DNA of 64,000 bases, from the NCBI GenBank assembly GCA_963682135.1, contig OY821645.1, positions 32,001 through 96,000 on the forward strand, read 5' to 3'. A program made the translations under genes and the position numbers. Within the stretch, counting starts at the first letter, position 1; each line of letters starts with the position of its first letter. The notes below the pieces were generated by a model. That model saw only the letters and a program-made list of their open reading frames with translations, had not been told where the DNA came from and made no database searches. Below, piece after piece: positions 1-64,000 of this stretch. Source of the DNA: Methanothrix sp. Its GTDB lineage: Archaea; Halobacteriota; Methanosarcinia; Methanotrichales; Methanotrichaceae.

Positions 1-303
1 GTCCACTCTTCCTTTGATTTTCCTCAAGCTGAGGTTTCTGTCGACGATTTTCAAAGAGGCATCTCTGATGCGATAGCTTTCTTTGCGGCTCAGCTTTTCT
101 TCTGCTCTTTTGCATTCTACTTCTATCCAATCATATTTTCTGAGCTTTTGCGGTCCCGAAAAAACATTGAACGGAACCGGATAGAGGCGAATCCAGTCAC
201 CTTCTTCTGTGAGACCTATGGTGCATACGACCTGGCCATATTTTTTGCTCTTTTCGGGATATGCGGTTACGGTGACCAGTACTCGTTTCTTTTGCCAGGT
301 CAT
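1..303 (-). CDS. Conserved hypothetical protein, partner of DUF488 gene (partial, runs off window)
   Basis: Not in ORF track; hand translation MTWQKKRVLVTVTAYPEKSKKYGQVVCTIGLTEEGDWIRLYPVPF..., open to position 1; ATG overlaps the stop of the upstream gene (ATGA at 300-303). Confidence 0.8.
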   Translation of the reverse strand, partial: MTWQKKRVLVTVTAYPEKSKKYGQVVCTIGLTEEGDWIRLYPVPFNVFSGPQKLRKYDWIEVECKRAEEKLSRKESYRIRDASLKIVDRNLSLRKIKGRVD

Positions 304-1124
304 AGGTCGATTACCTCGACTCCGCTTTCCCTGAGTCGCTCTGCGATTACGCCTCTGTGGCAGTACTTTACATCCTTCTCAAAGCACATCAAGGATACTT
401 TTTTATTTTGGCTGATTGATTTTATTCTCTCCAGATAGTCCATTTTAGTCTCAATTTCCTGTCTGTAGCTGGCAAAGAGAGCTTGATAGTCCTCATAAGA
501 ATTGAGACTCTTCCGGGAGTCGCTGGGGATGCCAAGTTCAGGCATGTGGATGTAATCGATGCCCATTTTCTCCAAGTAACTTTTTAATTTATTTCGATGA
601 AATCCAAATTTCATGCTGTAGGCATTTCTTCTCACGTCTGCGACTATGCCTATCTTATTTTTTATCAGCTCATAAAGGAATTTATCGATTGTCTTTCCCT
701 CGTAGCCTATGGTCACAATACCGGATGAATTCCTATCGTATTCCATCTTTTTCTTGTACTGGCTGAAAATCGTGAATTCGGGATGCTCCTCATAAATATA
801 ATCCAGCAGCATCTTGTCGTCGAGGGCGGAAAATCTCTCCGAGTTCATGCGAACTACATTTTTTATCTTGAGATCGAGCGAGGGAAGTTCTGCCGTTAAT
901 AAATGCACAGAATCGTCATCGATAGATACAAAACCTTCTCTTTGCAAATGTGATAGATCATGATAAAGCTGAAAGGAGAATGGTCCGTACTTGTATGGTA
1001 CAAAGTAATAGAGCGGTATTCTCTTTGAGACCAGGAACATGAGCTTGACGAGGCGAAGCTTTGACATATTATTTTTATTATTATTTAAAAGATAGATAAT
1101 ACCTTTTTCTCCGCTGGTCAGCAT
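300..1124 (-). CDS. DUF488 domain protein with N-terminal winged-helix (DUF4065/Panacea-like) domain
   Basis: N-term KLxLVKLMFL...FVPYKYGPFS; C-term DUF488 motifs TIGYEG, ADVRR, ELG, CFEKD..CHR. Confidence 0.8.
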   Translation of the reverse strand: MLTSGEKGIIYLLNNNKNNMSKLRLVKLMFLVSKRIPLYYFVPYKYGPFSFQLYHDLSHLQREGFVSIDDDSVHLLTAELPSLDLKIKNVVRMNSERFSALDDKMLLDYIYEEHPEFTIFSQYKKKMEYDRNSSGIVTIGYEGKTIDKFLYELIKNKIGIVADVRRNAYSMKFGFHRNKLKSYLEKMGIDYIHMPELGIPSDSRKSLNSYEDYQALFASYRQEIETKMDYLERIKSISQNKKVSLMCFEKDVKYCHRGVIAERLRESGVEVIDL

Positions 1125-1231
1125 ATCATGTCACCTCGCAGTGATATAATCAAACCATTAAATATAAGTCTTTTTGCCGTGGCCGGGGCGAAAGTGATGG
1201 CATGCCTCTCTTGCGTCTCGGACGCGGGGCC

Positions 1232-1459
1232 GCTCGTGGACGGCTGGCCGCCCGCTTGAGGGCGCGCCCGTGCGCGTGGTCCACGGCTGATGGGCAGGGG
1301 CAGGCGGCGGTGATCCGGCGGGCGGGAGGGCCTGACGTGGAAAGCTTGGGTGGATCGGGATGAGTGTGGGGCAGGTTCTGGGATCGCTGATCTCAGTTGG
1401 TGGCGGCTCGTGGACGGCTGGACGCCCGCCTGCACGCGCTCCCACCAGCGCCCGTGCGC
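1232..1459. repeat. Imperfect GC-rich direct repeats in intergenic region
   Basis: GCTCGTGGACGGCTGG(C/A)CGCCCGC at 1232-1255 and 1406-1429; GCGCCCGTGCGC at 1264-1275 and 1448-1459. Confidence 0.6.
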
Positions 1460-1784
1460 CCACACGTGGGCTGACTCGCTCAGTTGACTGGTGCCCTCGG
1501 GCTGCTTATCTGGATTGGAGATCTTAATTTGGTAGTTGCAGATCTCCGCCAAAATGTTGGTGCCCTTTCGATTGCCTGGCCTCTTTACTTAACTCTGATT
1601 GGATAAATTTCTCTGCTCTGTCGATGAGAAGCTCACTAAATAGGGATCGAGCTTTAGTGGTACCCTTACAAGCGTAATAATGCTACATCCCATCAGCCTA
1701 ATTAGGAACATACCATAAAAGTCTTATTATAATTTGATAAAAAAGTTGGAAAGTAGAGTAAAATTAAAAGTTGATATGCTGGCA

Positions 1785-4007
1785 CTAACTTTTGCATACC
1801 TCTTCCAAAAATATTTTAATTTCATTATCGATTTCACCTTCTGCCATCAAAGCAGCTAATCTTTCTCCGTCTTTGACTTTGTTAAATCTTGTGCCATATT
1901 TTCTACATACATTGTCTATCAAGATATCTCCAGGAACGATTGATAATCTCATTGTCTCCCAATTACTATTCACAAAATTCTTTTGTGCATCATAAATTTC
2001 GTCAATTCTTTTATCTTTTTCCTCTAATATTTTGATCATTCTTTGGATATCAGCAGAGACTCTATCCTTCATCATCGGTTCGTCCATGTTTTCAAAATCA
2101 AAATCTTTCGTCGGATGGATGGGGGAGAATATTCGCAAAAATATACGCTTGTTAATTGCAAATTGCTTCAATTGATTTGCACTCTCAATTATGTCTTCTT
2201 TAATTTTATCTTCATTAGGCAATTCTTCTGATTTGCCTGAAGTATCTTGTTTTAATTTTATAAACTCCCTGAGTACACGCGGATGAATTAGATAATTTTC
2301 TAATTCCCGTTTGCTCAATACTTTCAGAATAGCTCTTCCATTTAGCATTTTTCGCATTTTATCAAAATAATCATCTTCTCTTTCATCCCTATCAAGCAAA
2401 AAACAAATTCCAACTCTGCGTTTTGTTAAAAATGATAAAGTATCTTCTGCGGCATAATAAGCAAAATTTCTCACGCCACTCATGCGAATAAATCCTACAT
2501 TATATTGACCCAAGTTGAATTCCAATTTTGACGCCAATTCCCGAAGAACGTTTTCATCAGAAGGGCCTTCGACAAAAACAAGCTTATCATACATGAATAG
2601 GGAACTCAGTCTTATACCTAGCTCGTTCGGAATCTTAGCTTCTGCTTCTTCGAGATTTAGGAGTTCAACTGATGTTGCGGTTGTTTTAGATACTAAATAT
2701 ATATTTTTCATTTCTGCAGTATCTAGAAAGTTCGTCGAATGAGTTGTGATAAATATCTGACAGCTTTCACTTTTTCGCTTTAGATATTGCATCATACTCG
2801 TTTCAAGCGAGGGATGCAAATGCACCTCTGGTTCCTCAACTAGAAGGACATCCGGATGTAGAAATTCTACATCTAGTATTATCCTTAAAGCCTCTCTGAT
2901 ACCAGAACCGTTTGCTTGAACCAAAAAATCACCAACATCTAGTTCCGCAGGCACTTCCGATCTGCGTGATGAGACACTACCTTGAAATGCGTCAATGCTT
3001 ACACCAAGCAATGTCAAAACAGTCTCCTGAATATTGCGAAGAACAATCGATCCACCTCTGCGTACTTTTAGATCTAATAGCCTAGCTGCTTCATCCTCAC
3101 CTATCGGTTTGCGTCTTTCTGTAAGATTAAGTACTTTGGTTCTTGATATACTCAACAATAGATTGGAGATGTATTTTGGTATAGACGCCTCTTCGCCTGC
3201 GAACGATGTTATCTTATTTCTTAACTCTTCTTTTTGAATTGCTGTAAACTCTTCACCAAGGAATGATGAAATATTTTCTAAACTCTTGCTAAACTCTTCA
3301 TATGTCTTAGAACTTCGAACAATTGAATAAATCTCGTCTCTGATTTTTTCACTTGATCCAGAAACCAAATCTCTGGTATAATATTTAAAATAGTTTTGAT
3401 CTTCAGATAAGCGACGCCAATCACCAGGTTCTATTCGTTTAGTGAGATTCTCTATGCTCTTGATATCTTCGTCAAGTTGGCGTGATCTAGATAAGTTGTC
3501 TCTAAGTTCGATCGAAGCGTTATAATTAATGCTAAGTAAAATATTTTTTTTATCTAAAGTTACATTTTCTTTGGATTTTATTAATGCTAATTCGCTAACA
3601 AAGCTAAACGGAGAACTCGAGGGATTGATATTAATGGTTGCAGATAGTATCGATATGTCTATTCCCTCAACTGCGGTTTTCATTTGAGGAGTTTCTTTTA
3701 TAATATTTTGTTTCAATTGATCGATTTCATAGACTGTGAGCACGAAATATATCGTAACTTCTATCGGTAATTTTCTTACATCTCTCGGATTAGAAGTCTT
3801 ATAAAAATCAATTTCTCTGCCAATTGGTGGATTTAAATTTACAAAACTGCCTTCATCAATACAGGAGAAAAAGGCATTGATTGCTGAAAGAATATTAGAT
3901 TTCCCCGAATTGTTTTTCCCTATCAATACATTGAATCCATCGCAATTGTTTAATGCTAATGTTTCAATGCTTCGATAATTTTTTATTACTATTGTATCTA
4001 GTTTCAT
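1785..4007 (-). CDS. OLD-family ATP-dependent endonuclease (ABC ATPase + TOPRIM)
   Basis: Walker A GKNNSGKS, signature GSG, Walker B LLVEEPEVHLHP, TTHS; TOPRIM VEGPSD, DRD, RELENY; AT-rich. Confidence 0.9.
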   Translation of the reverse strand: MKLDTIVIKNYRSIETLALNNCDGFNVLIGKNNSGKSNILSAINAFFSCIDEGSFVNLNPPIGREIDFYKTSNPRDVRKLPIEVTIYFVLTVYEIDQLKQNIIKETPQMKTAVEGIDISILSATININPSSSPFSFVSELALIKSKENVTLDKKNILLSINYNASIELRDNLSRSRQLDEDIKSIENLTKRIEPGDWRRLSEDQNYFKYYTRDLVSGSSEKIRDEIYSIVRSSKTYEEFSKSLENISSFLGEEFTAIQKEELRNKITSFAGEEASIPKYISNLLLSISRTKVLNLTERRKPIGEDEAARLLDLKVRRGGSIVLRNIQETVLTLLGVSIDAFQGSVSSRRSEVPAELDVGDFLVQANGSGIREALRIILDVEFLHPDVLLVEEPEVHLHPSLETSMMQYLKRKSESCQIFITTHSTNFLDTAEMKNIYLVSKTTATSVELLNLEEAEAKIPNELGIRLSSLFMYDKLVFVEGPSDENVLRELASKLEFNLGQYNVGFIRMSGVRNFAYYAAEDTLSFLTKRRVGICFLLDRDEREDDYFDKMRKMLNGRAILKVLSKRELENYLIHPRVLREFIKLKQDTSGKSEELPNEDKIKEDIIESANQLKQFAINKRIFLRIFSPIHPTKDFDFENMDEPMMKDRVSADIQRMIKILEEKDKRIDEIYDAQKNFVNSNWETMRLSIVPGDILIDNVCRKYGTRFNKVKDGERLAALMAEGEIDNEIKIFLEEVCKS

Positions 4008-4020
4008 TTATTACATCTGG

Positions 4021-4739
4021 AGTGCGGAGGGTCACGAATACCCCAACCTTCAGGTTGGGGATGAAGTGAACCCTCGCCGTTTTTTGCGTTAATTCATATC
4101 GATCAACCGTTGCTTCTTTTAAAATGAAATCGTATTTGGCACTTTAGCCACAGGTGGTGCCACCCACCTATGGCTAGGATGTGATAAGCGTTGGAATTGC
4201 GCAGTTTTAGCCATGGCTATGGTCAAATTACCTACCACATCGTACTGGTGCCAAAGTATCGATACAAGATATTCTATGATAAGCGAGTTAAAAAGGATTG
4301 CGAGCTAATTCTCATCAATATTTGCATGGAGCAAGGCTATAAAATTCATGCAATGGAAATTGTAGACGATCATGTTCACTTGTTTCTGGAATTCCACCCG
4401 AGCTCTTCTCTATCAAGAGTCGTTCAATTTTTGAAAGGAGGTAGTTCATATAGAATGTTCAAGCTTCATCCCGAATTGAAAAAAAGATATTGGGGCGGAA
4501 GCTTGTGGTCAAGTGGCAAATTCTTTCGATCCGTCGGAAATGTGACTGCTGACACAATAAAGCACTATATTAAGGAATCTCAGGGGAAAACAAAAGCAGA
4601 ATCGCAATTTTGCAGATCAAAGGAATCTGGGCAAAGAAGGCTCGATGATTTCTGATCTCCAGCTAACTGGGCGTGCGTGCGGCCCGAAGCATACCCCATC
4701 CCTTTAGGGTGGGGTGGCCGCACGCAGTTTGATTCTCAC
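4021..4739 (+). mobile_element. IS200-like element (tnpA only); boundaries approximate
   Basis: Subterminal hairpins CCCCAACC-TTCA-GGTTGGGG (4041-4060) and ACCCCATCC-CTTTA-GGGTGGGGT (4693-4715) flank tnpA. Confidence 0.7.
4191..4655 (+). CDS. tnpA: IS200/IS605 family Y1 transposase
   Basis: YHIVLVPKYR, HUH motif DHVHLF, LKGGSS, LWS, catalytic Tyr in IKHYI. Confidence 0.95.
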   Translation: MELRSFSHGYGQITYHIVLVPKYRYKIFYDKRVKKDCELILINICMEQGYKIHAMEIVDDHVHLFLEFHPSSSLSRVVQFLKGGSSYRMFKLHPELKKRYWGGSLWSSGKFFRSVGNVTADTIKHYIKESQGKTKAESQFCRSKESGQRRLDDF

Positions 4740-4777
4740 TCCAATTAAAATATGTTATTCGGAAAAAAATGGCAAAA

Positions 4778-5734
4778 TTATCCCATCTTCTCCCTCACCG
4801 GCGCCAGTATCTCGTTCATGCTCTCTGCACATGCCTTCTTGAGATCCATGGGGTGCAGCGCCCCGCTTACGAAGTCCGCCTCCAGCGTCTCGTAATTCTG
4901 GTAAGAAACATCCCCGCCGAACTTGGCCGGCCTCTTGATGGTCATCCCTTCCTCAATCCTGGGGAAGACATGATACTTGCATATGGCCAGCACTGCATTG
5001 TTCTCCACAATCTTGGCCGGACAAAATGCGCTCTTGATCTTCTTCTCGACGTCGGCAGCCGGCTCGTCCACTGCAATGTTGTTGCCCTTGGAGGAGGACA
5101 TCTTCTCGCCGTTCAGACCGGGGATGAGAGGCGTGTGCATGCACACCGGCGCGGGCAGGCCCAGCCGGGGCAGCTCCTCACGGGCCAGCATGTGAATCTT
5201 TCTCTGGTCAATGCCGCCTACTGCCAGGTCGATCTTGAGGTCGGCAATGTCGATGGCCTGCATGAGCGGGTAAATCATCTGGGAGACCATGGGGTTCTCG
5301 GCATTTCTGCTGACCTCGTCCATGCTTCTCCTGGCCCGGTTGAGAGTGGTATTCCTGGCCATCTGCAAGATCTTGAGCATATAATCCGGCTTGAGCTGAT
5401 AGTCGGTTCCGTAAACAAACTCCGTCCTCTCCGGGTCCAGGCCCAGAGCCATGAAGCAGTCCCGGTTGTAGTCGGCAATCTTTCGCACCTCTTCCAGGGT
5501 GCCCTTCTCGTTGAGGAAGGCATGCAGATCGGCTAAGAGGACGACGACGTCAAAGCCCACCTTCTGCAGGTCCAGGAGCTTGTTGGCCGTGAGCATGTGG
5601 CCCAGATGCACCTTGCCGCTCGTCTCGTAGCCCACATAAGCGCGCGGCCTGCGGCTCTGCTCCAAAAGGCCCTTGAGTTCGTCTACCGTCACTATCTCTT
5701 CTGTATTTCTCATCACCAGCTCAAGCTTATCCAA
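4778..5734 (-). CDS. tyrS: Tyrosine--tRNA ligase
   Basis: YVGYETSGKVHLGH (HIGH-like), GGIDQRKIH, KMSSS; likely TTG start at 5734 (ORF extends to 5788). Confidence 0.95.
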   Translation of the reverse strand: MDKLELVMRNTEEIVTVDELKGLLEQSRRPRAYVGYETSGKVHLGHMLTANKLLDLQKVGFDVVVLLADLHAFLNEKGTLEEVRKIADYNRDCFMALGLDPERTEFVYGTDYQLKPDYMLKILQMARNTTLNRARRSMDEVSRNAENPMVSQMIYPLMQAIDIADLKIDLAVGGIDQRKIHMLAREELPRLGLPAPVCMHTPLIPGLNGEKMSSSKGNNIAVDEPAADVEKKIKSAFCPAKIVENNAVLAICKYHVFPRIEEGMTIKRPAKFGGDVSYQNYETLEADFVSGALHPMDLKKACAESMNEILAPVREKMG

Positions 5735-5837
5735 TGCACATTCACCACCCTCACAGAGGAATGGGGATGTATAATGCTTTTGGTTCATGTCATGTCATAG
5801 GAAAAACAATTAATACTACCGTTGTTGATGGTCAGGC

Positions 5838-6020
5838 ATGCAAAGGCGTAATTTTAGCCTGCCGCGCCCAGCCTTAAGCCGTGAGAAGAATCTGGTCCTG
5901 ATATTGCTGGCTGTTTTAACAGCCGTGATACTCTGGAACACCTTCTGGTGGTTGATGCGCATTGTGCTTTTCGTAGTGGTAGTCTATGCGATTTATCAGA
6001 TCCTAAAGCACTACGTCTGA
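5838..6020 (+). CDS. Small membrane protein
   Basis: 60 aa ORF with two hydrophobic segments; start uncertain. Confidence 0.5.
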   Translation: MQRRNFSLPRPALSREKNLVLILLAVLTAVILWNTFWWLMRIVLFVVVVYAIYQILKHYV

Positions 6021-6713
6021 AACATTGCATTCATGTTTGCAAAAATATTGATGCTTTTTGCAGTTCGGCCAGAGCATTCTGGCCTCTTCCAGATCTTCTC
6101 TCGTATTCAGATTAAAGAAGCTGAGAAGATCCGGGTCAATAGGACGCAGCAGATCCACAAGAATTCGTTTGATGCTTAGCTCCTGTAGCGGCGCATGAAT
6201 TCTGCGCTCAGCCCTCTCCAGAGCTCTCTCGCAGGCGGAAAGCATTTTCTCCCGGTGGTAAACGCAGTGAAGCGGCTCGAAAAATCCGTTAGGCTGCACC
6301 GGGACTGCCGCATCATAGCTTTTTTCATCTTCATATTCATTTTCTTCGACCAGCTCGAAGAGTCTCTCTATAACCTGGGGGTTTAAAAATGGAAGGTCGC
6401 ATCCCGTGGCGAAGGCAAAATCCCCACGGGCTTTCTTCATCCCGGCAGAGAGGCCGGCCACCGGCCCAAATCCCGCCACGCGATCCCAGGTGAAGACGAC
6501 TCCCGTCTCAGACTGAAGGGCAAAATGCGAGATCATCTCTTGCAGATGCTCGGCATGGGCCTCATCCCGGGCCACTACTACTACTTCATCTGCAGCCTGA
6601 AAGAGCTTCTCCGCCGTCCAGCAGATCAGTGGCCTATTCTCGAACTCCAGGAGTGCCTTTTCCGCTCCCAGGCGGCGACCATTGCCGCCAGCCAATATCA
6701 CTGCTGAGCGCAT
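6003..6713 (-). CDS. mobA: Molybdenum cofactor guanylyltransferase
   Basis: ILAGGNGRRLG-EKA, GPVAG, CDLPF, EPLH, FFNLNT. Confidence 0.9.
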   Translation of the reverse strand: MRSAVILAGGNGRRLGAEKALLEFENRPLICWTAEKLFQAADEVVVVARDEAHAEHLQEMISHFALQSETGVVFTWDRVAGFGPVAGLSAGMKKARGDFAFATGCDLPFLNPQVIERLFELVEENEYEDEKSYDAAVPVQPNGFFEPLHCVYHREKMLSACERALERAERRIHAPLQELSIKRILVDLLRPIDPDLLSFFNLNTREDLEEARMLWPNCKKHQYFCKHECNVSDVVL

Positions 6714-7315
6714 AGCCTCCAGCCACTCTCTTTACAGTCCTCCTCCAGAGCCTTTAGGAGGGCCGCTTTGGGATCGGACTGTTTGATATCGCTTCGCAGA
6801 ACCGTGCTCTCCCGGCTTACTGATGCCGTACACTCCCCCGCCTTGACCAAAATGCTCTTGATGAGGGGCTCGTTCACCCTTCCACCCGCCCGGCCAACCT
6901 CATCGTAAGCCAGCTTCTGGGTGAAACGATTGCCAAAGACTGTGCACCCTACGCCGTCCCAGGCTCTGATCCTCGCCTCGCCATTTGCATCCGCAACCTT
7001 GCCACTTGTGATGTCTACCTGCAGGCTGGCTCCGGGTGCAAGGTAAATTCGCCTGCGCTTGGATCGCTCAAAAGAGATCTCAGTGACTTCTCCCACCAGC
7101 AGATCACCCCGCCTCCAGACCTTCTCCCGGCTGCTCGTGATATGTAAAATGCCGCCAAGCTCTCTGGCTCTGTCCAGAAGTTGCTGGTCATTTTTGATCA
7201 GCCCGGAGTATAGCTCCTCTTCTAACTTGGGGCAAGTTCCTAAGAAGGCGATAGCTCTCCTGTCGGCTCCAATTACAGCCTCCCGGCTGGCAGCCAGTGC
7301 AATGACCAGGGACAT
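6698..7315 (-). CDS. DUF2121 family protein (connectase-like, proteasome-beta/Ntn fold)
   Basis: N-terminus MSLVIA...GADRRAIAF with Ser directly after Met, LEEELYSGLIKNDQQL, RRRIYL. Confidence 0.8.
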   Translation of the reverse strand: MSLVIALAASREAVIGADRRAIAFLGTCPKLEEELYSGLIKNDQQLLDRARELGGILHITSSREKVWRRGDLLVGEVTEISFERSKRRRIYLAPGASLQVDITSGKVADANGEARIRAWDGVGCTVFGNRFTQKLAYDEVGRAGGRVNEPLIKSILVKAGECTASVSRESTVLRSDIKQSDPKAALLKALEEDCKESGWRLCAQQ

Positions 7316-7453
7316 TTCAAATCATCTCGACGATAGGAGATAATACTTTCTTAAACCTTCCGTTTGCCAGTCCGCCAGCCGGAAAATGAATACCTTCGCT
7401 TTGCGGTGGATAACATAAAAAAATAAATTCTCGTGGATCCTAGATGGTACCTT

Positions 7454-8182
7454 TCACAGCTTTCTATGGCAGAACCACCAGTCTTCGCAGACCATATCGC
7501 CGCCCGTCTTCCTGGTGGCTGCGGTCTTTTCATCGCCCGGAGGCGGAATGATCACCTGATCGCCGATAAGCTCATTGTTGGGCCAGTTAGCGGGAGCTGC
7601 TACTTTGTTCTTGTCCACAACCTGCAAAGCCTTCACCGCCCTCAATATCTCATCCATATTCCTGCCTACTTCCTGGGGATAGAAGAGTATCAAGCGGACG
7701 GTTGCCTCCGGGTCGACGACAAAGACGGCTCGCACTGTATTGCTGGCCTTTCCGGGATGGATCATGCCCATTCTCTGAGCAATTTTCCCCTGATCATCGG
7801 CAATGATGGGAAACTTGATCTCTACCTTTAGATTCTCCTTTATCCACTGCGTCCACTTCATATGGGAGAAGACCTGATCGATTGACAGGCCGATCAGTTC
7901 GCAATTCAGTTTCTCAAACTCTTCTCGCCTCTTCTCAAAGGCCACAAATTCTGTTGTGCAGACCGGTGTAAAGTCTGCAGGATGGCTGAATAATACGAAC
8001 CATTTCCCTGCGAAGGCATCAGGCAGGGTCATCATGCCGTGGGTGGTCTTGACTTCCATCCTGGGCATCTTGTCACCAATGAGCGGAAAACCACCCTCGC
8101 TTGCGCACATTTGATGCATCATTCCCATGTGTTTCATTCCCATTCCCATATGTTTTCCCATCTGCGTTTCCATCTGACACAT
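7454..8182 (-). CDS. Peroxiredoxin (Prx6/archaeal type)
   Basis: [27 protein letters not shown]. Confidence 0.95.
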
Positions 8183-8378
8183 AATATTTTCCTCATTTCC
8201 GATTAGATGATTGTTTTGCAGCTATGATAGCTACGTCAACCCAGTAATTAAAGGTTACTATCATCAGGTGAGCAAAAATGATTCTGCGTGGACAACAGGG
8301 TCTCTTGTCATGCAGCGTGCATAGAATAGATTTGAAACATGCGCGAAAAATGAGTCATCACTTTGGCTGTTCATGGCT

Positions 8379-8693
8379 TTACGCTTTTAGAGGATTTGTC
8401 CGATTCTCCTGCTTATATCCTCTGGAGTCTGGCGAGAATTTATCCCTAGCTATGCACACTGGATAAACGACCGCTCTCTTAGCCAGGGCATTGCAGCATC
8501 TCCGGCATTCCAGCTTTTTCTCAAGTTCCAGAGCTACCCAGGCAGGCGCATTGGACCGGCGTATCTCGGCCAGGATCAAATGCTTCATGATACTGCAATC
8601 GCGGTCATCCTCTGCATCACATGTGTGTTCATAAAGAATGCTCATCAGATCGATACTCTGCGGTTCGGTACCTTTTTCGACGAATTCGATCAT
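8379..8693 (-). CDS. Hypothetical Cys-containing protein
   Basis: 104 aa ATG ORF preceded by AT-rich promoter-like sequence. Confidence 0.5.
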   Translation of the reverse strand: MIEFVEKGTEPQSIDLMSILYEHTCDAEDDRDCSIMKHLILAEIRRSNAPAWVALELEKKLECRRCCNALAKRAVVYPVCIARDKFSPDSRGYKQENRTNPLKA

Positions 8694-8952
8694 AATATAA
8701 CTATTAAGCGTTATAAAACTATTTAATCCTTGCCGCTAATTCAGCAGAAATTGAACAAGATTGAGGTTCGCGATGTCCTTCACCAAAACGCCTGATGATA
8801 GCTATAAAAGTGATTGCGCCAGAAAGTGCTGTGGCTGGAACTGCAAAATTGTAAGATCAGCTAGATAAATGGGCCGATACAGCGATACAGGGATATTGTC
8901 AGCACGGAAAAAGGCTAAATAGAATCAGCCAAAGGCGTAGCGAGGTGACTAT

Positions 8953-9090
8953 ATGCCAACAAGTAAAAAACAATTAGAGAAGCTGAACCGGGTGAAGAAA
9001 GCCAAGGCAGAAGAGCTTTCGAAGCAGGCGGCTGCGGGCAGCCAAGATGCTAAGAAGAAGCTCAAAAAGCTCGAGAAAAAGATGAAGTAA
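8953..9090 (+). CDS. Small Lys-rich protein (45 aa)
   Basis: Below ORF-track cutoff; MPTSKKQLEKLNRVKKAKAEELSKQAAAGSQDAKKKLKKLEKKMK; GAGGTG ribosome-binding site at 8942-8947. Confidence 0.75.
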   Translation: MPTSKKQLEKLNRVKKAKAEELSKQAAAGSQDAKKKLKKLEKKMK

Positions 9091-9184
9091 ACCATCTGGT
9101 CTTTCCATACATTTTCGTTTTCTTTTTTAATTTTCAAAGCTGGGCGCGAAATAATTTCAGGACTCATCACTTCAATCCACTAAC

Positions 9185-10402
9185 TTGATAACCCATAGCT
9201 CGGCATATATGCTCGCAGAGGTGCCGTCCCTGCCCAATATCATTCCCGAATTCGAATTATCTGTAGTCATGCGGCATATAGCCTACCGAAAAAGAGGCAC
9301 TTTCCTCTCTGTGGCAGCTATTGCACTAGCTGTGGCCATATCTCTGATATCCGTATCCATGCAGGATGGGTTTCAGGGTATGCTTTTTGATATAATTGTT
9401 GAGGATCTTCCTCACGTTACCGTCACACCAAGGGAAGGCGATGACTACATTTACCTTTACAAGACCCTCATGGATCGGATTTGGTCCATTCCCGGTGTGG
9501 TTGCCGTCTCTCCCAGCCTGGGAACAGAAGTGACATTCGCCTACAAGGACAACGTGGAAAGCGTAGCCCTGTCTGGCGCAAATCCGGCGGATATAGATAA
9601 AATCTACCACATAGGAAAGCATGTTTTCCAGGGAGACCTCTCTTCCATCCAGAATGGCAATAAGGTGGTGCTGGGAGAAAAGCTGGCCGATAGGCTGAAG
9701 GTCAAGCTGGGACAGACGATCTTTGCCGGCATTCCTGGTGTTGGTGGCAGCAGCCTGGTAGTCTCCGGTATCTTCAGGCTGCCCACGGGATGGCCCGAGA
9801 ATATAGCCTTCGTATCCCTCTCCACAGTCAGAGAATTCTCAACTGAAGGTGATGTGGTCTCTTCAGTCGATATAAAGCTGAATGATGTCTATTTGGCAGA
9901 TGGCGTTGCCGCAAATTTGCGGGGGCAGGGATACAAGGCAGAGAGCTGGCAGACTCTTTACCCTGAGATCTTGAAGACGCTGGCCATAGAAGAGTTTCAG
10001 AACCGACTTGTAATGTTATTGATAATGATAATAGCCGCCTTTGGAATTGGCAGCGTAATGTATATGCTGGTTAATGAGAAGACCAGCGAGATTGGCATGT
10101 TCATGGCCATGGGAGCCTGCGGCAAGAACATAAGAAACATCTTCCTCTTGGAGAGCGCCATCCTGGGTTTGATGGGCGGCTTGCTGGGAAGCATCCTGGG
10201 TCTTGCCGTTGCCCTTTATCTGAAGAGCCTGGATATCAAAATGCAGGCGCCCGGGGGGCAGGAGATAGCCTTGCCGGTGGTGATCAATGCCGGCAGCTTC
10301 ATAACAATAGTGCTGGTGGCGGCAGCCCTGAGCGTGGTTGCAGGCTTGTATCCTGCCTGGAAGGCATCCAGGCTTGATCCTGCTCTGGCCATCAATGGAT
10401 GA
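9185..10402 (+). CDS. ABC transporter permease, LolE/MacB-FtsX family (start probably further downstream)
   Basis: N-term TM, periplasmic domain, EKTSEIGMFMAMGA, AGLYPAWKASRLDP. Confidence 0.9.
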   Translation: MITHSSAYMLAEVPSLPNIIPEFELSVVMRHIAYRKRGTFLSVAAIALAVAISLISVSMQDGFQGMLFDIIVEDLPHVTVTPREGDDYIYLYKTLMDRIWSIPGVVAVSPSLGTEVTFAYKDNVESVALSGANPADIDKIYHIGKHVFQGDLSSIQNGNKVVLGEKLADRLKVKLGQTIFAGIPGVGGSSLVVSGIFRLPTGWPENIAFVSLSTVREFSTEGDVVSSVDIKLNDVYLADGVAANLRGQGYKAESWQTLYPEILKTLAIEEFQNRLVMLLIMIIAAFGIGSVMYMLVNEKTSEIGMFMAMGACGKNIRNIFLLESAILGLMGGLLGSILGLAVALYLKSLDIKMQAPGGQEIALPVVINAGSFITIVLVAAALSVVAGLYPAWKASRLDPALAING

Positions 10403-11577
10403 GTGATGAGGATAAAATGTATGAGTTTACCATAGCCAAGAGTCACATCCTCAGAAATCCTAAGCTCGCATTCTTCACAGTCGCAGCAGTTACGCTGGCC
10501 GTAGCTGTGATCGTCGTCTTCATGGGCCTCTTAGGAGGCTTTGAGGAAGAGATCATCACGACTACTGTCGAGAACAATCCTCACATTTACGTTCAGCCCA
10601 AGTCAGACGAGAAGTACATCTATCTTTATAGAACCGTCTCCGCCCGTTTGTGGGATTATCCTGAAGTGGAAGCGGTCTCAGCGAGGCTGATTGGAAAGGG
10701 CGCGGCCAAGTACAAGGATAAGGTGAGGGGAGTAGAATTCCTGGGAGTCAATCCGACGAATGAAGACTTATTGATGAAGGTTAAAAAGGATATTGTCATT
10801 GGCAACTTTCAGGATCTGGAGAACAGAAAGCTTTCGGCCTTTATGGGGACCAAGCTGGCCGAAGAGTTGAAGCTGCAGCCAGAAGACGATTTTATCCTGG
10901 CGAGAGGAAACATATCCCTGCGCCTCAGGGTTGCCGGCCTTTTTGAGACGGGATCGGCCAAAGACAAGACTCTGATCTACATCCCTCTTAGCACAGCCCA
11001 GGATCTGGTAGGAAAAGGAGATGTAGTCTCCGAGGTGGACGTTGGGATAAGTGACATCTACCAGGCACCTTACATAGTCTCCGACCTCAAAACAAGATTC
11101 CGCTATGAATCCAAATCCTGGGAGGATATGAATGCCGATATCTTAAAGCTCATTCAGACCCAGTCCATCTTCTCCTGGATATTCTATATACTCATATTCG
11201 TTATAGCCGGATTTGGCATAGCCAATACCATGATAATGATAATTAGCAGAAGGACAAAAGAGATAGGCATTCTCATGGCCATGGGTGCCACCAGGCAATC
11301 TATTCTCAAGATATTCATGCTGGAGAGCCTGATCCTGGCCCCGCCTGCCGCAGTGCTGGGCAGCATCCTGGCTTTTATGGCAGCCCGGCTCATCATGTCC
11401 TACGACATCCAGCTTCCTTCCGAGATATACATGGTATCCAGGATGAACATCACCATGAAGCCGGAGTTCTTCATTTATGCCATCGTCTTTGCCCTGGCTG
11501 TTAACTTTGTGGCGGGGCTATATCCTGCCTGGAAGGCTTCCCGCATGGACCCGGTGGAGGCGATAGGGAGCATATGA
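10399..11577 (+). CDS. ABC transporter permease, LolE/MacB-FtsX family
   Basis: RTKEIGILMAMGA, AGLYPAWKASRMDPVEAI; paralog of preceding gene. Confidence 0.9.
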   Translation: MSDEDKMYEFTIAKSHILRNPKLAFFTVAAVTLAVAVIVVFMGLLGGFEEEIITTTVENNPHIYVQPKSDEKYIYLYRTVSARLWDYPEVEAVSARLIGKGAAKYKDKVRGVEFLGVNPTNEDLLMKVKKDIVIGNFQDLENRKLSAFMGTKLAEELKLQPEDDFILARGNISLRLRVAGLFETGSAKDKTLIYIPLSTAQDLVGKGDVVSEVDVGISDIYQAPYIVSDLKTRFRYESKSWEDMNADILKLIQTQSIFSWIFYILIFVIAGFGIANTMIMIISRRTKEIGILMAMGATRQSILKIFMLESLILAPPAAVLGSILAFMAARLIMSYDIQLPSEIYMVSRMNITMKPEFFIYAIVFALAVNFVAGLYPAWKASRMDPVEAIGSI

Positions 11578-14500
11578 CGGCAATCATGAACTACTCAGAT
11601 ATCAGGCAAAACGTGATCTTGCGAGGGCCATTATTTCCCGAACCAGTCCAGGTTATCACAGTAATTCCAATGGGAGATGCAATCAAACTAATTGGAAAAG
11701 GACTAAACACAGGCAAGCTTCATGATCCCATATTATCCACAGAGCAACTGGCAACTCTAGAGATAACTCCGGAAGATGAACCATTTGATGGTGATGCCGG
11801 AAACTTCCGCCTGGGCGTTGAAGCTATGCGACTCGCCCTAGCCTACGAATACGATCCTTACTTCACCCTGTCGATTGCCAGAGTAGATCCACTGCCTCAT
11901 CAACTGGAAGCCGTCTACGACTATTTCCTGAAGCTTCCTCGCATACGCTTCCTCCTGGCGGATGACCCAGGAGCGGGCAAAACCATCATGGCCGGTCTAC
12001 TAATTAAGGAATTAAAGATTCGTGGCCTGATCAAGCGCATACTCATTGTCTCTCCTGCCAACCTCACCTTTCAGTGGCAGCGTGAGATGCAAGATAAGTT
12101 CAGAGAACATTTCGAGGTATTGAGAAGCGATATTCTCCGGGCTAACTACGGCTCCAATCCCTGGCAAGAGAGAAACCAGATTGTGACTTCCATGCCATGG
12201 GTTTCCATAATCGAGGATGCCAAAGAGAGCCTTCTGCGCAGTCATTGGGATCTCATCGTTGTGGACGAGGCCCATAAGATGAGTGCCTATAGCCAGGATC
12301 ACAAAACTCTGGCTTACCAGTTAGGTGAGGCGCTCTCCGACAGAACCGATCACCTCCTTCTGATGACAGCAACGCCTCATAAAGGCGATCCGGAGAACTT
12401 CAGTCTCTTCTTGCGATTACTGGATAAGGATGTCTACGCCGATATAAAGAGCCTTGAAGAAGCGATGAGGCGGCACGAGGCCCCCTTCTACCTTCGCAGA
12501 GTAAAAGAGGCAATGGTAAGCTTCCCAGATCCGGATACTGGTAAGGTCAAGAGTCTTTTTACGAGAAGGCTGGTCAAGACTATTGAATTTGAAATCGACA
12601 GTGATGAATGGGATTTGTACAACTCATTGACAGAATATGTTCAGGCGCAGTCAATTAAGGCGTCGCAGGATGACTCAGCCCGCGGACGCGCACTTGGCTT
12701 CACGATGGCCATGCTGCAAAGAAGGTTTGCTTCCAGCATCTATGCCCTGCGGCGCAGTCTGGAGCGAATCAAGGACAAGCGAGAAAAGGTACTCAAAGAC
12801 CCCGAGGGTTATCGTCAGCTGCAGAAGCTCAAGAAAGTGCCTGAGGATTATGAAGAATTGCCCGAGGACGAACAGCAAGAGATACTCGATGACCTGGAGA
12901 GCGTTGTAGCGTCCATCGATCCTGATGCTCTTAAAGAGGAAATATTCCAGCTTGGCAAGCTGATAGATCTGGCCCGACTTCTGGAGCAGCGGGAAGTTGA
13001 ATCAAAGCTACGCAAGTTGAAGGACGTACTAACAGAGCAGGGTGTCTTCAAGGACCCGAAGATGAAGCTGCTCCTATTTACTGAACATAAAGACACTCTT
13101 GACTATCTAGCGGGGGATGGAAAGGATGGGCGACCCCTGGGAAAGCTACGAGATTGGGGCCTGTCCGTCACCCAGATTCACGGCGGCATGAAGATAGGCG
13201 ACCGGGATACCCCCGGCACGAGAATAAATGCAGAACGGGTATTCAAGGAGGAGTGCCAGGTCATGGCGGCCACCGAGGCTGCTGGAGAGGGCATTAATCT
13301 GCAGTTCTGCTGGTTCATGATCAACTACGATATACCCTGGAACCCCATGAGGCTGGAGCAGCGCATGGGCCGTATCCACAGGTATGGCCAGGAAAAGGAC
13401 TGCTTGATCCTGAACTTTGTTTCAACAAAAACCCGTGAAGGAAGAGTGCTGCAGAAGCTTTTCGAAAGGATCAAGCAGATTGAGAAAGATCTTGATCCCC
13501 AAAATACGGGCAAGGTGTTCAATGTCCTGGGCGAAGTTCTTCCCGCGAATCAGCTTGAGCGGATGCTGCGGGATATGTACGCCAACATTACTTCAGAAGA
13601 TGCTATCAAGAGCCGCATTGTTGAGGAAGTGGACATAGACCGCTTCCGGCAGATCACTGAGCACACTCTTGAGGGGCTGGCAAAGAAGGAGCTGAACTTA
13701 TCTGCCATCATCGGTAAATCGGAGGAGGCCAAGGAGAGGCGTCTGGTTCCTGAGGTAATAGAGGACTTCTTCCTCAAGGCGGCGCCGCTGGCCGGCATAA
13801 CCCTGAAAGAAGTAAAGCAAAATCCGCATGTCTACCGACCTGGTGGAAAGGTTCCGAGAAACCTCTGGCCGATAGGCGAGGCTCAAGAAAGGCAGTATGG
13901 CAAACTGGGCAAGGAATACAAGCAGATAGTCTTTGATAAGGCGCTCCTTGCCAAAGACTCCACTGTGGAATGGGTGACTCCCGGCCATCCGTTGTTTGAG
14001 GCAGTCAGGGTCTGTGCAATGCGGATAGTGGAGGCGGACCTGAGAAAGGGTGCGATCTTCTTTGACCTTTACAGCAAAGAGCCTTCCCGGTTAGATGTGT
14101 ACTCCGCGGCGATCAAGGACGGCCGTGGTAACGTCATACATAAACGCATATTCGTGGTCCGGACGGATATGGACGGCGCCATCACCATCCGGCAGCCTAC
14201 GATCTTTCTGGATCTGATACCATCAACGAAACAAGTCTCGCCTCCGGATGGAAATGGCCTGCCACAGCGCGATCAATTAGAACAGTCCTTGTTTAATATG
14301 GCGCTTTTGCCTTTCCTGCAAGAGATAAACGCCCAAAGGACAAAGGAGATAGAAACTATCGAACGCCATATGGAGATCAGCCTCAACGAGCTGATCGTCA
14401 GGCAGAACGTGATCCTGAGCGAGCTGATTGAGAAGCAGCAAGCGGGAGAGACGGCGCAGCCCATTGCGGCCAGCAAAAAATCCACAGAGGATCGCCTGGA

Positions 14501-15032
14501 AGATCTATTTGAAAGGCTGGAGCGGCGCAGAAGAGAGCTGATCCAGGAGCATAATCTCACCATCTCCGATATCCAGCATCTTGGCCGGGCCTGGGTGCTG
14601 CCTCACCCGGAAAGAAAATCGCCGGGAATGGTACAGATGATTCAGGATGAGAGAGTTGAGAAGACTGCAATTCAGGCTGTCATCGCTCATGAGGAGGCTC
14701 GGGGCTGGAGGGTCGAGAGCGTGGAGCAGGACAGCCGGGGTTTTGATCTGATCTCAAGGAAACCCCATCCGGAAGATGCGCAGACGGCGGTAGAGGTTAG
14801 ATTCATCGAGGTGAAGGGGCGAGCCGGGGTGGGTGAGATTGCCCTGACATCCAACGAATACAGGACAGCGGAGAGGCTGAAGAATGACTACTGGCTTTAC
14901 GTAGTCTTCAATTGCTCCTCGAAGCCGCAAATACATCCTATCCAGAACCCGAGCCGCCTGGGATGGGAGCCGCTGGTGAAGATCGAGCATTATTATTTAA
15001 GATCAGAAAAAATTAAAACATTCGTTTTGTAA
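11574..15032 (+). CDS. SNF2-family helicase with C-terminal DUF3883 (NOV-C-like) nuclease domain
   Basis: LLADDPGAGKT, DEAH, TATPH, EGINLQ, EQRMGRIHRYGQ; C-term GFDLIS...RFIEVKGR...LTSNE. Confidence 0.9.
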   Translation: MTAIMNYSDIRQNVILRGPLFPEPVQVITVIPMGDAIKLIGKGLNTGKLHDPILSTEQLATLEITPEDEPFDGDAGNFRLGVEAMRLALAYEYDPYFTLSIARVDPLPHQLEAVYDYFLKLPRIRFLLADDPGAGKTIMAGLLIKELKIRGLIKRILIVSPANLTFQWQREMQDKFREHFEVLRSDILRANYGSNPWQERNQIVTSMPWVSIIEDAKESLLRSHWDLIVVDEAHKMSAYSQDHKTLAYQLGEALSDRTDHLLLMTATPHKGDPENFSLFLRLLDKDVYADIKSLEEAMRRHEAPFYLRRVKEAMVSFPDPDTGKVKSLFTRRLVKTIEFEIDSDEWDLYNSLTEYVQAQSIKASQDDSARGRALGFTMAMLQRRFASSIYALRRSLERIKDKREKVLKDPEGYRQLQKLKKVPEDYEELPEDEQQEILDDLESVVASIDPDALKEEIFQLGKLIDLARLLEQREVESKLRKLKDVLTEQGVFKDPKMKLLLFTEHKDTLDYLAGDGKDGRPLGKLRDWGLSVTQIHGGMKIGDRDTPGTRINAERVFKEECQVMAATEAAGEGINLQFCWFMINYDIPWNPMRLEQRMGRIHRYGQEKDCLILNFVSTKTREGRVLQKLFERIKQIEKDLDPQNTGKVFNVLGEVLPANQLERMLRDMYANITSEDAIKSRIVEEVDIDRFRQITEHTLEGLAKKELNLSAIIGKSEEAKERRLVPEVIEDFFLKAAPLAGITLKEVKQNPHVYRPGGKVPRNLWPIGEAQERQYGKLGKEYKQIVFDKALLAKDSTVEWVTPGHPLFEAVRVCAMRIVEADLRKGAIFFDLYSKEPSRLDVYSAAIKDGRGNVIHKRIFVVRTDMDGAITIRQPTIFLDLIPSTKQVSPPDGNGLPQRDQLEQSLFNMALLPFLQEINAQRTKEIETIERHMEISLNELIVRQNVILSELIEKQQAGETAQPIAASKKSTEDRLEDLFERLERRRRELIQEHNLTISDIQHLGRAWVLPHPERKSPGMVQMIQDERVEKTAIQAVIAHEEARGWRVESVEQDSRGFDLISRKPHPEDAQTAVEVRFIEVKGRAGVGEIALTSNEYRTAERLKNDYWLYVVFNCSSKPQIHPIQNPSRLGWEPLVKIEHYYLRSEKIKTFVL

Positions 15033-15074
15033 TTGCCATTATTCAAATTGAATCCAAGGGAGTGAGGTGATATA

Positions 15075-15977
15075 ATGAAGGATAGTATGTTAAAATTAAG
15101 TGAGCTATTCAATTATATTGGACCGTTAGCAGCTGTCACTTTGTTGTTCTTATTTATACGATATATATATCTTACATCCTTCTTTAGGAGATTATCACTC
15201 ACCTATTCTATCTTTTCACTTCCCACGGATTTCCAATTAAATGAAATTATGGGTGTATTTTCAATAACACTATATGTATTGTTTATTATCCTAGCAATGA
15301 AAAGCCAGCTAACAGAAGATTTCGATAGAAATATTTTCGGAAAAATTTGGGTTTCAATTTTTATTTTCATTATATTTATACCGATTACATTAGTGATAAA
15401 TTATTTTATTGATTACTCCGGATCTTTATTATTATTATTTTTATCTTTCTGTATTTTAGTATATTATTCTGATATGAATCAAGATAAGGTAAAGCATCAT
15501 GATTTAAAGAAATGGCACGAGATATCACTGGATGTAGCAAACGTAAAATTAGAGTCCAGCGAAACAGATAAATCTCTTTCTGGCGCAGATATCGCATATT
15601 ACCTATTTATATTATTCATATTAATATTGCCTACGATAGTAGTTGCTGCTTATTTAGGAAATTTGCATGCCGAAGAATTGATGGGAGGAAACTCTAATAA
15701 TTGCATCGAAGTTAAATTGATCCTTGATGAAAGTAGAATCCCACTTCCAAACAGTACCTTTATTCTTATTTCTTACCAAAATGGAAACTATTTTTTGATT
15801 GAAAAGAATAAGTCAAAACCGAAAGATCCTACAGCTTATATTATAAATGATAACTATGTAAAAGAAGCTCGATTAAAACATTCGAGCAAAGATACAATTA
15901 ATTGGTTGTCGGAGGAAATTGATTCAATTACCAACACAGTTAAGCACTATTTAACGCCAAGGATCAATCCAAGATGA
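15075..15977 (+). CDS. Hypothetical multi-pass membrane protein (AT-rich)
   Basis: About 5 hydrophobic segments; stop overlaps the methyltransferase ATG. Confidence 0.7.
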   Translation: MKDSMLKLSELFNYIGPLAAVTLLFLFIRYIYLTSFFRRLSLTYSIFSLPTDFQLNEIMGVFSITLYVLFIILAMKSQLTEDFDRNIFGKIWVSIFIFIIFIPITLVINYFIDYSGSLLLLFLSFCILVYYSDMNQDKVKHHDLKKWHEISLDVANVKLESSETDKSLSGADIAYYLFILFILILPTIVVAAYLGNLHAEELMGGNSNNCIEVKLILDESRIPLPNSTFILISYQNGNYFLIEKNKSKPKDPTAYIINDNYVKEARLKHSSKDTINWLSEEIDSITNTVKHYLTPRINPR

Positions 15978-18925
15978 ATACATACCCCAAGCGCCTCATT
16001 GAAGTCGATTTGCCCATAAAGAAGATCAGCGCCCATGCCCGCCGGGAGAAGTCCATCCGGCACGGTCACATCTCGACGCTGCATATCTGGTGGGCGCGCC
16101 GGCCATTGGCCGCCTGCCGGGCGGTGATCTGCGCTGCTCTCTGGCCCGACCCGGCCCAGGATGACTGCCCACCAAAGTTTCGTGAGGATGCCTCCGCCAT
16201 CATGGCCCGCTTCAGAAATCCCCTCGGCAGGAGCGATCTGGATTTTCACGATCCAATGGCGCTGCGCAAAGCCCTGCTGGACTTCATCGCCGACTTTGCC
16301 AACTGGGACAACTCGACCAGGAAGGAGTATCTGGAGACGGCCCGCGCCCTCACAGGCTCGGCGCACCTGGCCCTGGGTGGCCTGCCCGGCACCCGTCCGC
16401 TGGTGGTGGACCCGTTCGCAGGCGGCGGCTCGATACCGCTTGAAGCCCTGCGGGTGGGGGCAGACGCCTTCGCCAGTGACCTCAACCCTGTTGCCGTCTT
16501 GCTCAACAAAGTTGTCCTGGAGTACATACCGAAATACGGCCAGACGCTGGCGGATGAAGTTCGCAAATGGGGCGAGTGGATCAAGATCGAAGCGGAGAAG
16601 GAGCTGGGCCGGTTTTATCCAAAAGATCCGGATGGAGCGACTCCCATCGCTTACTTATGGGCGCGGACGGTCACCTGCGAGGGGCCGGGCTGCGGGGCAG
16701 AGGTGCCGCTCATGCGCTCCTTGTGGCTGGCAAAGAAGAGCCGCCGCTCGGTAGCACTGAAATTCATCCCGGACAGGGAAAAGAAGCATGTCGATTTTGA
16801 GATAATCCAGGATTTCAAGGCCCAGGATGTGAGCGAAGGCACAGTGCGGCGCGGCTCGGCCACCTGTCCCGTCTGCGGCTATACCACGCCCGTGGCATCA
16901 GTGCGAAAGCAGCTCAAGGCCCGGCGGGGCGGAGCGGCGGACGCCAGGCTCTTTTGCGTGGTCACAACGAGGCCAGGGCAGCAGGGGCGCTTTTACCGGC
17001 TGCCGACGGAGAGGGATCTGCAGGCCGTCCGGAACGCAGCGGAGGAGCTGGAGCGAAGGAAAGCGGCGCACACCGGGGCATTGAGCCTGGTGCCGGATGA
17101 GCCGACGCCGCTGGGAGGGGGCAGCGGAGCCGGAAGGGCTTTCTCACAGAGAAACTACGGCATGGATCTGTTCGAGGATCTTTTCACCCCCAGGCAGGCC
17201 CTGGCGCTGACCACGCTGGCCCGAATGGTGCGGGAGGCTGGCCGGAAGCTGGCGGAGGAGAACGACGCCGGTATGGCGGGGGCGGTGCAGACATGCTTGG
17301 CGCTAGTGGTGGATCGACAAGCTGATGCGACATCTTCTCTTTGCAGGTGGCATGTAACTGGAGAAAAACACACCGCAACGTTTAGTCGTCAAGCAATCCC
17401 AATGGTTTGGGACTTTTCCGAAGTAAATATTCTCTCAGCTTCTACCGGCGGATTCCCTGGCGCGATCGAATGGGTTTCCCAGGTTTGTGAATCAATTTCA
17501 CTTGTTTTATCTTTTGGTCAAGCGGGGCAGGCAACTGCAACAACAAATCCGCTTCCCGACGACTCTGCAAGGCTATTTCTTACAGATCCGCCATACTATG
17601 ATGCAGTTCCTTATGCAGATCTCTCTGATTTCTTTTTCGTATGGCTGAAAAGGACTTTAGGGGATCTGCACAGTACCATATTCAATGCAGTCCTAACTCC
17701 AAAAGACGAAGAATGTATCGTCGATGAAGTGAAGGGAAAGGACAAAGTCTATTTTGAGGCTAAAATGGGGCTTGCGATGTCGGAAGGCCGTCGAATTCTA
17801 ACGCCGGATGGCATCGGCATCGTCGTCTTCGCCCACAAATCTACAAGTGGCTGGGAGGCCTTACTGCAAGCAATGATTGATGCAGGCTGGATATTCACTG
17901 GTTCCTGGCCCATCGACACTGAGATGGGCACAAGACTTCGAGCCATGGACTCCGCCGCTCTCGCCTCCTCGATCCACCTTGTCTGCCGCCCCCGTGAGAA
18001 CCCGGACGGCTCCGTTCGGGAAGACGACGTGGGCGACTGGTCCGACGTGCTGGCCGAGCTTCCCCGCCGCATCCACGCCTGGCTGCCCGGCCTGGCAGCC
18101 GAGGGCGTTGTCGGCGCTGATGCCATCTTCTCCTGCCTGGGGCCCGCCCTGGAGATCTACAGCCGCTACACCCGCGTGGAGAAGGCCAGCGGCGAGGTTG
18201 TGGCCCTCAAGGTGTATCTGGAAGAGGTCTGGGCGGCAGTCTCCCGTGAGGCGCTGGGCATGATCTTCGAGAGCGGGGACGGCTCGGGCCTGGAGGAAGA
18301 CGCCAGGCTGACTGCCATGTGGCTGTGGACCCTCTCAGCCGGAGCCGATAATGGAGATAGTAGTAGCAATAGTAGTAACGAGGGTGAGGGCGAGACGGAT
18401 GAGGACAAAACGCCTAAAGCCACGCTGAAGGGCTTCGTCCTGGAGTATGATGCGGCACGGAAAATTGCGCAGGGCCTGGGCGCACATCTGGAGAACCTGA
18501 CGACTCTGGTGGAGGTAAAGGGCGACAAGGCCCGGCTTCTTCCTGTCTCCGAGCGCACTTCTTATCTCTTCGGCCAGGTGCAGGCGTCTCCTGCCACCAA
18601 AAGAGAGCGCAAGAAGAAAACGGAGCAGCAGACCACGCTTTCCGGAGGCATCGTGCACCAAGCCGAAAACATGACGAGCGGGCCGGCGGGCGAACTCACC
18701 TCACCGGCCCCCGGCTCGACCGTGCTGGACCGGCTGCACCAGGCCATGCTGCTGTTTTCGAGCGGCAGAAGCGAGGCGCTGAAAAGGTTCATCGAAGAGG
18801 ACATCAGCCAGGATCAGGGGCTGTGGAGCCTGGCTCAGTCGCTGTCTGCTCTCTATCCTGCCGGAAGCGAGGAGCGGCGGTGGGTGGAGGGGGTGCTGAC
18901 AAGGAAGAAGAGCCTGGGGATGTGA
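15974..18925 (+). CDS. DUF1156 adenine-specific DNA methyltransferase
   Basis: LHIWWARRPLA, motif I DPFAGGGSIP, CxxxxC/CPVC zinc ligands, catalytic DPPY. Confidence 0.9.
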   Translation: MNTYPKRLIEVDLPIKKISAHARREKSIRHGHISTLHIWWARRPLAACRAVICAALWPDPAQDDCPPKFREDASAIMARFRNPLGRSDLDFHDPMALRKALLDFIADFANWDNSTRKEYLETARALTGSAHLALGGLPGTRPLVVDPFAGGGSIPLEALRVGADAFASDLNPVAVLLNKVVLEYIPKYGQTLADEVRKWGEWIKIEAEKELGRFYPKDPDGATPIAYLWARTVTCEGPGCGAEVPLMRSLWLAKKSRRSVALKFIPDREKKHVDFEIIQDFKAQDVSEGTVRRGSATCPVCGYTTPVASVRKQLKARRGGAADARLFCVVTTRPGQQGRFYRLPTERDLQAVRNAAEELERRKAAHTGALSLVPDEPTPLGGGSGAGRAFSQRNYGMDLFEDLFTPRQALALTTLARMVREAGRKLAEENDAGMAGAVQTCLALVVDRQADATSSLCRWHVTGEKHTATFSRQAIPMVWDFSEVNILSASTGGFPGAIEWVSQVCESISLVLSFGQAGQATATTNPLPDDSARLFLTDPPYYDAVPYADLSDFFFVWLKRTLGDLHSTIFNAVLTPKDEECIVDEVKGKDKVYFEAKMGLAMSEGRRILTPDGIGIVVFAHKSTSGWEALLQAMIDAGWIFTGSWPIDTEMGTRLRAMDSAALASSIHLVCRPRENPDGSVREDDVGDWSDVLAELPRRIHAWLPGLAAEGVVGADAIFSCLGPALEIYSRYTRVEKASGEVVALKVYLEEVWAAVSREALGMIFESGDGSGLEEDARLTAMWLWTLSAGADNGDSSSNSSNEGEGETDEDKTPKATLKGFVLEYDAARKIAQGLGAHLENLTTLVEVKGDKARLLPVSERTSYLFGQVQASPATKRERKKKTEQQTTLSGGIVHQAENMTSGPAGELTSPAPGSTVLDRLHQAMLLFSSGRSEALKRFIEEDISQDQGLWSLAQSLSALYPAGSEERRWVEGVLTRKKSLGM

Positions 18926-19030
18926 TGAAATTGGATTACTTTCGGGGTGCTAGCATCAGATCTATTAAGATGAAATTAACCTAAGAATAATACCGTCTGT
19001 AAACGCACGATCTGGTGGGGATAAATAAAA

Positions 19031-20377
19031 ATGAGGATTCTGCTGGATAGTAAAATCTATGAGATAACGGCAGATCACGTTCTTTCGAACAATCTACAAG
19101 ATCTCTTAGATGTCCTAAAAGGAGTAGGAGCAGAGGTAATTACCGGACCGTTATCTTTGAAGGACCTAGTAAGAACGGACTTCGTAACCGACTTCTTGGT
19201 AACAGAAGATAGAGACATTCATAAAGATGCTAGCACAAGAGACTTGGACGATAGAGTCCTTCTGGTCGAAGAAGCGCTACAAATTTTTAATAGTTATATA
19301 AATAAAGATATTAAAATAGTGCCGCTTCCTTTGAAGCGTGAGTTAGTTCGGAATTTGAATTATGATGATCATATTTTCGACACGCTAAAAGAAGAATACA
19401 AGCCGAAGTTTGAAGAATGGTTTAAAAAGATCTCAAAGGAGGGTCGAAAAAGCTGGGTATACTATAGGAAAGATGGAACTATCGGTGCAATTCTTATTTA
19501 TAAATTGGAGACGGAGTCAATAGAGGATTCAAAGCCGCCTCTCCCGGAGAGAAAGAGGCTCAAAGTAGCTATGTTAAAGGTTACGTATATTGAGCACAAA
19601 ATTGGGGAGCTATTTATCAAAATGGCGGTGGATGTTTCTGTTAAGAATAACATCGAGGAGATCTATTTAACTCATTTTACCAAACCTAATGACCCGTTAG
19701 TCAAATTGATATCCGAATATGGCTTCAATAAAATAGCCGTAAAGAATAATGGGGAAGATATCTTTGCCAAAAGGCTAATAGTCGAGGGTGTTGTGTCAAA
19801 GAGATTTTCTCCAATCGAAATATCCAAAATATTTTATCCTAGTTTTTATGATGGCGATCAAGTAAAGAAATTCGTTGTTCCTATTCTTCCTGAGTATCAT
19901 AACAAGCTGTTTACCGACTTTTCCAGAAGACAAATTATGCTGCCAGAATACGCCGATGAATTCGTTGTTGAAGGAAATACCATAAAGAAAGCTTATCTCT
20001 CTCATTCGAATATTAAACGAATGGGACGGGGAGATCTTATATTATTTTATAGATCGGAAGATGAACAAGCCATAACATCTCTCGGTGTTGTAGAAGCAGT
20101 CTACACGGGCATAAAAGATGCTGGACAAATACTTCAACTCGTTGGAAAGAGGACCGTCTTCTCCCGTGAAGAAATCGATAAGTGGGTAGAAAAAAGCCCT
20201 GTATCAATCTTTCTTTTCAGACATCACTTCCATTTAATGAGGTCCGTGAACCTAGAGAAGCTAATCGATGGGCAAGTCATTAAAGCAGCTCCCCAGTCGG
20301 TGATGGAGATATCTAGCGAAAAATACGCACTAATAAAAAAAATGGGCGGTATCGATGAACGTTATATTGTCCATTAG
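19031..20377 (+). CDS. Shortened PIN + GNAT-like + EVE/PUA-like multidomain protein
   Basis: ILLDS...DFLVTED (PIN ends), KIGELFIK..EIYLT..YGF (GNAT-like), GNTIKKAYLSHS..GDLILFYRS (PUA/EVE-like). Confidence 0.7.
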   Translation: MRILLDSKIYEITADHVLSNNLQDLLDVLKGVGAEVITGPLSLKDLVRTDFVTDFLVTEDRDIHKDASTRDLDDRVLLVEEALQIFNSYINKDIKIVPLPLKRELVRNLNYDDHIFDTLKEEYKPKFEEWFKKISKEGRKSWVYYRKDGTIGAILIYKLETESIEDSKPPLPERKRLKVAMLKVTYIEHKIGELFIKMAVDVSVKNNIEEIYLTHFTKPNDPLVKLISEYGFNKIAVKNNGEDIFAKRLIVEGVVSKRFSPIEISKIFYPSFYDGDQVKKFVVPILPEYHNKLFTDFSRRQIMLPEYADEFVVEGNTIKKAYLSHSNIKRMGRGDLILFYRSEDEQAITSLGVVEAVYTGIKDAGQILQLVGKRTVFSREEIDKWVEKSPVSIFLFRHHFHLMRSVNLEKLIDGQVIKAAPQSVMEISSEKYALIKKMGGIDERYIVH

Positions 20378-20795
20378 GCCGAAATACGCGGAGTTGATAT
20401 TGAGCGGAGCAAAGAGATATGAGTTTCGCAAATCAATATTTAGTAATAAATATGTTGAAGAAGCTTATATTTATGAAACATATCCGATAAAAAAGATAAT
20501 AGGCGTATTTAATATTGGCAATATAATTAGAGATAGTCCTAAAAGCTTATGGGATCAATTCGGCCATCTTTCCGGGATGAATGAAGCTGAATTCTTCAAT
20601 TATTTCCAGGATATCCAAATCGGCTTTGCAATTGAGATCAAACACTTGGTGATCCTGGACACTCCAATCGATCCAAGGGAAAAGATTTTGGACTTCACTC
20701 CACCTCAATCCTTCTGTTACCTGAAATATTCCTTAGTTCCAGAATGTGTAGCTATTAACGGCCATACCGAGCCACGATTTGGAAGCTTCCTGTGA
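20355..20795 (+). CDS. ASCH/PUA domain protein
   Basis: ILSIRPKYAELILSGAKRYEFRK, YETYP..KIIG, PPQSFCY. Confidence 0.85.
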   Translation: MNVILSIRPKYAELILSGAKRYEFRKSIFSNKYVEEAYIYETYPIKKIIGVFNIGNIIRDSPKSLWDQFGHLSGMNEAEFFNYFQDIQIGFAIEIKHLVILDTPIDPREKILDFTPPQSFCYLKYSLVPECVAINGHTEPRFGSFL

Positions 20796-20797
20796 TC

Positions 20798-20940
20798 CTA
20801 ACGAGAAATGAAGTTGCATGCTGTGCAAAATGCTGCATAGTAAGCTCTGCTGATCGATGATCGCAACTTTGCCTCATCATTGGAGCTTTCGGCCAGCTCT
20901 TCCGCTAGCTCATGGTAAGACTTCCAGTTGAACTCTGCAT
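20798..20940 (-). pseudogene. Truncated HEPN-domain toxin remnant
   Basis: Hand translation AEFNWKSYHELAEELAESSNDEAKLRSSISRAYYAAFCTAC then stop; ATG at 20940 is out of frame. Confidence 0.65.
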
Positions 20941-20949
20941 GCCGCTCTG

Positions 20950-21324
20950 CTATCTGTATTCCACCTTAATACAGATATCTGCAGGCGAAGTGCTTGAGGC
21001 ACCAAGCCACCAGCTATCATCAAAAGCATCCAGCTTTCTGAGGGCATCGCTTGGCGGAAGGCTGGTAGATATGGAGATCAAAAGCTCTCTTTCATTCGGT
21101 GAGCCGGGATCTCTGAGTACTTCCATAAAGATCTCGCCCAGTGGAAAATGCTCTCGGATTCTCTCTTGCGCCTCTGAGACTAATGCAATGGCTGAAGGCT
21201 CCTTCTTTAAGAAGTCATACACATCATCAGGCCTCCGATGAGTATAATCCATGGCCATTGCCACAATATCCCTATTCAGATTATCAATTCCAGCGAACCT
21301 GGCTTCCAACTTTTGCACAAGCAT
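20950..21324 (-). CDS. Hypothetical protein, probable antitoxin partner of the HEPN remnant
   Basis: 124 aa ORF directly upstream of the HEPN remnant; VYDFL...ALRKLDAFDDSWW. Confidence 0.6.
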   Translation of the reverse strand: MLVQKLEARFAGIDNLNRDIVAMAMDYTHRRPDDVYDFLKKEPSAIALVSEAQERIREHFPLGEIFMEVLRDPGSPNERELLISISTSLPPSDALRKLDAFDDSWWLGASSTSPADICIKVEYR

Positions 21325-21423
21325 CTCCTGAATAATGATCCGAGTCGATAATATTTATCTCTTTGGTCTGCGAATATTGTCGCGGATCGTGTAGAGATCC
21401 GACAGGCAGTAAAGGATGAACGG

Positions 21424-22002
21424 ATGATCAATAATCGGTGGAAAGAAGCCTTCCTGGGAACTGTCCAGCATTACGAGAATGCCGGCCTGCTCCGAACGGC
21501 AGCCCTGGATGAGCGGCTGGCGGACTGGACGGCACACCTCACAGGTGCTGTGGTCCAGACCTGCGATAGCTTGGGCTGGGTTTCGGCTGCTAAGGGAAAT
21601 AAGCTGCATATCCTGCCCATACCCCACTGTGAATATCTCACCCTGGACGTTATGGCTTTCGCTCCTGCGTCCTCCGGCGGCTGGTGTTTTCCAGTCGCTG
21701 TCGCTGAGCTGGAGAACAGCCCTGACGAAAGAAGGATCGCTTATTCCCTCTGGAAGGTCCTCTGCGTGAGATCAGACCTGCGGATCGTCTTCTGCTACCG
21801 CCATAGCTTCGCAGACGCTCCGGCGCTGGTCAGATACCTTGGTCAGGAAGTAGTAAAGGCATTACCCGTAGAAGATCGAATGAACCTCAAAGGTGAGACC
21901 TACCTGGTCGTCGGAAGCAGGAACGATTCCGCCACTTTCCCTTACGGCTTCTTCAAGTGGTGGCAGCTTGACAAAAACACCGGAAACTTTAACGTTATGT
22001 AA
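21424..22002 (+). CDS. Hypothetical protein, possible PD-(D/E)xK-like nuclease fold
   Basis: EYLTLDVMAF...PVAVAELEN pattern; directly upstream of the DUF499 gene. Confidence 0.6.
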   Translation: MINNRWKEAFLGTVQHYENAGLLRTAALDERLADWTAHLTGAVVQTCDSLGWVSAAKGNKLHILPIPHCEYLTLDVMAFAPASSGGWCFPVAVAELENSPDERRIAYSLWKVLCVRSDLRIVFCYRHSFADAPALVRYLGQEVVKALPVEDRMNLKGETYLVVGSRNDSATFPYGFFKWWQLDKNTGNFNVM

Positions 22003-22027
22003 TTAAATCGCTTCCATCAACGGGAGC

Positions 22028-25000
22028 ATGGAAGAAATGGCACTTACACCCTGGCATAAATCGGCTACGCCGCGTGAAGACCTGCGCAAAGGCAAGCCAA
22101 TGGACGCAGCGGAATTCGCCGTAAACCTCGATCGAGTCAGGGATGGCAAAGCGCCTGATGATTACAAGGACCCAAGGCAGTTCTTCGAGAGAACTTACCT
22201 CACCAAGAATCTGACCGCACTGGCCGCGGAGGTACAGCGCCGCTTTTCCGGCATTCGGACGGAGACTTCCGCCGTCTTCAATATGGCCACCCAGTTTGGC
22301 GGAGGAAAGACTCACGCACTCACCCTGCTTTACCACCTGGCCAGAAACGGCCCGGCCGCTAATGAGTGGCCAGGCGTTAGTAAGATCCTGGGCCAGGCAG
22401 GACTTGATAGTATTCCAAGGGCAGCGACTGCCGTCTTCGTGGGCACTGAATTCGACTCTATTGCCGGAAAGGGTGGCAATGGAAACGGCGAGCCCCTGCG
22501 AAAGACGCCCTGGGGCGAGATAGCCTTCCAATTGAGCGGTGCGCAGGGCTTTTCTGTAGTCGAGGAGCATGATAAACTGAAGACCGCACCGGGCGGCGAT
22601 GTGATCCGCAGTTTTCTGCCTAAAGATCGGCCTTGCCTCATCCTCATGGACGAGCTGATGAACTACGTCAGCAGAAACCGCGAGTCCGGTCTCTCCGATC
22701 AGCTTTACAACTTCATCCAGAACCTGACAAACGTCGCCAGCGGTGAGGACCGGGTGGTCCTGGTGGCCTCCATTCCCGGTTCCCAGATGGAGATGAACGA
22801 AGCTGATTTTTCTGACTACAACAGCTTCAAGAAAATCATGGATAAGCACGGCAAAGCGGTGATGATATCCGCCGAGGCTGAAACCTCAGAGATCATACGC
22901 AGAAGGCTGTTTGAGTGGGGTCCTGAGGAAATATCCTCTGACGGAAAGATTCGGCTGGGCGCTGAAGCCAAAAAGACCTGCAAAGCTTACGCCTCCTGGG
23001 TCAAGGCTCATCGGCATCAAGTTCCTGGCTGGTTTCCTGTCGATCATGCCGAAGAAATGTTTGAGGCGACCTATCCTTTTCATCCCATGGTCCTCTCCGT
23101 CTTTGAGACGAAATGGCAAGCTCTTCCCAGGTTCCAGAGGACACGCGGCATTCTCCGTCTTCTTGCTCTCTGGGTATCCAAGGTCTATCAAGAAAACTAT
23201 ACTGACGCCCATTCTGACGCTCTAATCGGCCTTGGCACGGCTCCTTTAGAAGATCCGATTTTCCGTGCAGCTATCTTCGAGCAGCTCGGCGAGGATCGCC
23301 TGGAAGGATCAGTTACGACAGACATTGCAGGACGAAAAGAGGCCCATGCCGTAAGGCTTGACAATGAGGCCGGCTCTAGCATCAAGAAGGCCCGCCTGCA
23401 CCGGAAGGTAGCTACTGTCATTCTCTTTGAATCCAATGGTGGCCAGACACACGGCACACAAGCGACTCTGCCGGAAATACGCCTGGCAGTGGCGGAGCCG
23501 GATCTTGATATCGGAAATATCGAGACAGTCTTGGATACTCTTTCCAGCAACTGTTATTACCTGGAGGCCTACGGGACGAGCTACAGATTCGGTCTGCAGA
23601 TACAACTGCCCAAGATTCATGCCGACCGCAAGGCAAGTGTCCCTAAGCCGGAAATTGATGAGTGCTTGAAGAATGCCATAATTAAGGTCTTCAATGAAAG
23701 CAATATCATCAAGACGGTATTCTTCCCGGAGAAGAGCAGCGATATCCAGGATAATCCTGCCCTGGCCCTCATTGTCCTGTCTCCAGATCATCGCAGATTG
23801 GACCATGTGGCTATGGACCTTGTTGAGTCCATGACTAAAGATCATGGTACCTCTGCCAGGACGTACAAAAGTGCTCTGATCTGGGCTATGGTTGATAATG
23901 ATGCGAATCTGACGAGCGAAGCTCGTAATGCTCTTGCCTGGGAGAAGATCCATGATGAGGCGGATCAACTGCATCTCAACGAGAGGCAGAATAGAGAAGT
24001 AAACGAGAAGATCGGCAAAGCTAAACGAGACCTTAGAGAAGCAGTCTGGAGAAGCTACAAGAACCTTGCTATCCTTGGAAAGGATAACAGGATCTCCTTG
24101 ATAGATCTTGGCCTGATTCATTCCAGCGCCGCTAAGACCATTGTGGACCTTTATCTTATGCAACTGAGGCAGAAAGACACTATCACCAGCAGCATCAGCC
24201 CCAATTTTCTATTCAAGAACTGGCCCCCGGCTTTTAAGGAATGGTCGACGAAGTCGGTTCGTGATGCATTTTTTGCGTCACCTCAGTTTCCGAGAATATT
24301 GAATCCGGATGCTGTAAAGGAAGCCATCTCAAAAGGCGTTTCTAACGGGATCTTTGCATACGTTGGCAAGTCTGCAGCAGGCGAATATGATCCTGTCTAT
24401 TACAATATTGGCCTACTACCCGAAGAGGTAGAAATATCAGAGGAATGGTTCATTGTGAAGGAGCCCAAGACACCAGAGCTTCATGAGATCATTGTATCCC
24501 CTAATCAGACAAGCATCAAGCCGGGTGAGGAAGTTGCATTTACTGCAATTGGGCTAAGCAAGCAGGGTTTAGAAGTTAAGATAGATGCATTAAACTGGAT
24601 TGCAACAGGCGGCACTATCAATGCACCTGGTATCTTTAAGGCAGGGACCGAAGAGGGTGTTTTTTCTGTAAATGCAATTGCATGTGATGTCAAGGGATCG
24701 GCTTGTGTCACCATCTTAGCAGCGGGCGTGGGCCGAGCATTGAAACGTGTGACAGTATCTCCACAAGATTCGCATATCGGACCCGGCAAGACACAGGTAT
24801 TTACTGCAAAAGGATTTGACAAAGATGGCCTTGAAGTGCCATTAGTTAAGATCGATTGGAGTGCGACAGGCGGCACAATCGATGGTAATGGGGTCTTCCA
24901 GGCAGGCCAAGAGGAAGGCGTCTTCAAGGTAACTGCGATAGCGAGGGATGCTAACGGCTCTGCATCTCTTAAAGTCGGGTGGCTAAGTCCTCACTGGGAT

Positions 25001-25180
25001 GGAGAAATACCACATCAAAAATGGACACAATTCTATAACAGGATCCTATCTAAGTTTGCAGTCCGCAAAGGGTTGAAGCTGACGGTAGCCGTGGATATTT
25101 TGGATGCCTCTGAGGAAGAAGTTGAGGATATGAGGACGGCTCTACGCGAACTGGGTCTTGAGGATACAGTCATAGTGTAG
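22028..25180 (+). CDS. DUF499 AAA+ ATPase with tandem Ig-like C-terminal repeats
   Basis: PREDL, EFAVNL, Walker A TQFGGGKTH, Walker B ILMDE, YPFHP, FQRTRGILR. Confidence 0.9.
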   Translation: MEEMALTPWHKSATPREDLRKGKPMDAAEFAVNLDRVRDGKAPDDYKDPRQFFERTYLTKNLTALAAEVQRRFSGIRTETSAVFNMATQFGGGKTHALTLLYHLARNGPAANEWPGVSKILGQAGLDSIPRAATAVFVGTEFDSIAGKGGNGNGEPLRKTPWGEIAFQLSGAQGFSVVEEHDKLKTAPGGDVIRSFLPKDRPCLILMDELMNYVSRNRESGLSDQLYNFIQNLTNVASGEDRVVLVASIPGSQMEMNEADFSDYNSFKKIMDKHGKAVMISAEAETSEIIRRRLFEWGPEEISSDGKIRLGAEAKKTCKAYASWVKAHRHQVPGWFPVDHAEEMFEATYPFHPMVLSVFETKWQALPRFQRTRGILRLLALWVSKVYQENYTDAHSDALIGLGTAPLEDPIFRAAIFEQLGEDRLEGSVTTDIAGRKEAHAVRLDNEAGSSIKKARLHRKVATVILFESNGGQTHGTQATLPEIRLAVAEPDLDIGNIETVLDTLSSNCYYLEAYGTSYRFGLQIQLPKIHADRKASVPKPEIDECLKNAIIKVFNESNIIKTVFFPEKSSDIQDNPALALIVLSPDHRRLDHVAMDLVESMTKDHGTSARTYKSALIWAMVDNDANLTSEARNALAWEKIHDEADQLHLNERQNREVNEKIGKAKRDLREAVWRSYKNLAILGKDNRISLIDLGLIHSSAAKTIVDLYLMQLRQKDTITSSISPNFLFKNWPPAFKEWSTKSVRDAFFASPQFPRILNPDAVKEAISKGVSNGIFAYVGKSAAGEYDPVYYNIGLLPEEVEISEEWFIVKEPKTPELHEIIVSPNQTSIKPGEEVAFTAIGLSKQGLEVKIDALNWIATGGTINAPGIFKAGTEEGVFSVNAIACDVKGSACVTILAAGVGRALKRVTVSPQDSHIGPGKTQVFTAKGFDKDGLEVPLVKIDWSATGGTIDGNGVFQAGQEEGVFKVTAIARDANGSASLKVGWLSPHWDGEIPHQKWTQFYNRILSKFAVRKGLKLTVAVDILDASEEEVEDMRTALRELGLEDTVIV

Positions 25181-25194
25181 ATCAGATGTCATTC

Positions 25195-25773
25195 TCAGTC
25201 ATTTTTCTTCCCCGACAGTTTTTTCCCAATGATATCTCGAATCGGCTGGATCTGGCCTCGCTTGGCGCTCATGGGAGCAATCCGGTCCGTCCACTGCGTC
25301 CAGGGGGGCATCATACCCAGCCTCTCGCAGATAAGATCCAGTGCTCCATCCACGTCCACCTTGGCGATGCGATCCATCTTGTTTGCCGCCAAAACCACAT
25401 CCAGCCCCATATCGGTCAGGAACTGCCAGAGTTCGATCTCAAAAGGCACCTCTCCCCGTCCTTCCCAGCGATCGGCGATATCCAGGAAAGAGGCCGCATC
25501 GATCACCTGTATGGCCAAAATGATCTCCTCTGCATTCTGCTCGAAATAATGCACGATCAAGTCCTTGGTCTTCTCCTGATCGGCGCGGGTTGCTTTGAGC
25601 ATGAAACCGTACCCCGGCATATCTACGTAATAGATGTCCCCGACCTTTGTCTTGAAGGGGTACTGAGTGATTCCGGGGCGTTTTCCTACCCGGACCTTTT
25701 TTCCCGTAAGCTCCCAAAAGAGGGTGGATTTGCCGACGTTGGACCTGCCGATGAGGACGATCTCCCTGGACAT
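25195..25773 (-). CDS. engB: GTP-binding protein EngB
   Basis: GRSNVGKS, PGIT, DMPGYG, NKMD, SAK. Confidence 0.9.
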   Translation of the reverse strand: MSREIVLIGRSNVGKSTLFWELTGKKVRVGKRPGITQYPFKTKVGDIYYVDMPGYGFMLKATRADQEKTKDLIVHYFEQNAEEIILAIQVIDAASFLDIADRWEGRGEVPFEIELWQFLTDMGLDVVLAANKMDRIAKVDVDGALDLICERLGMMPPWTQWTDRIAPMSAKRGQIQPIRDIIGKKLSGKKND

Positions 25774-25832
25774 AATAATCATAAAGAAGGGCAAGATTGA
25801 AAAGGATGCCTATGCAAAGTTAGGTAGAATAA

Positions 25833-26438
25833 ATGACTGAGATGATTCGGCTGAATAGAGATCCAAAATATGTCGCCTTGCAGCTCCTCTCAGCTATCTC
25901 CTTGCCGGACGGGCAGGTCTTCCGGGAGCTGGACGCTACCCGCTACACCACCGTTGATTACTATCGCATGGCCTGCCACCTGATCTTTGAATGCCAGAGG
26001 TGCGCAAGCTGCTGCAAAATGGGCGACCCGATAAGGCTGCGGCAGGAAGATGTAGCTCTACTGGCCAGGGGCCTCAAGATACCTATCAATAAGGCCCTTA
26101 AGAAGTACACTATCAAGGACCCGCAAAAAGAGGGAGTATTGAACTTCAAGCATATCTTGCCCTGCAAATTCTATGATCCATCAGCGAAGGGCTGCAAGAT
26201 TTATGACATCCGGCCCTGGTCCTGCCGCATCTTTCCCTTCCTGGGAATTTACGGATCTGAGGATAGAGTCGTGGTGAATGAATCATGTCCAGGATCGATC
26301 GAGACCATGAATGTCCTGAAAGAGGCGATAGAGGCAGTCAGGGCAGATGCAGATATATCTAATGCTGCGAACCCAGCAGAAGTAAGAAGTGCAAAGCTGT
26401 TTTTGAGAGAGGCTTTGAACTCAATTCAATTCAAATAA
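25833..26438 (+). CDS. YkgJ family Cys-cluster protein
   Basis: CQRCASCC, PCKF, CKIYDIRPWSCRIFPF. Confidence 0.85.
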   Translation: MTEMIRLNRDPKYVALQLLSAISLPDGQVFRELDATRYTTVDYYRMACHLIFECQRCASCCKMGDPIRLRQEDVALLARGLKIPINKALKKYTIKDPQKEGVLNFKHILPCKFYDPSAKGCKIYDIRPWSCRIFPFLGIYGSEDRVVVNESCPGSIETMNVLKEAIEAVRADADISNAANPAEVRSAKLFLREALNSIQFK

Positions 26439-26498
26439 TCATTCATCGTCTTATGGCGATATGTTTATATTCGAATAGGCACTAGATCCGTTCTCATC

Positions 26499-26843
26499 AT
26501 GACAGCAAAATCGGTCTCAAATCTGCGCGTTAAGATCCTCAGTGCCTTATCCGATCCCACCCGGCTACAGCTGCTGGAATATTTATCGGGTGGCGAGAGG
26601 TGCGTCTGCGAGATTCTACCGGCATTTCAAAGATCCCAATCTACCATATCCAAGCATCTGAATATCCTCTACGAAGCAGATATTTTGGAGCGCAAGGTAG
26701 ACGGAAAAAGGACAATCTACTGCATAAAAGATCCAAAGGTATTGGAATTAATTCGCATGGTAGATTCTCTGGCCTTAACGCAGATATCACAGCTTGCCGA
26801 GGCTGGTAAAATTTTGGAGAAATCGCTCAGCAACAATCAATGA
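26499..26843 (+). CDS. ArsR/SmtB family regulator
   Basis: ALSDPTRLQLL, ERCVCEI, SQSTISKHL. Confidence 0.9.
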   Translation: MTAKSVSNLRVKILSALSDPTRLQLLEYLSGGERCVCEILPAFQRSQSTISKHLNILYEADILERKVDGKRTIYCIKDPKVLELIRMVDSLALTQISQLAEAGKILEKSLSNNQ

Positions 26844-26876
26844 ACCGCAGTTATCTAAAAAGGAGATGATCTGCAA

Positions 26877-27956
26877 ATGGTTACTTACACCATCATGGCG
26901 GCCTTGCAGGCAGGACTATCAACATTGCTGGAATACTTATCAGCACATGTCTTAACCTGTCTTATACCGGCATTCTTCATTGCCGGAGCCATAGCCGCAC
27001 TCTTGCACAAGGAAACTGTGCTTAAATACTTCGGAGCCGATGCCCCCAAGTGGCTCTGCTACAGTGTGGCAGCCACTTCGGGCACGATCCTGGCCGTATG
27101 CAGCTGTACCATCCTGCCCATGTTCGCAGGAATCCAAAAGAGAGGTGCTGGGATCGGTCCGGCCACGGCATTCCTCTTCTCTGGGCCGGCCATTAACCTC
27201 ATGGCCATCATCCTCACGGCGCGGGTCCTGGGTCTCGATCTAGGCATAGCCAGGGCAGTGGCTGCAGTGAGCATGGCTGTCGTCATCGGCCTGATCATGG
27301 CTGCCATATTCCAGAAATCTGAAAAGAGATGCGAATCATCGCCTGCGCCAGCTTTCCAGGTCGATTCCGATCCCGAGGCGAAGAGTCGTCCCAGCTATAT
27401 CACAGGCTTATTCATGGCCGTTCTGGTTGCCATATTGCTGGTGGCCACCTCCAGTCTCTTCGAATTGCTGCCCAAAGCAATAATCGTGGGTGTACTGGTA
27501 CTCGTAGCGGCCTTCCTCATGAAAACCTACTATCAGCCCGAAGAGCGGGAGGCATTCCTCTCTGAAACATGGTGGCTCACCAAGAAGATCTTTCCCCTGC
27601 TGGTAGTCGGCACATTTATCACCGGCATAATCGGCTACTTCTTGCCTGTGGAGTGGATCAGAACTCTATTCGGCACGAACAACTTCATATCTTGCTTCGT
27701 GGCCTCGGCAATCGGCGCTCTGCTCTACATGCCCACCTTGCTGGAAGTTCCCATTGTCGGAACGCTCTTCGGCTACAGTAGCGGAGTTACCGCCGCGGGC
27801 CCAGCTTTATCTTTACTGCTGGCCGGGCCTTCTTTGAGCCTGCCCAGCATGATTGTAATCACAAGGATCATGGGCCTGAAGAAAGCCGGTGTCTATATTG
27901 TACTGGTTGTTCTGATATCGACGCTGTCAGGTATGATCTATGGAGCGATAGTTTAA
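26877..27956 (+). CDS. ArsP/DUF318 family permease
   Basis: HVLTCLIPAFFIAG, AVCSCTILP, FLFSGPAIN, LLAGPSLSLP. Confidence 0.9.
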   Translation: MVTYTIMAALQAGLSTLLEYLSAHVLTCLIPAFFIAGAIAALLHKETVLKYFGADAPKWLCYSVAATSGTILAVCSCTILPMFAGIQKRGAGIGPATAFLFSGPAINLMAIILTARVLGLDLGIARAVAAVSMAVVIGLIMAAIFQKSEKRCESSPAPAFQVDSDPEAKSRPSYITGLFMAVLVAILLVATSSLFELLPKAIIVGVLVLVAAFLMKTYYQPEEREAFLSETWWLTKKIFPLLVVGTFITGIIGYFLPVEWIRTLFGTNNFISCFVASAIGALLYMPTLLEVPIVGTLFGYSSGVTAAGPALSLLLAGPSLSLPSMIVITRIMGLKKAGVYIVLVVLISTLSGMIYGAIV

Positions 27957-27981
27957 ATTGATAAATTCGGGTGATGAAAAA

Positions 27982-28218
27982 ATGGTGAAGATTGAAGTCC
28001 TGGGAACAGGCTGCGCAAAGTGCAAGAGCCTGCTCAAGAGTGTGGAGAAGGCAGTTGCAGAATCGGACATAGCAGCAGAAGTGATCAAGGTGGACAGCAT
28101 CCAGGAGATCATGGACCGGGGAGTGATGATGACCCCTGCCCTGTATATCGATGGCAAATCCGTGATGATGGGCAGGACTGCCACCGTGGAAGAGATCAAA
28201 AGATTACTGAAGAAATGA
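27982..28218 (+). CDS. Small thioredoxin-like redox disulfide protein (MTH895 type)
   Basis: IEVLGTGCAKC, GVMMTPAL. Confidence 0.9.
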   Translation: MVKIEVLGTGCAKCKSLLKSVEKAVAESDIAAEVIKVDSIQEIMDRGVMMTPALYIDGKSVMMGRTATVEEIKRLLKK

Positions 28219-28249
28219 TGTTTGGATTGATCAATAGGGGAATATTAGT

Positions 28250-28600
28250 ATGCCATTTATGAAGGATATGCTGCCTGAGACATCTGAAGCTTTTGATAAG
28301 TTGAGAGATACGATTTTCAATGGTGGAGAGATAGATCGGAAAACAAAGGAACTTATTGCTGTTGCTTGCTCAGTTCTCATGCGCTGCCAATTTTGTGTCC
28401 ATACGCACTCCCAAAGGGCCATTGCTCATGGAGCAAGCAAAAAGGAGATTTCTGAGGCGATTTCCATTGCCATGTTCATTGCCGGCGGCACCCAGCTTGG
28501 CTGGACAAATGATCTCGGCAAAAGCGCTTATGATCTAATATTCGAAGACAAAAAATCAGAAGAACTAAACGAAGGAAAAAGATGCAGTTGCGGGCAATAG
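28250..28600 (+). CDS. Carboxymuconolactone decarboxylase/AhpD-like protein
   Basis: KTKELIAVACS..RCQFCVHTH..A..GAS..EI.EA. Confidence 0.85.
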   Translation: MPFMKDMLPETSEAFDKLRDTIFNGGEIDRKTKELIAVACSVLMRCQFCVHTHSQRAIAHGASKKEISEAISIAMFIAGGTQLGWTNDLGKSAYDLIFEDKKSEELNEGKRCSCGQ

Positions 28601-28638
28601 GTTGTTGAACAATTGGAAATAGGTATGAGGTTTTATTC

Positions 28639-29019
28639 ATGGAAGAGAAGAAGAAATGCCTGTGTGGCGGCTTAGATGTGCGCGTTGTGACCTGCTCAGG
28701 AGCCTCAAATGTGGGACAGATCGCAAACCAGGCGGCAATAATGCTTGCTAAAGAGAAAGTGGCAGGATTCTTCTGTCTGGCAGGAGTGGGCGGCCATATC
28801 CCTGGAATGGTCAAAGCGGCAAAGCAAGCGGGTCTGATGGTGGCTATAGACGGCTGTCCGGTGCAGTGTGCTGCAAAGACACTGCAGCATGCCGAGATCG
28901 AACCGGCCATACAGGTAATTGTAACTGAGCTTGGCATTGAGAAGTCTCATGATATTGCCATTGATGAAAAGGTCTGCTCCCGAGTTGTGGAGAAAGTGAA
29001 AGAAGAGCTTGCGGCCTGA
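28639..29019 (+). CDS. DGC domain putative zinc-binding protein
   Basis: CSGASNVGQ, CLAGVG, AIDGCP..CA. Confidence 0.9.
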   Translation: MEEKKKCLCGGLDVRVVTCSGASNVGQIANQAAIMLAKEKVAGFFCLAGVGGHIPGMVKAAKQAGLMVAIDGCPVQCAAKTLQHAEIEPAIQVIVTELGIEKSHDIAIDEKVCSRVVEKVKEELAA

Positions 29020-29087
29020 AAAGAAAGGTGAAATAAGAGTTGTGGGTCGATGCTGCAAATTAGGAGCAAGATCGGCCCGGAGAATAA

Positions 29088-30410
29088 ATGACATTACGAA
29101 ATATTGTTTCAGATTCCGCAGGAAAGGCGATGCTCATTTACGGGATTGTATCCATTCTTTTGTATGGCCTGGTCCTGAGCTCGCCTGCCCTGGCGGAGAC
29201 GCAAACTGACAGCCTTGCGAAGGCGTTTGTATCACCTGTTGATCTCTCGCCGGATGATATTGTGCTGGACATCAGCCCAGATGCTACTCGATTCTTGGAA
29301 GGTGCCGTCAATATCAACTATGAGGACTTCATGGGGGAAGGAGGTCAGCTCAAGTCCGTAAAGGAAATAGCCGCTCTGCTTGGCGAAGCTGGCCTATTGA
29401 GCAATGATTCACTGGTTATCGCGGGCGAATGTCTTCCTTGCGGCGGCGGGCCATCGCCGGCGATCTTCTCTTACTGGCTGCTCAAGTACCTGGGGCATGA
29501 AAGAGTAAGAGTTCTGAGCGGTAGCATGGATGACTGGGCCGCATCCGGGCTGAACATCAGCAATAAATCCGCCACAAGACAGAAGACGGAATATATTCCT
29601 CACCTTGTGCCCGAGCTTCTCGCCACCTATGAGTTCGTGGTTAATGGCGCAGCCCAGATCGTGGATGCCAGGCCGGCCAGGGACTACGGCATTGGCTTTA
29701 TTCCCGGAGCCGTCAACATTCCTTACGAGAATGTGCTGGTAAATAAGAGCATTAAGCCGGTGGAGGATCTGTCGAAGGTCTTTACTAAGCTGGAGAAGGA
29801 TCGGCCCGTCGTGGTCTACACCAACGTGGGCGTCGAGGCTTCTTTGGTCTGGCTGGCGCTGACCCTCTCCGGCTACGATGCCAGGCTCTATACATGGCGG
29901 GATTGGCTGGAAAACCAGCCCAAATTCAACTTCGAGCTGATAGACATAGGAGCCAAACCCAATCCCGTAAGGTCTGGCTCGACTACAACCATAACGGCAT
30001 CCTTCCAGGAGAGACATATAGCCACTGCCGGCAATTCCTCAGGCGATGATGTCAAGCTCACGATCAAGGGATGCTCTACCTGCGGATTTGAAGGATTCGC
30101 TTTAGGAACCTCTGGTGCATCTGGTGCCTCTGGAAACAAATCTGGGACCATCCAACTAAGCTCCTCAGGCAAGACAATGCAGTCCAGCGCCGCCGGCCAG
30201 GATAACGCGTTGCACTGCACTGCCGTAATAAACGCCCCCGATGGCTCCAAGGTTGCAGGTACAAGCCTACTGCGCACCTCTGGATACAAATATGTAGGAA
30301 TCTGGAGTGCCAATGTAGCGCCCGGCATTTACAAGGTGAGCATAGCTGCCACATCTTCCAAAAGCGCCGAGACCTTTGAGGATGTTTTAAAGATAGAGGT
30401 AACCGGATAG
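29088..30410 (+). CDS. Secreted tandem rhodanese-like protein with C-terminal extension
   Basis: Signal/TM segment; LKYLGHERVRVLSG..W, IVDARP..Y..GFIPGAVNIP; canonical active-site Cys appears replaced (VYTNVG). Confidence 0.75.
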   Translation: MTLRNIVSDSAGKAMLIYGIVSILLYGLVLSSPALAETQTDSLAKAFVSPVDLSPDDIVLDISPDATRFLEGAVNINYEDFMGEGGQLKSVKEIAALLGEAGLLSNDSLVIAGECLPCGGGPSPAIFSYWLLKYLGHERVRVLSGSMDDWAASGLNISNKSATRQKTEYIPHLVPELLATYEFVVNGAAQIVDARPARDYGIGFIPGAVNIPYENVLVNKSIKPVEDLSKVFTKLEKDRPVVVYTNVGVEASLVWLALTLSGYDARLYTWRDWLENQPKFNFELIDIGAKPNPVRSGSTTTITASFQERHIATAGNSSGDDVKLTIKGCSTCGFEGFALGTSGASGASGNKSGTIQLSSSGKTMQSSAAGQDNALHCTAVINAPDGSKVAGTSLLRTSGYKYVGIWSANVAPGIYKVSIAATSSKSAETFEDVLKIEVTG

Positions 30411-30519
30411 GCCGGAGGGCCTATCATACCTCTCATTTCGCATAAATTCCAGATCCCAGGAACCAGGTGTCATCGACTCTCGAGACGTAGCTGAGCTTTA
30501 ACTGGTAGGATTGCGAAGG

Positions 30520-31826
30520 ACAGAGCGGGAAGTCCCCATCCTTCAGGGTGGGGATGAAAGCGGAGTCCTTTGCCATGATTACTTTCGCGCTGCCCTCAAC
30601 TAATATAAATATTAAGTATGCATATCTGTATTTATGATAATCAGCTACAAGTATCCCATCTTCCCTAACAAGGTCACTGCATGGAAGTTAGCGGAGAATT
30701 TGGATGCTTGCAGGTGGCTCTATAATCGGCTTCTCCAAGACCTGAATGAAGCAAAACGAAAAGGCATCAAGCTCAAGACCTATGATTCTCAGAACATGAT
30801 TCCTTCTTTGAAGCTCATAAATCCGAAGCTGAATCTCGTCTACTCTAAAGTTCTTCAGATGGTGAATTATACTCTTTGGTCTAACATCAAAGGACTCTTC
30901 GCATCAAAGAAGAACGGTCGGAAGATCGGTCATATTCGCTTCAAAGGGTATGGTTGGTACAATACCCTGAATTACAACCAATCCGGATTCAAGGTCGATC
31001 AAGATCACAGCATTTTGCATCTATCCAAGATAGGAGATATGCGGATCAAGATCTATCGAAAGATCGAAGGTTGCATCAAAGCTGTCATAATCAAGAGAGA
31101 AGGCAAGAGGTGGTTCGCCATAGTCCAGGCCGATCAGGAACCACAGCAGTTACCGGAAACTGGAGAAGCAGTAGGTCTGGATGTCGGTTTGACTTCCTTT
31201 GTGGTTGATTCTGTTGGCAATGAGATAGAGAATCCAAGATGTGGCGAGCAATCTGCTGATAAACTGGCAAGACTGCAACGAAAGCTAGCCAGAGCAGTGA
31301 GGGGATCGAATAATTATAAGTTCCTCAAGGATAAAATCGCTAAACTGCATAAAAGAATCAACTGCCAACGAGACGATTTCCTGCATAAGTTATCTCGGAT
31401 GTATGTCAACAACTTCGATATTGTTTGCGTCGAGGATCTTGATGTCAAAGGTCTGAAAGAGAAAGGCCATAATAATGGTATGCATCGCAGCATCCATGAT
31501 GCATCCTGGTCTAAGTTCATATTCATGCTTTCGTACAAGGCTCAAAGTGCTGGTCGAAAGTTGATAAAAGTAGAACCCAGGAACACCACTCAAAGGTGTT
31601 CAGCTTGTGGAAGCATCGTAAAGAAAGATTTGTCGGTACGAATACATGAGTGCCCTTATTGCGGATTCTCATGTGACAGAGACTACAATGCTTCCAGGAA
31701 CATACTCATCACAGGGATGGAACAGCCCGTAGCGCCCATAGAACCAAAACCTCTACATCACATAACAGTGATGCAAGTATTGGCGATGAAGTGGGAAGCC
31801 GCGCCCTTCAGGACGCGGTAGTTCAC
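30520..31826 (+). mobile_element. IS605/IS1341-type element encoding only TnpB (left boundary approximate)
   Basis: Left hairpin CCCCATCC-TTCA-GGGTGGGG (30534-30553); right hairpin GCCGCGCCC-TTCA-GGACGCGGT (31798-31819) followed by TTCAC ending 31826. Confidence 0.75.
30634..31821 (+). CDS. tnpB: RNA-guided endonuclease TnpB
   Basis: RuvC-I GLDVG, RuvC-II VEDL, Zn finger CSAC/CPYC, RuvC-III DRDYNASRNI. Confidence 0.95.
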   Translation: MIISYKYPIFPNKVTAWKLAENLDACRWLYNRLLQDLNEAKRKGIKLKTYDSQNMIPSLKLINPKLNLVYSKVLQMVNYTLWSNIKGLFASKKNGRKIGHIRFKGYGWYNTLNYNQSGFKVDQDHSILHLSKIGDMRIKIYRKIEGCIKAVIIKREGKRWFAIVQADQEPQQLPETGEAVGLDVGLTSFVVDSVGNEIENPRCGEQSADKLARLQRKLARAVRGSNNYKFLKDKIAKLHKRINCQRDDFLHKLSRMYVNNFDIVCVEDLDVKGLKEKGHNNGMHRSIHDASWSKFIFMLSYKAQSAGRKLIKVEPRNTTQRCSACGSIVKKDLSVRIHECPYCGFSCDRDYNASRNILITGMEQPVAPIEPKPLHHITVMQVLAMKWEAAPFRTR

Positions 31827-31951
31827 TATTATCATTATGACTATCTAATCGTATAAAATTCCCTCCTATACGAATTTTGCAGACTCTTCAGCCAATTCTC
31901 TGCCTATTGCATCACGCGGTCTCTTTGGCAGAAGATGAATATCAACACGGA

Positions 31952-32851
31952 CTAGAACTCTCCCAATGTGAATTGATCCTGCAGCCCGATCTCTTTGGAC
32001 CTGTGCTCTATCAAAAGCATATCCATCAGCAGAAAGGCGTTTTTCACCGACTTGGATCGAGCATGGTTGTTAAAGTACACTCTCACCTTGGCGGCCTTCA
32101 GCTCAGCCTCCTTGATGCGAGGCACCCAGGTCTCCAGTTGATCCTTCTTGTAGAGATAATCATATCTATTCAACCTGTGATCGTCCTCCTTTTCACCCTT
32201 GTCCTCGCCCTGATACCAGATATCGTAGTTGCGGCCGTGAAAACGCACATAGGCGTGATCCGCGGTCTGCTTTCTGCCGGCATGAATCCCGGGGCCGTCG
32301 ATCAGAACATTGGCGACATTCCTCTCTCTCAGAGCCTGCAGAGCATCGGGATCAATCTCCTTCTGGCCCATGCATAGCCAGCTCCTGTGCCGAAACTCGA
32401 CTGCGTAGTTGTACTCTTTGTGAGAGACTGAATCCAGAAGGCCTTTTAATGCGGCAAGGGCAGAATCATCATTCTTGAAGTAGGGGGAGAGCTGGAGCAG
32501 GACGCCACCCAGAAGGCCTGCTTCTGCCAGCGGCTTTATGCAGGTCTTCTCGAAAGAGGCGGCCCAGAAGACTGCTCGCTCTACATCCCCGTCCACGAGT
32601 GCTTTGTGGGTGACGAGCTGAGGCACTTTGACTGAGTACTCGAAGCCCTTCAAATCTCTAGCCTTCTTTATCCAGGACTGGACCTGCTTCTCTCCTGGAG
32701 GCCGGTAGAATGTGCTGTTGATCTCTACCGTCTGGAAGTAGTCTGCATAGTAAGAGAACCATTCGCCCTTCTTCCCGGCCAGATTCAACGGGTAGAATTT
32801 CCCCACCCAATCATCGTAAGACCAGCCGCTGCATCCCACCAGGATTGTCAT
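31952..32851 (-). CDS. DUF72 family protein
   Basis: GCSGWSYDDW, VEINSTFY, AVEFRH, YVRFHGR, YFNNH. Confidence 0.9.
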   Translation of the reverse strand: MTILVGCSGWSYDDWVGKFYPLNLAGKKGEWFSYYADYFQTVEINSTFYRPPGEKQVQSWIKKARDLKGFEYSVKVPQLVTHKALVDGDVERAVFWAASFEKTCIKPLAEAGLLGGVLLQLSPYFKNDDSALAALKGLLDSVSHKEYNYAVEFRHRSWLCMGQKEIDPDALQALRERNVANVLIDGPGIHAGRKQTADHAYVRFHGRNYDIWYQGEDKGEKEDDHRLNRYDYLYKKDQLETWVPRIKEAELKAAKVRVYFNNHARSKSVKNAFLLMDMLLIEHRSKEIGLQDQFTLGEF

Positions 32852-32997
32852 ATTATCTCTTTCGTACAGGTTCGTTAAACCTGCATTTATTACTATTTGA
32901 AGTATTAAGATTCTGGACACTTTGATTGCGGACACTTTCGCTCCGCTTCCGGCTTGCCCTCATATCCTCGTAGCTTTTTTGTATGGGGTGATTAGCT

Positions 32998-33231
32998 ATG
33001 GGGCGAAGTTTCGAGAGTGTGAGGATGGGCGTAAAGGACGTCTCTCTCCGGTGGCTGAAGGCCAGCCGGGCTCTGAAGAAGGATGACCAGATTTACGGGC
33101 AAATGGTGGCACTGATGGCCAAGAAGCACTCCAGCGAGGCTTTCTATGCGCTGGATGATCCGCTGGAAGCAGCGGTGTTCTCGGTGCTGGTGGAGATGAA
33201 AAAGGAGCTGGAGAGGAGGCAAGAAGAATAA
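32998..33231 (+). CDS. Small helical protein typical of PolB2 operons (arCOG07300-like)
   Basis: MGRSFESVR...W...RALKKDD...P.EAAVFSVLVE; 4 bp before polB2. Confidence 0.7.
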   Translation: MGRSFESVRMGVKDVSLRWLKASRALKKDDQIYGQMVALMAKKHSSEAFYALDDPLEAAVFSVLVEMKKELERRQEE

Positions 33232-33235
33232 GCAT

Positions 33236-35191
33236 ATGTGGATCTTCGACTCTTACTACAAGGGCTGCGTGGAGCTGTGGGGCCGGGAGAGAGGTCTCAC
33301 CAAAGCCAGTGCGACCTATCCTCAATCGTTCTACATGCATCTTCCGGACCCTCCCGCTCACAGGGAGATGATCGAGGCTCTGGAGAGTCGCTTCAAGGTA
33401 GAGGATTGTAGCTTTAAAACCATCTTCGGCACTTTTCAGGGCCACAGGATATATGCCGACCGAAAAGTTGCCGAGAAGATCGAGATCCAAACCCGCCACC
33501 AGGTCGAACTCTACAATGTCGATGTCCGCCAGGACCAGCGTTATCTGGCCGAGCACAATCTCTTCCCCTGTGGAGATGGTGATGATTCCCGGTTCTCGCC
33601 CGACTTTGCCGTTCCCCTGACCAGCCTGAAGCTGCAGCTGGCCGGTGATCCTTCTCTGCCCGGGGATATCAGCATCAGTCGCATTGAAATCCAGAATGGC
33701 CGCAAGCGAAGGCTGGAAGGATCGGAGAGAATGGTTCTCTGTGACCTCCTGGATCTCATCAAGGCTCATGATCCCGACCTGATCCTGTGTCCTCATGCCG
33801 ACACCTGGATTCCCATCATCCTCCGCAAGGCCAAAAGATACGGCCTGCAGTCCACCATCAGCCGCAGCGGCTTCTTCAAGCCGATGGCCTCCAAGTCCTA
33901 CTGGAGCTATGGAAAGGTGAGCCACAAAGAGGGCGCTCTCATCCCCGAGGGCCGGATACTCATAGACACTGCCAGGAGCTTCGTCTATGCCGAGAGCGGC
34001 CTGAAGGGCGTACTCATGGCCTCCCGGCTCTCCGGTCTCTCGCCGAACCTCACGGCCCGCTTCACGCCCGGAACACTCATCTCCAGCTACGAGGTCTTCG
34101 AGGCGCTGCGCCGGAACATAGCAGTGCCCTTTCGCAAGAGAGATGCAGAGGGCCACAGAAATATTTGCGAGCTGAGGGCCTGCGACAAAGGCGGCATGAT
34201 CTTCCAGCCCGAACCTGGGGTGTACGAGGCCGTCCACCAGATCGATTTCACATCCCTCTATCCCTCGATCATTGTGAAGTACAACCTCTCCCCCGAGACC
34301 ATCAGAGATCCCGAGCAGAAGGGCTTTTTGAGCACCGTTATCTCCTCGCTGCTCAATTTGCGCATCGAGACCAAGAGGCGAAAGAAGATCGACCCGGATT
34401 ATGCCGGCATAGACTCCATCCTTAAGTGGATGCTGGTAACCTGTTTCGGCTACACCGGCTACCGCAATGCCAAGTTCGGCCAGATCCAGGTCCATGAGCG
34501 GATCACTGGTATCTCCCGGGAGCTGCTCATGCAGATCAAGGAGCTGGCCGAGGTAATGGACTTTCAGGTCCTGCACGGCATTGTGGACTGTTTATGGGTT
34601 ATTGGTGAGCCCATAGCCGGCTTCAAGGAAGCTGTGGAGAAGGAGACCGGCATCCTGACGGAGGTGGATTCATACGATTGGATCGCTTTCCTGCCCATGG
34701 CAGACGGCTTTGGTGCCTACAACCGCTACTTTGGGCGGCTGGACACGGGCAAGATGAAGATCCGGGGAGTCATGGCCCGCAAAGCAGATACGCCTGAGTA
34801 CGTGCTGCGCATGCAAAAAGAGCTGTTCGAGATCCTGGCTGGGGCAGGGAGCCGGGAGGAGCTGAGGAGGATGCAGCCAGAGGCGCGAGAGGTGCGCCGG
34901 CGGTACTTGGAGGGGCTTGCAGGGGCAGGTGTAGACATCCGGGAGCTGGCCATTCATCGCCGGGTCAGCAGGCGCAGCTACTCCCGCAGGTGTGCTGAGG
35001 CTATGGCGGTAGCCGCTCACCAGAAGCAGGGTATTGCCCTGGAGCCGGGGATGGAGATAGGCTACGTGGTGAAGGATGCCAAAAGGTGGGAGGTGGAACC
35101 GGATAGGACTGCATCGGAGTACGATGCCGGGTATTACCGCAAACTTCTGGATAAGGCCTGGGAGGAGGTGGCGTATGTATTTACCGTTTGA
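33236..35191 (+). CDS. polB2: Family B DNA polymerase, PolB2 group (altered catalytic motifs)
   Basis: DFTSLYPSII; KWMLVTCFGYTG; HGIVDCL in place of YGDTDS. Confidence 0.85.
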   Translation: MWIFDSYYKGCVELWGRERGLTKASATYPQSFYMHLPDPPAHREMIEALESRFKVEDCSFKTIFGTFQGHRIYADRKVAEKIEIQTRHQVELYNVDVRQDQRYLAEHNLFPCGDGDDSRFSPDFAVPLTSLKLQLAGDPSLPGDISISRIEIQNGRKRRLEGSERMVLCDLLDLIKAHDPDLILCPHADTWIPIILRKAKRYGLQSTISRSGFFKPMASKSYWSYGKVSHKEGALIPEGRILIDTARSFVYAESGLKGVLMASRLSGLSPNLTARFTPGTLISSYEVFEALRRNIAVPFRKRDAEGHRNICELRACDKGGMIFQPEPGVYEAVHQIDFTSLYPSIIVKYNLSPETIRDPEQKGFLSTVISSLLNLRIETKRRKKIDPDYAGIDSILKWMLVTCFGYTGYRNAKFGQIQVHERITGISRELLMQIKELAEVMDFQVLHGIVDCLWVIGEPIAGFKEAVEKETGILTEVDSYDWIAFLPMADGFGAYNRYFGRLDTGKMKIRGVMARKADTPEYVLRMQKELFEILAGAGSREELRRMQPEAREVRRRYLEGLAGAGVDIRELAIHRRVSRRSYSRRCAEAMAVAAHQKQGIALEPGMEIGYVVKDAKRWEVEPDRTASEYDAGYYRKLLDKAWEEVAYVFTV

Positions 35192-35296
35192 TTTATATAG
35201 TATTACATTAAAAACATAATAAAGTTGTTCGACTCTTAATTCACATGTATTAATCAAATTGGAGTATACCATCATGATGTATTTATCTTGGTAGGG

Positions 35297-35455
35297 ATGA
35301 GTATGGGGCGCCCCAGGAAAAACAGAGACAACTTGGTTGGCAGGGCAGGTCGGCAGGCTATAGAGCAGGAAGATCTGCAGCGTGAGTCGCAGAAGTGGAT
35401 GCGTAAGAAAGAGACGCTGGCCAGGTTTGCGCAGCGAATCGATAGAAGCCGCTAA
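35297..35455 (+). CDS. Small basic hypothetical protein (52 aa)
   Basis: Hand translation MSMGRPRKNRDNLVGRAGRQAIEQEDLQRESQKWMRKKETLARFAQRIDRSR. Confidence 0.4.
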   Translation: MSMGRPRKNRDNLVGRAGRQAIEQEDLQRESQKWMRKKETLARFAQRIDRSR

Positions 35456-35475
35456 AATGAGATAGGAGATATAAA

Positions 35476-35820
35476 ATGAGTGATGAAACGGTTAAGTCAA
35501 GGATTTGCCCTGCTATGGGTGTGTGCCATTTGGAAACGGGCGTGCAGGCGATCATCCCTATGCAGATAGAGCCGGAAAAGATTGTTGAGGCACTGGAAGC
35601 CGTTCTAAATGCCGTTAAAAACAATATAGCAGAGGGCGTTGGCTGTTATCAGATAGCATGTATGATGTCGAACGACGTTGGCGCGATGTTGGTGGTAAGC
35701 ACTGATACCGATGATGGCATACCTGAATCACTTGATGCGCTCCAAGTCGCGGCTAAGGCATTTGCCCAGGGTGCAGTCAATGCAAAAGCCAAATGGGAAA
35801 TGCAGAATAAGAATGAGTAA
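35476..35820 (+). CDS. Hypothetical protein
   Basis: 114 aa ATG ORF with AGGAGA ribosome-binding site. Confidence 0.6.
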   Translation: MSDETVKSRICPAMGVCHLETGVQAIIPMQIEPEKIVEALEAVLNAVKNNIAEGVGCYQIACMMSNDVGAMLVVSTDTDDGIPESLDALQVAAKAFAQGAVNAKAKWEMQNKNE

Positions 35821-36216
35821 TTGTATGATTGTATGATTGTATGATGGTTTTGGCCAGAGAGGCTAATTGCAATGGCCATGCGTGCTGCATGCTCCCACGT
35901 GGCAACCTGCGTGCCGGGCCTGGGGGCCACGGTGATTTTTTGCGATTTCTATAAAATGCAGTCTCAAAGATAGGCAAAGTCAACCATGAAGAGGGCTGCC
36001 AATTCAGCCGAATTAAGCTATAGTGGTTGCACACTTCTCATAATCGATAACCTCGATAACCGCAAAGTATATAATTGCCATAGTTCGTATCGTCATCTGT
36101 CGTAGAGTGGGACGGCATTTCGTGACTTGGGTAAATATACTCATGTTTGATCTAGCTTTGGCTCTATCGCAAAAATTAGAAGAACGACTGGAAAATGCAC
36201 ATGTGGGTGGTGTTAT

Positions 36217-36585
36217 ATGAAGTATTCGAAAAAAGCAGTATTTACAGCCCTTTTGATCGCCTTGATTGCCTTGATCGCACCCGTTCTTGCAGAATCGCCC
36301 TCGGAAGCTATAAAACCTAATCGTGATGCCAATAACCAGTCCATTAACAGGACTATAATAAATCCAATGGACCCGGGATATGTTTGGGGAAATCCGCGGG
36401 CCATAAATCTAACCAACTTGAATCCGGGCATATTTGAAAGCAGTGCTTTCAATAAGATTCCTGGCGGCTTGATGTCGGATATGTTCACTGCCAGCATCAA
36501 TAACTTCCGCAGCGCGGACCCCAAGGCAGGCGTCAGCAATGCCACCAGGAAAGCGGCAAAGGTAGGATTGGTTAACTGGCCTTGA
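36217..36585 (+). CDS. Hypothetical secreted protein
   Basis: Signal peptide MKYSKKAVFTALLIALIALIAPVLA. Confidence 0.7.
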   Translation: MKYSKKAVFTALLIALIALIAPVLAESPSEAIKPNRDANNQSINRTIINPMDPGYVWGNPRAINLTNLNPGIFESSAFNKIPGGLMSDMFTASINNFRSADPKAGVSNATRKAAKVGLVNWP

Positions 36586-36639
36586 AATGAAATATGATGC
36601 AGGTGAAAAGCTAATAAATCCCTTTGCATATTAGCTATC

Positions 36640-37365
36640 GTGAAATCCTCTGGCCCCCTGGTCTTTACCTTATCTCGGATTGAGAACCTCATGTATCAGG
36701 TGAGCTTTGATCCGGTGAAGATGAATGGAAAAATCATTACCAACACCTCTCTGGTAGAAAAGCAATACCTTAATGAGACGTTAGCCGTCTTTTATGATAT
36801 CATTCAAAGCGGCCTCTCCGTCTCGCCTTTGATTACGTTGGGAGAAGAGAGTGGACTGATACAGATTAAGACCGCTTGCAGTCTGACCATTAGCGGCGTT
36901 TTGCTCAAGTCCGGCATACCGGTGCGCCCCAAAGGCGGCGGCCTGATTGAGGTAATCGAGCGCGAGCCGATCAGATTCACAGACATGCTCATGTACTGGG
37001 CCACAACCATCGATCCCATAGACGTTCTCACCTCTCAGGAGCTGACGGACATCACGGGAATGATGCGTACGGGAAACGGTCGCATCCTGGGAAATCTGCA
37101 GGAGGCACCCATGCTGGCCAGGGAGAAAATCGAGGAGGTGCTTGAGCTTCTTTCTGCGGCAGAGTTTACCGGAGTCCTGGAGCTGTCTGAGCCGAATATG
37201 AATGTGTTGGGCGCTTCTGTGGAGAGGGATCACGTGGGAATAGCTCTAGTGGGCGGCACAAATCTGGTAGCGGCCGCTCGGGAATGTGGTATTTGTATTA
37301 AGCACGAGTCGATCAGTGGGCTGACCGATGTCGCTGAGATGAGGCATATTGAAGAGCTGATTTGA
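36640..37365 (+). CDS. NrpR-related DUF128 regulatory-domain protein (NrpRII-like, no HTH)
   Basis: FTLSRIENLMYQVSFDP, TACSLTISGVLLKSGIPV.P.GGG, TTIDP, GGTN. Confidence 0.75.
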   Translation: MKSSGPLVFTLSRIENLMYQVSFDPVKMNGKIITNTSLVEKQYLNETLAVFYDIIQSGLSVSPLITLGEESGLIQIKTACSLTISGVLLKSGIPVRPKGGGLIEVIEREPIRFTDMLMYWATTIDPIDVLTSQELTDITGMMRTGNGRILGNLQEAPMLAREKIEEVLELLSAAEFTGVLELSEPNMNVLGASVERDHVGIALVGGTNLVAAARECGICIKHESISGLTDVAEMRHIEELI

Positions 37366-37484
37366 TTTTTGATTGAATTAGCCGTATCCAAGCATGTCCT
37401 GCGTTCTGGGCGGCTCACGCCCTGCGGCGCGTTTTTTCGCGCGCGGCATCCCTGCATAGCGGATTACAGGAAATAACTTAAAAG

Positions 37485-37774
37485 GAAAAGTTAAGATAGT
37501 AGTAATGCCATCTCGCGGATGCACTAGATTTGGCGAGCATGCCCCTGCCGGGCAGGGCCGTCCGGGCCAGACGGATGGACTTAATGGGACGGAGAACGTC
37601 CCATTTTCACGCATCGAGGTGGTGTTCAGTTTCCTAGGAGATGCGTGAAAGGTCTGTGCATATCGAAAAGGGCCTTATGCAACTGTTAACTTTCTGAAAG
37701 TATTAGTATAAGTTGACATTATGCGTGAAAATCGTCTTTTTTTCGATATCTGTGAAGGCCGAAAAATGGCCGCC
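37485..37774 (+). promoter_or_regulatory. CRISPR leader of array 1
   Basis: Homologous to 42991-43282; shared end TTTTTTCGATATCTGTGAAGGCCGAAAAATGGCCGC abuts the first repeat. Confidence 0.8.
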
Positions 37775-38471
37775 GTCTCCATGACTGAAAAGTCGTGGCC
37801 GAATTGAAACTAATGTACGTTCTGCGTATCAATGGTTCCCATGGTAGTCTCCATGACTGAAAAGTCGTGGCCGAATTGAAACTAAAAATCAGATACTAAC
37901 GTTTCGGACTCACGGTCAGGTCTCCATGACTGAAAAGTCGTGGCCGAATTGAAACCATTAGCTAACGCAAAAGAATACCTCGCGCTAACTAAGTCTCCAT
38001 GACTGAAAAGTCGTGGCCGAATTGAAACGCTCTGAAAGCTTGCGTTTCTCGCGTTCCATCTCTTTTGTCTCCATGACTGAAAAGTCGTGGCCGAATTGAA
38101 ACCTTTTATCAGCCATTATACAGCTTCTTGTAAACGAGTCTCCATGACTGAAAAGTCGTGGCCGAATTGAAACCTTGGTTCGGCAGGGAATTCTGTGAGG
38201 TTGTCTGACTGTCTCCATGACTGAAAAGTCGTGGCCGAATTGAAACGGAGAGCTCTGACATTAAATCGCCTCCGACCCTCGCCAGTCTCCATGACTGAAA
38301 AGTCGTGGCCGAATTGAAACCATCTACATCATGTAGTTTTTTCAAACTCACCACTTCCCTTGTCTCCATGACTGAAAAGTCGTGGCCGAATTGAAACTTG
38401 TCAAAGTTCTCTTTGAACTTCAACGAGTGGGCATTGTCTCCATGACTGAACAGTCGTGGCCGAACTGAAAC
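37775..38471 (+). CRISPR. CRISPR array 1: 10 repeats, 9 spacers (35-41 bp)
   Basis: 36 bp repeat GTCTCCATGACTGAAAAGTCGTGGCCGAATTGAAAC with internal hairpin and ATTGAAAC end; last repeat degenerate, fixing + orientation. Confidence 0.98.
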
Positions 38472-38559
38472 TCTCTATCGTTTTGATATACCTTCAGAAC
38501 GCTATTTGTAGATATGCAGTCAAAAATAAGACGTCCTGCTAATTGAGACGGCCGGGGAC

Positions 38560-38796
38560 GTGCGGCTGGAAAGTGGCGGCGATACCGATTATGAGCTATA
38601 TGAGCTTATAGGCAAACACCCTGGACAGGGCGCTTATGAGCTCTCTAAGCTGAACGGCTGGACTGCAGGCCGCACACACTCATCAATATTGCGATTGGAG
38701 AAAAAAGGGCTCGTATTTGTGGAGCGCATTGTTCAAGGTGGGAGGACAAAGCTTGTGGTTCGTCCCAGGCCATGGCAGAATTTCTTCACACGATGA
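38560..38796 (+). CDS. Small winged-helix (MarR-like) DNA-binding protein
   Basis: LYELIGKHPG..AYELSKLNGWT..RTHSSILRLEKKGLV. Confidence 0.65.
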   Translation: MRLESGGDTDYELYELIGKHPGQGAYELSKLNGWTAGRTHSSILRLEKKGLVFVERIVQGGRTKLVVRPRPWQNFFTR

Positions 38797-38866
38797 AATG
38801 CGTCGGCCCGGATACTTCGATGATGTCGAAAAATGGCTGAGCGAACAGAGGGCTGAAGGGCCACTA

Positions 38867-40630
38867 TCACCGTCGGATCATTGAGACCGCTTTGGAAAAT
38901 ATCTTTCCCAAACCAAATCCGCTCTCATCCTTTAAAGACCAATCCTTTCCCATCTTTGCATCAGTCTCGCAAGGTATGACCTTTAGCATCTCATTTCCTG
39001 CCTGTTCCATTACTTCTTTGAGGAGCTTAGATGCTTTCGTTGCCTGTTTATCCGGAACTTCCAAAAGAATGCTGTCATGAACTGCATTAATAAGCCGAAA
39101 GTCGCTGTACGCAGGGGAAGCAATCTTTTCGTAGAGCCTGCCCAGAGCGATCTTTTGGAGATCAGCCCCTGTCGCCTGCACAGGAGTGTTTATCAGAGCA
39201 TTTCTGTGCTGAGGATCAACATACCTTATGCGTCCCAATGCAGATCTGGAAATTTTGTATGTCTCACTGCCGATAGCAGTAAGCCTTGCTCTATCTGAGA
39301 CCATTTGCTGCCAGCTCTTCAAACCGGGATAGGCGGCATAAAATCTATATAAAAATTCTTTTGCATCATCCTCGGTCAGGCTAGGCAGATTGGAGAGAAT
39401 CATATTTACTCCGCCCCCATAAATGGTCCCATAATTTAAAGTCTTGGCTATCTGCCTCTCTTCATCTGAGATCCTTGTCTTTTGAAAGATGGCCTGTGCC
39501 GTCTGCTTATGGGGATCAAGACCTTTCTTGAAGATATTTTGCATGGCTTTATCTCCGGAGAGCACGGCAATAATCCTCATCTCAATGGCGGAGAAATCCG
39601 CCTCCACGAAAGTCATTCCCTGCGAGGCCACAAAGAGCTTTTTCAGATGCGGCTCCCTTGGGATCTGCTGAATGTTCGGCCTGGAACAGGTGATGCGACC
39701 ACTTCTGCCGCCCAGCTGGGTCAGCCTTGGATAAATTCGACCTTCTCGGGCATTGTCCGTCCAATTTTTTAAAAATCCGATCTGCTGTCTGAGCTTTCTG
39801 TATTCGAGAAGAGAATTTATGAATGTCTCCTCTGGATGCACCAATAATATTCTCTCCAGGTCCGCAGCCGAAGTGCTCTCCAAGTTATATCCGTGGCTAT
39901 GCAACAACTTCTTCACGTGAACTGGATTGCGGGGATTGAATCCGCTCATTTTCTTCGACTTTGCATATTGTTGCAGCTTCTTCTCCAGTCTGTCCTTTTC
40001 TTTGACCAGACTCTCCAAAAGCCGCCGGCCTTTATCTTCGTTGAAGCCTATCCCGTTGTATTCGATCTCCACTAATGCGGGCAGTGCCTCAAATTCGATT
40101 TTGGCAACTTTTTCCAAACCCTGCATCTTGAGGAGAGCCCTCTGTTTAGCCTGGATCCTCTCCAGAATTGCGCAGGCTCTGGCGGCATAATCCATCTCTC
40201 TCGCCGAAGGCTTGCTTCCTTTGTCTGATGCTTTAGGACTGTCGTCAAAATGCCATCCCAATAAATCCCTGCAAATTGATTGCAGAGAATATTCTTGATA
40301 GGAAAGGCCATTGTCTAGAAGCTGTGAGGCCAGCATGGTATCCCAGAGATTGGGAAGCTCAAGTCTACTGTCGAAAATCTTTCTGATGACACCTAGATCG
40401 AACAGCAGATTATATCCCACAACCTGACAAGACGGGCACTCCAACAAAGGGATGATCTCGTCAAGCAGCTCTGGAGCCAGCAAAGCCTGACCGTAGTCAC
40501 CTGCAATCGAGATGAACCTGAGATTGGATGAGCTTGGCATGGAACCTGCGTCTGTACTCAAATGCAGATAGAAGGTGGAGGGCTCACTACGGGGCTTGCA
40601 GGACCAGGAAGAAAGAAGCGCTTTGGCCAT
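38867..40630 (-). CDS. polA: Family A DNA polymerase (no 5'-3' exo, degenerate 3'-5' exo) inside CRISPR locus
   Basis: SGRITCSRPNIQQIP, motif A ADFSAIEMR, motif B RQIAKTLNYGTIYG, NTPVQATGAD, motif C VHDSIL; GAGGAGGT RBS. Confidence 0.92.
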   Translation of the reverse strand: MAKALLSSWSCKPRSEPSTFYLHLSTDAGSMPSSSNLRFISIAGDYGQALLAPELLDEIIPLLECPSCQVVGYNLLFDLGVIRKIFDSRLELPNLWDTMLASQLLDNGLSYQEYSLQSICRDLLGWHFDDSPKASDKGSKPSAREMDYAARACAILERIQAKQRALLKMQGLEKVAKIEFEALPALVEIEYNGIGFNEDKGRRLLESLVKEKDRLEKKLQQYAKSKKMSGFNPRNPVHVKKLLHSHGYNLESTSAADLERILLVHPEETFINSLLEYRKLRQQIGFLKNWTDNAREGRIYPRLTQLGGRSGRITCSRPNIQQIPREPHLKKLFVASQGMTFVEADFSAIEMRIIAVLSGDKAMQNIFKKGLDPHKQTAQAIFQKTRISDEERQIAKTLNYGTIYGGGVNMILSNLPSLTEDDAKEFLYRFYAAYPGLKSWQQMVSDRARLTAIGSETYKISRSALGRIRYVDPQHRNALINTPVQATGADLQKIALGRLYEKIASPAYSDFRLINAVHDSILLEVPDKQATKASKLLKEVMEQAGNEMLKVIPCETDAKMGKDWSLKDESGFGLGKIFSKAVSMIRR

Positions 40631-40723
40631 TAGACCTCCTCAGATAAATCTTCATTATATGATTCTATTTCTGAAAACCTATATATCTTTCTGATGATAG
40701 TAGTAGCTTGGGGTTTTTTGGTG

Positions 40724-42451
40724 ATGGATAATTCTGGATCAAAAGCGGATGTGCCGGATCTAATCCCGGCCCGTATGCTCAGCGAGTTCGCCTACTGTCC
40801 ACGGCTCTGCTATATTGAGTGGATCGACGGCGAGTTCGCAGATAATGAAGAGACGGTGGATGGCAGGTTTGTGCATCGCCGGGTGGACGCAAAGGAAGAT
40901 ACTATTCCCGATGATGAGATCGAAACTGAGACCGAAACAGTTCACGCTCGATCTCTGTTTCTCACCGGCCCCAAGGTTGGAATTACCTGCCGGATAGATC
41001 TCCTGGAAGGTGATGGCGAAAGGGTGACGCCTGTAGATTACAAGAGAGGCAAAGCACCTAACATTCCCGAAGGAGCATATGAACCGGATCGCGTCCAGCT
41101 TTGCGCTCAGGGCCTGGTTCTGAGAGAGAACGGTTTCAAATGCGACAGTGGCATCGTCTACTTTGTCCGCTCCAAAAAGCGGATTTCTATAGCTTTTGAT
41201 AAAGCCCTGATTAAGAGGGCAAACGATCTTATCTCCGATCTGAGGAAAATTGCAGAAAAGCGAGAGATTCCTCCACCATTGCAGGATAGCCCCAAGTGCA
41301 ATCGCTGTTCTCTGGCGGGCATTTGCCTTCCTGACGAGGTAAACCTTCTGCGGGACTCGGATGGAAAAGAAGCTGGTGAGGGTGGGCTCCTGGGCAAGAT
41401 CAGGAGGCTTCTCCCGGCCAGAGACGACACTATGCCGGTCTACGTTGTGGGGCACGGCAATACCGTTCGCAAGAAAGGTGACCTCCTGGAGATATGTTCC
41501 CGAGATGACGTCGCAGCAGGCAAAGAAGGCAGAATAAAGGAAGTGAGGTTAAGAGAGATCTCTCAGGTGAACCTTTTTGGTGGAGTTGATGTCTCGATGC
41601 CTGCCCTTGTCGAGCTTATGCAGCGGGGCATCCCCGTCCTGCACTTCACAAGGGGTGGATGGTTTCAGGGATTGAGCGCCGGGCATACTCATAAAAATGT
41701 GCAGCTACGCATGCGACAGTTTGCCTGGGCTGAGGACCGCAAGAAATCTCTGTCCATCGCTCGCGCTATAGTCTACGGCAAGATCAAAAACTGCCGGATT
41801 CAGGTACGCAGGAACTACGCTAAAGCCAACGCCCAGTCTCCTGATAATGCACTGGACAGGCTGGAGCGTCTTTCCAAGGATGCCAGAAATGCGTCCGGCA
41901 TCGATAAGCTTCTGGGAATCGAAGGCGCGGCAGCCGAAGTTTACTTTGGCTGTCTTGGTCAAATGCTCAAAGCCGATCGTGGATTCTCCTTTGAAAACAG
42001 GAATAGGAGGCCGCCCAAAGACCCTGTTAACGCGGTTCTTTCCTATATCTATGCAGTGCTTGCCAAAGACATGTTTGTCTCCCTCCTGGCGGTAGGCTTC
42101 GATCCGTATCTCGGTTTCTACCACCAGCCCCGCTATGGCCGCCCGGCTCTGGCGCTGGACATGATGGAAGAGTTTCGGCCGGTGATTGCTGATGCCACTG
42201 CCATCACCCTATTCAACAAAGGTGAGCTATCAGATAAGGATTTTATCAAGACGGGAATCGGAGTGTCTCTGACCTCCAAGGGAAAGAAAAAGGTCATAGC
42301 AGGCTACGAGAGACGCATGGAGACGGAGATCACTCATCCCCTCTTCGGATACAGCGTCAGCTACAGGAGGGTTCAGGAAGTGCAGGCGCGGCTGTTGTCC
42401 AGAACAATTTCCGGTGAGATCAAGGAGTATCCTGCATTTTACAGGAAGTGA
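40724..42451 (+). CDS. cas4/cas1: Cas4-Cas1 fusion (type I-G/I-U)
   Basis: Cas4: YCPR, RIDLLE, DYKRG, QLCAQ, C..CSL..IC; Cas1: GIEGAAA..YF, RNRRPPKDPVNA, GFYH, LDMMEEFR; ORF extends to 40694. Confidence 0.95.
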   Translation: MDNSGSKADVPDLIPARMLSEFAYCPRLCYIEWIDGEFADNEETVDGRFVHRRVDAKEDTIPDDEIETETETVHARSLFLTGPKVGITCRIDLLEGDGERVTPVDYKRGKAPNIPEGAYEPDRVQLCAQGLVLRENGFKCDSGIVYFVRSKKRISIAFDKALIKRANDLISDLRKIAEKREIPPPLQDSPKCNRCSLAGICLPDEVNLLRDSDGKEAGEGGLLGKIRRLLPARDDTMPVYVVGHGNTVRKKGDLLEICSRDDVAAGKEGRIKEVRLREISQVNLFGGVDVSMPALVELMQRGIPVLHFTRGGWFQGLSAGHTHKNVQLRMRQFAWAEDRKKSLSIARAIVYGKIKNCRIQVRRNYAKANAQSPDNALDRLERLSKDARNASGIDKLLGIEGAAAEVYFGCLGQMLKADRGFSFENRNRRPPKDPVNAVLSYIYAVLAKDMFVSLLAVGFDPYLGFYHQPRYGRPALALDMMEEFRPVIADATAITLFNKGELSDKDFIKTGIGVSLTSKGKKKVIAGYERRMETEITHPLFGYSVSYRRVQEVQARLLSRTISGEIKEYPAFYRK

Positions 42452-42457
42452 TTTGAT

Positions 42458-42760
42458 TTGAGTGGAAGGAATTGTTATGTTGTAAGCTACGACATCATGG
42501 ACCAGAGACGATTACAGAAGGTCCACAAGACTATGAAGGGCTTCGGTGAGGCAATCCATTATTCGGTTTTTCGCTGTGATCTGACCGGCAAAGGCCGTGT
42601 GGAAATGGTGGCGGCGCTCACCGACCTGATCAAGCACGATCAGGACAGGATCATGATACTGGATCTTGGACCTATGGACGGCAGAGCGGATCAGAGGATT
42701 GAATTTCTCGGCATTCATGCCAAAGATCCGGACTCGCCCCGAAGGGCCGTTATCATATAA
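42458..42760 (+). CDS. cas2: CRISPR-associated endonuclease Cas2
   Basis: YVVSYDI...RRL.KV.K..KGFG..IHYSVF; directly after cas1. Confidence 0.95.
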   Translation: MSGRNCYVVSYDIMDQRRLQKVHKTMKGFGEAIHYSVFRCDLTGKGRVEMVAALTDLIKHDQDRIMILDLGPMDGRADQRIEFLGIHAKDPDSPRRAVII

Positions 42761-42905
42761 ATTTTGGGTGCATCCAGCACGTTGAATCCAAGCCTGCCCG
42801 GCGTTAAGGGTGCCCGGGATCTACCGCGCGTTTTTTCGCGCGCGGCACCCCAGAAGATTGGATGAAATAAAACAAATAAGATCCATTGTAGTCCAATGCA
42901 GGTCA

Positions 42906-43012
42906 GACAATATCGCTGGGGAAAGTTTAGATAGTAGTAATCGCTAAAAGATCCTTCAAAATCTATTTCATGTTCCGACAATATCGCTGGGGAAAGTTTA
43001 GATAGTAGTAAT
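42906..43012 (+). repeat. Exact 36 bp direct repeat separated by 35 bp
   Basis: GACAATATCGCTGGGGAAAGTTTAGATAGTAGTAAT at 42906-42941 and 42977-43012. Confidence 0.95.
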
Positions 43013-43282
43013 GCCATCTCGCGGATGCACAAGATTTGGCGAGCATGCCCCTGCCGGGCAGGGCCGTCCGGGCCAGACGGATGGACTTAATGGGACGGAG
43101 AACGTCCCTTTTTTCCGCGCATCGAGGTGGTGTTCAGTTTCCCAGGAGATGCGCAGAAGGTCTGTGCATATCGAAAAAGACCATTTGCAGACAGTAACTT
43201 TCTGAAAGTATTGTAATAAGTTAACAACATGCGCTGAAATTGACTTTTTTTCGATATCTGTGAAGGCCGAAAAATGGCCGCT
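42991..43282 (+). promoter_or_regulatory. CRISPR leader of array 2
   Basis: Homologous to the array 1 leader; abuts the first repeat. Confidence 0.8.
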
Positions 43283-44494
43283 GTCTCCATGACTGAAAAG
43301 TCGTGGCCGAATTGAAACCACCATATTGATAGCATGGTTGCAACTATATTTTTTTCATGTCTCCATGACTGAAAAGTCGTGGCCGAATTGAAACATTACC
43401 GGACGTTTTGTCCGTGTCTAACCCGAACATGGTTGTCTCCATGACTGAAAAGTCGTGGCCGAATTGAAACCTCAACGAATAGTTGTTCTTCTCTTCGTGC
43501 CTGTGGTCTCCATGACTGAAAAGTCGTGGCCGAATTGAAACGAGCCGGATTGGTCGAGGGGCATCCAGCTCATCAAGTCTCCATGACTGAAAAGTCGTGG
43601 CCGAATTGAAACCCTTTGATGTTTGTTTCAAGGAACAGAAGTAAGGTTGTCTCCATGACTGAAAAGTCGTGGCCGAATTGAAACGTCCGAGATTGTAAAG
43701 GAAAGACATAAATCTTGACGTCTCCATGACTGAAAAGTCGTGGCCGAATTGAAACACGTTTACCGTTACGATATCACATTCTGCATAAATGGTCTCCATG
43801 ACTGAAAAGTCGTGGCCGAATTGAAACTGGTTTGCATATGTAGTATCCCACAATGCCATAGCCTGAGTCTCCATGACTGAAAAGTCGTGGCCGAATTGAA
43901 ACCTTGTTCGAGCTGTGCAGATTACATGAATCCGCACCGTCTCCATGACTGAAAAGTCGTGGCCGAATTGAAACTTGCCAATTTTTTGGAGCTCTTCCAA
44001 AATATACCTGGTCTCCATGACTGAAAAGTCGTGGCCGAATTGAAACTCCATTGTTACTCTCACGATTGACACCTTCTATTTTTTCAGTCTCCATGACTGA
44101 AAAGTCGTGGCCGAATTGAAACTATTTCTCGGTGCAAGAACCTCAACTTTCGCCATCTGTCTCCATGACTGAAAAGTCGTGGCCGAATTGAAACCTTCTT
44201 TTCGGTTGTTTTGAATACCGAACTGAAAAATTGTGTCTCCATGACTGAAAAGTCGTGGCCGAATTGAAACGCAGAATATCAATTTTTAAGTTTTTCGCTT
44301 TCTTTGACCGTCTCCATGACTGAAAAGTCGTGGCCGAATTGAAACTTCTTTCACTTCCATAAAACTCACTCTCCGTGAACGTCTCCATGACTGAAAAGTC
44401 GTGGCCGAATTGAAACCATCCTCAATACCGAACTGCTTCATACTTTGTCTCATCCGGAGTCTCCATGACTGGAAAGTCGTGGTCGAATTGAAAT
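43283..44494 (+). CRISPR. CRISPR array 2: 17 repeats, 16 spacers (35-42 bp)
   Basis: Same 36 bp repeat as array 1; terminal repeat degenerate (44459-44494). Confidence 0.98.
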
Positions 44495-44827
44495 AGCCAG
44501 ACGTTTGTGGGGGTCCAATCGCGTGAGATGAAAATAAAATATTAGATAATCTTTTCAAAATTAAAATTTAAATGCATTCAACAAAAAAACTTATCTATAA
44601 GTAAAAATATTGCTAGACGAGGAAGCAAAATTGAGCTGCGCTGAATTTGAAGGAAAATTTGACTTTAAGTTATTCTTCAAAGCAGATATAGTCCGCAAGC
44701 TTGTCTGTTCTCTGCATGCATTTACAGGAAGAAGTGCCGCATCAAACGCCATCCTTGGGCCGATAAATGCGTCAGTTGGAATTGAAACAATGATTAGTCA
44801 ATTGTCATTTCTTGGCAGCGCAAGAGG

Positions 44828-45616
44828 ATGCCGATGAGGCCCACAGTGGCTCGCTTTGCTGTGACCGGCCAGAAGCTACCGCATCTAACAGAGACCATTA
44901 TTCTGGCGGAGAGGGTCCATGCAGCTCTGGTTCGCCTCTCCGACGGCTCTACTGTTTTCTCGGGATGTGATGAGCAGGGAAAGCCATTAGATGGGCATGG
45001 CCATGCCCATATCTTTTGCGAATCCAATATTGAATCCGGAAAATCCAATGAAGGCAAGATTACTCATATTACCATTTACGCTTCAATGGGATTTAGCTCT
45101 GAAGATATGCAGGCTCTGGAGAACCTCAGAGAGATCTGGGGAAGTAAAGACCCAGCGGTTCGTCTCCTTTTGCAGGGGCTGGGCAGCAGGGAGAACTCTT
45201 GCGGCCCGGACCCTGAGCGAGGCCACTGCCCGCTCTTGGCGAAGTCGAGAACCTGGGTCTCTCGCACGCCCTTCCTGCCTACGCGCCACCCCAAGGTCAC
45301 GCGGGCGGGCGTGCCCAAGTGCAACGCGCGGGGCTTGCAGATCGGCTCCCCGGAGCACGATCTCTTGCGGCTGCTGGAGCTGGCAGGACTTCCGGCACCG
45401 GTGGTTCTGGAGCCGGTGGCCGGCACAATCTTGGGCGTACGGACGGTTCCCTGGGCGAGCTTCGCCTGCCGGAGGAGCGGAGATGAGGGAAGGCAGGCAG
45501 CGGGGGCGGCACGCGGCTTTCGCATGGAATTTGCGGAAGAGGTGCAGGGGCCGGTGGCGGTGGGGTATGCGAGCCACTTTGGGATGGGGGGATTTGGGGC
45601 GGGTAGACCCAAATAA
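44828..45616 (+). CDS. csb2: Csb2-like RAMP, C-terminal (Cas6-like) half only
   Basis: GHGHAH, WVSRTPFLPTRHPK, C-terminal Gly-rich loop GPVAVGYASHFGMGGF; 262 aa. Confidence 0.8.
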   Translation: MPMRPTVARFAVTGQKLPHLTETIILAERVHAALVRLSDGSTVFSGCDEQGKPLDGHGHAHIFCESNIESGKSNEGKITHITIYASMGFSSEDMQALENLREIWGSKDPAVRLLLQGLGSRENSCGPDPERGHCPLLAKSRTWVSRTPFLPTRHPKVTRAGVPKCNARGLQIGSPEHDLLRLLELAGLPAPVVLEPVAGTILGVRTVPWASFACRRSGDEGRQAAGAARGFRMEFAEEVQGPVAVGYASHFGMGGFGAGRPK

Positions 45617-45734
45617 ATTAACCCTTGAGAAAATCTTATCACCAAAGGGATAGTAGTATTGGAGAGAGATCATGAGAGAAGAATCGACTATGAAGCCCAT
45701 CTAATATCTGAATACCTGGATTTGAAGTACATGT

Positions 45735-46055
45735 ATGATCTATTTGATCAAGCCTTCCTGGCAAGATCCTGAAGATGAGAACGTTATCAAATCTCCGAGA
45801 GCTGGAAATATCACTCCGAGATTGGGAAAGATACCGGCGCTATTCTTTACAGGACATCAAGAATTTTTTGGCGATATTGAAAAACGTCGCGCAATTGATT
45901 CGCCAATTCCTGTAATTACTTCAGATGGCTCATTTTCAGTAACTCAAGTACACGATCCAAATATCATGATTTATCATTGGCACCACCACGCTCGCACCAC
46001 CATAGGTGCACCAACTATGGAATCAACAGAACCATTTGACGCTATCTTTATATAG
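45735..46055 (+). CDS. Possible hypothetical protein
   Basis: 106 aa ORF only; no motif recognised. Confidence 0.25.
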   Translation: MIYLIKPSWQDPEDENVIKSPRAGNITPRLGKIPALFFTGHQEFFGDIEKRRAIDSPIPVITSDGSFSVTQVHDPNIMIYHWHHHARTTIGAPTMESTEPFDAIFI

Positions 46056-46104
46056 AAGCTCAAACAACACATAGCCGTTAAATTAGCATTTGTAGAGGTA
46101 ATTA

Positions 46105-47754
46105 ATGTCAGGACAATTCAGCGGCACACCCATATATATTCTCAGAGAAGGCAGCCAGAGGACTGCCGGAAGAGATGCACAGAGATCGAACATCATGGCA
46201 GCTAAGGCTGTTGCCGGCGCTGTGAGGACCACTCTCGGCCCCAAGGGCATGGACAAGATGCTGGTAGACACAATGGGCGACGTTGTGATCACCAACGACG
46301 GCGTAACCATTCTCAAGGAGATGGATATCGAGCATCCTGCGGCCAAGATGATGGTGGAGATTGCCAAGACCCAGGACCAGGAAGTCGGGGATGGCACGAC
46401 CACTGCCGTTGTGCTGGCTGGAGAGTTGCTTAAGCAAGCCGAGGAGCTGCTGGAGCAGGAGATCCATCCTACTGTAATTGCAGCCGGCTACAGAGCTGCG
46501 GCAGACAAATCAATGGAAATTCTCAAGGGGCTGGCCGTAGAAGTCTCGGCAAAAAATGTAGATCTTCTCAGGAAGATCGCCGTCACTGCCATGACCGGCA
46601 AGGGCTCTCAATCGGCTCGCGATGAGCTGGCTGAAATGGCGGTTAAAGCGGTCCAGTCGGTAGTGGATGAGGACGGGACAGTCGATACCGACAACATCAC
46701 CGTAGAGAAGAAGGTCGGGGGCGGAATCACCGATTCCATGATGGTGAGCGGAGTGGTCATTGACAAAGACCGGCTTCATCCCAACATGCCCAAATCCGTC
46801 ACTTCTGCCAGGATCGCTCTCCTGAATGCTGCCGTGGAGATCGAGAAGACAGAGGTTGATGCCAAGATTCAGATCACCTCTCCTGATCAGCTGCAGGCTT
46901 TTCTGGATCAAGAGGAGACTATGCTCAAGGGCATGGTCGATAGGATCGCGGCCACCGGCGCCAATGTACTCTTCGTTCAGAAGGGTATCGATGACCTGGC
47001 CCAGCACTTCCTGGCCAAGGCCGGCATTTACACAGTGCGCCGCATCAAGAAGAGCGACATGGATAAGCTGGCCCGCGCAACTGGCGGAAGAGTCGTCACC
47101 AGCATTCATGAGATCTCCAAGGACGACCTGGGCAAAGCCGGCCTGGTCGAGGAGAGAAAGGTCTCCGATGAGAAGATGACCTTCGTGGAAGACTGCGAGA
47201 ATCCCAAGTCCGTATCCATCATTCTGCGAGGCGGAACTGAGCATGTGGTCGATGAGCTGGACAGGGCCATGGAGGATGCTCTACGCGTTGTGGGCGTAGC
47301 AGTGCAGGACAAGATGCTGGTTGCCGGCGGCGGAGCACCTGAGGTAGAGCTGGCTCTCCGGCTTCGAGCCTATGCTTCCACCGTTGGTGGGCGCGAGCAG
47401 CTGGCCATTGAGGCCTTTGCCAATGCCATGGAGGTTATACCCAAGACCCTGGCCGAGAACGCAGGATTGGATCAGATCGATTCCCTGGTCTCGCTGAGAA
47501 GCCAGCACGAGAAGGGCATAAAGACTTCCGGCCTGGACATGGACACCGGCAAGCCGGTGGATATGCTCGAGCTGGGAGTTGTCGAGCCTCTGCGGGTCAA
47601 GACCCAGGCCATCAACTCAGCAGCCGAGGCAGCCATCATGATTCTGAGAATCGATGATGTCATCGCCTCCAAGTCCGGCGGACCGGGCGGCATGCCCGGA
47701 GGCGCAGGCGGCATGGGTGGAATGGGCGGTATGGGCGGCGAGGACTTCGAGTAG
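46105..47754 (+). CDS. ths: Thermosome (group II chaperonin) subunit
   Basis: [28 protein letters not shown]-rich tail. Confidence 0.97.
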
Positions 47755-47983
47755 AGTCCTAGCACCCTTTTTCACATCTTTTTTCTAGAAGCAAATTAAT
47801 GCAGCCGGATTTTTGCCGGTCATCGAGCCCCGGCCCGAGGCCCTCTTGCCAACCTGAGCACGCAAAGCTCATATGCAAGGGTGCGGACAGGCGAGACGGT
47901 CCCGCCTTTCGTTAGCAGCGCATGGGAATGGGATGCGAGCCGAAGGCAAAGCATAATTACTCTTGAAGATATTCTCTTAATCC

Positions 47984-48259
47984 ATGAATTCGGTCGCAGA
48001 TACGAATCTATCCAAAGAGCTGGTTAGCGCCAAGTCAAGAGTTTATCGCTTCTCGGTAGTGATTGAGAAAGACAAAGAAGGCTATTTCGCCTTCGCTCCA
48101 GAACTGCAAGGATGTTATACTCAGGGCGATACCTATGAGGAAGCCTTAGAGAATATCAGAGAAGCCATACACCTTCATGTAGAAGATCGACTGGATAACG
48201 GAGAAGAAGTCCCTCAGCCGGAATCAGTCAGCCTGACATCTCTGGAAGTCGCTGTATGA
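47984..48259 (+). CDS. HicB-family antitoxin
   Basis: VVIEKD..GYFAFAPELQGCYTQGDTYEEALENIREAI. Confidence 0.85.
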   Translation: MNSVADTNLSKELVSAKSRVYRFSVVIEKDKEGYFAFAPELQGCYTQGDTYEEALENIREAIHLHVEDRLDNGEEVPQPESVSLTSLEVAV

Positions 48260-48329
48260 ACTTGGTTCCTATCTCAAAACATAGGTTGATAAGCGAAGAT
48301 TAGTATTCTCGCATAGGAAGGTTTTGCTC

Positions 48330-48827
48330 ATGTCCAACACAGAGAAGTTTCTAAAAGAGGCATTTGCCGGCGAGTCGCAGGCCAATCGCAAGTACAGCGC
48401 TTTTGCAGCCAAGGCGGATAAGGAAGGATTTGCCCAGGCAGCCAGGCTCTTTCGGGCGGCTGCGGCAGCAGAAGAGGTTCATGCCGTAAATCATCTGCGA
48501 GTCCTGAAAGGCATCAAATCCACCAAAGAGAATATGCAAGCTGCCATATCCGGAGAGGACGAAGAATGGGAAGCGATGTATCCGGAAATGATTGCCGCGG
48601 CCCAGGCGGAAGGCAATAAGGCGGCAGAAACATCCTTCCACTATGCCAATGAGGTGGAGAAGATTCATTCCCGGCTTTACAGGAAGCTACTGAGCGATCT
48701 GAGCCCGAGCCAGGAGACCTACCCCTACTACGTCTGCCCCTATTGCGGCAATACGGTGGAGCGAGAAGCGCCCGGCGTCTGTCCCGTCTGTGGAGCTGAG
48801 GGCAAGCTCTTCATGAGAGTGGACTGA
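48330..48827 (+). CDS. Rubrerythrin
   Basis: AFAGESQA, EEVHA, EKIH, CPYCG...CPVCG. Confidence 0.95.
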   Translation: MSNTEKFLKEAFAGESQANRKYSAFAAKADKEGFAQAARLFRAAAAAEEVHAVNHLRVLKGIKSTKENMQAAISGEDEEWEAMYPEMIAAAQAEGNKAAETSFHYANEVEKIHSRLYRKLLSDLSPSQETYPYYVCPYCGNTVEREAPGVCPVCGAEGKLFMRVD

Positions 48828-48840
48828 TTTTTATTTTGAG

Positions 48841-50488
48841 CCTGACCTCCCCATTTTTTAGGCACACATATGAATGGCATCCAGAATTTGACGCTGTTTC
48901 TTAGTGATCTCGGTCGTGATTCTTTCTCCATCCGGCAAGACCATGATCTTGATTTTTTCGAGTTCAGTGAACAATCCCTCAACCGAGTATCTTTTATTCA
49001 GCTCGGCATCGATCATCATTCGCATGAGCTTCATCCTCAAGATCAGAGCAAGGAATGAAATGAATAGGTAGCCCCTTAGACTACTGTTGGTCCTCAGGTT
49101 CGCGGGCATCAAATCGATGTCGTTCTTCAGAACATCGAATCCCTTTTCAACGATATCCTTGCTTCTATAAAGCGCAAGACATTCCACCCACGTGAACTCG
49201 CCTCGATAAAGCAAGATAAACTTTCCCATTTTATTAATAGCCTGGGAGACCGCATTTTTTCTAAGTGATACCTGAAACTTACCGTCTATTGCTTTCCATT
49301 CTATAAACTTGGCATCTCTTTTCGCAGTCGCCCTGAAAACTTCTCCAGGATTCATCCAGGGTTTCAGGTTCTTGGACTTGAGCACTTCCATCAAATCGTA
49401 GAGTCGCTTATAAAACGTATTTCTTTCCTGCTGCTCTCTTTTCTGATCGTAATATGCATATCCGTTCAGCTTGTTTTCACCAACATCGATCTCTACAGGC
49501 ATCACAAACAGCGGCTCTTTTTCATAGAGTTTTAGATGCTCTGGATCGTCAATGCTTTTGTGGATAGCAGATATCGCTTCTTTGACGTTCTTGAGATTAC
49601 TCGTTGGCGGAATAATGAACGACAGATCTGCAGATATCATCTCCTCGATATTGTCGGTTGAAAAGAAGCCTCTATCCATGATCAGAGTATAATTTCTGAC
49701 GCCCTGTGCATTCATTTTCTTGATAGTATTCTTAAGCGTAGATACATCTGCGATGCTTCCTGGGTAGAGATCATACATCAACGGTATGCCCAGATCTTTG
49801 TCCACGACTAGAGACAGATTGATTTGAGGCAGGTCGAGGCCATCTCGATTATAGCCGTATTCAAGGAGGCTGATGCTCTGAGAGTAAGACGAAAAGGAGG
49901 TTATATCGTAGACTAGCGTGCTGGCTGTGGATACTTGCTCAATGAGTTTGCGAGAGAATTCCAGATTCACAGTACCTTCACCGATACTGCTTAGCATTCG
50001 TGAAAGGCTCTGTGATGATAAGGGAAGATTCGGATGGTCTTCAGACATGACCGTACCTTCATACCAGCTCTGGATATGGGTTAGTGCTCGGGGGTGTGTG
50101 GCATAGTTCATTGCCAGTGTCAAAATCGGCCGGACTTCTTTACCAGGAAGAACATCAGAGAGGATCTTTTCTAGCTTAAGGTCCTCTGTGATCTTCTTGA
50201 GTGGAACGAATTCGCCATGCGATAGCACTTTCTTGGGGATTTGGTCTTTGGCGCGAACCTTCACGGGAACTCCATTGACATTCTTTCCCAAGTATTTGCT
50301 TTTCTGCCGAATTTGCTTCTTTTCCTTATCGTAATAAGGTGTAATTTCATATATGTATTCCAGGCCATTTATCTTTTTGGTTCGAATAAAAGATTTCATG
50401 TTGTATTTAGGCACAGCATACTATTTATAGTTTTTGGTCATCGATGGCGAAAATTGATCAGATATGCCTAAATTTCGGGGAGCTTAGG
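48841..50488 (-). mobile_element. IS1634-family insertion sequence
   Basis: Imperfect 24 bp terminal inverted repeats (48841-48864, 50465-50488; 18/24 by hand); 6 bp target duplication TTTGAG (48835-48840, 50489-50494). Confidence 0.85.
48858..50399 (-). CDS. IS1634-family DDE transposase
   Basis: YDITS, GYNRD..LPQINL, PGSIAD, MDRGF, YRSKDIVEKGF..LK. Confidence 0.9.
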   Translation of the reverse strand: MKSFIRTKKINGLEYIYEITPYYDKEKKQIRQKSKYLGKNVNGVPVKVRAKDQIPKKVLSHGEFVPLKKITEDLKLEKILSDVLPGKEVRPILTLAMNYATHPRALTHIQSWYEGTVMSEDHPNLPLSSQSLSRMLSSIGEGTVNLEFSRKLIEQVSTASTLVYDITSFSSYSQSISLLEYGYNRDGLDLPQINLSLVVDKDLGIPLMYDLYPGSIADVSTLKNTIKKMNAQGVRNYTLIMDRGFFSTDNIEEMISADLSFIIPPTSNLKNVKEAISAIHKSIDDPEHLKLYEKEPLFVMPVEIDVGENKLNGYAYYDQKREQQERNTFYKRLYDLMEVLKSKNLKPWMNPGEVFRATAKRDAKFIEWKAIDGKFQVSLRKNAVSQAINKMGKFILLYRGEFTWVECLALYRSKDIVEKGFDVLKNDIDLMPANLRTNSSLRGYLFISFLALILRMKLMRMMIDAELNKRYSVEGLFTELEKIKIMVLPDGERITTEITKKQRQILDAIHMCA

Positions 50489-50617
50489 TTTGAGAGGAGA
50501 TTAGAGAAGAAACGAATAATCCGGTCTCCTCTCGCCTTATAATTTTTTTGCTTCGAGGCAATGTTGCTTTACTATTTGGTATCGAGACCATCTAATCCTG
50601 GAAAACTGCATTTCCCT

Positions 50618-51310
50618 TTACTTTCTGACTATTATCTCCACCCCGCCCGCTCTCGCCAGGTACAGCTCGTCCAGATTGTCGAATATGCCGTGCTCCACCA
50701 CCCCCGGAATGGGGCTGATCTTCGCCGCTAAAGCCGCCGGGTCTTCGATCACGCCGAAGTCCACATCCATCACGAAGTTGCCGTTGTCAGTGATCACCGG
50801 CCCGTCCTTCCTCACGCCCTGTCGCAGCACCGGCTTTCCGCCCAGCTCCATAAGCTGCCGCTCGACAAGCCGCGAGGCAAAGGGCAAGACCTCCACCGGC
50901 ACCGGCCAGGTGAGCTTCTCTACATACTTGCTCTCGTCGGCTACTATTACGAACCGCTTCGCAGAGCACGCTACCACCTTCTCTCGCGTGTGTGCCGCTC
51001 CCCCGCCCTTAATGACAGAAAGGTTATGGTCCACCTGATCGGCTCCATCAATGGCCAGATCCAGCACAGGGTGCAAATTGAGCGTGGTGAGCTTAATCCC
51101 AGAGGCGATAGCCAGGTTCTCGGCCTGAAAGGAGGTGGGAATCCCCAGAAAATCCAAGCCCTCCTCTTTCACTCTCTCGCCCAGCCGCTTGATGGTCCAG
51201 GCAACTGTGGAGCCCGTGCCCAGTCCCACCACCATGCCGCTCTTTACGAGCTTTGCCGCCGCTTCACCAGCTGCTTTTTTGGCATCTGTGTTGGCAGAAA
51301 CATCTTTCAT
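50618..51310 (-). CDS. rpiA: Ribose-5-phosphate isomerase A
   Basis: GLGTGST, DGADQ, KGGG, VITDNGN, GVVEHG. Confidence 0.95.
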
Positions 51311-51328
51311 TGCATACCTCTGAAACCT

Positions 51329-52942
51329 TCAGCTCACGATCTCGCTCTTCACCGTGGTGAACACCGGCCCACGCAGGTCCATTTTGTGCTTGTAGCTGGT
51401 GATGTACCTCTCCAGCGCCGGATGAATTCTGATGTTGATATCACCAGGGCTTCTCACGATCCGGGCGCGCGTCTCCGATTCTTTTCCGGCCATGGTGGCC
51501 ACCTCGATCTCGTAAGCGGCAAGAGCTGCAAAAGCATCGATATACTTGATGCCCGTGGTCACACCCTCGTTAAAAGCCTCCTCCCAGCGTGAAGTGTGGG
51601 GAATGCCCATGATGTTCTGTTTATGCACCACGATCTCGTTTTGGGCCGCCGGACCGCATAGCTTGGTGTTCTCCTCCGGCTCGACCACGGATACCTTGAC
51701 ATTTCGTCCGAACAGCTCCCCCTCCCAGGCTGCAAACTCGCAGGGCGAGGGTGTCTCCCCGTACTCGGTTGAGACGGCCACCACAGCATCAGCAATGGCC
51801 TGACCGGATGGTGTCGTGGGCAGCTTCTCGACGGATATCATCTGTGCCATCTCGCGAGCGGAAAGCTGCCAATTGGTCTGAAACTGCGGATAGGATAGGG
51901 CCCGCATATCCTGGGAGTTATGCAAAATCATGGCCAGCCTCTCTACTCCCAGCCCCAGGTTCATGACCGAATAGGGAATGTCGTACTGCGAGAGAGCTGT
52001 GGGCGAGTAGATGCCGAAGGTGGCCACCTCTACCCATCCGCTCGTGTACTTCGTGGCCGAGCCGACCAGGCCAGGGTGATAGGCATAGACCTCGATCTGC
52101 GTTCCCGGCGTGTAGTACTTGCTTCTCTTGTCGTCCGGCCGGAACTGAAACTTCTCAAAGCCAAACTGGCTGAGCAGGCCGTCTGCAACAGCTTTTCCAT
52201 CCTCGACGCTTACCTCTTCACCCATGATGACGCAGCTTGCCGAATAGTAGCTCATCAGCCTGGCGGCATCCTCCGCCTGCTCGCGCCGGAAGCAGCGGTC
52301 CACAGAGAATAGCTTGAGAGGCAGCTTGCTGCGGTGATAAAGATTGGAGAGCGACAAAAACCACCCCGAGGTCATGTGGCTTCTCAGAGTGCGAGTGGTG
52401 GCCTCGGCCTTCAGCTCCCGAAACTCAGGGAATACCTTCTCCAGGACGACGGATATGAGAGCATCGTGCGCTCCCAGAGCTGCGGCGATTTCCTGTACGA
52501 GATCGTCGCCTTCCACCTTGCCCTTCTTGTAGCCATGCAAAATATGGCGCAGGGCCTCCGCCTCTTCCCCGGAAATCTCCCTGCCCAAAAGGGCGCTTAC
52601 CTGAGAGATCCTCTCATCAGACATGCCGATGTCCGGCCTCGGCAGGCCGGCCAGGTAAAAGCAGCGATCCAGTACAGCCAGAGCCTCCGAACCGAACTGG
52701 CGGTAAACATCCGATGCATCGACCATCACCGGGTTCATGGCCTCGCTGAAGCCCAGGCGAATGTAGGCCTCTCGAAGCTTCTGAACGGTATCGAATATGG
52801 GGTGCACTGTCCCGAAAGAATAGCTATTTCTGGGATATCTCTCGTTCAGGGAAGGCTTGCCGAGATACTCCCTCCCCTGCTGCCATGCCTTATCGAAATC
52901 CTCTTTGGCAGCCTCTTTAATAATGCTGGGATCAAACTTCAT
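51329..52942 (-). CDS. sepS: O-phosphoserine--tRNA(Cys) ligase
   Basis: QFGSEALAVLDRCFYL, LRSHMTSGWF, CFRREQ, NLGLGVERL. Confidence 0.95.
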   Translation of the reverse strand: MKFDPSIIKEAAKEDFDKAWQQGREYLGKPSLNERYPRNSYSFGTVHPIFDTVQKLREAYIRLGFSEAMNPVMVDASDVYRQFGSEALAVLDRCFYLAGLPRPDIGMSDERISQVSALLGREISGEEAEALRHILHGYKKGKVEGDDLVQEIAAALGAHDALISVVLEKVFPEFRELKAEATTRTLRSHMTSGWFLSLSNLYHRSKLPLKLFSVDRCFRREQAEDAARLMSYYSASCVIMGEEVSVEDGKAVADGLLSQFGFEKFQFRPDDKRSKYYTPGTQIEVYAYHPGLVGSATKYTSGWVEVATFGIYSPTALSQYDIPYSVMNLGLGVERLAMILHNSQDMRALSYPQFQTNWQLSAREMAQMISVEKLPTTPSGQAIADAVVAVSTEYGETPSPCEFAAWEGELFGRNVKVSVVEPEENTKLCGPAAQNEIVVHKQNIMGIPHTSRWEEAFNEGVTTGIKYIDAFAALAAYEIEVATMAGKESETRARIVRSPGDINIRIHPALERYITSYKHKMDLRGPVFTTVKSEIVS

Positions 52943-52987
52943 GCGTTCAAGCTCCTGAAAATTGGTCTTTTCTAATTCTATTACCCT

Positions 52988-53620
52988 CTATTTTTTGGAC
53001 TGCTCACGGTAGCTGCAGAGCGCTTCTTGCATCTTGGCCTGCTCCAGAGCATTTGTGAGGTCTCCGCGCGTCCTTTCCAGCATGCTCCTGGCGAGGTCGC
53101 TCTTGCGGCGCAGGCCGCGGGTTATGGCATCCGGATAATCGAAGAGCATGAGCAGGTGATAAATCTCCTCGATGATGTTCAGGAAATACTCGCCTTCCGC
53201 GGCTCTTCCGGCACGAATGAGATCCAGAATATGGCGACGCAGCTCTCCGGTGACATCTCCCAGGCCTGCCAGATAGTTGACGGCATCGACTCCCACCTCG
53301 TCGGGAGTCAGGATCTGGCGGCGTGTGGTTATGGAATAGACACACCTGGCTTCCGCATATTCCTGCTCGGCTCCATCCACAAATCCGGCGTAGCGTACAT
53401 CCTGGTGATCCAACAACACCTCTCGGATTCGCTCCAGGCCGATGGCAGCTTCCTCGATGTGCTTTTCTGCCAGGGCCAGGTCATTCCTGTGCACAGACCG
53501 GATGGAGGAAGAGCAGAGACGAATAACCTTGCGGGAGAGACGGTAGGCCTCTTCCCGGGCACGGTCTTTGCAGTCAAAACCGTCCAGCATGCTTTGGGAT
53601 AAATTATCGAAGATTGACAT
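52988..53620 (-). CDS. Translin family protein
   Basis: REEA..LSR, QEYAEA, YLAGLGDVTGELRR, LRRKSD. Confidence 0.85.
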   Translation of the reverse strand: MSIFDNLSQSMLDGFDCKDRAREEAYRLSRKVIRLCSSSIRSVHRNDLALAEKHIEEAAIGLERIREVLLDHQDVRYAGFVDGAEQEYAEARCVYSITTRRQILTPDEVGVDAVNYLAGLGDVTGELRRHILDLIRAGRAAEGEYFLNIIEEIYHLLMLFDYPDAITRGLRRKSDLARSMLERTRGDLTNALEQAKMQEALCSYREQSKK

Positions 53621-53628
53621 GTGTGTCT

Positions 53629-54399
53629 CTAGTCGAGGTTCATCATCTTCTTCAAGCGATTTACGGATCTTTGTCCCTCCTCTAAAGAGCGGGACTCTGT
53701 GACAATGCGGCCTTTATAATCCTTTAAGGCCGCAGTAACTTTCTTCCAGGGTACGGTGCCGTTTCCTACCGGCAGGTGCTCGTCTCTCTCTCCGTGATTG
53801 TCATGCACATGAGTATGAATCATCTTGTCCATAAGTGGCAAGAAGTTCTCTACATTCCCATTGGTATTGGCATGGCCCACATCAAAGATTAAGCCCACAT
53901 TCTCACGGTCTACCGTCTCTATTATCCCCATAATCTCTTCCGGCCGGCGGCCCAATATAGCGGGCATGTTCACCATGTTCTCCACGGCAATTCTCATGTC
54001 CAAATTCAGGGCATGATCGCAGATCTGCTGGATGCCCAGGATGCTCTGCGACCAGGCGGCATCGGGCATATGTGCTCCCAGCGGCGAGAAATGACCGGGA
54101 TGGAGCACGGCCAGGCGGGCAAAATCGCTGGCAAGATCCAGGCACTCTTTCATCTGCCGCACCGTCTCCTCCCAGATGGGCTGGTTCACAGAGGCCAGAT
54201 TCAGGTCGGAGTAGGGCAGATGAATGGTAATAATAAGGTCCGAGGTCTCAACGATCTGTTTTGCTTCTGCCAGGTTTTCACGCGTTAGCTTCTGCTTTCC
54301 TTCGTTTACGATCTCCCAGCCGCTGTAGCCCAGATCTTTCAATTGATAGGCCCAGTCAAAGGGCCTGTCCACCAGTTTACTGGAGGAGAAGCTAAACAT
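53629..54399 (-). CDS. Sugar-phosphate isomerase/epimerase (AP endonuclease 2-like TIM barrel)
   Basis: HLP..DLN, HPG, ENM, DVGHA, HVHDNHGERDEH. Confidence 0.85.
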   Translation of the reverse strand: MFSFSSSKLVDRPFDWAYQLKDLGYSGWEIVNEGKQKLTRENLAEAKQIVETSDLIITIHLPYSDLNLASVNQPIWEETVRQMKECLDLASDFARLAVLHPGHFSPLGAHMPDAAWSQSILGIQQICDHALNLDMRIAVENMVNMPAILGRRPEEIMGIIETVDRENVGLIFDVGHANTNGNVENFLPLMDKMIHTHVHDNHGERDEHLPVGNGTVPWKKVTAALKDYKGRIVTESRSLEEGQRSVNRLKKMMNLD

Positions 54400-54835
54400 C
54401 TGCTCCTTCCTGCATAGCTTCTACGATCTCGCTCAGTTCAACCTCTCGGACCGGTATGCCATTCTCGGTCTCAGGCGCCAGCCAATTGATAACGCTCTCG
54501 CCTCCCGTAATCTGCACATGCAATGATCCCAAGGCCTCCTCTTCCGGAGGAAAGCTCACAACTCCCATCAATGCAGCTTGCTTGCTAAGCTGGAATGTTG
54601 TGGCACTGCCCACCAGTCCGCGCAGCAATACCTTTCGGGCGGTGTCCAGAATCTTTTGCCTTCTCAATAGCTCATGCAACGTCTTCAGGCTATCCGGGCC
54701 GTTGTAGGCCTCAATCTTGTCGGCGCGAATGTCCATGATCAGACCGGGAAAGAGGTTCTCAATGGCTGATACAACCTTTTCCACCCGTTCTGTAGACCGA
54801 ACCGATGAGCAAATAGTAACCTCTATCGTTCTCAT
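54392..54835 (-). CDS. DUF54/UPF0201 putative RNA-binding protein
   Basis: TE..EKV..AIENLFP, QKILDTAR, KQAA, WLAP. Confidence 0.8.
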   Translation of the reverse strand: MRTIEVTICSSVRSTERVEKVVSAIENLFPGLIMDIRADKIEAYNGPDSLKTLHELLRRQKILDTARKVLLRGLVGSATTFQLSKQAALMGVVSFPPEEEALGSLHVQITGGESVINWLAPETENGIPVREVELSEIVEAMQEGADV

Positions 54836-54840
54836 CGCCC

Positions 54841-56082
54841 CTAGATATGGCTGGTCTTGTATCTGAGGATAGCAGCAATCCCGCCAAAGGCCTTGTAAAG
54901 CTGTTCTCCCTCTTCAAACTCCGTGGAGATGATCTTGACCTCTGTTTTACTCTGATCAGCCAGTTTTGATAATTCAGAGACAATATCTTCTTCTTCGGTC
55001 ATGGCGAGAGCTGCTCCACACTTTAAGCAGTTACCTAAAGGCGCAGCTACTGTGCTGCGAGTCTGATACTCAGAAAAGTCGCAACTTCTGCTGGTGCATT
55101 CGATCTTAGCTCGCGTCTTTCTCAGATCCTCAGAGAGAAGAAGAATCTCCACTGCCCCTAGCTCCAGGTTATGGCGGACCTCATCTTCACCGTAAGATGC
55201 CAGGCCTTTATCGGAAACCAGCTCCTTCATGAAGCGGCGCATGAGCATTTTGTCTTGAGTTACCTCCAAATCGGAGAGTTGCTCTTGAGCGGCATCCACC
55301 AGCTCGAACAATCCTGATTCGTCGGTATAAGATACATCCAGGGCACCCAGAATCTTCTTTTGCAGTTCATGATGCAAAAAGCCTCCCTCCACAAACTCCT
55401 CTTTGGTAGGGGATGGTCCACCAACCAGGATGCCCTGCAGATCCTTGGCATCGATGGCTAGGAATGCTTCGTTAGCCGATTCACCCACCCGTTTGTAAAA
55501 TTCATGAATGGCGATGAGACGCAGTTGCTGGAACCTGTGGCTGGACTGGCCGCCTTTTCTCTGTTTGCCAGGCACGGTGGAGGTTAGGTGCTTTATCGGT
55601 TCTGTGTACTTGCCTTTCAGAACGCCGATGGTCGCCTCTCGACGGTCCAGTACGATGAGACCGAAGGTTTTCTTATCGGCCAGCATCTCTTCCAGCGGCT
55701 CCAGGAGAAATGAAGAATTGCAGTGGTATCGATAAGTGACGATGGGATCGGGTGGCTCCAAAGCCACGCTGTACATCTCCGTCTTATTGGCTCCGGCATC
55801 CACGCTGCCAATGAATATGACTACCCCGTTGGCAGGTGGCTTGGGAATGAGCTTGAGCCGAGACATGGCCGACTCAAGTGAACCCTGCACGGAAAGTCTG
55901 GTGACGCGAGATTTTATGTTGGCTGCCTGGCCGTACTCCTCACGTAGCTGGCTTGTGACATCATGAATCTGCTTATCGGGGGGGATATAGAGAGAAATCA
56001 GCTCCGTCCCTCGACCCGTCTTGCTTCTCAGGCCATCGAGAAGACGCTTAAATTCGTATTTTTCCTGTGCAGTGAACTCCAT
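54841..56082 (-). CDS. prf1: Peptide chain release factor aRF1
   Basis: GTELISLYIP, NIKS, YHC, GGQS, FGGIAAILRY. Confidence 0.97.
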   Translation of the reverse strand: MEFTAQEKYEFKRLLDGLRSKTGRGTELISLYIPPDKQIHDVTSQLREEYGQAANIKSRVTRLSVQGSLESAMSRLKLIPKPPANGVVIFIGSVDAGANKTEMYSVALEPPDPIVTYRYHCNSSFLLEPLEEMLADKKTFGLIVLDRREATIGVLKGKYTEPIKHLTSTVPGKQRKGGQSSHRFQQLRLIAIHEFYKRVGESANEAFLAIDAKDLQGILVGGPSPTKEEFVEGGFLHHELQKKILGALDVSYTDESGLFELVDAAQEQLSDLEVTQDKMLMRRFMKELVSDKGLASYGEDEVRHNLELGAVEILLLSEDLRKTRAKIECTSRSCDFSEYQTRSTVAAPLGNCLKCGAALAMTEEEDIVSELSKLADQSKTEVKIISTEFEEGEQLYKAFGGIAAILRYKTSHI

Positions 56083-56193
56083 CGGGAATCTCCCAAAAAC
56101 ACTCACGGCCAAGATATAAAAGGCTTCTTCAAGACAGGAATTATAAAAAGAAGCCTTAAGTAAGCGGTCACCCTCATTAGATGCCGTGATAAT

Positions 56194-57006
56194 ATGGATT
56201 ACCTATCAAGTGGATTCTCAGATATCGATCATTCAAGTGATTCCTCTTTTTTCACATCCTGCCTGGCTACCCTGAACTCGCTGCCCTACTTCCAGGAATA
56301 CAAGAGAAAAAGCTTCGATCTTATGAATGCCCAAGAGGGTTCCAGGGTCTTGGAAGTGGGCTGCGGCCTGGGCTTTGATGCCATTGCCCTGGCCAGGATC
56401 GTGGGAAGCACCGGACGGGTAGTGGCGGTGGACTGCAGCCAGACTATGCTGGAGGCGGCCTGGTCTTGTGCTGAGGACCTCGGCCTTTGCATAGATTTCA
56501 CGCTTGCAGATGCCGGCCATTTGGACTATGATGATGGATCATTCGACTGCGCCAGAGTGGACCGAACTCTTCAACATATACCCGAGCCGAAGAAGGTTCT
56601 AGCAGAGATGGCCAGGGTCACGAAGAGCGGCGGGCGTATCGTGGCCTATGAACCTGACTGGGGTACTTTCACCATAGGGTCTGTGGACCGACAGGTTACT
56701 CGCAAGATAACCGACTTCTGGTGCGACACATTCAAGAGCGGCTGGATGGGGCGTTACCTCTACGGGCATTTCATGGCGATGGGACTGGAGGGGGTTCAGG
56801 TTTACCCAAGCACCCTGGTGATCACTGATCTTGACCTTGCCGAAAAGGTCTTCGATCTCTTCAAAAACGCAGAGAAAGCTATGAATTTAGGCCTGGTATC
56901 AAGCTCTGAAGTTGCTGTCTGGTTAAAGGGACTCAGGGAGGATAACCTCAAAGGCAGGTTCTTCTGCTCCTATACCGGCTTTCTGGCCTATGGCAGGAAG
57001 CGATAA
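56194..57006 (+). CDS. Class I SAM-dependent methyltransferase (UbiE-like)
   Basis: VLEVGCGLG, SFDCAR.DR.LQH, EPDW. Confidence 0.9.
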   Translation: MDYLSSGFSDIDHSSDSSFFTSCLATLNSLPYFQEYKRKSFDLMNAQEGSRVLEVGCGLGFDAIALARIVGSTGRVVAVDCSQTMLEAAWSCAEDLGLCIDFTLADAGHLDYDDGSFDCARVDRTLQHIPEPKKVLAEMARVTKSGGRIVAYEPDWGTFTIGSVDRQVTRKITDFWCDTFKSGWMGRYLYGHFMAMGLEGVQVYPSTLVITDLDLAEKVFDLFKNAEKAMNLGLVSSSEVAVWLKGLREDNLKGRFFCSYTGFLAYGRKR

Positions 57007-57282
57007 ATTGAAGCTATGGGGCCTGGCCAGCCATCAAGCCCCTCGCTCCGACCAAAATTGCCTTCCTCCTCTTAATGGCTGACGTTCCGGAAAGTGTGAA
57101 GGTGCAGTCAGGCTATAAGCTTTTCTTTTGAATTAATATAAAGATAAGAAGGAGGGAGGCAAAAGTCAATTGGGTGTAGGAGGGAGAAAATAGTCTATCG
57201 ACCTTTGCCAATACACTATACGTCAATCGTCGAATAAATAGTTTTCGGTCCCTTCTGGAAAAGATCACTTTCAGAACTACCT

Positions 57283-57401
57283 CTTCGGGCCGCACGCCCT
57301 CACGCCCGGTTAAAAGGAATCCAGAAATCGTGGAGTCGTCGTTGTTCAGATCCACTTGATCTGCATGAATCGAACTCTGTTTTCGCGTTTCCCTGAGATC
57401 C
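57283..57401 (-). pseudogene. Remnant of IS200 tnpA 3' end
   Basis: Minus strand encodes SQGNAKTEFDSCRSSGSEQRRLHDF, matching the TnpA C-terminus SQGKTKAESQFCRSKESGQRRLDDF; followed by GCGTGCGGCCCGAAG as at ~4675-4689. Confidence 0.75.
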
Positions 57402-57542
57402 CCTATTTCAAGCAGAAGTATAAGATGTTAATAATTGGGTAAAAATTTGGGGCAGTCATCACCACATTATGAACGAGATTAGCATTAGGTCTCCCAACAC
57501 CTTTATTAATCAAGTTACCATTTCCAGAAAGAGGCTTGAATT

Positions 57543-58286
57543 ATGGAATTCCTTGACATTATGAGCATCTCACACCGCTATATGGAGATACTAAATCCTT
57601 CCACGCCTGAAAAGATCATCAAACTTGGCAAATTACTCAATTTGAAAAAAGGAAAACGGGTCATTGACTTCGGTTGTGGTTGTGCCGGCCCCCTTACTCT
57701 CTGGGCGGAGGAATTCGGTATTACAGGTATTGGAATAGATATATCCGAGGATTTCTGCGACAGAGCTAGGCAAAAACTGGCTTCGAAAGGTTTATCGGAC
57801 CGAATCGAAATCGTTTGCTCCAATGGGGCGGATTACATATTCGAAGAAGGGGTTTTCGATGCCGCAACGTGTATTGGGTCAACGTTTATCTTTGGCGGCT
57901 TCCCGCAGACACTCCAAGTACTGAAGCGAGCTATTCATCAGAATGGACGCCTTGGCATCGGTGAAACCCACTGGCTTAGCAATCAGGTACATCCGGTATA
58001 CGCCCAAAAACAGACAACTACCCATACGGAAACGCAACTAACACAATTTATCCGGGATGACGGCTTTGAACTCGAATACATCATTCGTGCCAGCTACGAC
58101 GACTGGGACAGGTACATTTCCGATGGTTGGTATGGACTGATACGTTGGCTCGAAGAAAATCCCACCCACACTGACTATGAACAGGTATTCAAGCATTTGC
58201 GTACTGACCAGGATGATTATTTACAGTTCCAACGCCAATATATGGGTTGGGCCATGTATTGCCTCGCTCCCATGAAATCTCGTTGA
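57543..58286 (+). CDS. Class I SAM-dependent methyltransferase (YjhP-like)
   Basis: ILNP, VIDFGCG, CIGST.IFGG, DDWDRY, Y.GWA. Confidence 0.85.
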   Translation: MEFLDIMSISHRYMEILNPSTPEKIIKLGKLLNLKKGKRVIDFGCGCAGPLTLWAEEFGITGIGIDISEDFCDRARQKLASKGLSDRIEIVCSNGADYIFEEGVFDAATCIGSTFIFGGFPQTLQVLKRAIHQNGRLGIGETHWLSNQVHPVYAQKQTTTHTETQLTQFIRDDGFELEYIIRASYDDWDRYISDGWYGLIRWLEENPTHTDYEQVFKHLRTDQDDYLQFQRQYMGWAMYCLAPMKSR

Positions 58287-58458
58287 AATGCAGTCATTTA
58301 CGAAAATATTTTTTATTGACACTGCCTAAACACACTTGTATATGCTACCACCCTAGAGCAGACTGTTTTTATATAATAATTTTCCGAATAAATACTCAAA
58401 AAATAAGTTATCATGTCTCAGGACGGGTTTGCAGCGCATGCAAAATGCCTCTTCAGGC

Positions 58459-58866
58459 TTATGCGGTAATCTTGGTCCTGGCGATGTACTTGATCAGCTC
58501 CGGGCCGATCCTGGCTTTTCTCTGAATTTGATCGGCTACCTCGTCAGCAGATGCACCGCTGGCTGCCAGGGTGTGAATCTCCGCGAGTGTGGCATCGTCC
58601 ACGGTGAAATACTCATCCAGGTCCTTTCTGTGGCCCCATACGTCGCCTTCCAGCATATCAATGCCCTGCATCTCCAGGAAGACCTGAATGGCATTGGACA
58701 TGGTCTTGCGGTAGGATGGCGGAACCTGAATCATTCTCAGCCTGGGGCATCTCTGCATCAGATTAAGGAAATCTACATTACTGGCCCGAAAAGCCAGATG
58801 AACTGTCTTCTCATTGGGATTCAAATTGGGGATCTCATTTCTGGCGCTGATTACTCTTAGTCTCAT
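58459..58866 (-). CDS. DUF1699 family protein
   Basis: MRLRVIS..EI..LNPNE..VHLAFR, GDVWGHRKDL.EY. Confidence 0.85.
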   Translation of the reverse strand: MRLRVISARNEIPNLNPNEKTVHLAFRASNVDFLNLMQRCPRLRMIQVPPSYRKTMSNAIQVFLEMQGIDMLEGDVWGHRKDLDEYFTVDDATLAEIHTLAASGASADEVADQIQRKARIGPELIKYIARTKITA

Positions 58867-58939
58867 TTTATCACTCCAGACCATAAAAGGCATTCATAAT
58901 ATTAATAGACACTTTCGCTGTACACATCAGACGCGATTC

Positions 58940-59857
58940 TCAGAGCCCGGTTCCCAGAGACAGGCCGGTTCGCAGCAGCACATCGAGGATGATGGCTGCA
59001 AAGAGCACAGCGCGGTAGTTGGCCGACTGGTAGAACAGCTCTTCACCCCTCTTTGCCGTGGGATGGCGCACGAAGTCCAGGTTTTGCAGCAACAGCCAGC
59101 CGCCTGCGGCTGCGGCTGCAGCCAGGTAGAGCCATCCGAGATCAGCAGAAAGTCCCAGAGCCAGGGAGAGAATTATGCCCACGACCCAAAAGCCGGCCAC
59201 CATCTTTGCCGTGGCTGCAATGCCGTAGGTGGCAGGGGTGGTGGGAATGCCTTTCTCTTTATCGCCGGCCACATCCCGTGAGGCATCGCAGTTGGTGAAG
59301 CCCCAATCGGTAATGACGATCATGGCCGCCAGGACTAGAGCTGCCGGATGCAGGCCAGGGCCCGCTTTGAGCAGTCCGGCCGGCTCCAGTGCCAGCCAGA
59401 CGCCCAGGGGCACCAGGCCGAAGGAGAGTCCCACAAAAATCCAGGAGAAAGGCGTATTTCTCTTGGCCCAGGCTGAATAGATGGTGATGAGCAGTGTGGC
59501 GACCAGAAGGATGACGAAGCTCTCCGGATTGAGATACAGGGCTATGGCCGCAGCCACAAGAAAAAGAAATAGAGACCAGAGCTGTGCCTCACGCTTGCTC
59601 AGCATGGCAGAGGGCAGGGGCCGATCAGGCATGGCGATGCTGTCCACATCGATGTCGCAGCAGTCGTTATAGACATAGGAGCTGGTGATGGCGCAGTAAG
59701 CTCCAATGGAGGCTATGATGAATGGAAGCATTGGCGGCAGAGCCCCCTGCACGGCGTAAACGGCTAATAGGGCAGCGGCGGCGGGCATGGCCAGATCCAT
59801 TGGCGCGAGGGGAGGGCGCAAGAGCCTGATATGGGCCTTAAGTCGATTCATTGGCAA
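58940..59857 (-). CDS. UbiA family prenyltransferase
   Basis: NDCCDIDVD...PDRPLPS, D..GDKEKGIPT; multiple TM segments. Confidence 0.9.
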   Translation of the reverse strand: MPMNRLKAHIRLLRPPLAPMDLAMPAAAALLAVYAVQGALPPMLPFIIASIGAYCAITSSYVYNDCCDIDVDSIAMPDRPLPSAMLSKREAQLWSLFLFLVAAAIALYLNPESFVILLVATLLITIYSAWAKRNTPFSWIFVGLSFGLVPLGVWLALEPAGLLKAGPGLHPAALVLAAMIVITDWGFTNCDASRDVAGDKEKGIPTTPATYGIAATAKMVAGFWVVGIILSLALGLSADLGWLYLAAAAAAGGWLLLQNLDFVRHPTAKRGEELFYQSANYRAVLFAAIILDVLLRTGLSLGTGL

Positions 59858-59873
59858 AAGCTCCCGAAACCAT

Positions 59874-60593
59874 TCAGATGATTTCCGCGAAGATCTCCAG
59901 ATGCTCCTCGGGCTTTGTCAGGTAATCCAGAAGACCCGGCTCTCTGAGCAGCGGATACATCTCTCTCTTCTTGGTCAGGCCAAGTCTGCGAAGGCTACTG
60001 CTATCAGGTGCCTGCACTCGGCGCAGCTCTCCCGCTTCAGGGCATCGCTCGTTCTTAATCCAGCCGTCTTTTGTGAAGAAGTAAGCTCCGCCCTTTTTCT
60101 CTCGGTAGGGTTCATAAAGTGATGAGAAGCTCCTGGCCACATAGTTGGCCATCTTCAGCGTCTTATTGGAGCGATTTATGGTGATATGGCCGTAACCTGG
60201 CGGTACGAGGACCTTGTCTCCTGCCGTGGCAGAGATCGCCACCACATCGCTGAGGTCCTGGTTTTGCAGAAGGTAGAGGGCATCTCCCTCGATTACCTCG
60301 TATAGCTCCGGATAGGTGACAGCGCTGCCGGGCACATTGGGATGATAATGACCGGCTGTCTTGATGTATTCGCATCCGAGCATACTTGGCGGGATAATAG
60401 TGATATCATAGCGCAGGTTATTTTGCAGGAGCTTCTCATTATCTGCTCGGCTCAAGGAAAGGTCGCGATACATATAATAGAGCTCAAAATCCTCAGCTCC
60501 GGCAAGCCAGTTCTGATCCAGGATGACTTCCTTCATGTCGATTAGTCTACGAACATCTGGCGTTAGTATTTTGCCGCTAAACTCCATTTGCAT
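59874..60593 (-). CDS. Cupin-type glucose-6-phosphate isomerase
   Basis: LYYMYRD, RYDIT, KTAGHYH, YPELYEV, VPPGYGHITIN. Confidence 0.85.
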   Translation of the reverse strand: MQMEFSGKILTPDVRRLIDMKEVILDQNWLAGAEDFELYYMYRDLSLSRADNEKLLQNNLRYDITIIPPSMLGCEYIKTAGHYHPNVPGSAVTYPELYEVIEGDALYLLQNQDLSDVVAISATAGDKVLVPPGYGHITINRSNKTLKMANYVARSFSSLYEPYREKKGGAYFFTKDGWIKNERCPEAGELRRVQAPDSSSLRRLGLTKKREMYPLLREPGLLDYLTKPEEHLEIFAEII

Positions 60594-60762
60594 TTTTTGT
60601 GCCACCAATTGATATTGTGTATTTTCAGGAATAAATATGATCGCATCTTCTCCCTTTCTTTCATTCCGGCAAAAGATCACCAGCACAGCTAGGATCGACT
60701 AATCGCCAAGGCAAAATCCTTTTTATTCGGATGTACCTGGTGGCTTTTTCGCTGCAACTGCT

Positions 60763-61212
60763 TTAGCAGGCTTCTGGGCTGGTGATGGTGAAGTACTCCG
60801 TAAGCACCTTTCTGTAGTCCACGATCACGTCCACCTTCCAGGTTCCCGGCAGGCGAGCAACATCAGTCCCCTTGATCTTCAGGCAACTCCAGACCGGTGC
60901 AGCCCACATTCCCGTAAATCCATCGATGGGCGGTATGGTGCTAAAAGACCGGGCATATGTCCTGCCTTCTGGCCAGTACCATCTCCACTCCACACTGTGT
61001 ACCTTGGCATCTCGCCAGATGAGCAGCCAGGAAGCGGCCTGCTCGTCATCGGAGGTAAATGTATACGTCCGGTAAAGCGGCATGCCGTTTTGGCTGATCT
61101 CTTTGGCGATGGTATGTTCGGAAAGCGGAAAGAACATGGGATGGGATGCCTGGCCTACCCCGCCCATGATTAAAACCGCCAGAACGACGATTGCTAGAAC
61201 TCTTTCACTCAT
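60763..61212 (-). CDS. Hypothetical secreted protein
   Basis: Signal peptide; beta-rich W.W.WP...PGTWKVDV. Confidence 0.7.
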   Translation of the reverse strand: MSERVLAIVVLAVLIMGGVGQASHPMFFPLSEHTIAKEISQNGMPLYRTYTFTSDDEQAASWLLIWRDAKVHSVEWRWYWPEGRTYARSFSTIPPIDGFTGMWAAPVWSCLKIKGTDVARLPGTWKVDVIVDYRKVLTEYFTITSPEAC

Positions 61213-61341
61213 TGCTCCTCACCTATAACTTTGTAAGTTTATTGTAACCCCAATAGTATAATAATTTAATGTACCATAAAAAGATGACGATTGGATCTTT
61301 CCCGGAACAATCCTTGTGAAGGCTTTTTTTGCAGAGAACCA

Positions 61342-61974
61342 TTAAATCAATAGCGGTCGTATGCAACGTCCTCTGGCAATTTCTCCCGGAAGATCTATCA
61401 CACTCGATGCGGCATCAATCACATTTCCGTCACTGCTGGCAATTATGCTGCCGCAGACCTTGAGCTGATGGTCGACATCCCGAGCACACCTGGCCGCGCC
61501 CGAAAGAGCTCGCTTTGCCATCATGCTGCGCACTTCTCTGGCCAGTTCTCCGCTGCGGCTGATTTGCTGATCCAATAACACCTCCACGCGAGAAGTCCCG
61601 GCATAGGCCAGCAGATCTAATATCTCAGAAAACGCACAACAGGCAACAATCGATTCTTTTTCGCGTCTGAAAAATCCTCGCGTATCCCGCAAAAAGCCGT
61701 CATCGCAGAGATACACCGGATACCCGGCCAAGAGGCTGTGGGTGGTGATGGAGGTGTTGTATCCGTCCACAAACACAACCCTGTCACGCAAAGCATGCAA
61801 TCGCAGGGCTTTGGCCATTCTGGCGAGTGCCGTATCAGCAGATAGGATGGTTCTTTGCAGAACAAACCTCAGCTCATCCGGCAGGCGATGATGATCCGAA
61901 ACATAGCGAATTGCCGAGTCAGTGGGATAGCCGCGATCTATCAGGTACCTGGCCTCACTGGCGGCTGCTTTCAG
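61342..61974 (-). CDS. DUF434 family protein (probable CTG start)
   Basis: In-frame upstream extension LKAAASEARYLIDRGYPTDSAIRYVSDHHRL..RFVLQR; VDGYN, DGFLRD, SSD..VID. Confidence 0.8.
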   Translation of the reverse strand: MKAAASEARYLIDRGYPTDSAIRYVSDHHRLPDELRFVLQRTILSADTALARMAKALRLHALRDRVVFVDGYNTSITTHSLLAGYPVYLCDDGFLRDTRGFFRREKESIVACCAFSEILDLLAYAGTSRVEVLLDQQISRSGELAREVRSMMAKRALSGAARCARDVDHQLKVCGSIIASSDGNVIDAASSVIDLPGEIARGRCIRPLLI

Positions 61975-62504
61975 TCTTCCTCCTTCACCCTGGCCGACCT
62001 TCTCACCTCCTGATAAAGGTCCTTTCCGTGAGCGTCTACGGCTACAATCATGGGGCCGAACTCTTTTGCCTCAAAGACCCAGAGTGACTCAGCCATGCCC
62101 AGCTCCGGCAAGTGCACGCCCAGTATCCTCAGTTGCTGCGCAGCAGCGGCTCCGCATCCGCCAGGATAGGCCAGGTAGACAGCTCTGTCCCGGAAGGGCT
62201 CGCCAGGCAGGCCACCTTTGCCGATGATGGCCCGTACACCCAACTCCAGGATCTCGTCAGTGTAACGGGCCATGCGTCCGCTAGTGGTCGGTCCGGCGGA
62301 TAGGACCCGGTTGTCCATGATAAGCGGACCACAGTGGTAAAGGGCGGCCCCATCAAGAGATACAGGGCTTCCCGCGCGGCGTATCAGGGCATGAGCTTTA
62401 TCACGAGCGGTAAAGAGCTGACCGCTTAAATATACCACATCTCCGGCTACGAGCTTTTCCACATCAGCGCCTGAAAGGGGTGTTTGCATATGATATTTCG
62501 TCAT
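61971..62504 (-). CDS. Fumarate hydratase/tartrate dehydratase class I, beta subunit
   Basis: TARDKAH, YHCGP, GPTTSGRM, IGKGG, LGMAE. Confidence 0.9.
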   Translation of the reverse strand: MTKYHMQTPLSGADVEKLVAGDVVYLSGQLFTARDKAHALIRRAGSPVSLDGAALYHCGPLIMDNRVLSAGPTTSGRMARYTDEILELGVRAIIGKGGLPGEPFRDRAVYLAYPGGCGAAAAQQLRILGVHLPELGMAESLWVFEAKEFGPMIVAVDAHGKDLYQEVRRSARVKEED

Positions 62505-63307
62505 TGGACCGCCTCCGTTGCGCTGCGGTTGGCCCAGCACTGAAAGTTTATGGCTACCGGCAGGCTGGCAGTGTGGCAAAAGGCCTTCTCAATTTTTACG
62601 CCAAGAGCTGTGGTATCTCCGCCCAGGCCCATGGGGCCGATGCCTAGCGAATTAATTCTCTTTAGGAGCTGCAACTCCTCCTGAGTTTCGCCGGGCATGG
62701 TCAGCAGAGCCCGCTTGGCCATGCGGGCTGCCAGGTCGAAGCTGCCGCCCAGGCCAATGCCCAGGAAAAGAGGCGGGCAGGCGTTGGCAGCTCGCTTTGC
62801 CACCGTCCTCACAATGAAATCAAAGGGATCGTCCGCCGGATTGAGCATACCCACAAGGCTCATGTTCTCTGAGCCTGCCCCCTTGGGAAAGGCAGTGAGA
62901 GACAGGCCCCGGCCATCTACATAATCCAGAATAACATCGGGCATGCCTGGACCGGTGTTGTCTTTGCTGTTCTTGCGGGTTAGGGGATCCACGGCATTGG
63001 GTCGCAATGGGATCTTGTCCGTGGCGATTCTTACGCCCTCTGCTATCGCCTCGGAGAGGCTGAAGTCCAGAGACAGATCGCGACCGATCTTAACATGAAA
63101 TATGGTAAGGCCCGTGTCCTGACAGAGGGGCAGGCCTTTGGCGGTGGCAACCGCTACATTCTCCAGCATGAACTGCAGATGCTGCCTGGCGAGAGGCAGG
63201 CTCTCCCGGTCCGCTGCCTCTTGGATTCTCAGCAGGACCCAATCGGGCAGAGATGTCTCCGCTCTTTGCAAGGCACGCACTGTGGCCTGCACCACCCGAT
63301 CTCTCAT
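62501..63307 (-). CDS. Fumarate hydratase/tartrate dehydratase class I, alpha subunit
   Basis: PLCQDTG, KGAGSEN, ACPP, GPMGLGG, CHTAS, CWA. Confidence 0.9.
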   Translation of the reverse strand: MRDRVVQATVRALQRAETSLPDWVLLRIQEAADRESLPLARQHLQFMLENVAVATAKGLPLCQDTGLTIFHVKIGRDLSLDFSLSEAIAEGVRIATDKIPLRPNAVDPLTRKNSKDNTGPGMPDVILDYVDGRGLSLTAFPKGAGSENMSLVGMLNPADDPFDFIVRTVAKRAANACPPLFLGIGLGGSFDLAARMAKRALLTMPGETQEELQLLKRINSLGIGPMGLGGDTTALGVKIEKAFCHTASLPVAINFQCWANRSATEAVQ

Positions 63308-64000
63308 GCCTTTTGCCCCTTCTTGCCAGGCTGGATCTTAATGGGTTTGGACTGTTCAGGCAGCTTGAGGTTGGTAAGCTTGCCAAGAGCCCTTTCCATG
63401 GCGTCCTTGTGCAGGTCTCCTGAGGTGTGAATGCCCCCCGGAGTTCCGCGAACGGCACGACAGGGATACTGCTGGCAGAAGAGACCGGTCATGGACGCCG
63501 CTTCTTCTACAGTCTTTCCCTTTATACCTGCGGCAGCATGCCAGGTAGCTCCGCAGGGCGAGCCGCGCACGACTTTTACATCGCTGATGCGCCCGTCCTT
63601 CGTTTCTACCTCCAGCTCCGGTTTGCCCAATTTCCTGGCAAACTGGTCGATAACGGGAACGCCGCATTCCTCCAGGGTGCAACAGATCTCATCCACCTCG
63701 ATGTGGATGCCGTACTCTTCTGCAATCCTCTCTAGTTCGCCTATCGAGCCAGCCCGGCCAATGCCGCCGGGAATTATGGCCGCTTTGACTCCTCCTTTCG
63801 CCGCCAGTCGCACTATCTCCGGAGTCAGGTCGGGATGAAAAGTGTAGAGAATGAGCAAGTCCGCCTGGAAGATCCTGGGATCAAGGTTCAGCTCTTTGAC
63901 AAACTCTTCCGGATCCTCGATAAAGCCGGGCAGCACCTGGGGAACATCGACTGAGACGACCGCAAAGTCGGTTCTAGTCTTGATGGTCTCCAACAGGCGC
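63304..64000 (-). CDS. DUF166 family protein (5' end probably outside window)
   Basis: FIEDP, HPDLT, ICC.L, GKPELE, VVRGSPCGAT, YPCRA. Confidence 0.75.
   Translation of the reverse strand, partial: RLLETIKTRTDFAVVSVDVPQVLPGFIEDPEEFVKELNLDPRIFQADLLILYTFHPDLTPEIVRLAAKGGVKAAIIPGGIGRAGSIGELERIAEEYGIHIEVDEICCTLEECGVPVIDQFARKLGKPELEVETKDGRISDVKVVRGSPCGATWHAAAGIKGKTVEEAASMTGLFCQQYPCRAVRGTPGGIHTSGDLHKDAMERALGKLTNLKLPEQSKPIKIQPGKKGQKA

Follow-up and report, generated by a model that had tools for sequence, protein, structure and literature searches.

[quoted passage not shown] The link between polA and CRISPR is beyond chance, and as a description of genomic association the name CRISPR-associated polymerase has good support. 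An exo-dead polA that adjoins the genes for spacer acquisition suggests a polymerase dedicated to this process. We propose that polA is a CRISPR accessory gene derived from a replicase of viruses or plasmids, and that its product carries out the DNA synthesis needed when a type III-B (Cmr) system acquires spacers; we give this reading a probability of about 0.5.

The polymerase and the adjoining cas genes

The polA gene (38867..40630, minus strand) encodes 587 amino acid residues and has a GGAGGT 3 nt 5' of its ATG. Residues 207-565 matched the Pfam DNA_pol_A profile (1.7e-66), and PF00476 scored 225.1 bits against a curated cut-off of 34.3. The DNA_pol_A_exo1 profile was matched only partially by residues 58-162 (5.8e-9); as the match covers profile positions 67-167 of 173, the ExoI part is unmatched. 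The fold of the exonuclease domain is still recognised by PF01612 with 36.4 bits. A 5'-3' exonuclease family was not found in PolA by the Pfam profile search, as the earlier note had claimed, and the match to TIGR00593 begins at model position 404, so that PolA is not a full-length bacterial Pol I. The best family match was NF011539 with 359.3 bits, which is under the equivalog cut-off of 640, and the best solved relatives were 8jrb_A (5.6e-59) and the Plasmodium apicoplast polymerase (3.4e-48).

The motifs were read from alignments with bacterial relatives. At the ExoI position PolA has LHL..TD in place of D-x-E, and ExoIII reads YAARAC in place of YAARDA; ExoII (YNLLFDL) keeps its Asp. Of the 15 aligned proteins of the window's lineage (lineage A), none has the Asp or the Glu of ExoI or the Asp of ExoIII, and 10 retain the Asp of ExoII. 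Judged by these residues, the DEDD motif is incomplete and the 3'-5' exonuclease site is dead, in agreement with the earlier note. The same note had called the polymerase motifs intact. This was borne out for motif A (DFSAIEMR), motif B (RQIAKTLNYGTIYG) and the Asp of motif C (VHDSILLE), which are retained in 15/15 lineage-A proteins. The motif C Glu is replaced by Ser in all 15 and likewise in their exo-intact relatives. From work with Klenow mutants, the motif C Glu matters for catalysis. With HDS for HDE, the level of PolA activity therefore appears uncertain, and the exchange is probably tolerated because the exo-intact relatives also carry HDS.

The longest open reading frame next to polA (40694..42451, plus strand) encodes a Cas4g/Cas1g fusion with the Pfam domains Cas_Cas4 and Cas_Cas1, and was scored by NF049935 with 736.9 bits (cut-off 560). 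Its true start is likely the conserved ATG at 40724, which lies in the conserved context GGTGATGGA. The fusion is followed by cas2 (42458..42760, plus strand; PF09827, 1.3e-15; TIGR01573), a leader and an array, which makes up a Cas4g/Cas1g adaptation module. The order described before, with polA between two arrays and divergent from cas4/1-cas2 across TATA-like boxes, was confirmed. The two reading frames start 63 bp apart, and the gap is 71% A+T with TATATAT and TTATAT; it extends to 93 bp if cas4/1 begins at the ATG at 40724. This divergent promoter region (40631..40723) contains the BRE/TATA-like element GAAAACCTATATATC with the core ACCTATATAT at 40677-40686. The core 10-mer was present upstream of cas4/1 in 13/13 head-to-head loci and occurs only once in the entire 3.04-Mb genome. 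A scan for sigma-70 promoters and terminators, which is unsuited to an archaeal host, gave background level. The host is archaeal, as a thermosome and NrpR are further products of the window and the sources of the homologues are named as Methanothrix or Methanotrichaceae.

In array 1 (37775..38471, plus strand), a 36-nt repeat that ends in ATTGAAAC occurs 10 times, with spacers of 35-41 nt; the final repeat is degenerate with 2 mismatches. Array 2 (43283..44494, plus strand) has 17 repeats, spacers of 35-42 nt and a degenerate final repeat with 3 mismatches. The 36-nt repeat was matched 27 times in the window versus 0 expected by chance. The arrays have a common leader (37485..37774 and 42990..43282, both plus strand), since the stretches of about 290 bp 5' of each are 94% identical. 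None of the 25 spacers of both arrays matched the genome or the retrieved related loci. A small open reading frame (38560..38796, plus strand) separates array 1 from the 3' end of polA; its product of 78 aa has a helix-turn-helix look and gave no family match. It recurs in three other loci only (L051, L056 and L047), and whether it belongs to the module is uncertain. Beyond array 2, csb2C (44828..45616, plus strand) encodes a RAMP protein that resembles the Cas6-like C-terminal half of the type I-G Csb2 (Cas5/6g). TIGR02165 scored it with 64.6 bits (cut-off 45) over model positions 252-487 of 492, and PADLOC Cas56g with 1.6e-50.

Linkage of polA to cas4/1 in Methanotrichaceae

The survey of 101 Methanotrichaceae genomes yielded 15 full-length PolA orthologues of 58-100% identity. 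All 15 genes adjoin cas4/1, and 14 of them are head to head with it. In the one rearranged locus (L046) the order is convergent and polA is still 1.1 kb from cas2. The NrpR, PolB and DUF72 flanks of the window recur in the two closest loci only, and the linkage therefore outlasts local synteny. Across 11 loci, PolA distances are correlated with Cas4/1 distances (r 0.81; 0 of 5000 Mantel permutations). With linkage across divergent genomes that local synteny does not suffice to explain, polA is a CRISPR accessory gene. The 15 loci are non-independent kin and could go back to one inherited ancestral arrangement. The 101 genomes carry 56 full-length cas4/1 genes, and for 34 of these no polA match was found within 15 kb on the contig, so polA is dispensable for cas4/1-cas2 in general. 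Some of these 34 are near contig ends; the stretches retrieved around 10 of them contained no polA. Decayed polA copies or deletion remnants were seen at L047 and L051 and as frameshifted copies of a second lineage.

PolA could be a passenger, either as a remnant of a mobile element that came to lie at a CRISPR locus and was inherited with it or as a general repair polymerase without a role in CRISPR. Its mobile-element ancestry, the frequent PolA-less cas4/1-cas2 modules and the decayed copies would agree with this. However, PolA compared with its orthologues showed a dN/dS of 0.08-0.17 with reading frames intact down to 58% identity. By region, lineage A gave 0.10-0.25 for the N-terminal part and 0.10-0.15 for the polymerase part, and the polymerase of the second lineage gave 0.11-0.22. 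Purifying selection acts on both CRISPR-linked lineages with a dN/dS of about 0.1-0.2. The adjacency of polA and cas4/1 also survives rearrangement and a changed chromosomal context, and two separate PolA lineages are both linked to CRISPR. Either form of passenger is improbable in the light of these data.

A second lineage, the Cmr genes and the origin of PolA

The second PolA lineage is about 31% identical to that of the window and is also exo-dead. Its loci have the order cas4/1-cas2-array-polA-csb2C-cmr1-4 (type III-B), and cas4/1-cas2 was within 10 kb in 11 of the 22 loci examined. Since polA sits here between the array and csb2C-cmr, the effector genes are as near as cas4/1. Many of the copies are frameshifted. 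In the window's genome the second lineage is reduced to a fragment beside cmr, and cmr1-4 is found at about 800-806 kb of G000:C1, about 730 kb from polA. The kin L035, L055 and L219 have cmr1-4 in the same locus, and in L055 csb2C is likewise 5' of cmr1-4. We infer that the effector partner is the type III-B Cmr module with the Csb2-C-terminal RAMP and not a type I-G effector. At the window locus, Csb2 is represented by its C-terminal half alone, and the best Cas3g match in the genome had 75.7 bits against a cut-off of 400 and was at another locus. The Csb1 (Cas7g) model matched neither this genome nor any control genome.

The position of the second-lineage polA beside csb2C-cmr, and the derivation of PolA from virus or plasmid replicases, would also fit a function in defence beyond adaptation. 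The former replicase might block the replication of related viruses or perform synthesis in Cmr-linked interference. PolA (P0001) matched PADLOC RTasPolA with 1.9e-37, a model that any PolA may match, and the UG9 defence reverse transcriptases work with a family A polymerase (PMC9226505). Against this, the constant neighbour of lineage A is cas4/1 with a common promoter region and not cmr, which is distant from polA in the window's genome. We consider such a function unlikely.

The nearest exo-intact relatives with known context sit in integrated viruses or plasmids, a set that does not include the exo-intact intermediates P0059, P0066, P0070 and P0071. Locus L069 contains genes for an integrase, a DUF3854/DUF927 primase-helicase and a terminase, whereas L053 combines an integrase with a D5_N/DUF5906::PolA fusion. 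In the exo-intact sub-lineage including L069, none of the 5 loci had cas genes. In the trees, each CRISPR-linked lineage was placed beside exo-intact ones, and a single CRISPR-linked clade was rejected by the AU test (p 0.00156). This separation suggests two recruitments with a loss of proofreading each time. PolA apparently descends from virus or plasmid replicases of Methanotrichaceae. A defence system would then have recruited a replication enzyme of its own viral targets, on what appear to be two occasions and each time with the same loss of proofreading. A search of the family genomes with the exo-intact P0071 returned lineages A and B only, and scans of viral and metagenome sequences gave relatives of only about 29-30% identity.

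In another archaeal family, an exo-dead PolA was found in 19 of 24 genomes. The one annotated locus has housekeeping neighbours, and no cas matches were found near the gene in the 13 loci examined. The loss of proofreading is therefore not specific to CRISPR linkage. Among the bacterial relatives, none of the 80 loci kept from at least 600 matches listed had cas neighbours; these loci are mostly ordinary Pol I, with only the first 4 or 5 in the close group. The more distant homologues in other archaea and bacteria are not linked to cas genes, and the earlier note's test of whether homologues neighbour cas4/1-cas2 is positive for the close orthologues. These distant homologues, the probable Cmr partner, the replicase ancestry and the accessory status were absent from that note.

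The proposed role and known polymerases of adaptation

In the proposed reading, PolA is a Klenow-like family A polymerase which derives from a replicase carried by viruses or plasmids of Methanotrichaceae and has lost its proofreading. Expressed divergently from cas4/1-cas2, PolA would supply the DNA synthesis that the type III-B (Cmr) system needs to acquire spacers. As a first candidate step, it may fill the pair of single-stranded gaps, each the length of a repeat, that result from integration by Cas1-Cas2. As a second, it may make the second strand of the prespacer. To our knowledge, the polymerase completing spacer integration is unsettled outside E. coli, and only two kinds of CRISPR-dedicated polymerase have been described, RT-Cas1 and the Prim-Pol CAPPs. 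PolA is a third candidate, of family A and easily purified, and natural controls exist within Methanotrichaceae in the PolA-less cas4/1-cas2 modules and the exo-intact viral relatives.

E. coli Pol I was reported to be important for type I-E adaptation and was proposed to fill the integration gaps (PMC4678826). Like PolA, it is a family A enzyme implicated in completing integration, but it serves the host as a housekeeping enzyme, has both 5'-3' and 3'-5' exonucleases and is encoded away from the cas genes. The bacterial bifunctional 3'-5' exonuclease/DNA polymerases (PRK14975 models) share with PolA the two-domain layout without a 5'-3' exonuclease but keep ExoI-III.

Family A polymerases need a primer, as far as known. 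The CAPPs belong to the Prim-Pol superfamily and are able to prime, whereas PolA is a Klenow-like, replicase-derived family A enzyme. Like polA, the CAPP genes are linked to cas1-cas2, in operons of type III systems, and both gap filling and prespacer synthesis were proposed for them (PMC8211822), as they are here for PolA.

PolA might instead stand in for a reverse transcriptase, which we regard as doubtful. Some family A enzymes copy RNA, for instance Tth and Pol theta, the latter with a dead exo-like domain. Both CRISPR-linked lineages are tied to Cmr genes and both have lost proofreading, and RT-Cas1 occurs with type III systems (review PMC9048733). RT-Cas1 of type III and type VI systems resembles PolA as a polymerase at the adaptation module of an RNA-sensing CRISPR system; it has a reverse transcriptase fold and is fused to Cas1, whereas PolA is encoded by a separate divergent gene. 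RNA templating is established for RT-Cas1 (PMC9048733) but is a candidate activity for PolA. Family A enzymes are mostly poor reverse transcriptases, and the PolA sequence has no feature that predicts the use of an RNA template. That a viral family A replicase was twice made an adaptation enzyme in Methanotrichaceae, with its proofreading removed, and now copies RNA or single-stranded fragments into prespacers for type III-B has, in our estimate, a low probability. If true, PolA would be a family A analogue of RT-Cas1. A casposon-like transposon was rejected because the locus includes Cas2, Cas4, leaders and arrays, and because its Cas1 is scored as Cas4g/Cas1g. Casposons, which are transposons, share with the PolA locus a Cas1-family integrase beside a DNA polymerase gene. 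They have inverted repeats and PolB, whereas the locus described here has PolA together with Cas2, Cas4 and two arrays, each with its leader.

PolA has a further parallel in the UG9 systems, where a family A polymerase was also recruited into an anti-virus system; its partner there is a reverse transcriptase and not Cas1-Cas2, and no CRISPR is involved (PMC9226505). Literature searches brought up no account of a cas-linked polymerase of family A, though supplements may list one, and the main text of a preprint on CRISPR-linked genes (10.1101/270033) has no passage on such an enzyme. Exo-minus Klenow-like enzymes tuned to an integrase could be of practical interest.

Layout of the module and of its polymerase

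The window derives from a complete archaeal chromosome of 3.04 Mb with 50% G+C. Two CRISPR arrays on the plus strand, array 1 (37775-38471, 10 repeats) and array 2 (43283-44494, 17 repeats), each end in a degenerate repeat and are preceded by leaders of about 290 bp, which are 94% identical to one another. Between the arrays, polA (38867-40630, minus strand) diverges from the cas4g/cas1g fusion gene cas4/1 (start 40694 or 40724, end 42451), which is followed by cas2 (42458-42760). The A+T-rich spacer between polA and cas4/1 measures 63-93 bp, depending on the cas4/1 start. A small ORF of 78 aa (38560-38796) separates array 1 from polA, and a RAMP gene resembling the C-terminal half of Csb2 (csb2C) is found at 44828-45616.

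The 587-aa PolA matched Pfam DNA_pol_A at 1.7e-66 and, partially, a 3'-5' exonuclease domain; a 5'-3' exonuclease domain was not found in the Pfam profile search. Its top NCBIfam match was NF011539, a bacterial 'bifunctional 3'-5' exonuclease/DNA polymerase', with a score of 359 against a cut-off of 640. When aligned with bacterial relatives, motif A (DFSAIEMR) and motif B (RQIAKTLNYGTIYG) were retained and motif C was HDS, not HDE, while the ExoI D-x-E and the ExoIII Asp were missing. Every feature observed in the earlier note was confirmed: the position between two arrays and divergent from cas4/1-cas2, the kept polymerase motifs, the missing 5'-3' exonuclease and the dead proofreading domain.

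Linkage of polA to cas4/1

PolA matches were detected in 43 of 101 Methanotrichaceae genomes and split into two lineages. Lineage A, the orthologues of the window polA (58-100% identity, about 590 aa), was compared in 20 fetched loci and the window, and is full length in 15 genomes, the window included. The earlier note had placed PolA in the adaptation module, and all 15 full-length genes were indeed adjacent to cas4/1. Fourteen are head-to-head with it, two of these loci being truncated by contig ends and one having a frameshifted cas4/1; the fifteenth (L046) is rearranged to polA > < cas2-cas4/1 within 1.1 kb. Of six lineage-A fragments, three (L047, L051, L052) still neighbour cas4/1 or what is left of it, and the other three (L048-L050) are found away from it. 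In L047 (G027:C79) and L051 (G100:C192) the 5' parts of polA and cas4/1 are both missing and cas2 is intact; it looks as if the two gene starts and the promoter between them went in a single deletion.

The genes flanking the window module were found again only in the two closest loci, so the linkage is more than a frozen neighbourhood. Evolutionary distances of PolA are correlated with those of Cas4/1 (r 0.81). All 13 head-to-head loci compared carry, 5' of cas4/1, a BRE/TATA-like element with the core ACCTATATAT, which occurs once in the whole genome. The dN/dS of lineage A against the window copy was 0.08-0.17 for pairs with estimable dS, with similar values for the dead-exonuclease region (0.10-0.25) and the polymerase region (0.10-0.15); Cas4/1 gave 0.05-0.12 and intact lineage-B copies 0.11-0.22.

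A polA match lies within 15 kb of 22 of the 56 full-length cas4/1 genes that the 101 genomes contain. The polymerase is accessory to cas4/1, since the other 34 have none; in ten fetched loci of these 34, polA was absent from the fetched stretch in all ten. L209, one of these ten, lacks the promoter and the first ~39 codons of cas4/1 as well as polA, all lost together. Outside Methanotrichaceae, 401 genomes of the phylum yielded 31 with a PolA match, and 20 loci fetched from these showed no cas4/1, cas2, csb2C or cmr match to Methanotrichaceae queries. In another archaeal family of the phylum (L176-L192), 19 of 24 genomes carry a PolA that has lost the exonuclease residues (exo-dead) and has the unusual motifs DYAQFELR and NIGLIYG. 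The one locus annotated there places it amid housekeeping genes for cobalt transport and a protease, not linked to cas, so loss of proofreading alone is no CRISPR signature. No cas matches were seen near bacterial polA in 80 loci among the matches listed, most of these 80 being ordinary Pol I.

A second lineage and the origin of the polymerases

Lineage B shares about 31% identity with lineage A. Its first batch comprised 20 loci, of which L053 groups with lineage A in the tree, another five make up a sub-lineage with intact exonuclease residues (exo-intact) and 14 are exo-dead. No cas genes were found near the exo-intact sub-lineage (5/5 loci), and cas4/1-cas2 lies within 10 kb in 8 of the 14 exo-dead loci. 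Nine further loci were then fetched: eight belong to lineage B, three of them with cas4/1-cas2 nearby, and the ninth, L224, encodes a distant PolA outside this lineage. The complete layout (L055, L219), cas4/1-cas2-array-polA(minus)-csb2C-cmr1-cmr2-cmr3-cmr4, is a type III-B locus. The 78-aa ORF of the window is 91% identical to the same-position ORF of L056 (8675-8905), a lineage-B locus from a different genome, despite just ~31% identity between the polymerases, which hints that the array-distal flank was exchanged between the two locus types.

In the window's genome, cmr1-4 lie about 730 kb from the module (G000:C1 about 800300-807040) alongside a 107-residue lineage-B polA remnant, with a csb2C fragment about 6 kb beyond. 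This region looks like a decayed cas4/1-array-polA-csb2C-cmr locus. The genome also holds a distinct CRISPR locus at about 2.29 Mb, whose repeat differs and which is equipped with a cas1 gene of its own. At G000:C1:2947922-2950358 a second csb2C-like gene adjoins a small array with the related repeat ATTTCCATTTCTGAAAAGAAGTGGCTCCATTGAAAC, and no adaptation genes were detected there.

The exo-intact relatives with readable context, L069 and L053, are located in integrated mobile elements. L069 encodes an integrase, a terminase large subunit and a DUF3854/DUF927 primase-helicase whose gene adjoins that of the exo-intact PolA (9136-14316); in L053, which likewise has an integrase, the exo-intact PolA is part of a 1197-aa fusion protein with a D5_N/DUF5906 primase-helicase (7215-10808). 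Each probably represents the replication module of a Methanotrichaceae virus or plasmid. FastTree (95 rows) and IQ-TREE (PMSF, 43 rows) concordantly placed the polymerases of the family in one clade with two halves. One half holds the exo-intact provirus lineage and exo-dead lineage B, the other L053, four exo-intact intermediates, placed by sequence alone, and exo-dead lineage A. Constraining the exo-dead CRISPR-linked lineages to one clade, a group defined after the tree had been inspected, cost 290.8 log-likelihood units (p-AU 0.00156). The simplest reading of these trees is that proofreading was lost twice, both times in a lineage sitting in CRISPR loci, because a regain of lost catalytic residues is unlikely.

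Proposed role and neighbouring genes

After Cas1-Cas2 has integrated a spacer, the first repeat is left single-stranded on each strand, and completion depends on a polymerase together with a ligase. A Klenow-like, exo-minus PolA, putatively expressed from the short promoter region shared with cas4/1-cas2, would suit this task. We give a probability of about one half to PolA finishing spacer integration by DNA synthesis. The same role is proposed for E. coli Pol I, described as important for adaptation and as a candidate filler of integration gaps (PMC4678826; PMC9048733). The CRISPR-associated primase-polymerases (CAPPs) are likewise proposed to fill gaps or to synthesise prespacers in certain type III systems, but they are Prim-Pol and not family A enzymes; their description states that no CRISPR-specific replicases had been described before (PMC8211822). 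No account of a family A polymerase tied to cas genes turned up in our search of full texts, outside which supplementary neighbourhood lists may include the gene. We regard the window PolA as a CRISPR-associated polymerase whose enzyme family and origin are both new for this class of enzymes.

RNA-templated synthesis, in the manner of reverse transcriptase-Cas1 fusions, would also be compatible with the type III-B context and with proofreading having been lost more than once, but we consider it improbable. A function in interference, or an antiviral action of a protein derived from a replicase, is similarly doubtful, and we hold it unlikely that PolA is a passenger.

Apart from this gap-filling candidate, the window encodes a second polymerase 4 kb from polA, a 651-aa family B enzyme (33236-35191, plus strand) that scored 859 bits with NF004416 (cut-off 516) and matched Pfam DNA_pol_B only over a short stretch. 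Its neighbour is a TnpB/IS605 OrfB gene (30634-31821, plus strand). The region 11574-25180 is a defence island, in which an SNF2 helicase, a DUF1156 methylase and a DUF499 ATPase correspond to PADLOC HmaA (5.9e-193), HmaB (3.6e-133) and HmaC (6.8e-115), and an EVE-domain protein matches PDC-M11A (1.1e-119). A DDE transposase gene (PF01609; 48858-50414, minus strand) lies shortly past the thermosome and rubrerythrin genes.

Follow-up and report, generated by a model that had tools for sequence, protein, structure and literature searches.

Why should the leader of a CRISPR array carry an exact 36-bp direct repeat that is not the CRISPR repeat, wrapped around a fragment of the size of a spacer? 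This question is raised by positions 42906-43012 of the window, by which we mean the whole 64,000-nucleotide stretch of Methanothrix sp. DNA analysed here. From sequence comparison, the locus is very probably the fossil of one off-target spacer integration by the resident type I-G Cas4/Cas1-Cas2. The features needed to describe the site are listed below, with positions counted in the window.

37487-37506, + strand: single-copy core motif of the paralogous leader 1, an uninterrupted comparison site.
37775-38471, + strand: CRISPR array 1, 10 repeats, with the same 36-nt repeat as array 2.
42761-43282, + strand: leader of array 2, bounded by the cas2 stop and repeat 1; it holds the insertion and is homologous to the leaders of relatives.
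42906-42941, + strand: copy 1 of the duplicated 36-bp target (X), 36/36 with copy 2; relatives are single-copy.
42942-42976, + strand: spacer-like inserted fragment (Y), with a 35/36 match to G000:C1:1073086-1073121 that ends at the insert limits.
42977-43012, + strand: copy 2 of the 36-bp target (X), which runs on into the conserved leader as the single copy of relatives does.
43283-44494, + strand: CRISPR array 2, 17 repeats of 36 nt and 16 spacers.

The preliminary description of this locus, made from the sequence alone, was accurate about its outline. The 36-bp duplication (42906-42941 and 42977-43012) is exact, with 0 mismatches and only two occurrences in the 64-kb window, and two copies of the 36-mer arose in 0 of 100 shuffles of the window, which served as a control. 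The bases directly outside the copies differ as described, A vs C upstream and C vs G downstream; a repeat search lists 39 nt at 97%, where two further upstream bases (TC) agree by chance. Between the copies lie 35 nt in the assembly. The whole structure is found inside the leader of type I-G array 2, 145 bp after cas2, and copy 2 and the start of the insert lie 270 bp and 341 bp, respectively, before the first repeat of that array, in keeping with the roughly 340 bp first given. The proposed match to the lengths of the resident repeat and spacers is also correct: the repeat is 36 nt long, and the 25 real spacers measure 35-42 nt, with six of 36 nt (the commonest length) and five of 35 nt. A degenerate repeat is present at the 3' end of both arrays, which places their leaders upstream on the + strand.

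The duplicated 36-mer had also been called unrelated to the CRISPR repeat. The resemblance is weak: identity is 11/36 in the reversed comparison and 14/36 in the forward direction (p about 0.05, a value that about 5% of random genomic 36-mers reach), with 7 matches among the first 13 bases. The 36-mer ends in T, the true repeat in C, and the flanks of the 36-mer bear no likeness to the leader-repeat junction (3/12 and 2/12 identity). Folding gives -2.4 and 0 kcal/mol for the two strands of the 36-mer vs -11.3 (z -3.3) for the true repeat, which forms an 8-bp hairpin with the usual 3' handle. By folding and sequence, the 36-mer has neither the repeat hairpin nor the ATTGAAAC end. The term 'nascent array' used earlier is therefore too generous, as the site holds one spacer only and the duplicated 36-mer is without hairpin or crRNA handle.

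A genome-wide scan for 36-nt segments that match at 31 or more positions, at periods of 64-83, returned 57 segments; 47 lie in the four CRISPR arrays and 9 in multi-copy tandem repeats, which leaves this locus as the sole isolated pair in the 3.04-Mb genome. A looser genome-wide scan revealed no further isolated repeat-insert-repeat structures.

If the duplication was created by an insertion, the uninterrupted site should be found elsewhere. In three relatives (G011, G015 and G012) the syntenic cas2-leader region has one 36-mer and no insert, and both flanks map to overlapping coordinates. A single 36-mer without insert is present in 23/23 other Methanothrix leader records, a set in which at least 5 records repeat a locus already included and in which 18 of the loci come from core-motif scans of genome and metagenome contigs with titles, where given, of Methanothrix or Methanotrichaceae. 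In one of these leaders (L028) the single 36-mer is identical, at 36/36. In a pattern search, the motif turned up in 16 of 105 family genomes, with two copies 71 bp apart in the genome studied here (G000) alone. Furthermore, in a contig from the landfill-metagenome run X6, 42905 is followed directly by 42977, so that 71 bases are passed over, and 36 bases fit either side of the join; because this contig shows 10 differences upstream, it represents a related population and not the same strain. All of these empty sites belong to other species or populations, and none was seen in a strain of the same species. No empty allele is present among the contigs of runs X1 and X2, two public data sets discussed below, and polymorphism within the same population may still exist since contigs drop rare variants. 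Within the window, the core motif of leader 1, which precedes array 1, is likewise single (37487-37506) and has no insert beside it, as first noted. The empty single-copy site that the preliminary description hoped to find by alignment with related strains is thus seen in all 23 other leader records, and its counter-proposal, that relatives would share the structure, is contradicted by them.

The leader has further features of its own. An element of about 100 nt (43013-43125, and 37508-37620 in leader 1) directly follows the 36-mer and is highly conserved in 14 aligned leaders; it has predicted hairpins, the last of them a terminator-like stem with a T-run at 43092-43108, and shows little covariation (2/27 pairs). 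Its role could be that of a small RNA, or of a platform to which proteins bind. An Rfam search of 36900-44700 gave no family for the leader, the sole match being a sub-threshold, snoRNA-like one at 37329-37415, and a sigma-70 promoter scan gave 0 sites, although such a bacterial-type scan is not relevant to archaea. Right after cas2, at 42786-42857, lies a GC-rich element of about 70 nt, of which this genome and related ones hold many copies (80-88% identity) and which looks like a dispersed repeat. The RNA runs listed cover next to none of the window.

The origin of the inserted fragment can be traced. With the leader as query (positions 182-216), the insert matches G000:C1:1073086-1073121 on the same chromosome at 35/36 (97%, E 5e-9). 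This donor stretch is 36 nt long, and its sole difference from the insert is one extra T in a T-run. The bases that flank the match differ on both sides, so the limits of the insert are unambiguous, and the homology stops at those limits, as it does for a separate protospacer. The donor lies in the aIF5A/agmatinase intergenic region, about 1 Mb from the array 2 leader, and spans the last codon and stop of aIF5A, a short intergenic stretch, and the agmatinase ATG with the next four bases. The aIF5A/agmatinase locus was found in 54/58 other genomes of the genus. Its intergenic part varies by species; the insert fits the version of this genome best, while the version of the closest relatives has several differences from it and keeps the four-T run. 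Because the best match is to the genome's own copy of a variable region, copying ran from the chromosome to the leader. Judged by this match, the cell's own chromosome supplied the insert, from a housekeeping locus far from the array. Several earlier suggestions change with this result. The insert is 35 nt in the assembly as stated, but it is not unique; its reading as EHEIDFEGSFS on the minus strand has no meaning in a source that runs from a stop codon across intergenic DNA to a start codon; the origin is not a virus or plasmid but the aIF5A/agmatinase locus; and the possibility raised at the time, that the insert is ancestral local sequence, is at odds with copying from so far away.

The surroundings of the donor can be compared with known protospacer adjacent motifs. 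In the available text on the type I-U/I-G system of G. sulfurreducens, the PAM is TTN upstream of the protospacer (PMC6547450). On the minus strand, TTT is found directly 5' of the donor protospacer, a flank that lends modest support to acquisition by such a system, since by chance 12.7% of random 36-mers have TTN on at least one side. Off-target sites have no true leader. In type I-G of M. barkeri the PAM end goes to the spacer side, a rule by which the insert would be antiparallel to array 2, and fully processed prespacers integrate in either orientation (PMC10504553).

A self-matching fragment is not what the working arrays contain. Against the whole genome, the 25 real spacers gave only chance matches of up to 18 nt, and 73 distinct spacers from the loci of relatives gave nothing at E <= 0.01 against this genome. 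This fits expectation if self-targeting spacers are removed from working arrays; the self-matching spacer appears to be found only where a crRNA is unlikely. Searches for outside sources gave no protospacer. Array 2 had no match among PLSDB plasmids and INPHARED phages (distant mode), its comparison with the 105 family genomes was swamped by repeat matches and yielded no protospacer, and 22-26-nt parts of eight relatives' spacers had 0/8 matches in viral contigs.

The candidate enzyme is encoded directly upstream of the insertion, within a group of genes that includes the following.

40694-42451, + strand: cas4/cas1 fusion (Cas4g/Cas1g, type I-G), the candidate integrase; NF049935 at 736.9 bits (cut-off 560), Pfam Cas1 and Cas4.
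42458-42760, + strand: cas2; Pfam CRISPR_Cas2 at 1.3e-15, TIGR01573.
44828-45616, + strand: Csb2-like protein with the C-terminal (Cas6-like) half of the type I-G Cas5/6 profile only; TIGR02165 at 64.6 bits, positions 252-487 of 492.

The type I-G adaptation features are thus present: a Cas4/Cas1 fusion of the I-G type, Cas2 and two arrays. Cas4/1 aligns with the G. sulfurreducens protein PDB 7MI4 at 563 bits, and the aligned D87, K102 and E380 are conserved; these are the catalytic residues mutated in G. sulfurreducens Cas4/1 in the available account (PMC6547450). Judged by these matches, Cas4/1-Cas2 is apparently intact. A second match to the C-terminal half of Csb2 is found at G000:C1:2947832-2948695, its neighbours being a lone cas2 and a third array whose 36-nt repeat is related, and the two half-Csb2 proteins may be stand-alone processing nucleases rather than truncated genes. 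Csb1 (TIGR02570) gave no match in the genome, though the control was silent as well, and the sole Cas3 match above cut-off lies by an array with 37-nt repeats.

A family-A DNA polymerase gene with a 3'-5' exonuclease domain (38867-40630, - strand) stands divergently beside cas4/1. In the genus, 19 of the 41 match rows for this PolA-like protein outside its own genome have a Cas4/1 match on the same contig within about 7 kb. The gene is recurrently linked to type I-G adaptation modules and its product may be the gap-filling polymerase; no mention of such a link was found in a literature search and a review.

Several observations come together at this site: a 36-bp target duplication, a spacer-length insert, an adjacent TTT of the TTN type, and an intact Cas4/1-Cas2. 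It is on these grounds that an integrase-mediated event is favoured, and together with the self origin of the insert and the empty site they bear out the off-target integration by Cas4/1-Cas2 that the preliminary description had proposed. The mechanism would be the same if the enzyme were instead the other Cas1-Cas2 of this genome, encoded at about 2.298 Mb. This second Cas1 does exist (313.8 bits to TIGR00287); it lies beside the 37-nt-repeat array, with Cas3 nearby, and the spacers of that array are 32-39 nt long. Its repeat, however, is 37 nt and not 36, the insertion is 145 bp from the type I-G cas2 and within the leader of that very module, and the TTT flank fits the published type I-G PAM, which together make the second enzyme an improbable source. 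The 37-nt-repeat array (G000:C1:2283865-2288119, L068) is itself broken by two IS110-family transposase genes with identical scores, and Cas3 and the second Cas1 are found just beyond it.

An origin without Cas proteins is very improbable. A staggered break in the leader could have been repaired with captured chromosomal filler DNA, or replication could have switched templates, and the lengths would then be coincidental. The similarity between the 36-mer and the repeat is indeed weak, as such an origin would have it, and nothing speaks for it directly. It would require three coincidences, namely a stagger of 36 bp, the same as the repeat, an insert of 36 nt, the commonest spacer length, and a site in a CRISPR leader next to cas1-cas2; the TTN flank is present besides, and no second such structure exists in the 3.04-Mb genome.

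The assembly must also be considered, for it is one T short of public reads in a homopolymer within the insert. At 42966-42968 it reads TTT, against TTTT both at the donor locus and in contigs from X1 and X2. In each run the sole contig that spans the T-run carries the extra T, which gives an insert of 36 nt with a 36/36 match to the donor. The missing T is likely either a homopolymer error or a strain variant. Contigs from X1 and X2, which come from two studies, cover both 36-mer/insert junctions with no differences there, and one of the two runs may be the source sample. That the structure as a whole is an assembly artefact is, given these contigs, scarcely likely.

Local tandem duplication by slippage, or a conserved regulatory repeat of the leader, can be set aside as next to impossible: the 36-mer does hold a motif that is nearly invariant in Methanothrix leaders, but the 35 nt that separate the copies have their source about 1 Mb away and occur in no other leader, the insert shares no homology with the upstream flank, and two copies occur in this genome only, so that the distant donor and the empty sites exclude both readings. 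Transposons, IS elements and MITEs were considered and rejected, since the insert, within its 36-bp duplication, has a single other copy and this lies in a conserved housekeeping intergenic region.

Mobile and defence genes are found elsewhere in the window. IS200/IS605 genes are located at 4191-4652 and 30634-31821 (TnpB) and an IS1634 transposase at 48858-50411. The stretch at 1785-25177 resembles a defence island, with all defence matches below curated cut-offs; these include an ATPase that matches retron and PtuA effectors below threshold, a DISARM DrmD-like SNF2 helicase, and DUF1156 and DUF499 anti-phage-associated proteins.

With off-target integration by the resident type I-G enzyme as the preferred explanation, the event can be laid out in steps. 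Cas4/Cas1-Cas2 would have captured a 36-bp self fragment, from the end of aIF5A to the start of agmatinase, with TTT adjoining. Two strand-transfer attacks on opposite strands, 36 bp apart, would then have taken place at the ends of the leader 36-mer and not at the leader-repeat junction. Gap filling would duplicate the 36-mer on both sides of the insert; product, donor and empty site can all be seen in the sequences. The event would also duplicate a conserved promoter-like motif of the leader. With neither hairpin nor 3' handle in the 36-mer, the self-matching spacer is probably not processed to crRNA, and its tolerance by the cell would follow from this.

The choice of target may or may not have been random. 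Methanothrix leaders hardly vary in the final 24 nt of the 36-mer, and this conserved part presumably resembles an archaeal promoter of the BRE/TATA type. It is conceivable, though unlikely, that the 36-mer is no random off-target and that promoter DNA bent by a bound factor is the archaeal counterpart of IHF sites, serving as a recurrent entry for new repeat-spacer units. A metagenome locus (L036:589-656) has a leader of the leader-2 type in which a single 36-mer runs straight into a lone, degenerate CRISPR repeat with 5 mismatches; the DNA beyond it is non-CRISPR, and neither the conserved leader nor the array is present. Its junction is the 3' boundary of the 36-mer that was used by the insertion, with up to 3 bases (GCC) that fit either side, and hints at repeated Cas1 activity at this boundary.

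Off-target integration has been observed in other systems. By the account of texts that cite it, work on the E. coli type I-E system showed integration by Cas1-Cas2 outside the array that created 'neo-CRISPR' loci in vivo (Nivala, Shipman & Church 2018), and a preprint among these texts reports circumstantial natural evidence of off-target integration in two other species. According to a citing paper, IHF favours off-target sites in E. coli. As far as these texts go, the Methanothrix locus is like the neo-CRISPR loci in that spacer-sized DNA entered outside an array and the target was duplicated, giving a repeat-spacer-repeat unit from non-CRISPR sequence. In E. coli, however, the proteins were over-expressed, whereas here the case is natural, in an archaeal methanogen, with a type I-G Cas4/Cas1 fusion and a 36-bp duplication. 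Unlike the E. coli loci, moreover, the target lies inside a CRISPR leader itself, and both the donor (self) and the empty site are identified.

Biochemical work allows a closer comparison. In the accessible portion of a study of P. furiosus, Cas1-Cas2 integrated in vitro into non-CRISPR DNA by paired attacks on opposite strands at repeat-length spacing (PMC6698737). The first base of the 36-mer is G, as P. furiosus prefers, and an A-rich block is found in mid-target as at P. furiosus sites, here GGAAAG at 15-20 (GAAAAG at 13-18 in the true repeat). The spacing is 36 bp here and was 30 bp on the plasmids used in vitro for P. furiosus; the far border base is T instead of the G/C favoured there, a preference that does not come from type I-G (PMC6698737). 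For G. sulfurreducens Cas4/1-Cas2, the predominant acquired spacer in the available account is 36 bp (PMC6547450), and the 36-nt protospacer with TTT at this locus is like the 36 bp and TTN of that module. Type I-G integration in vitro has a spacer-side fidelity of only 60-70%, with signs of non-specific integration (PMC10504553). In both G. sulfurreducens and M. barkeri, as far as the available texts describe it, integration occurs at the leader-repeat junction (PMC6547450, PMC10504553), whereas the site here is 270 bp upstream in non-repeat DNA. The PAM of the M. barkeri substrate is GAA on the overhang strand, with which TTT here agrees at 2/3 positions (PMC10504553). No natural off-target integration by a type I-G system or in a methanogen was found among the titles and opening lines of abstracts listed by literature searches, so within that scope the locus is a new natural case of a known process.

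What this locus offers is a natural event whose product, source protospacer and uninterrupted target are all readable from sequence, in an archaeal methanogen with a type I-G Cas4/Cas1 fusion. The idea that non-CRISPR DNA can give rise to arrays gains support from it, and the site would be a rare natural footprint of possible array seeding. It also indicates that self DNA is acquired naively in nature, and that such a spacer survives when it lands at a site that yields no crRNA. The single 36-mer found in relatives, in turn, is a defined natural off-target substrate with which recognition by the type I-G integrase and its 36-bp ruler can be studied.
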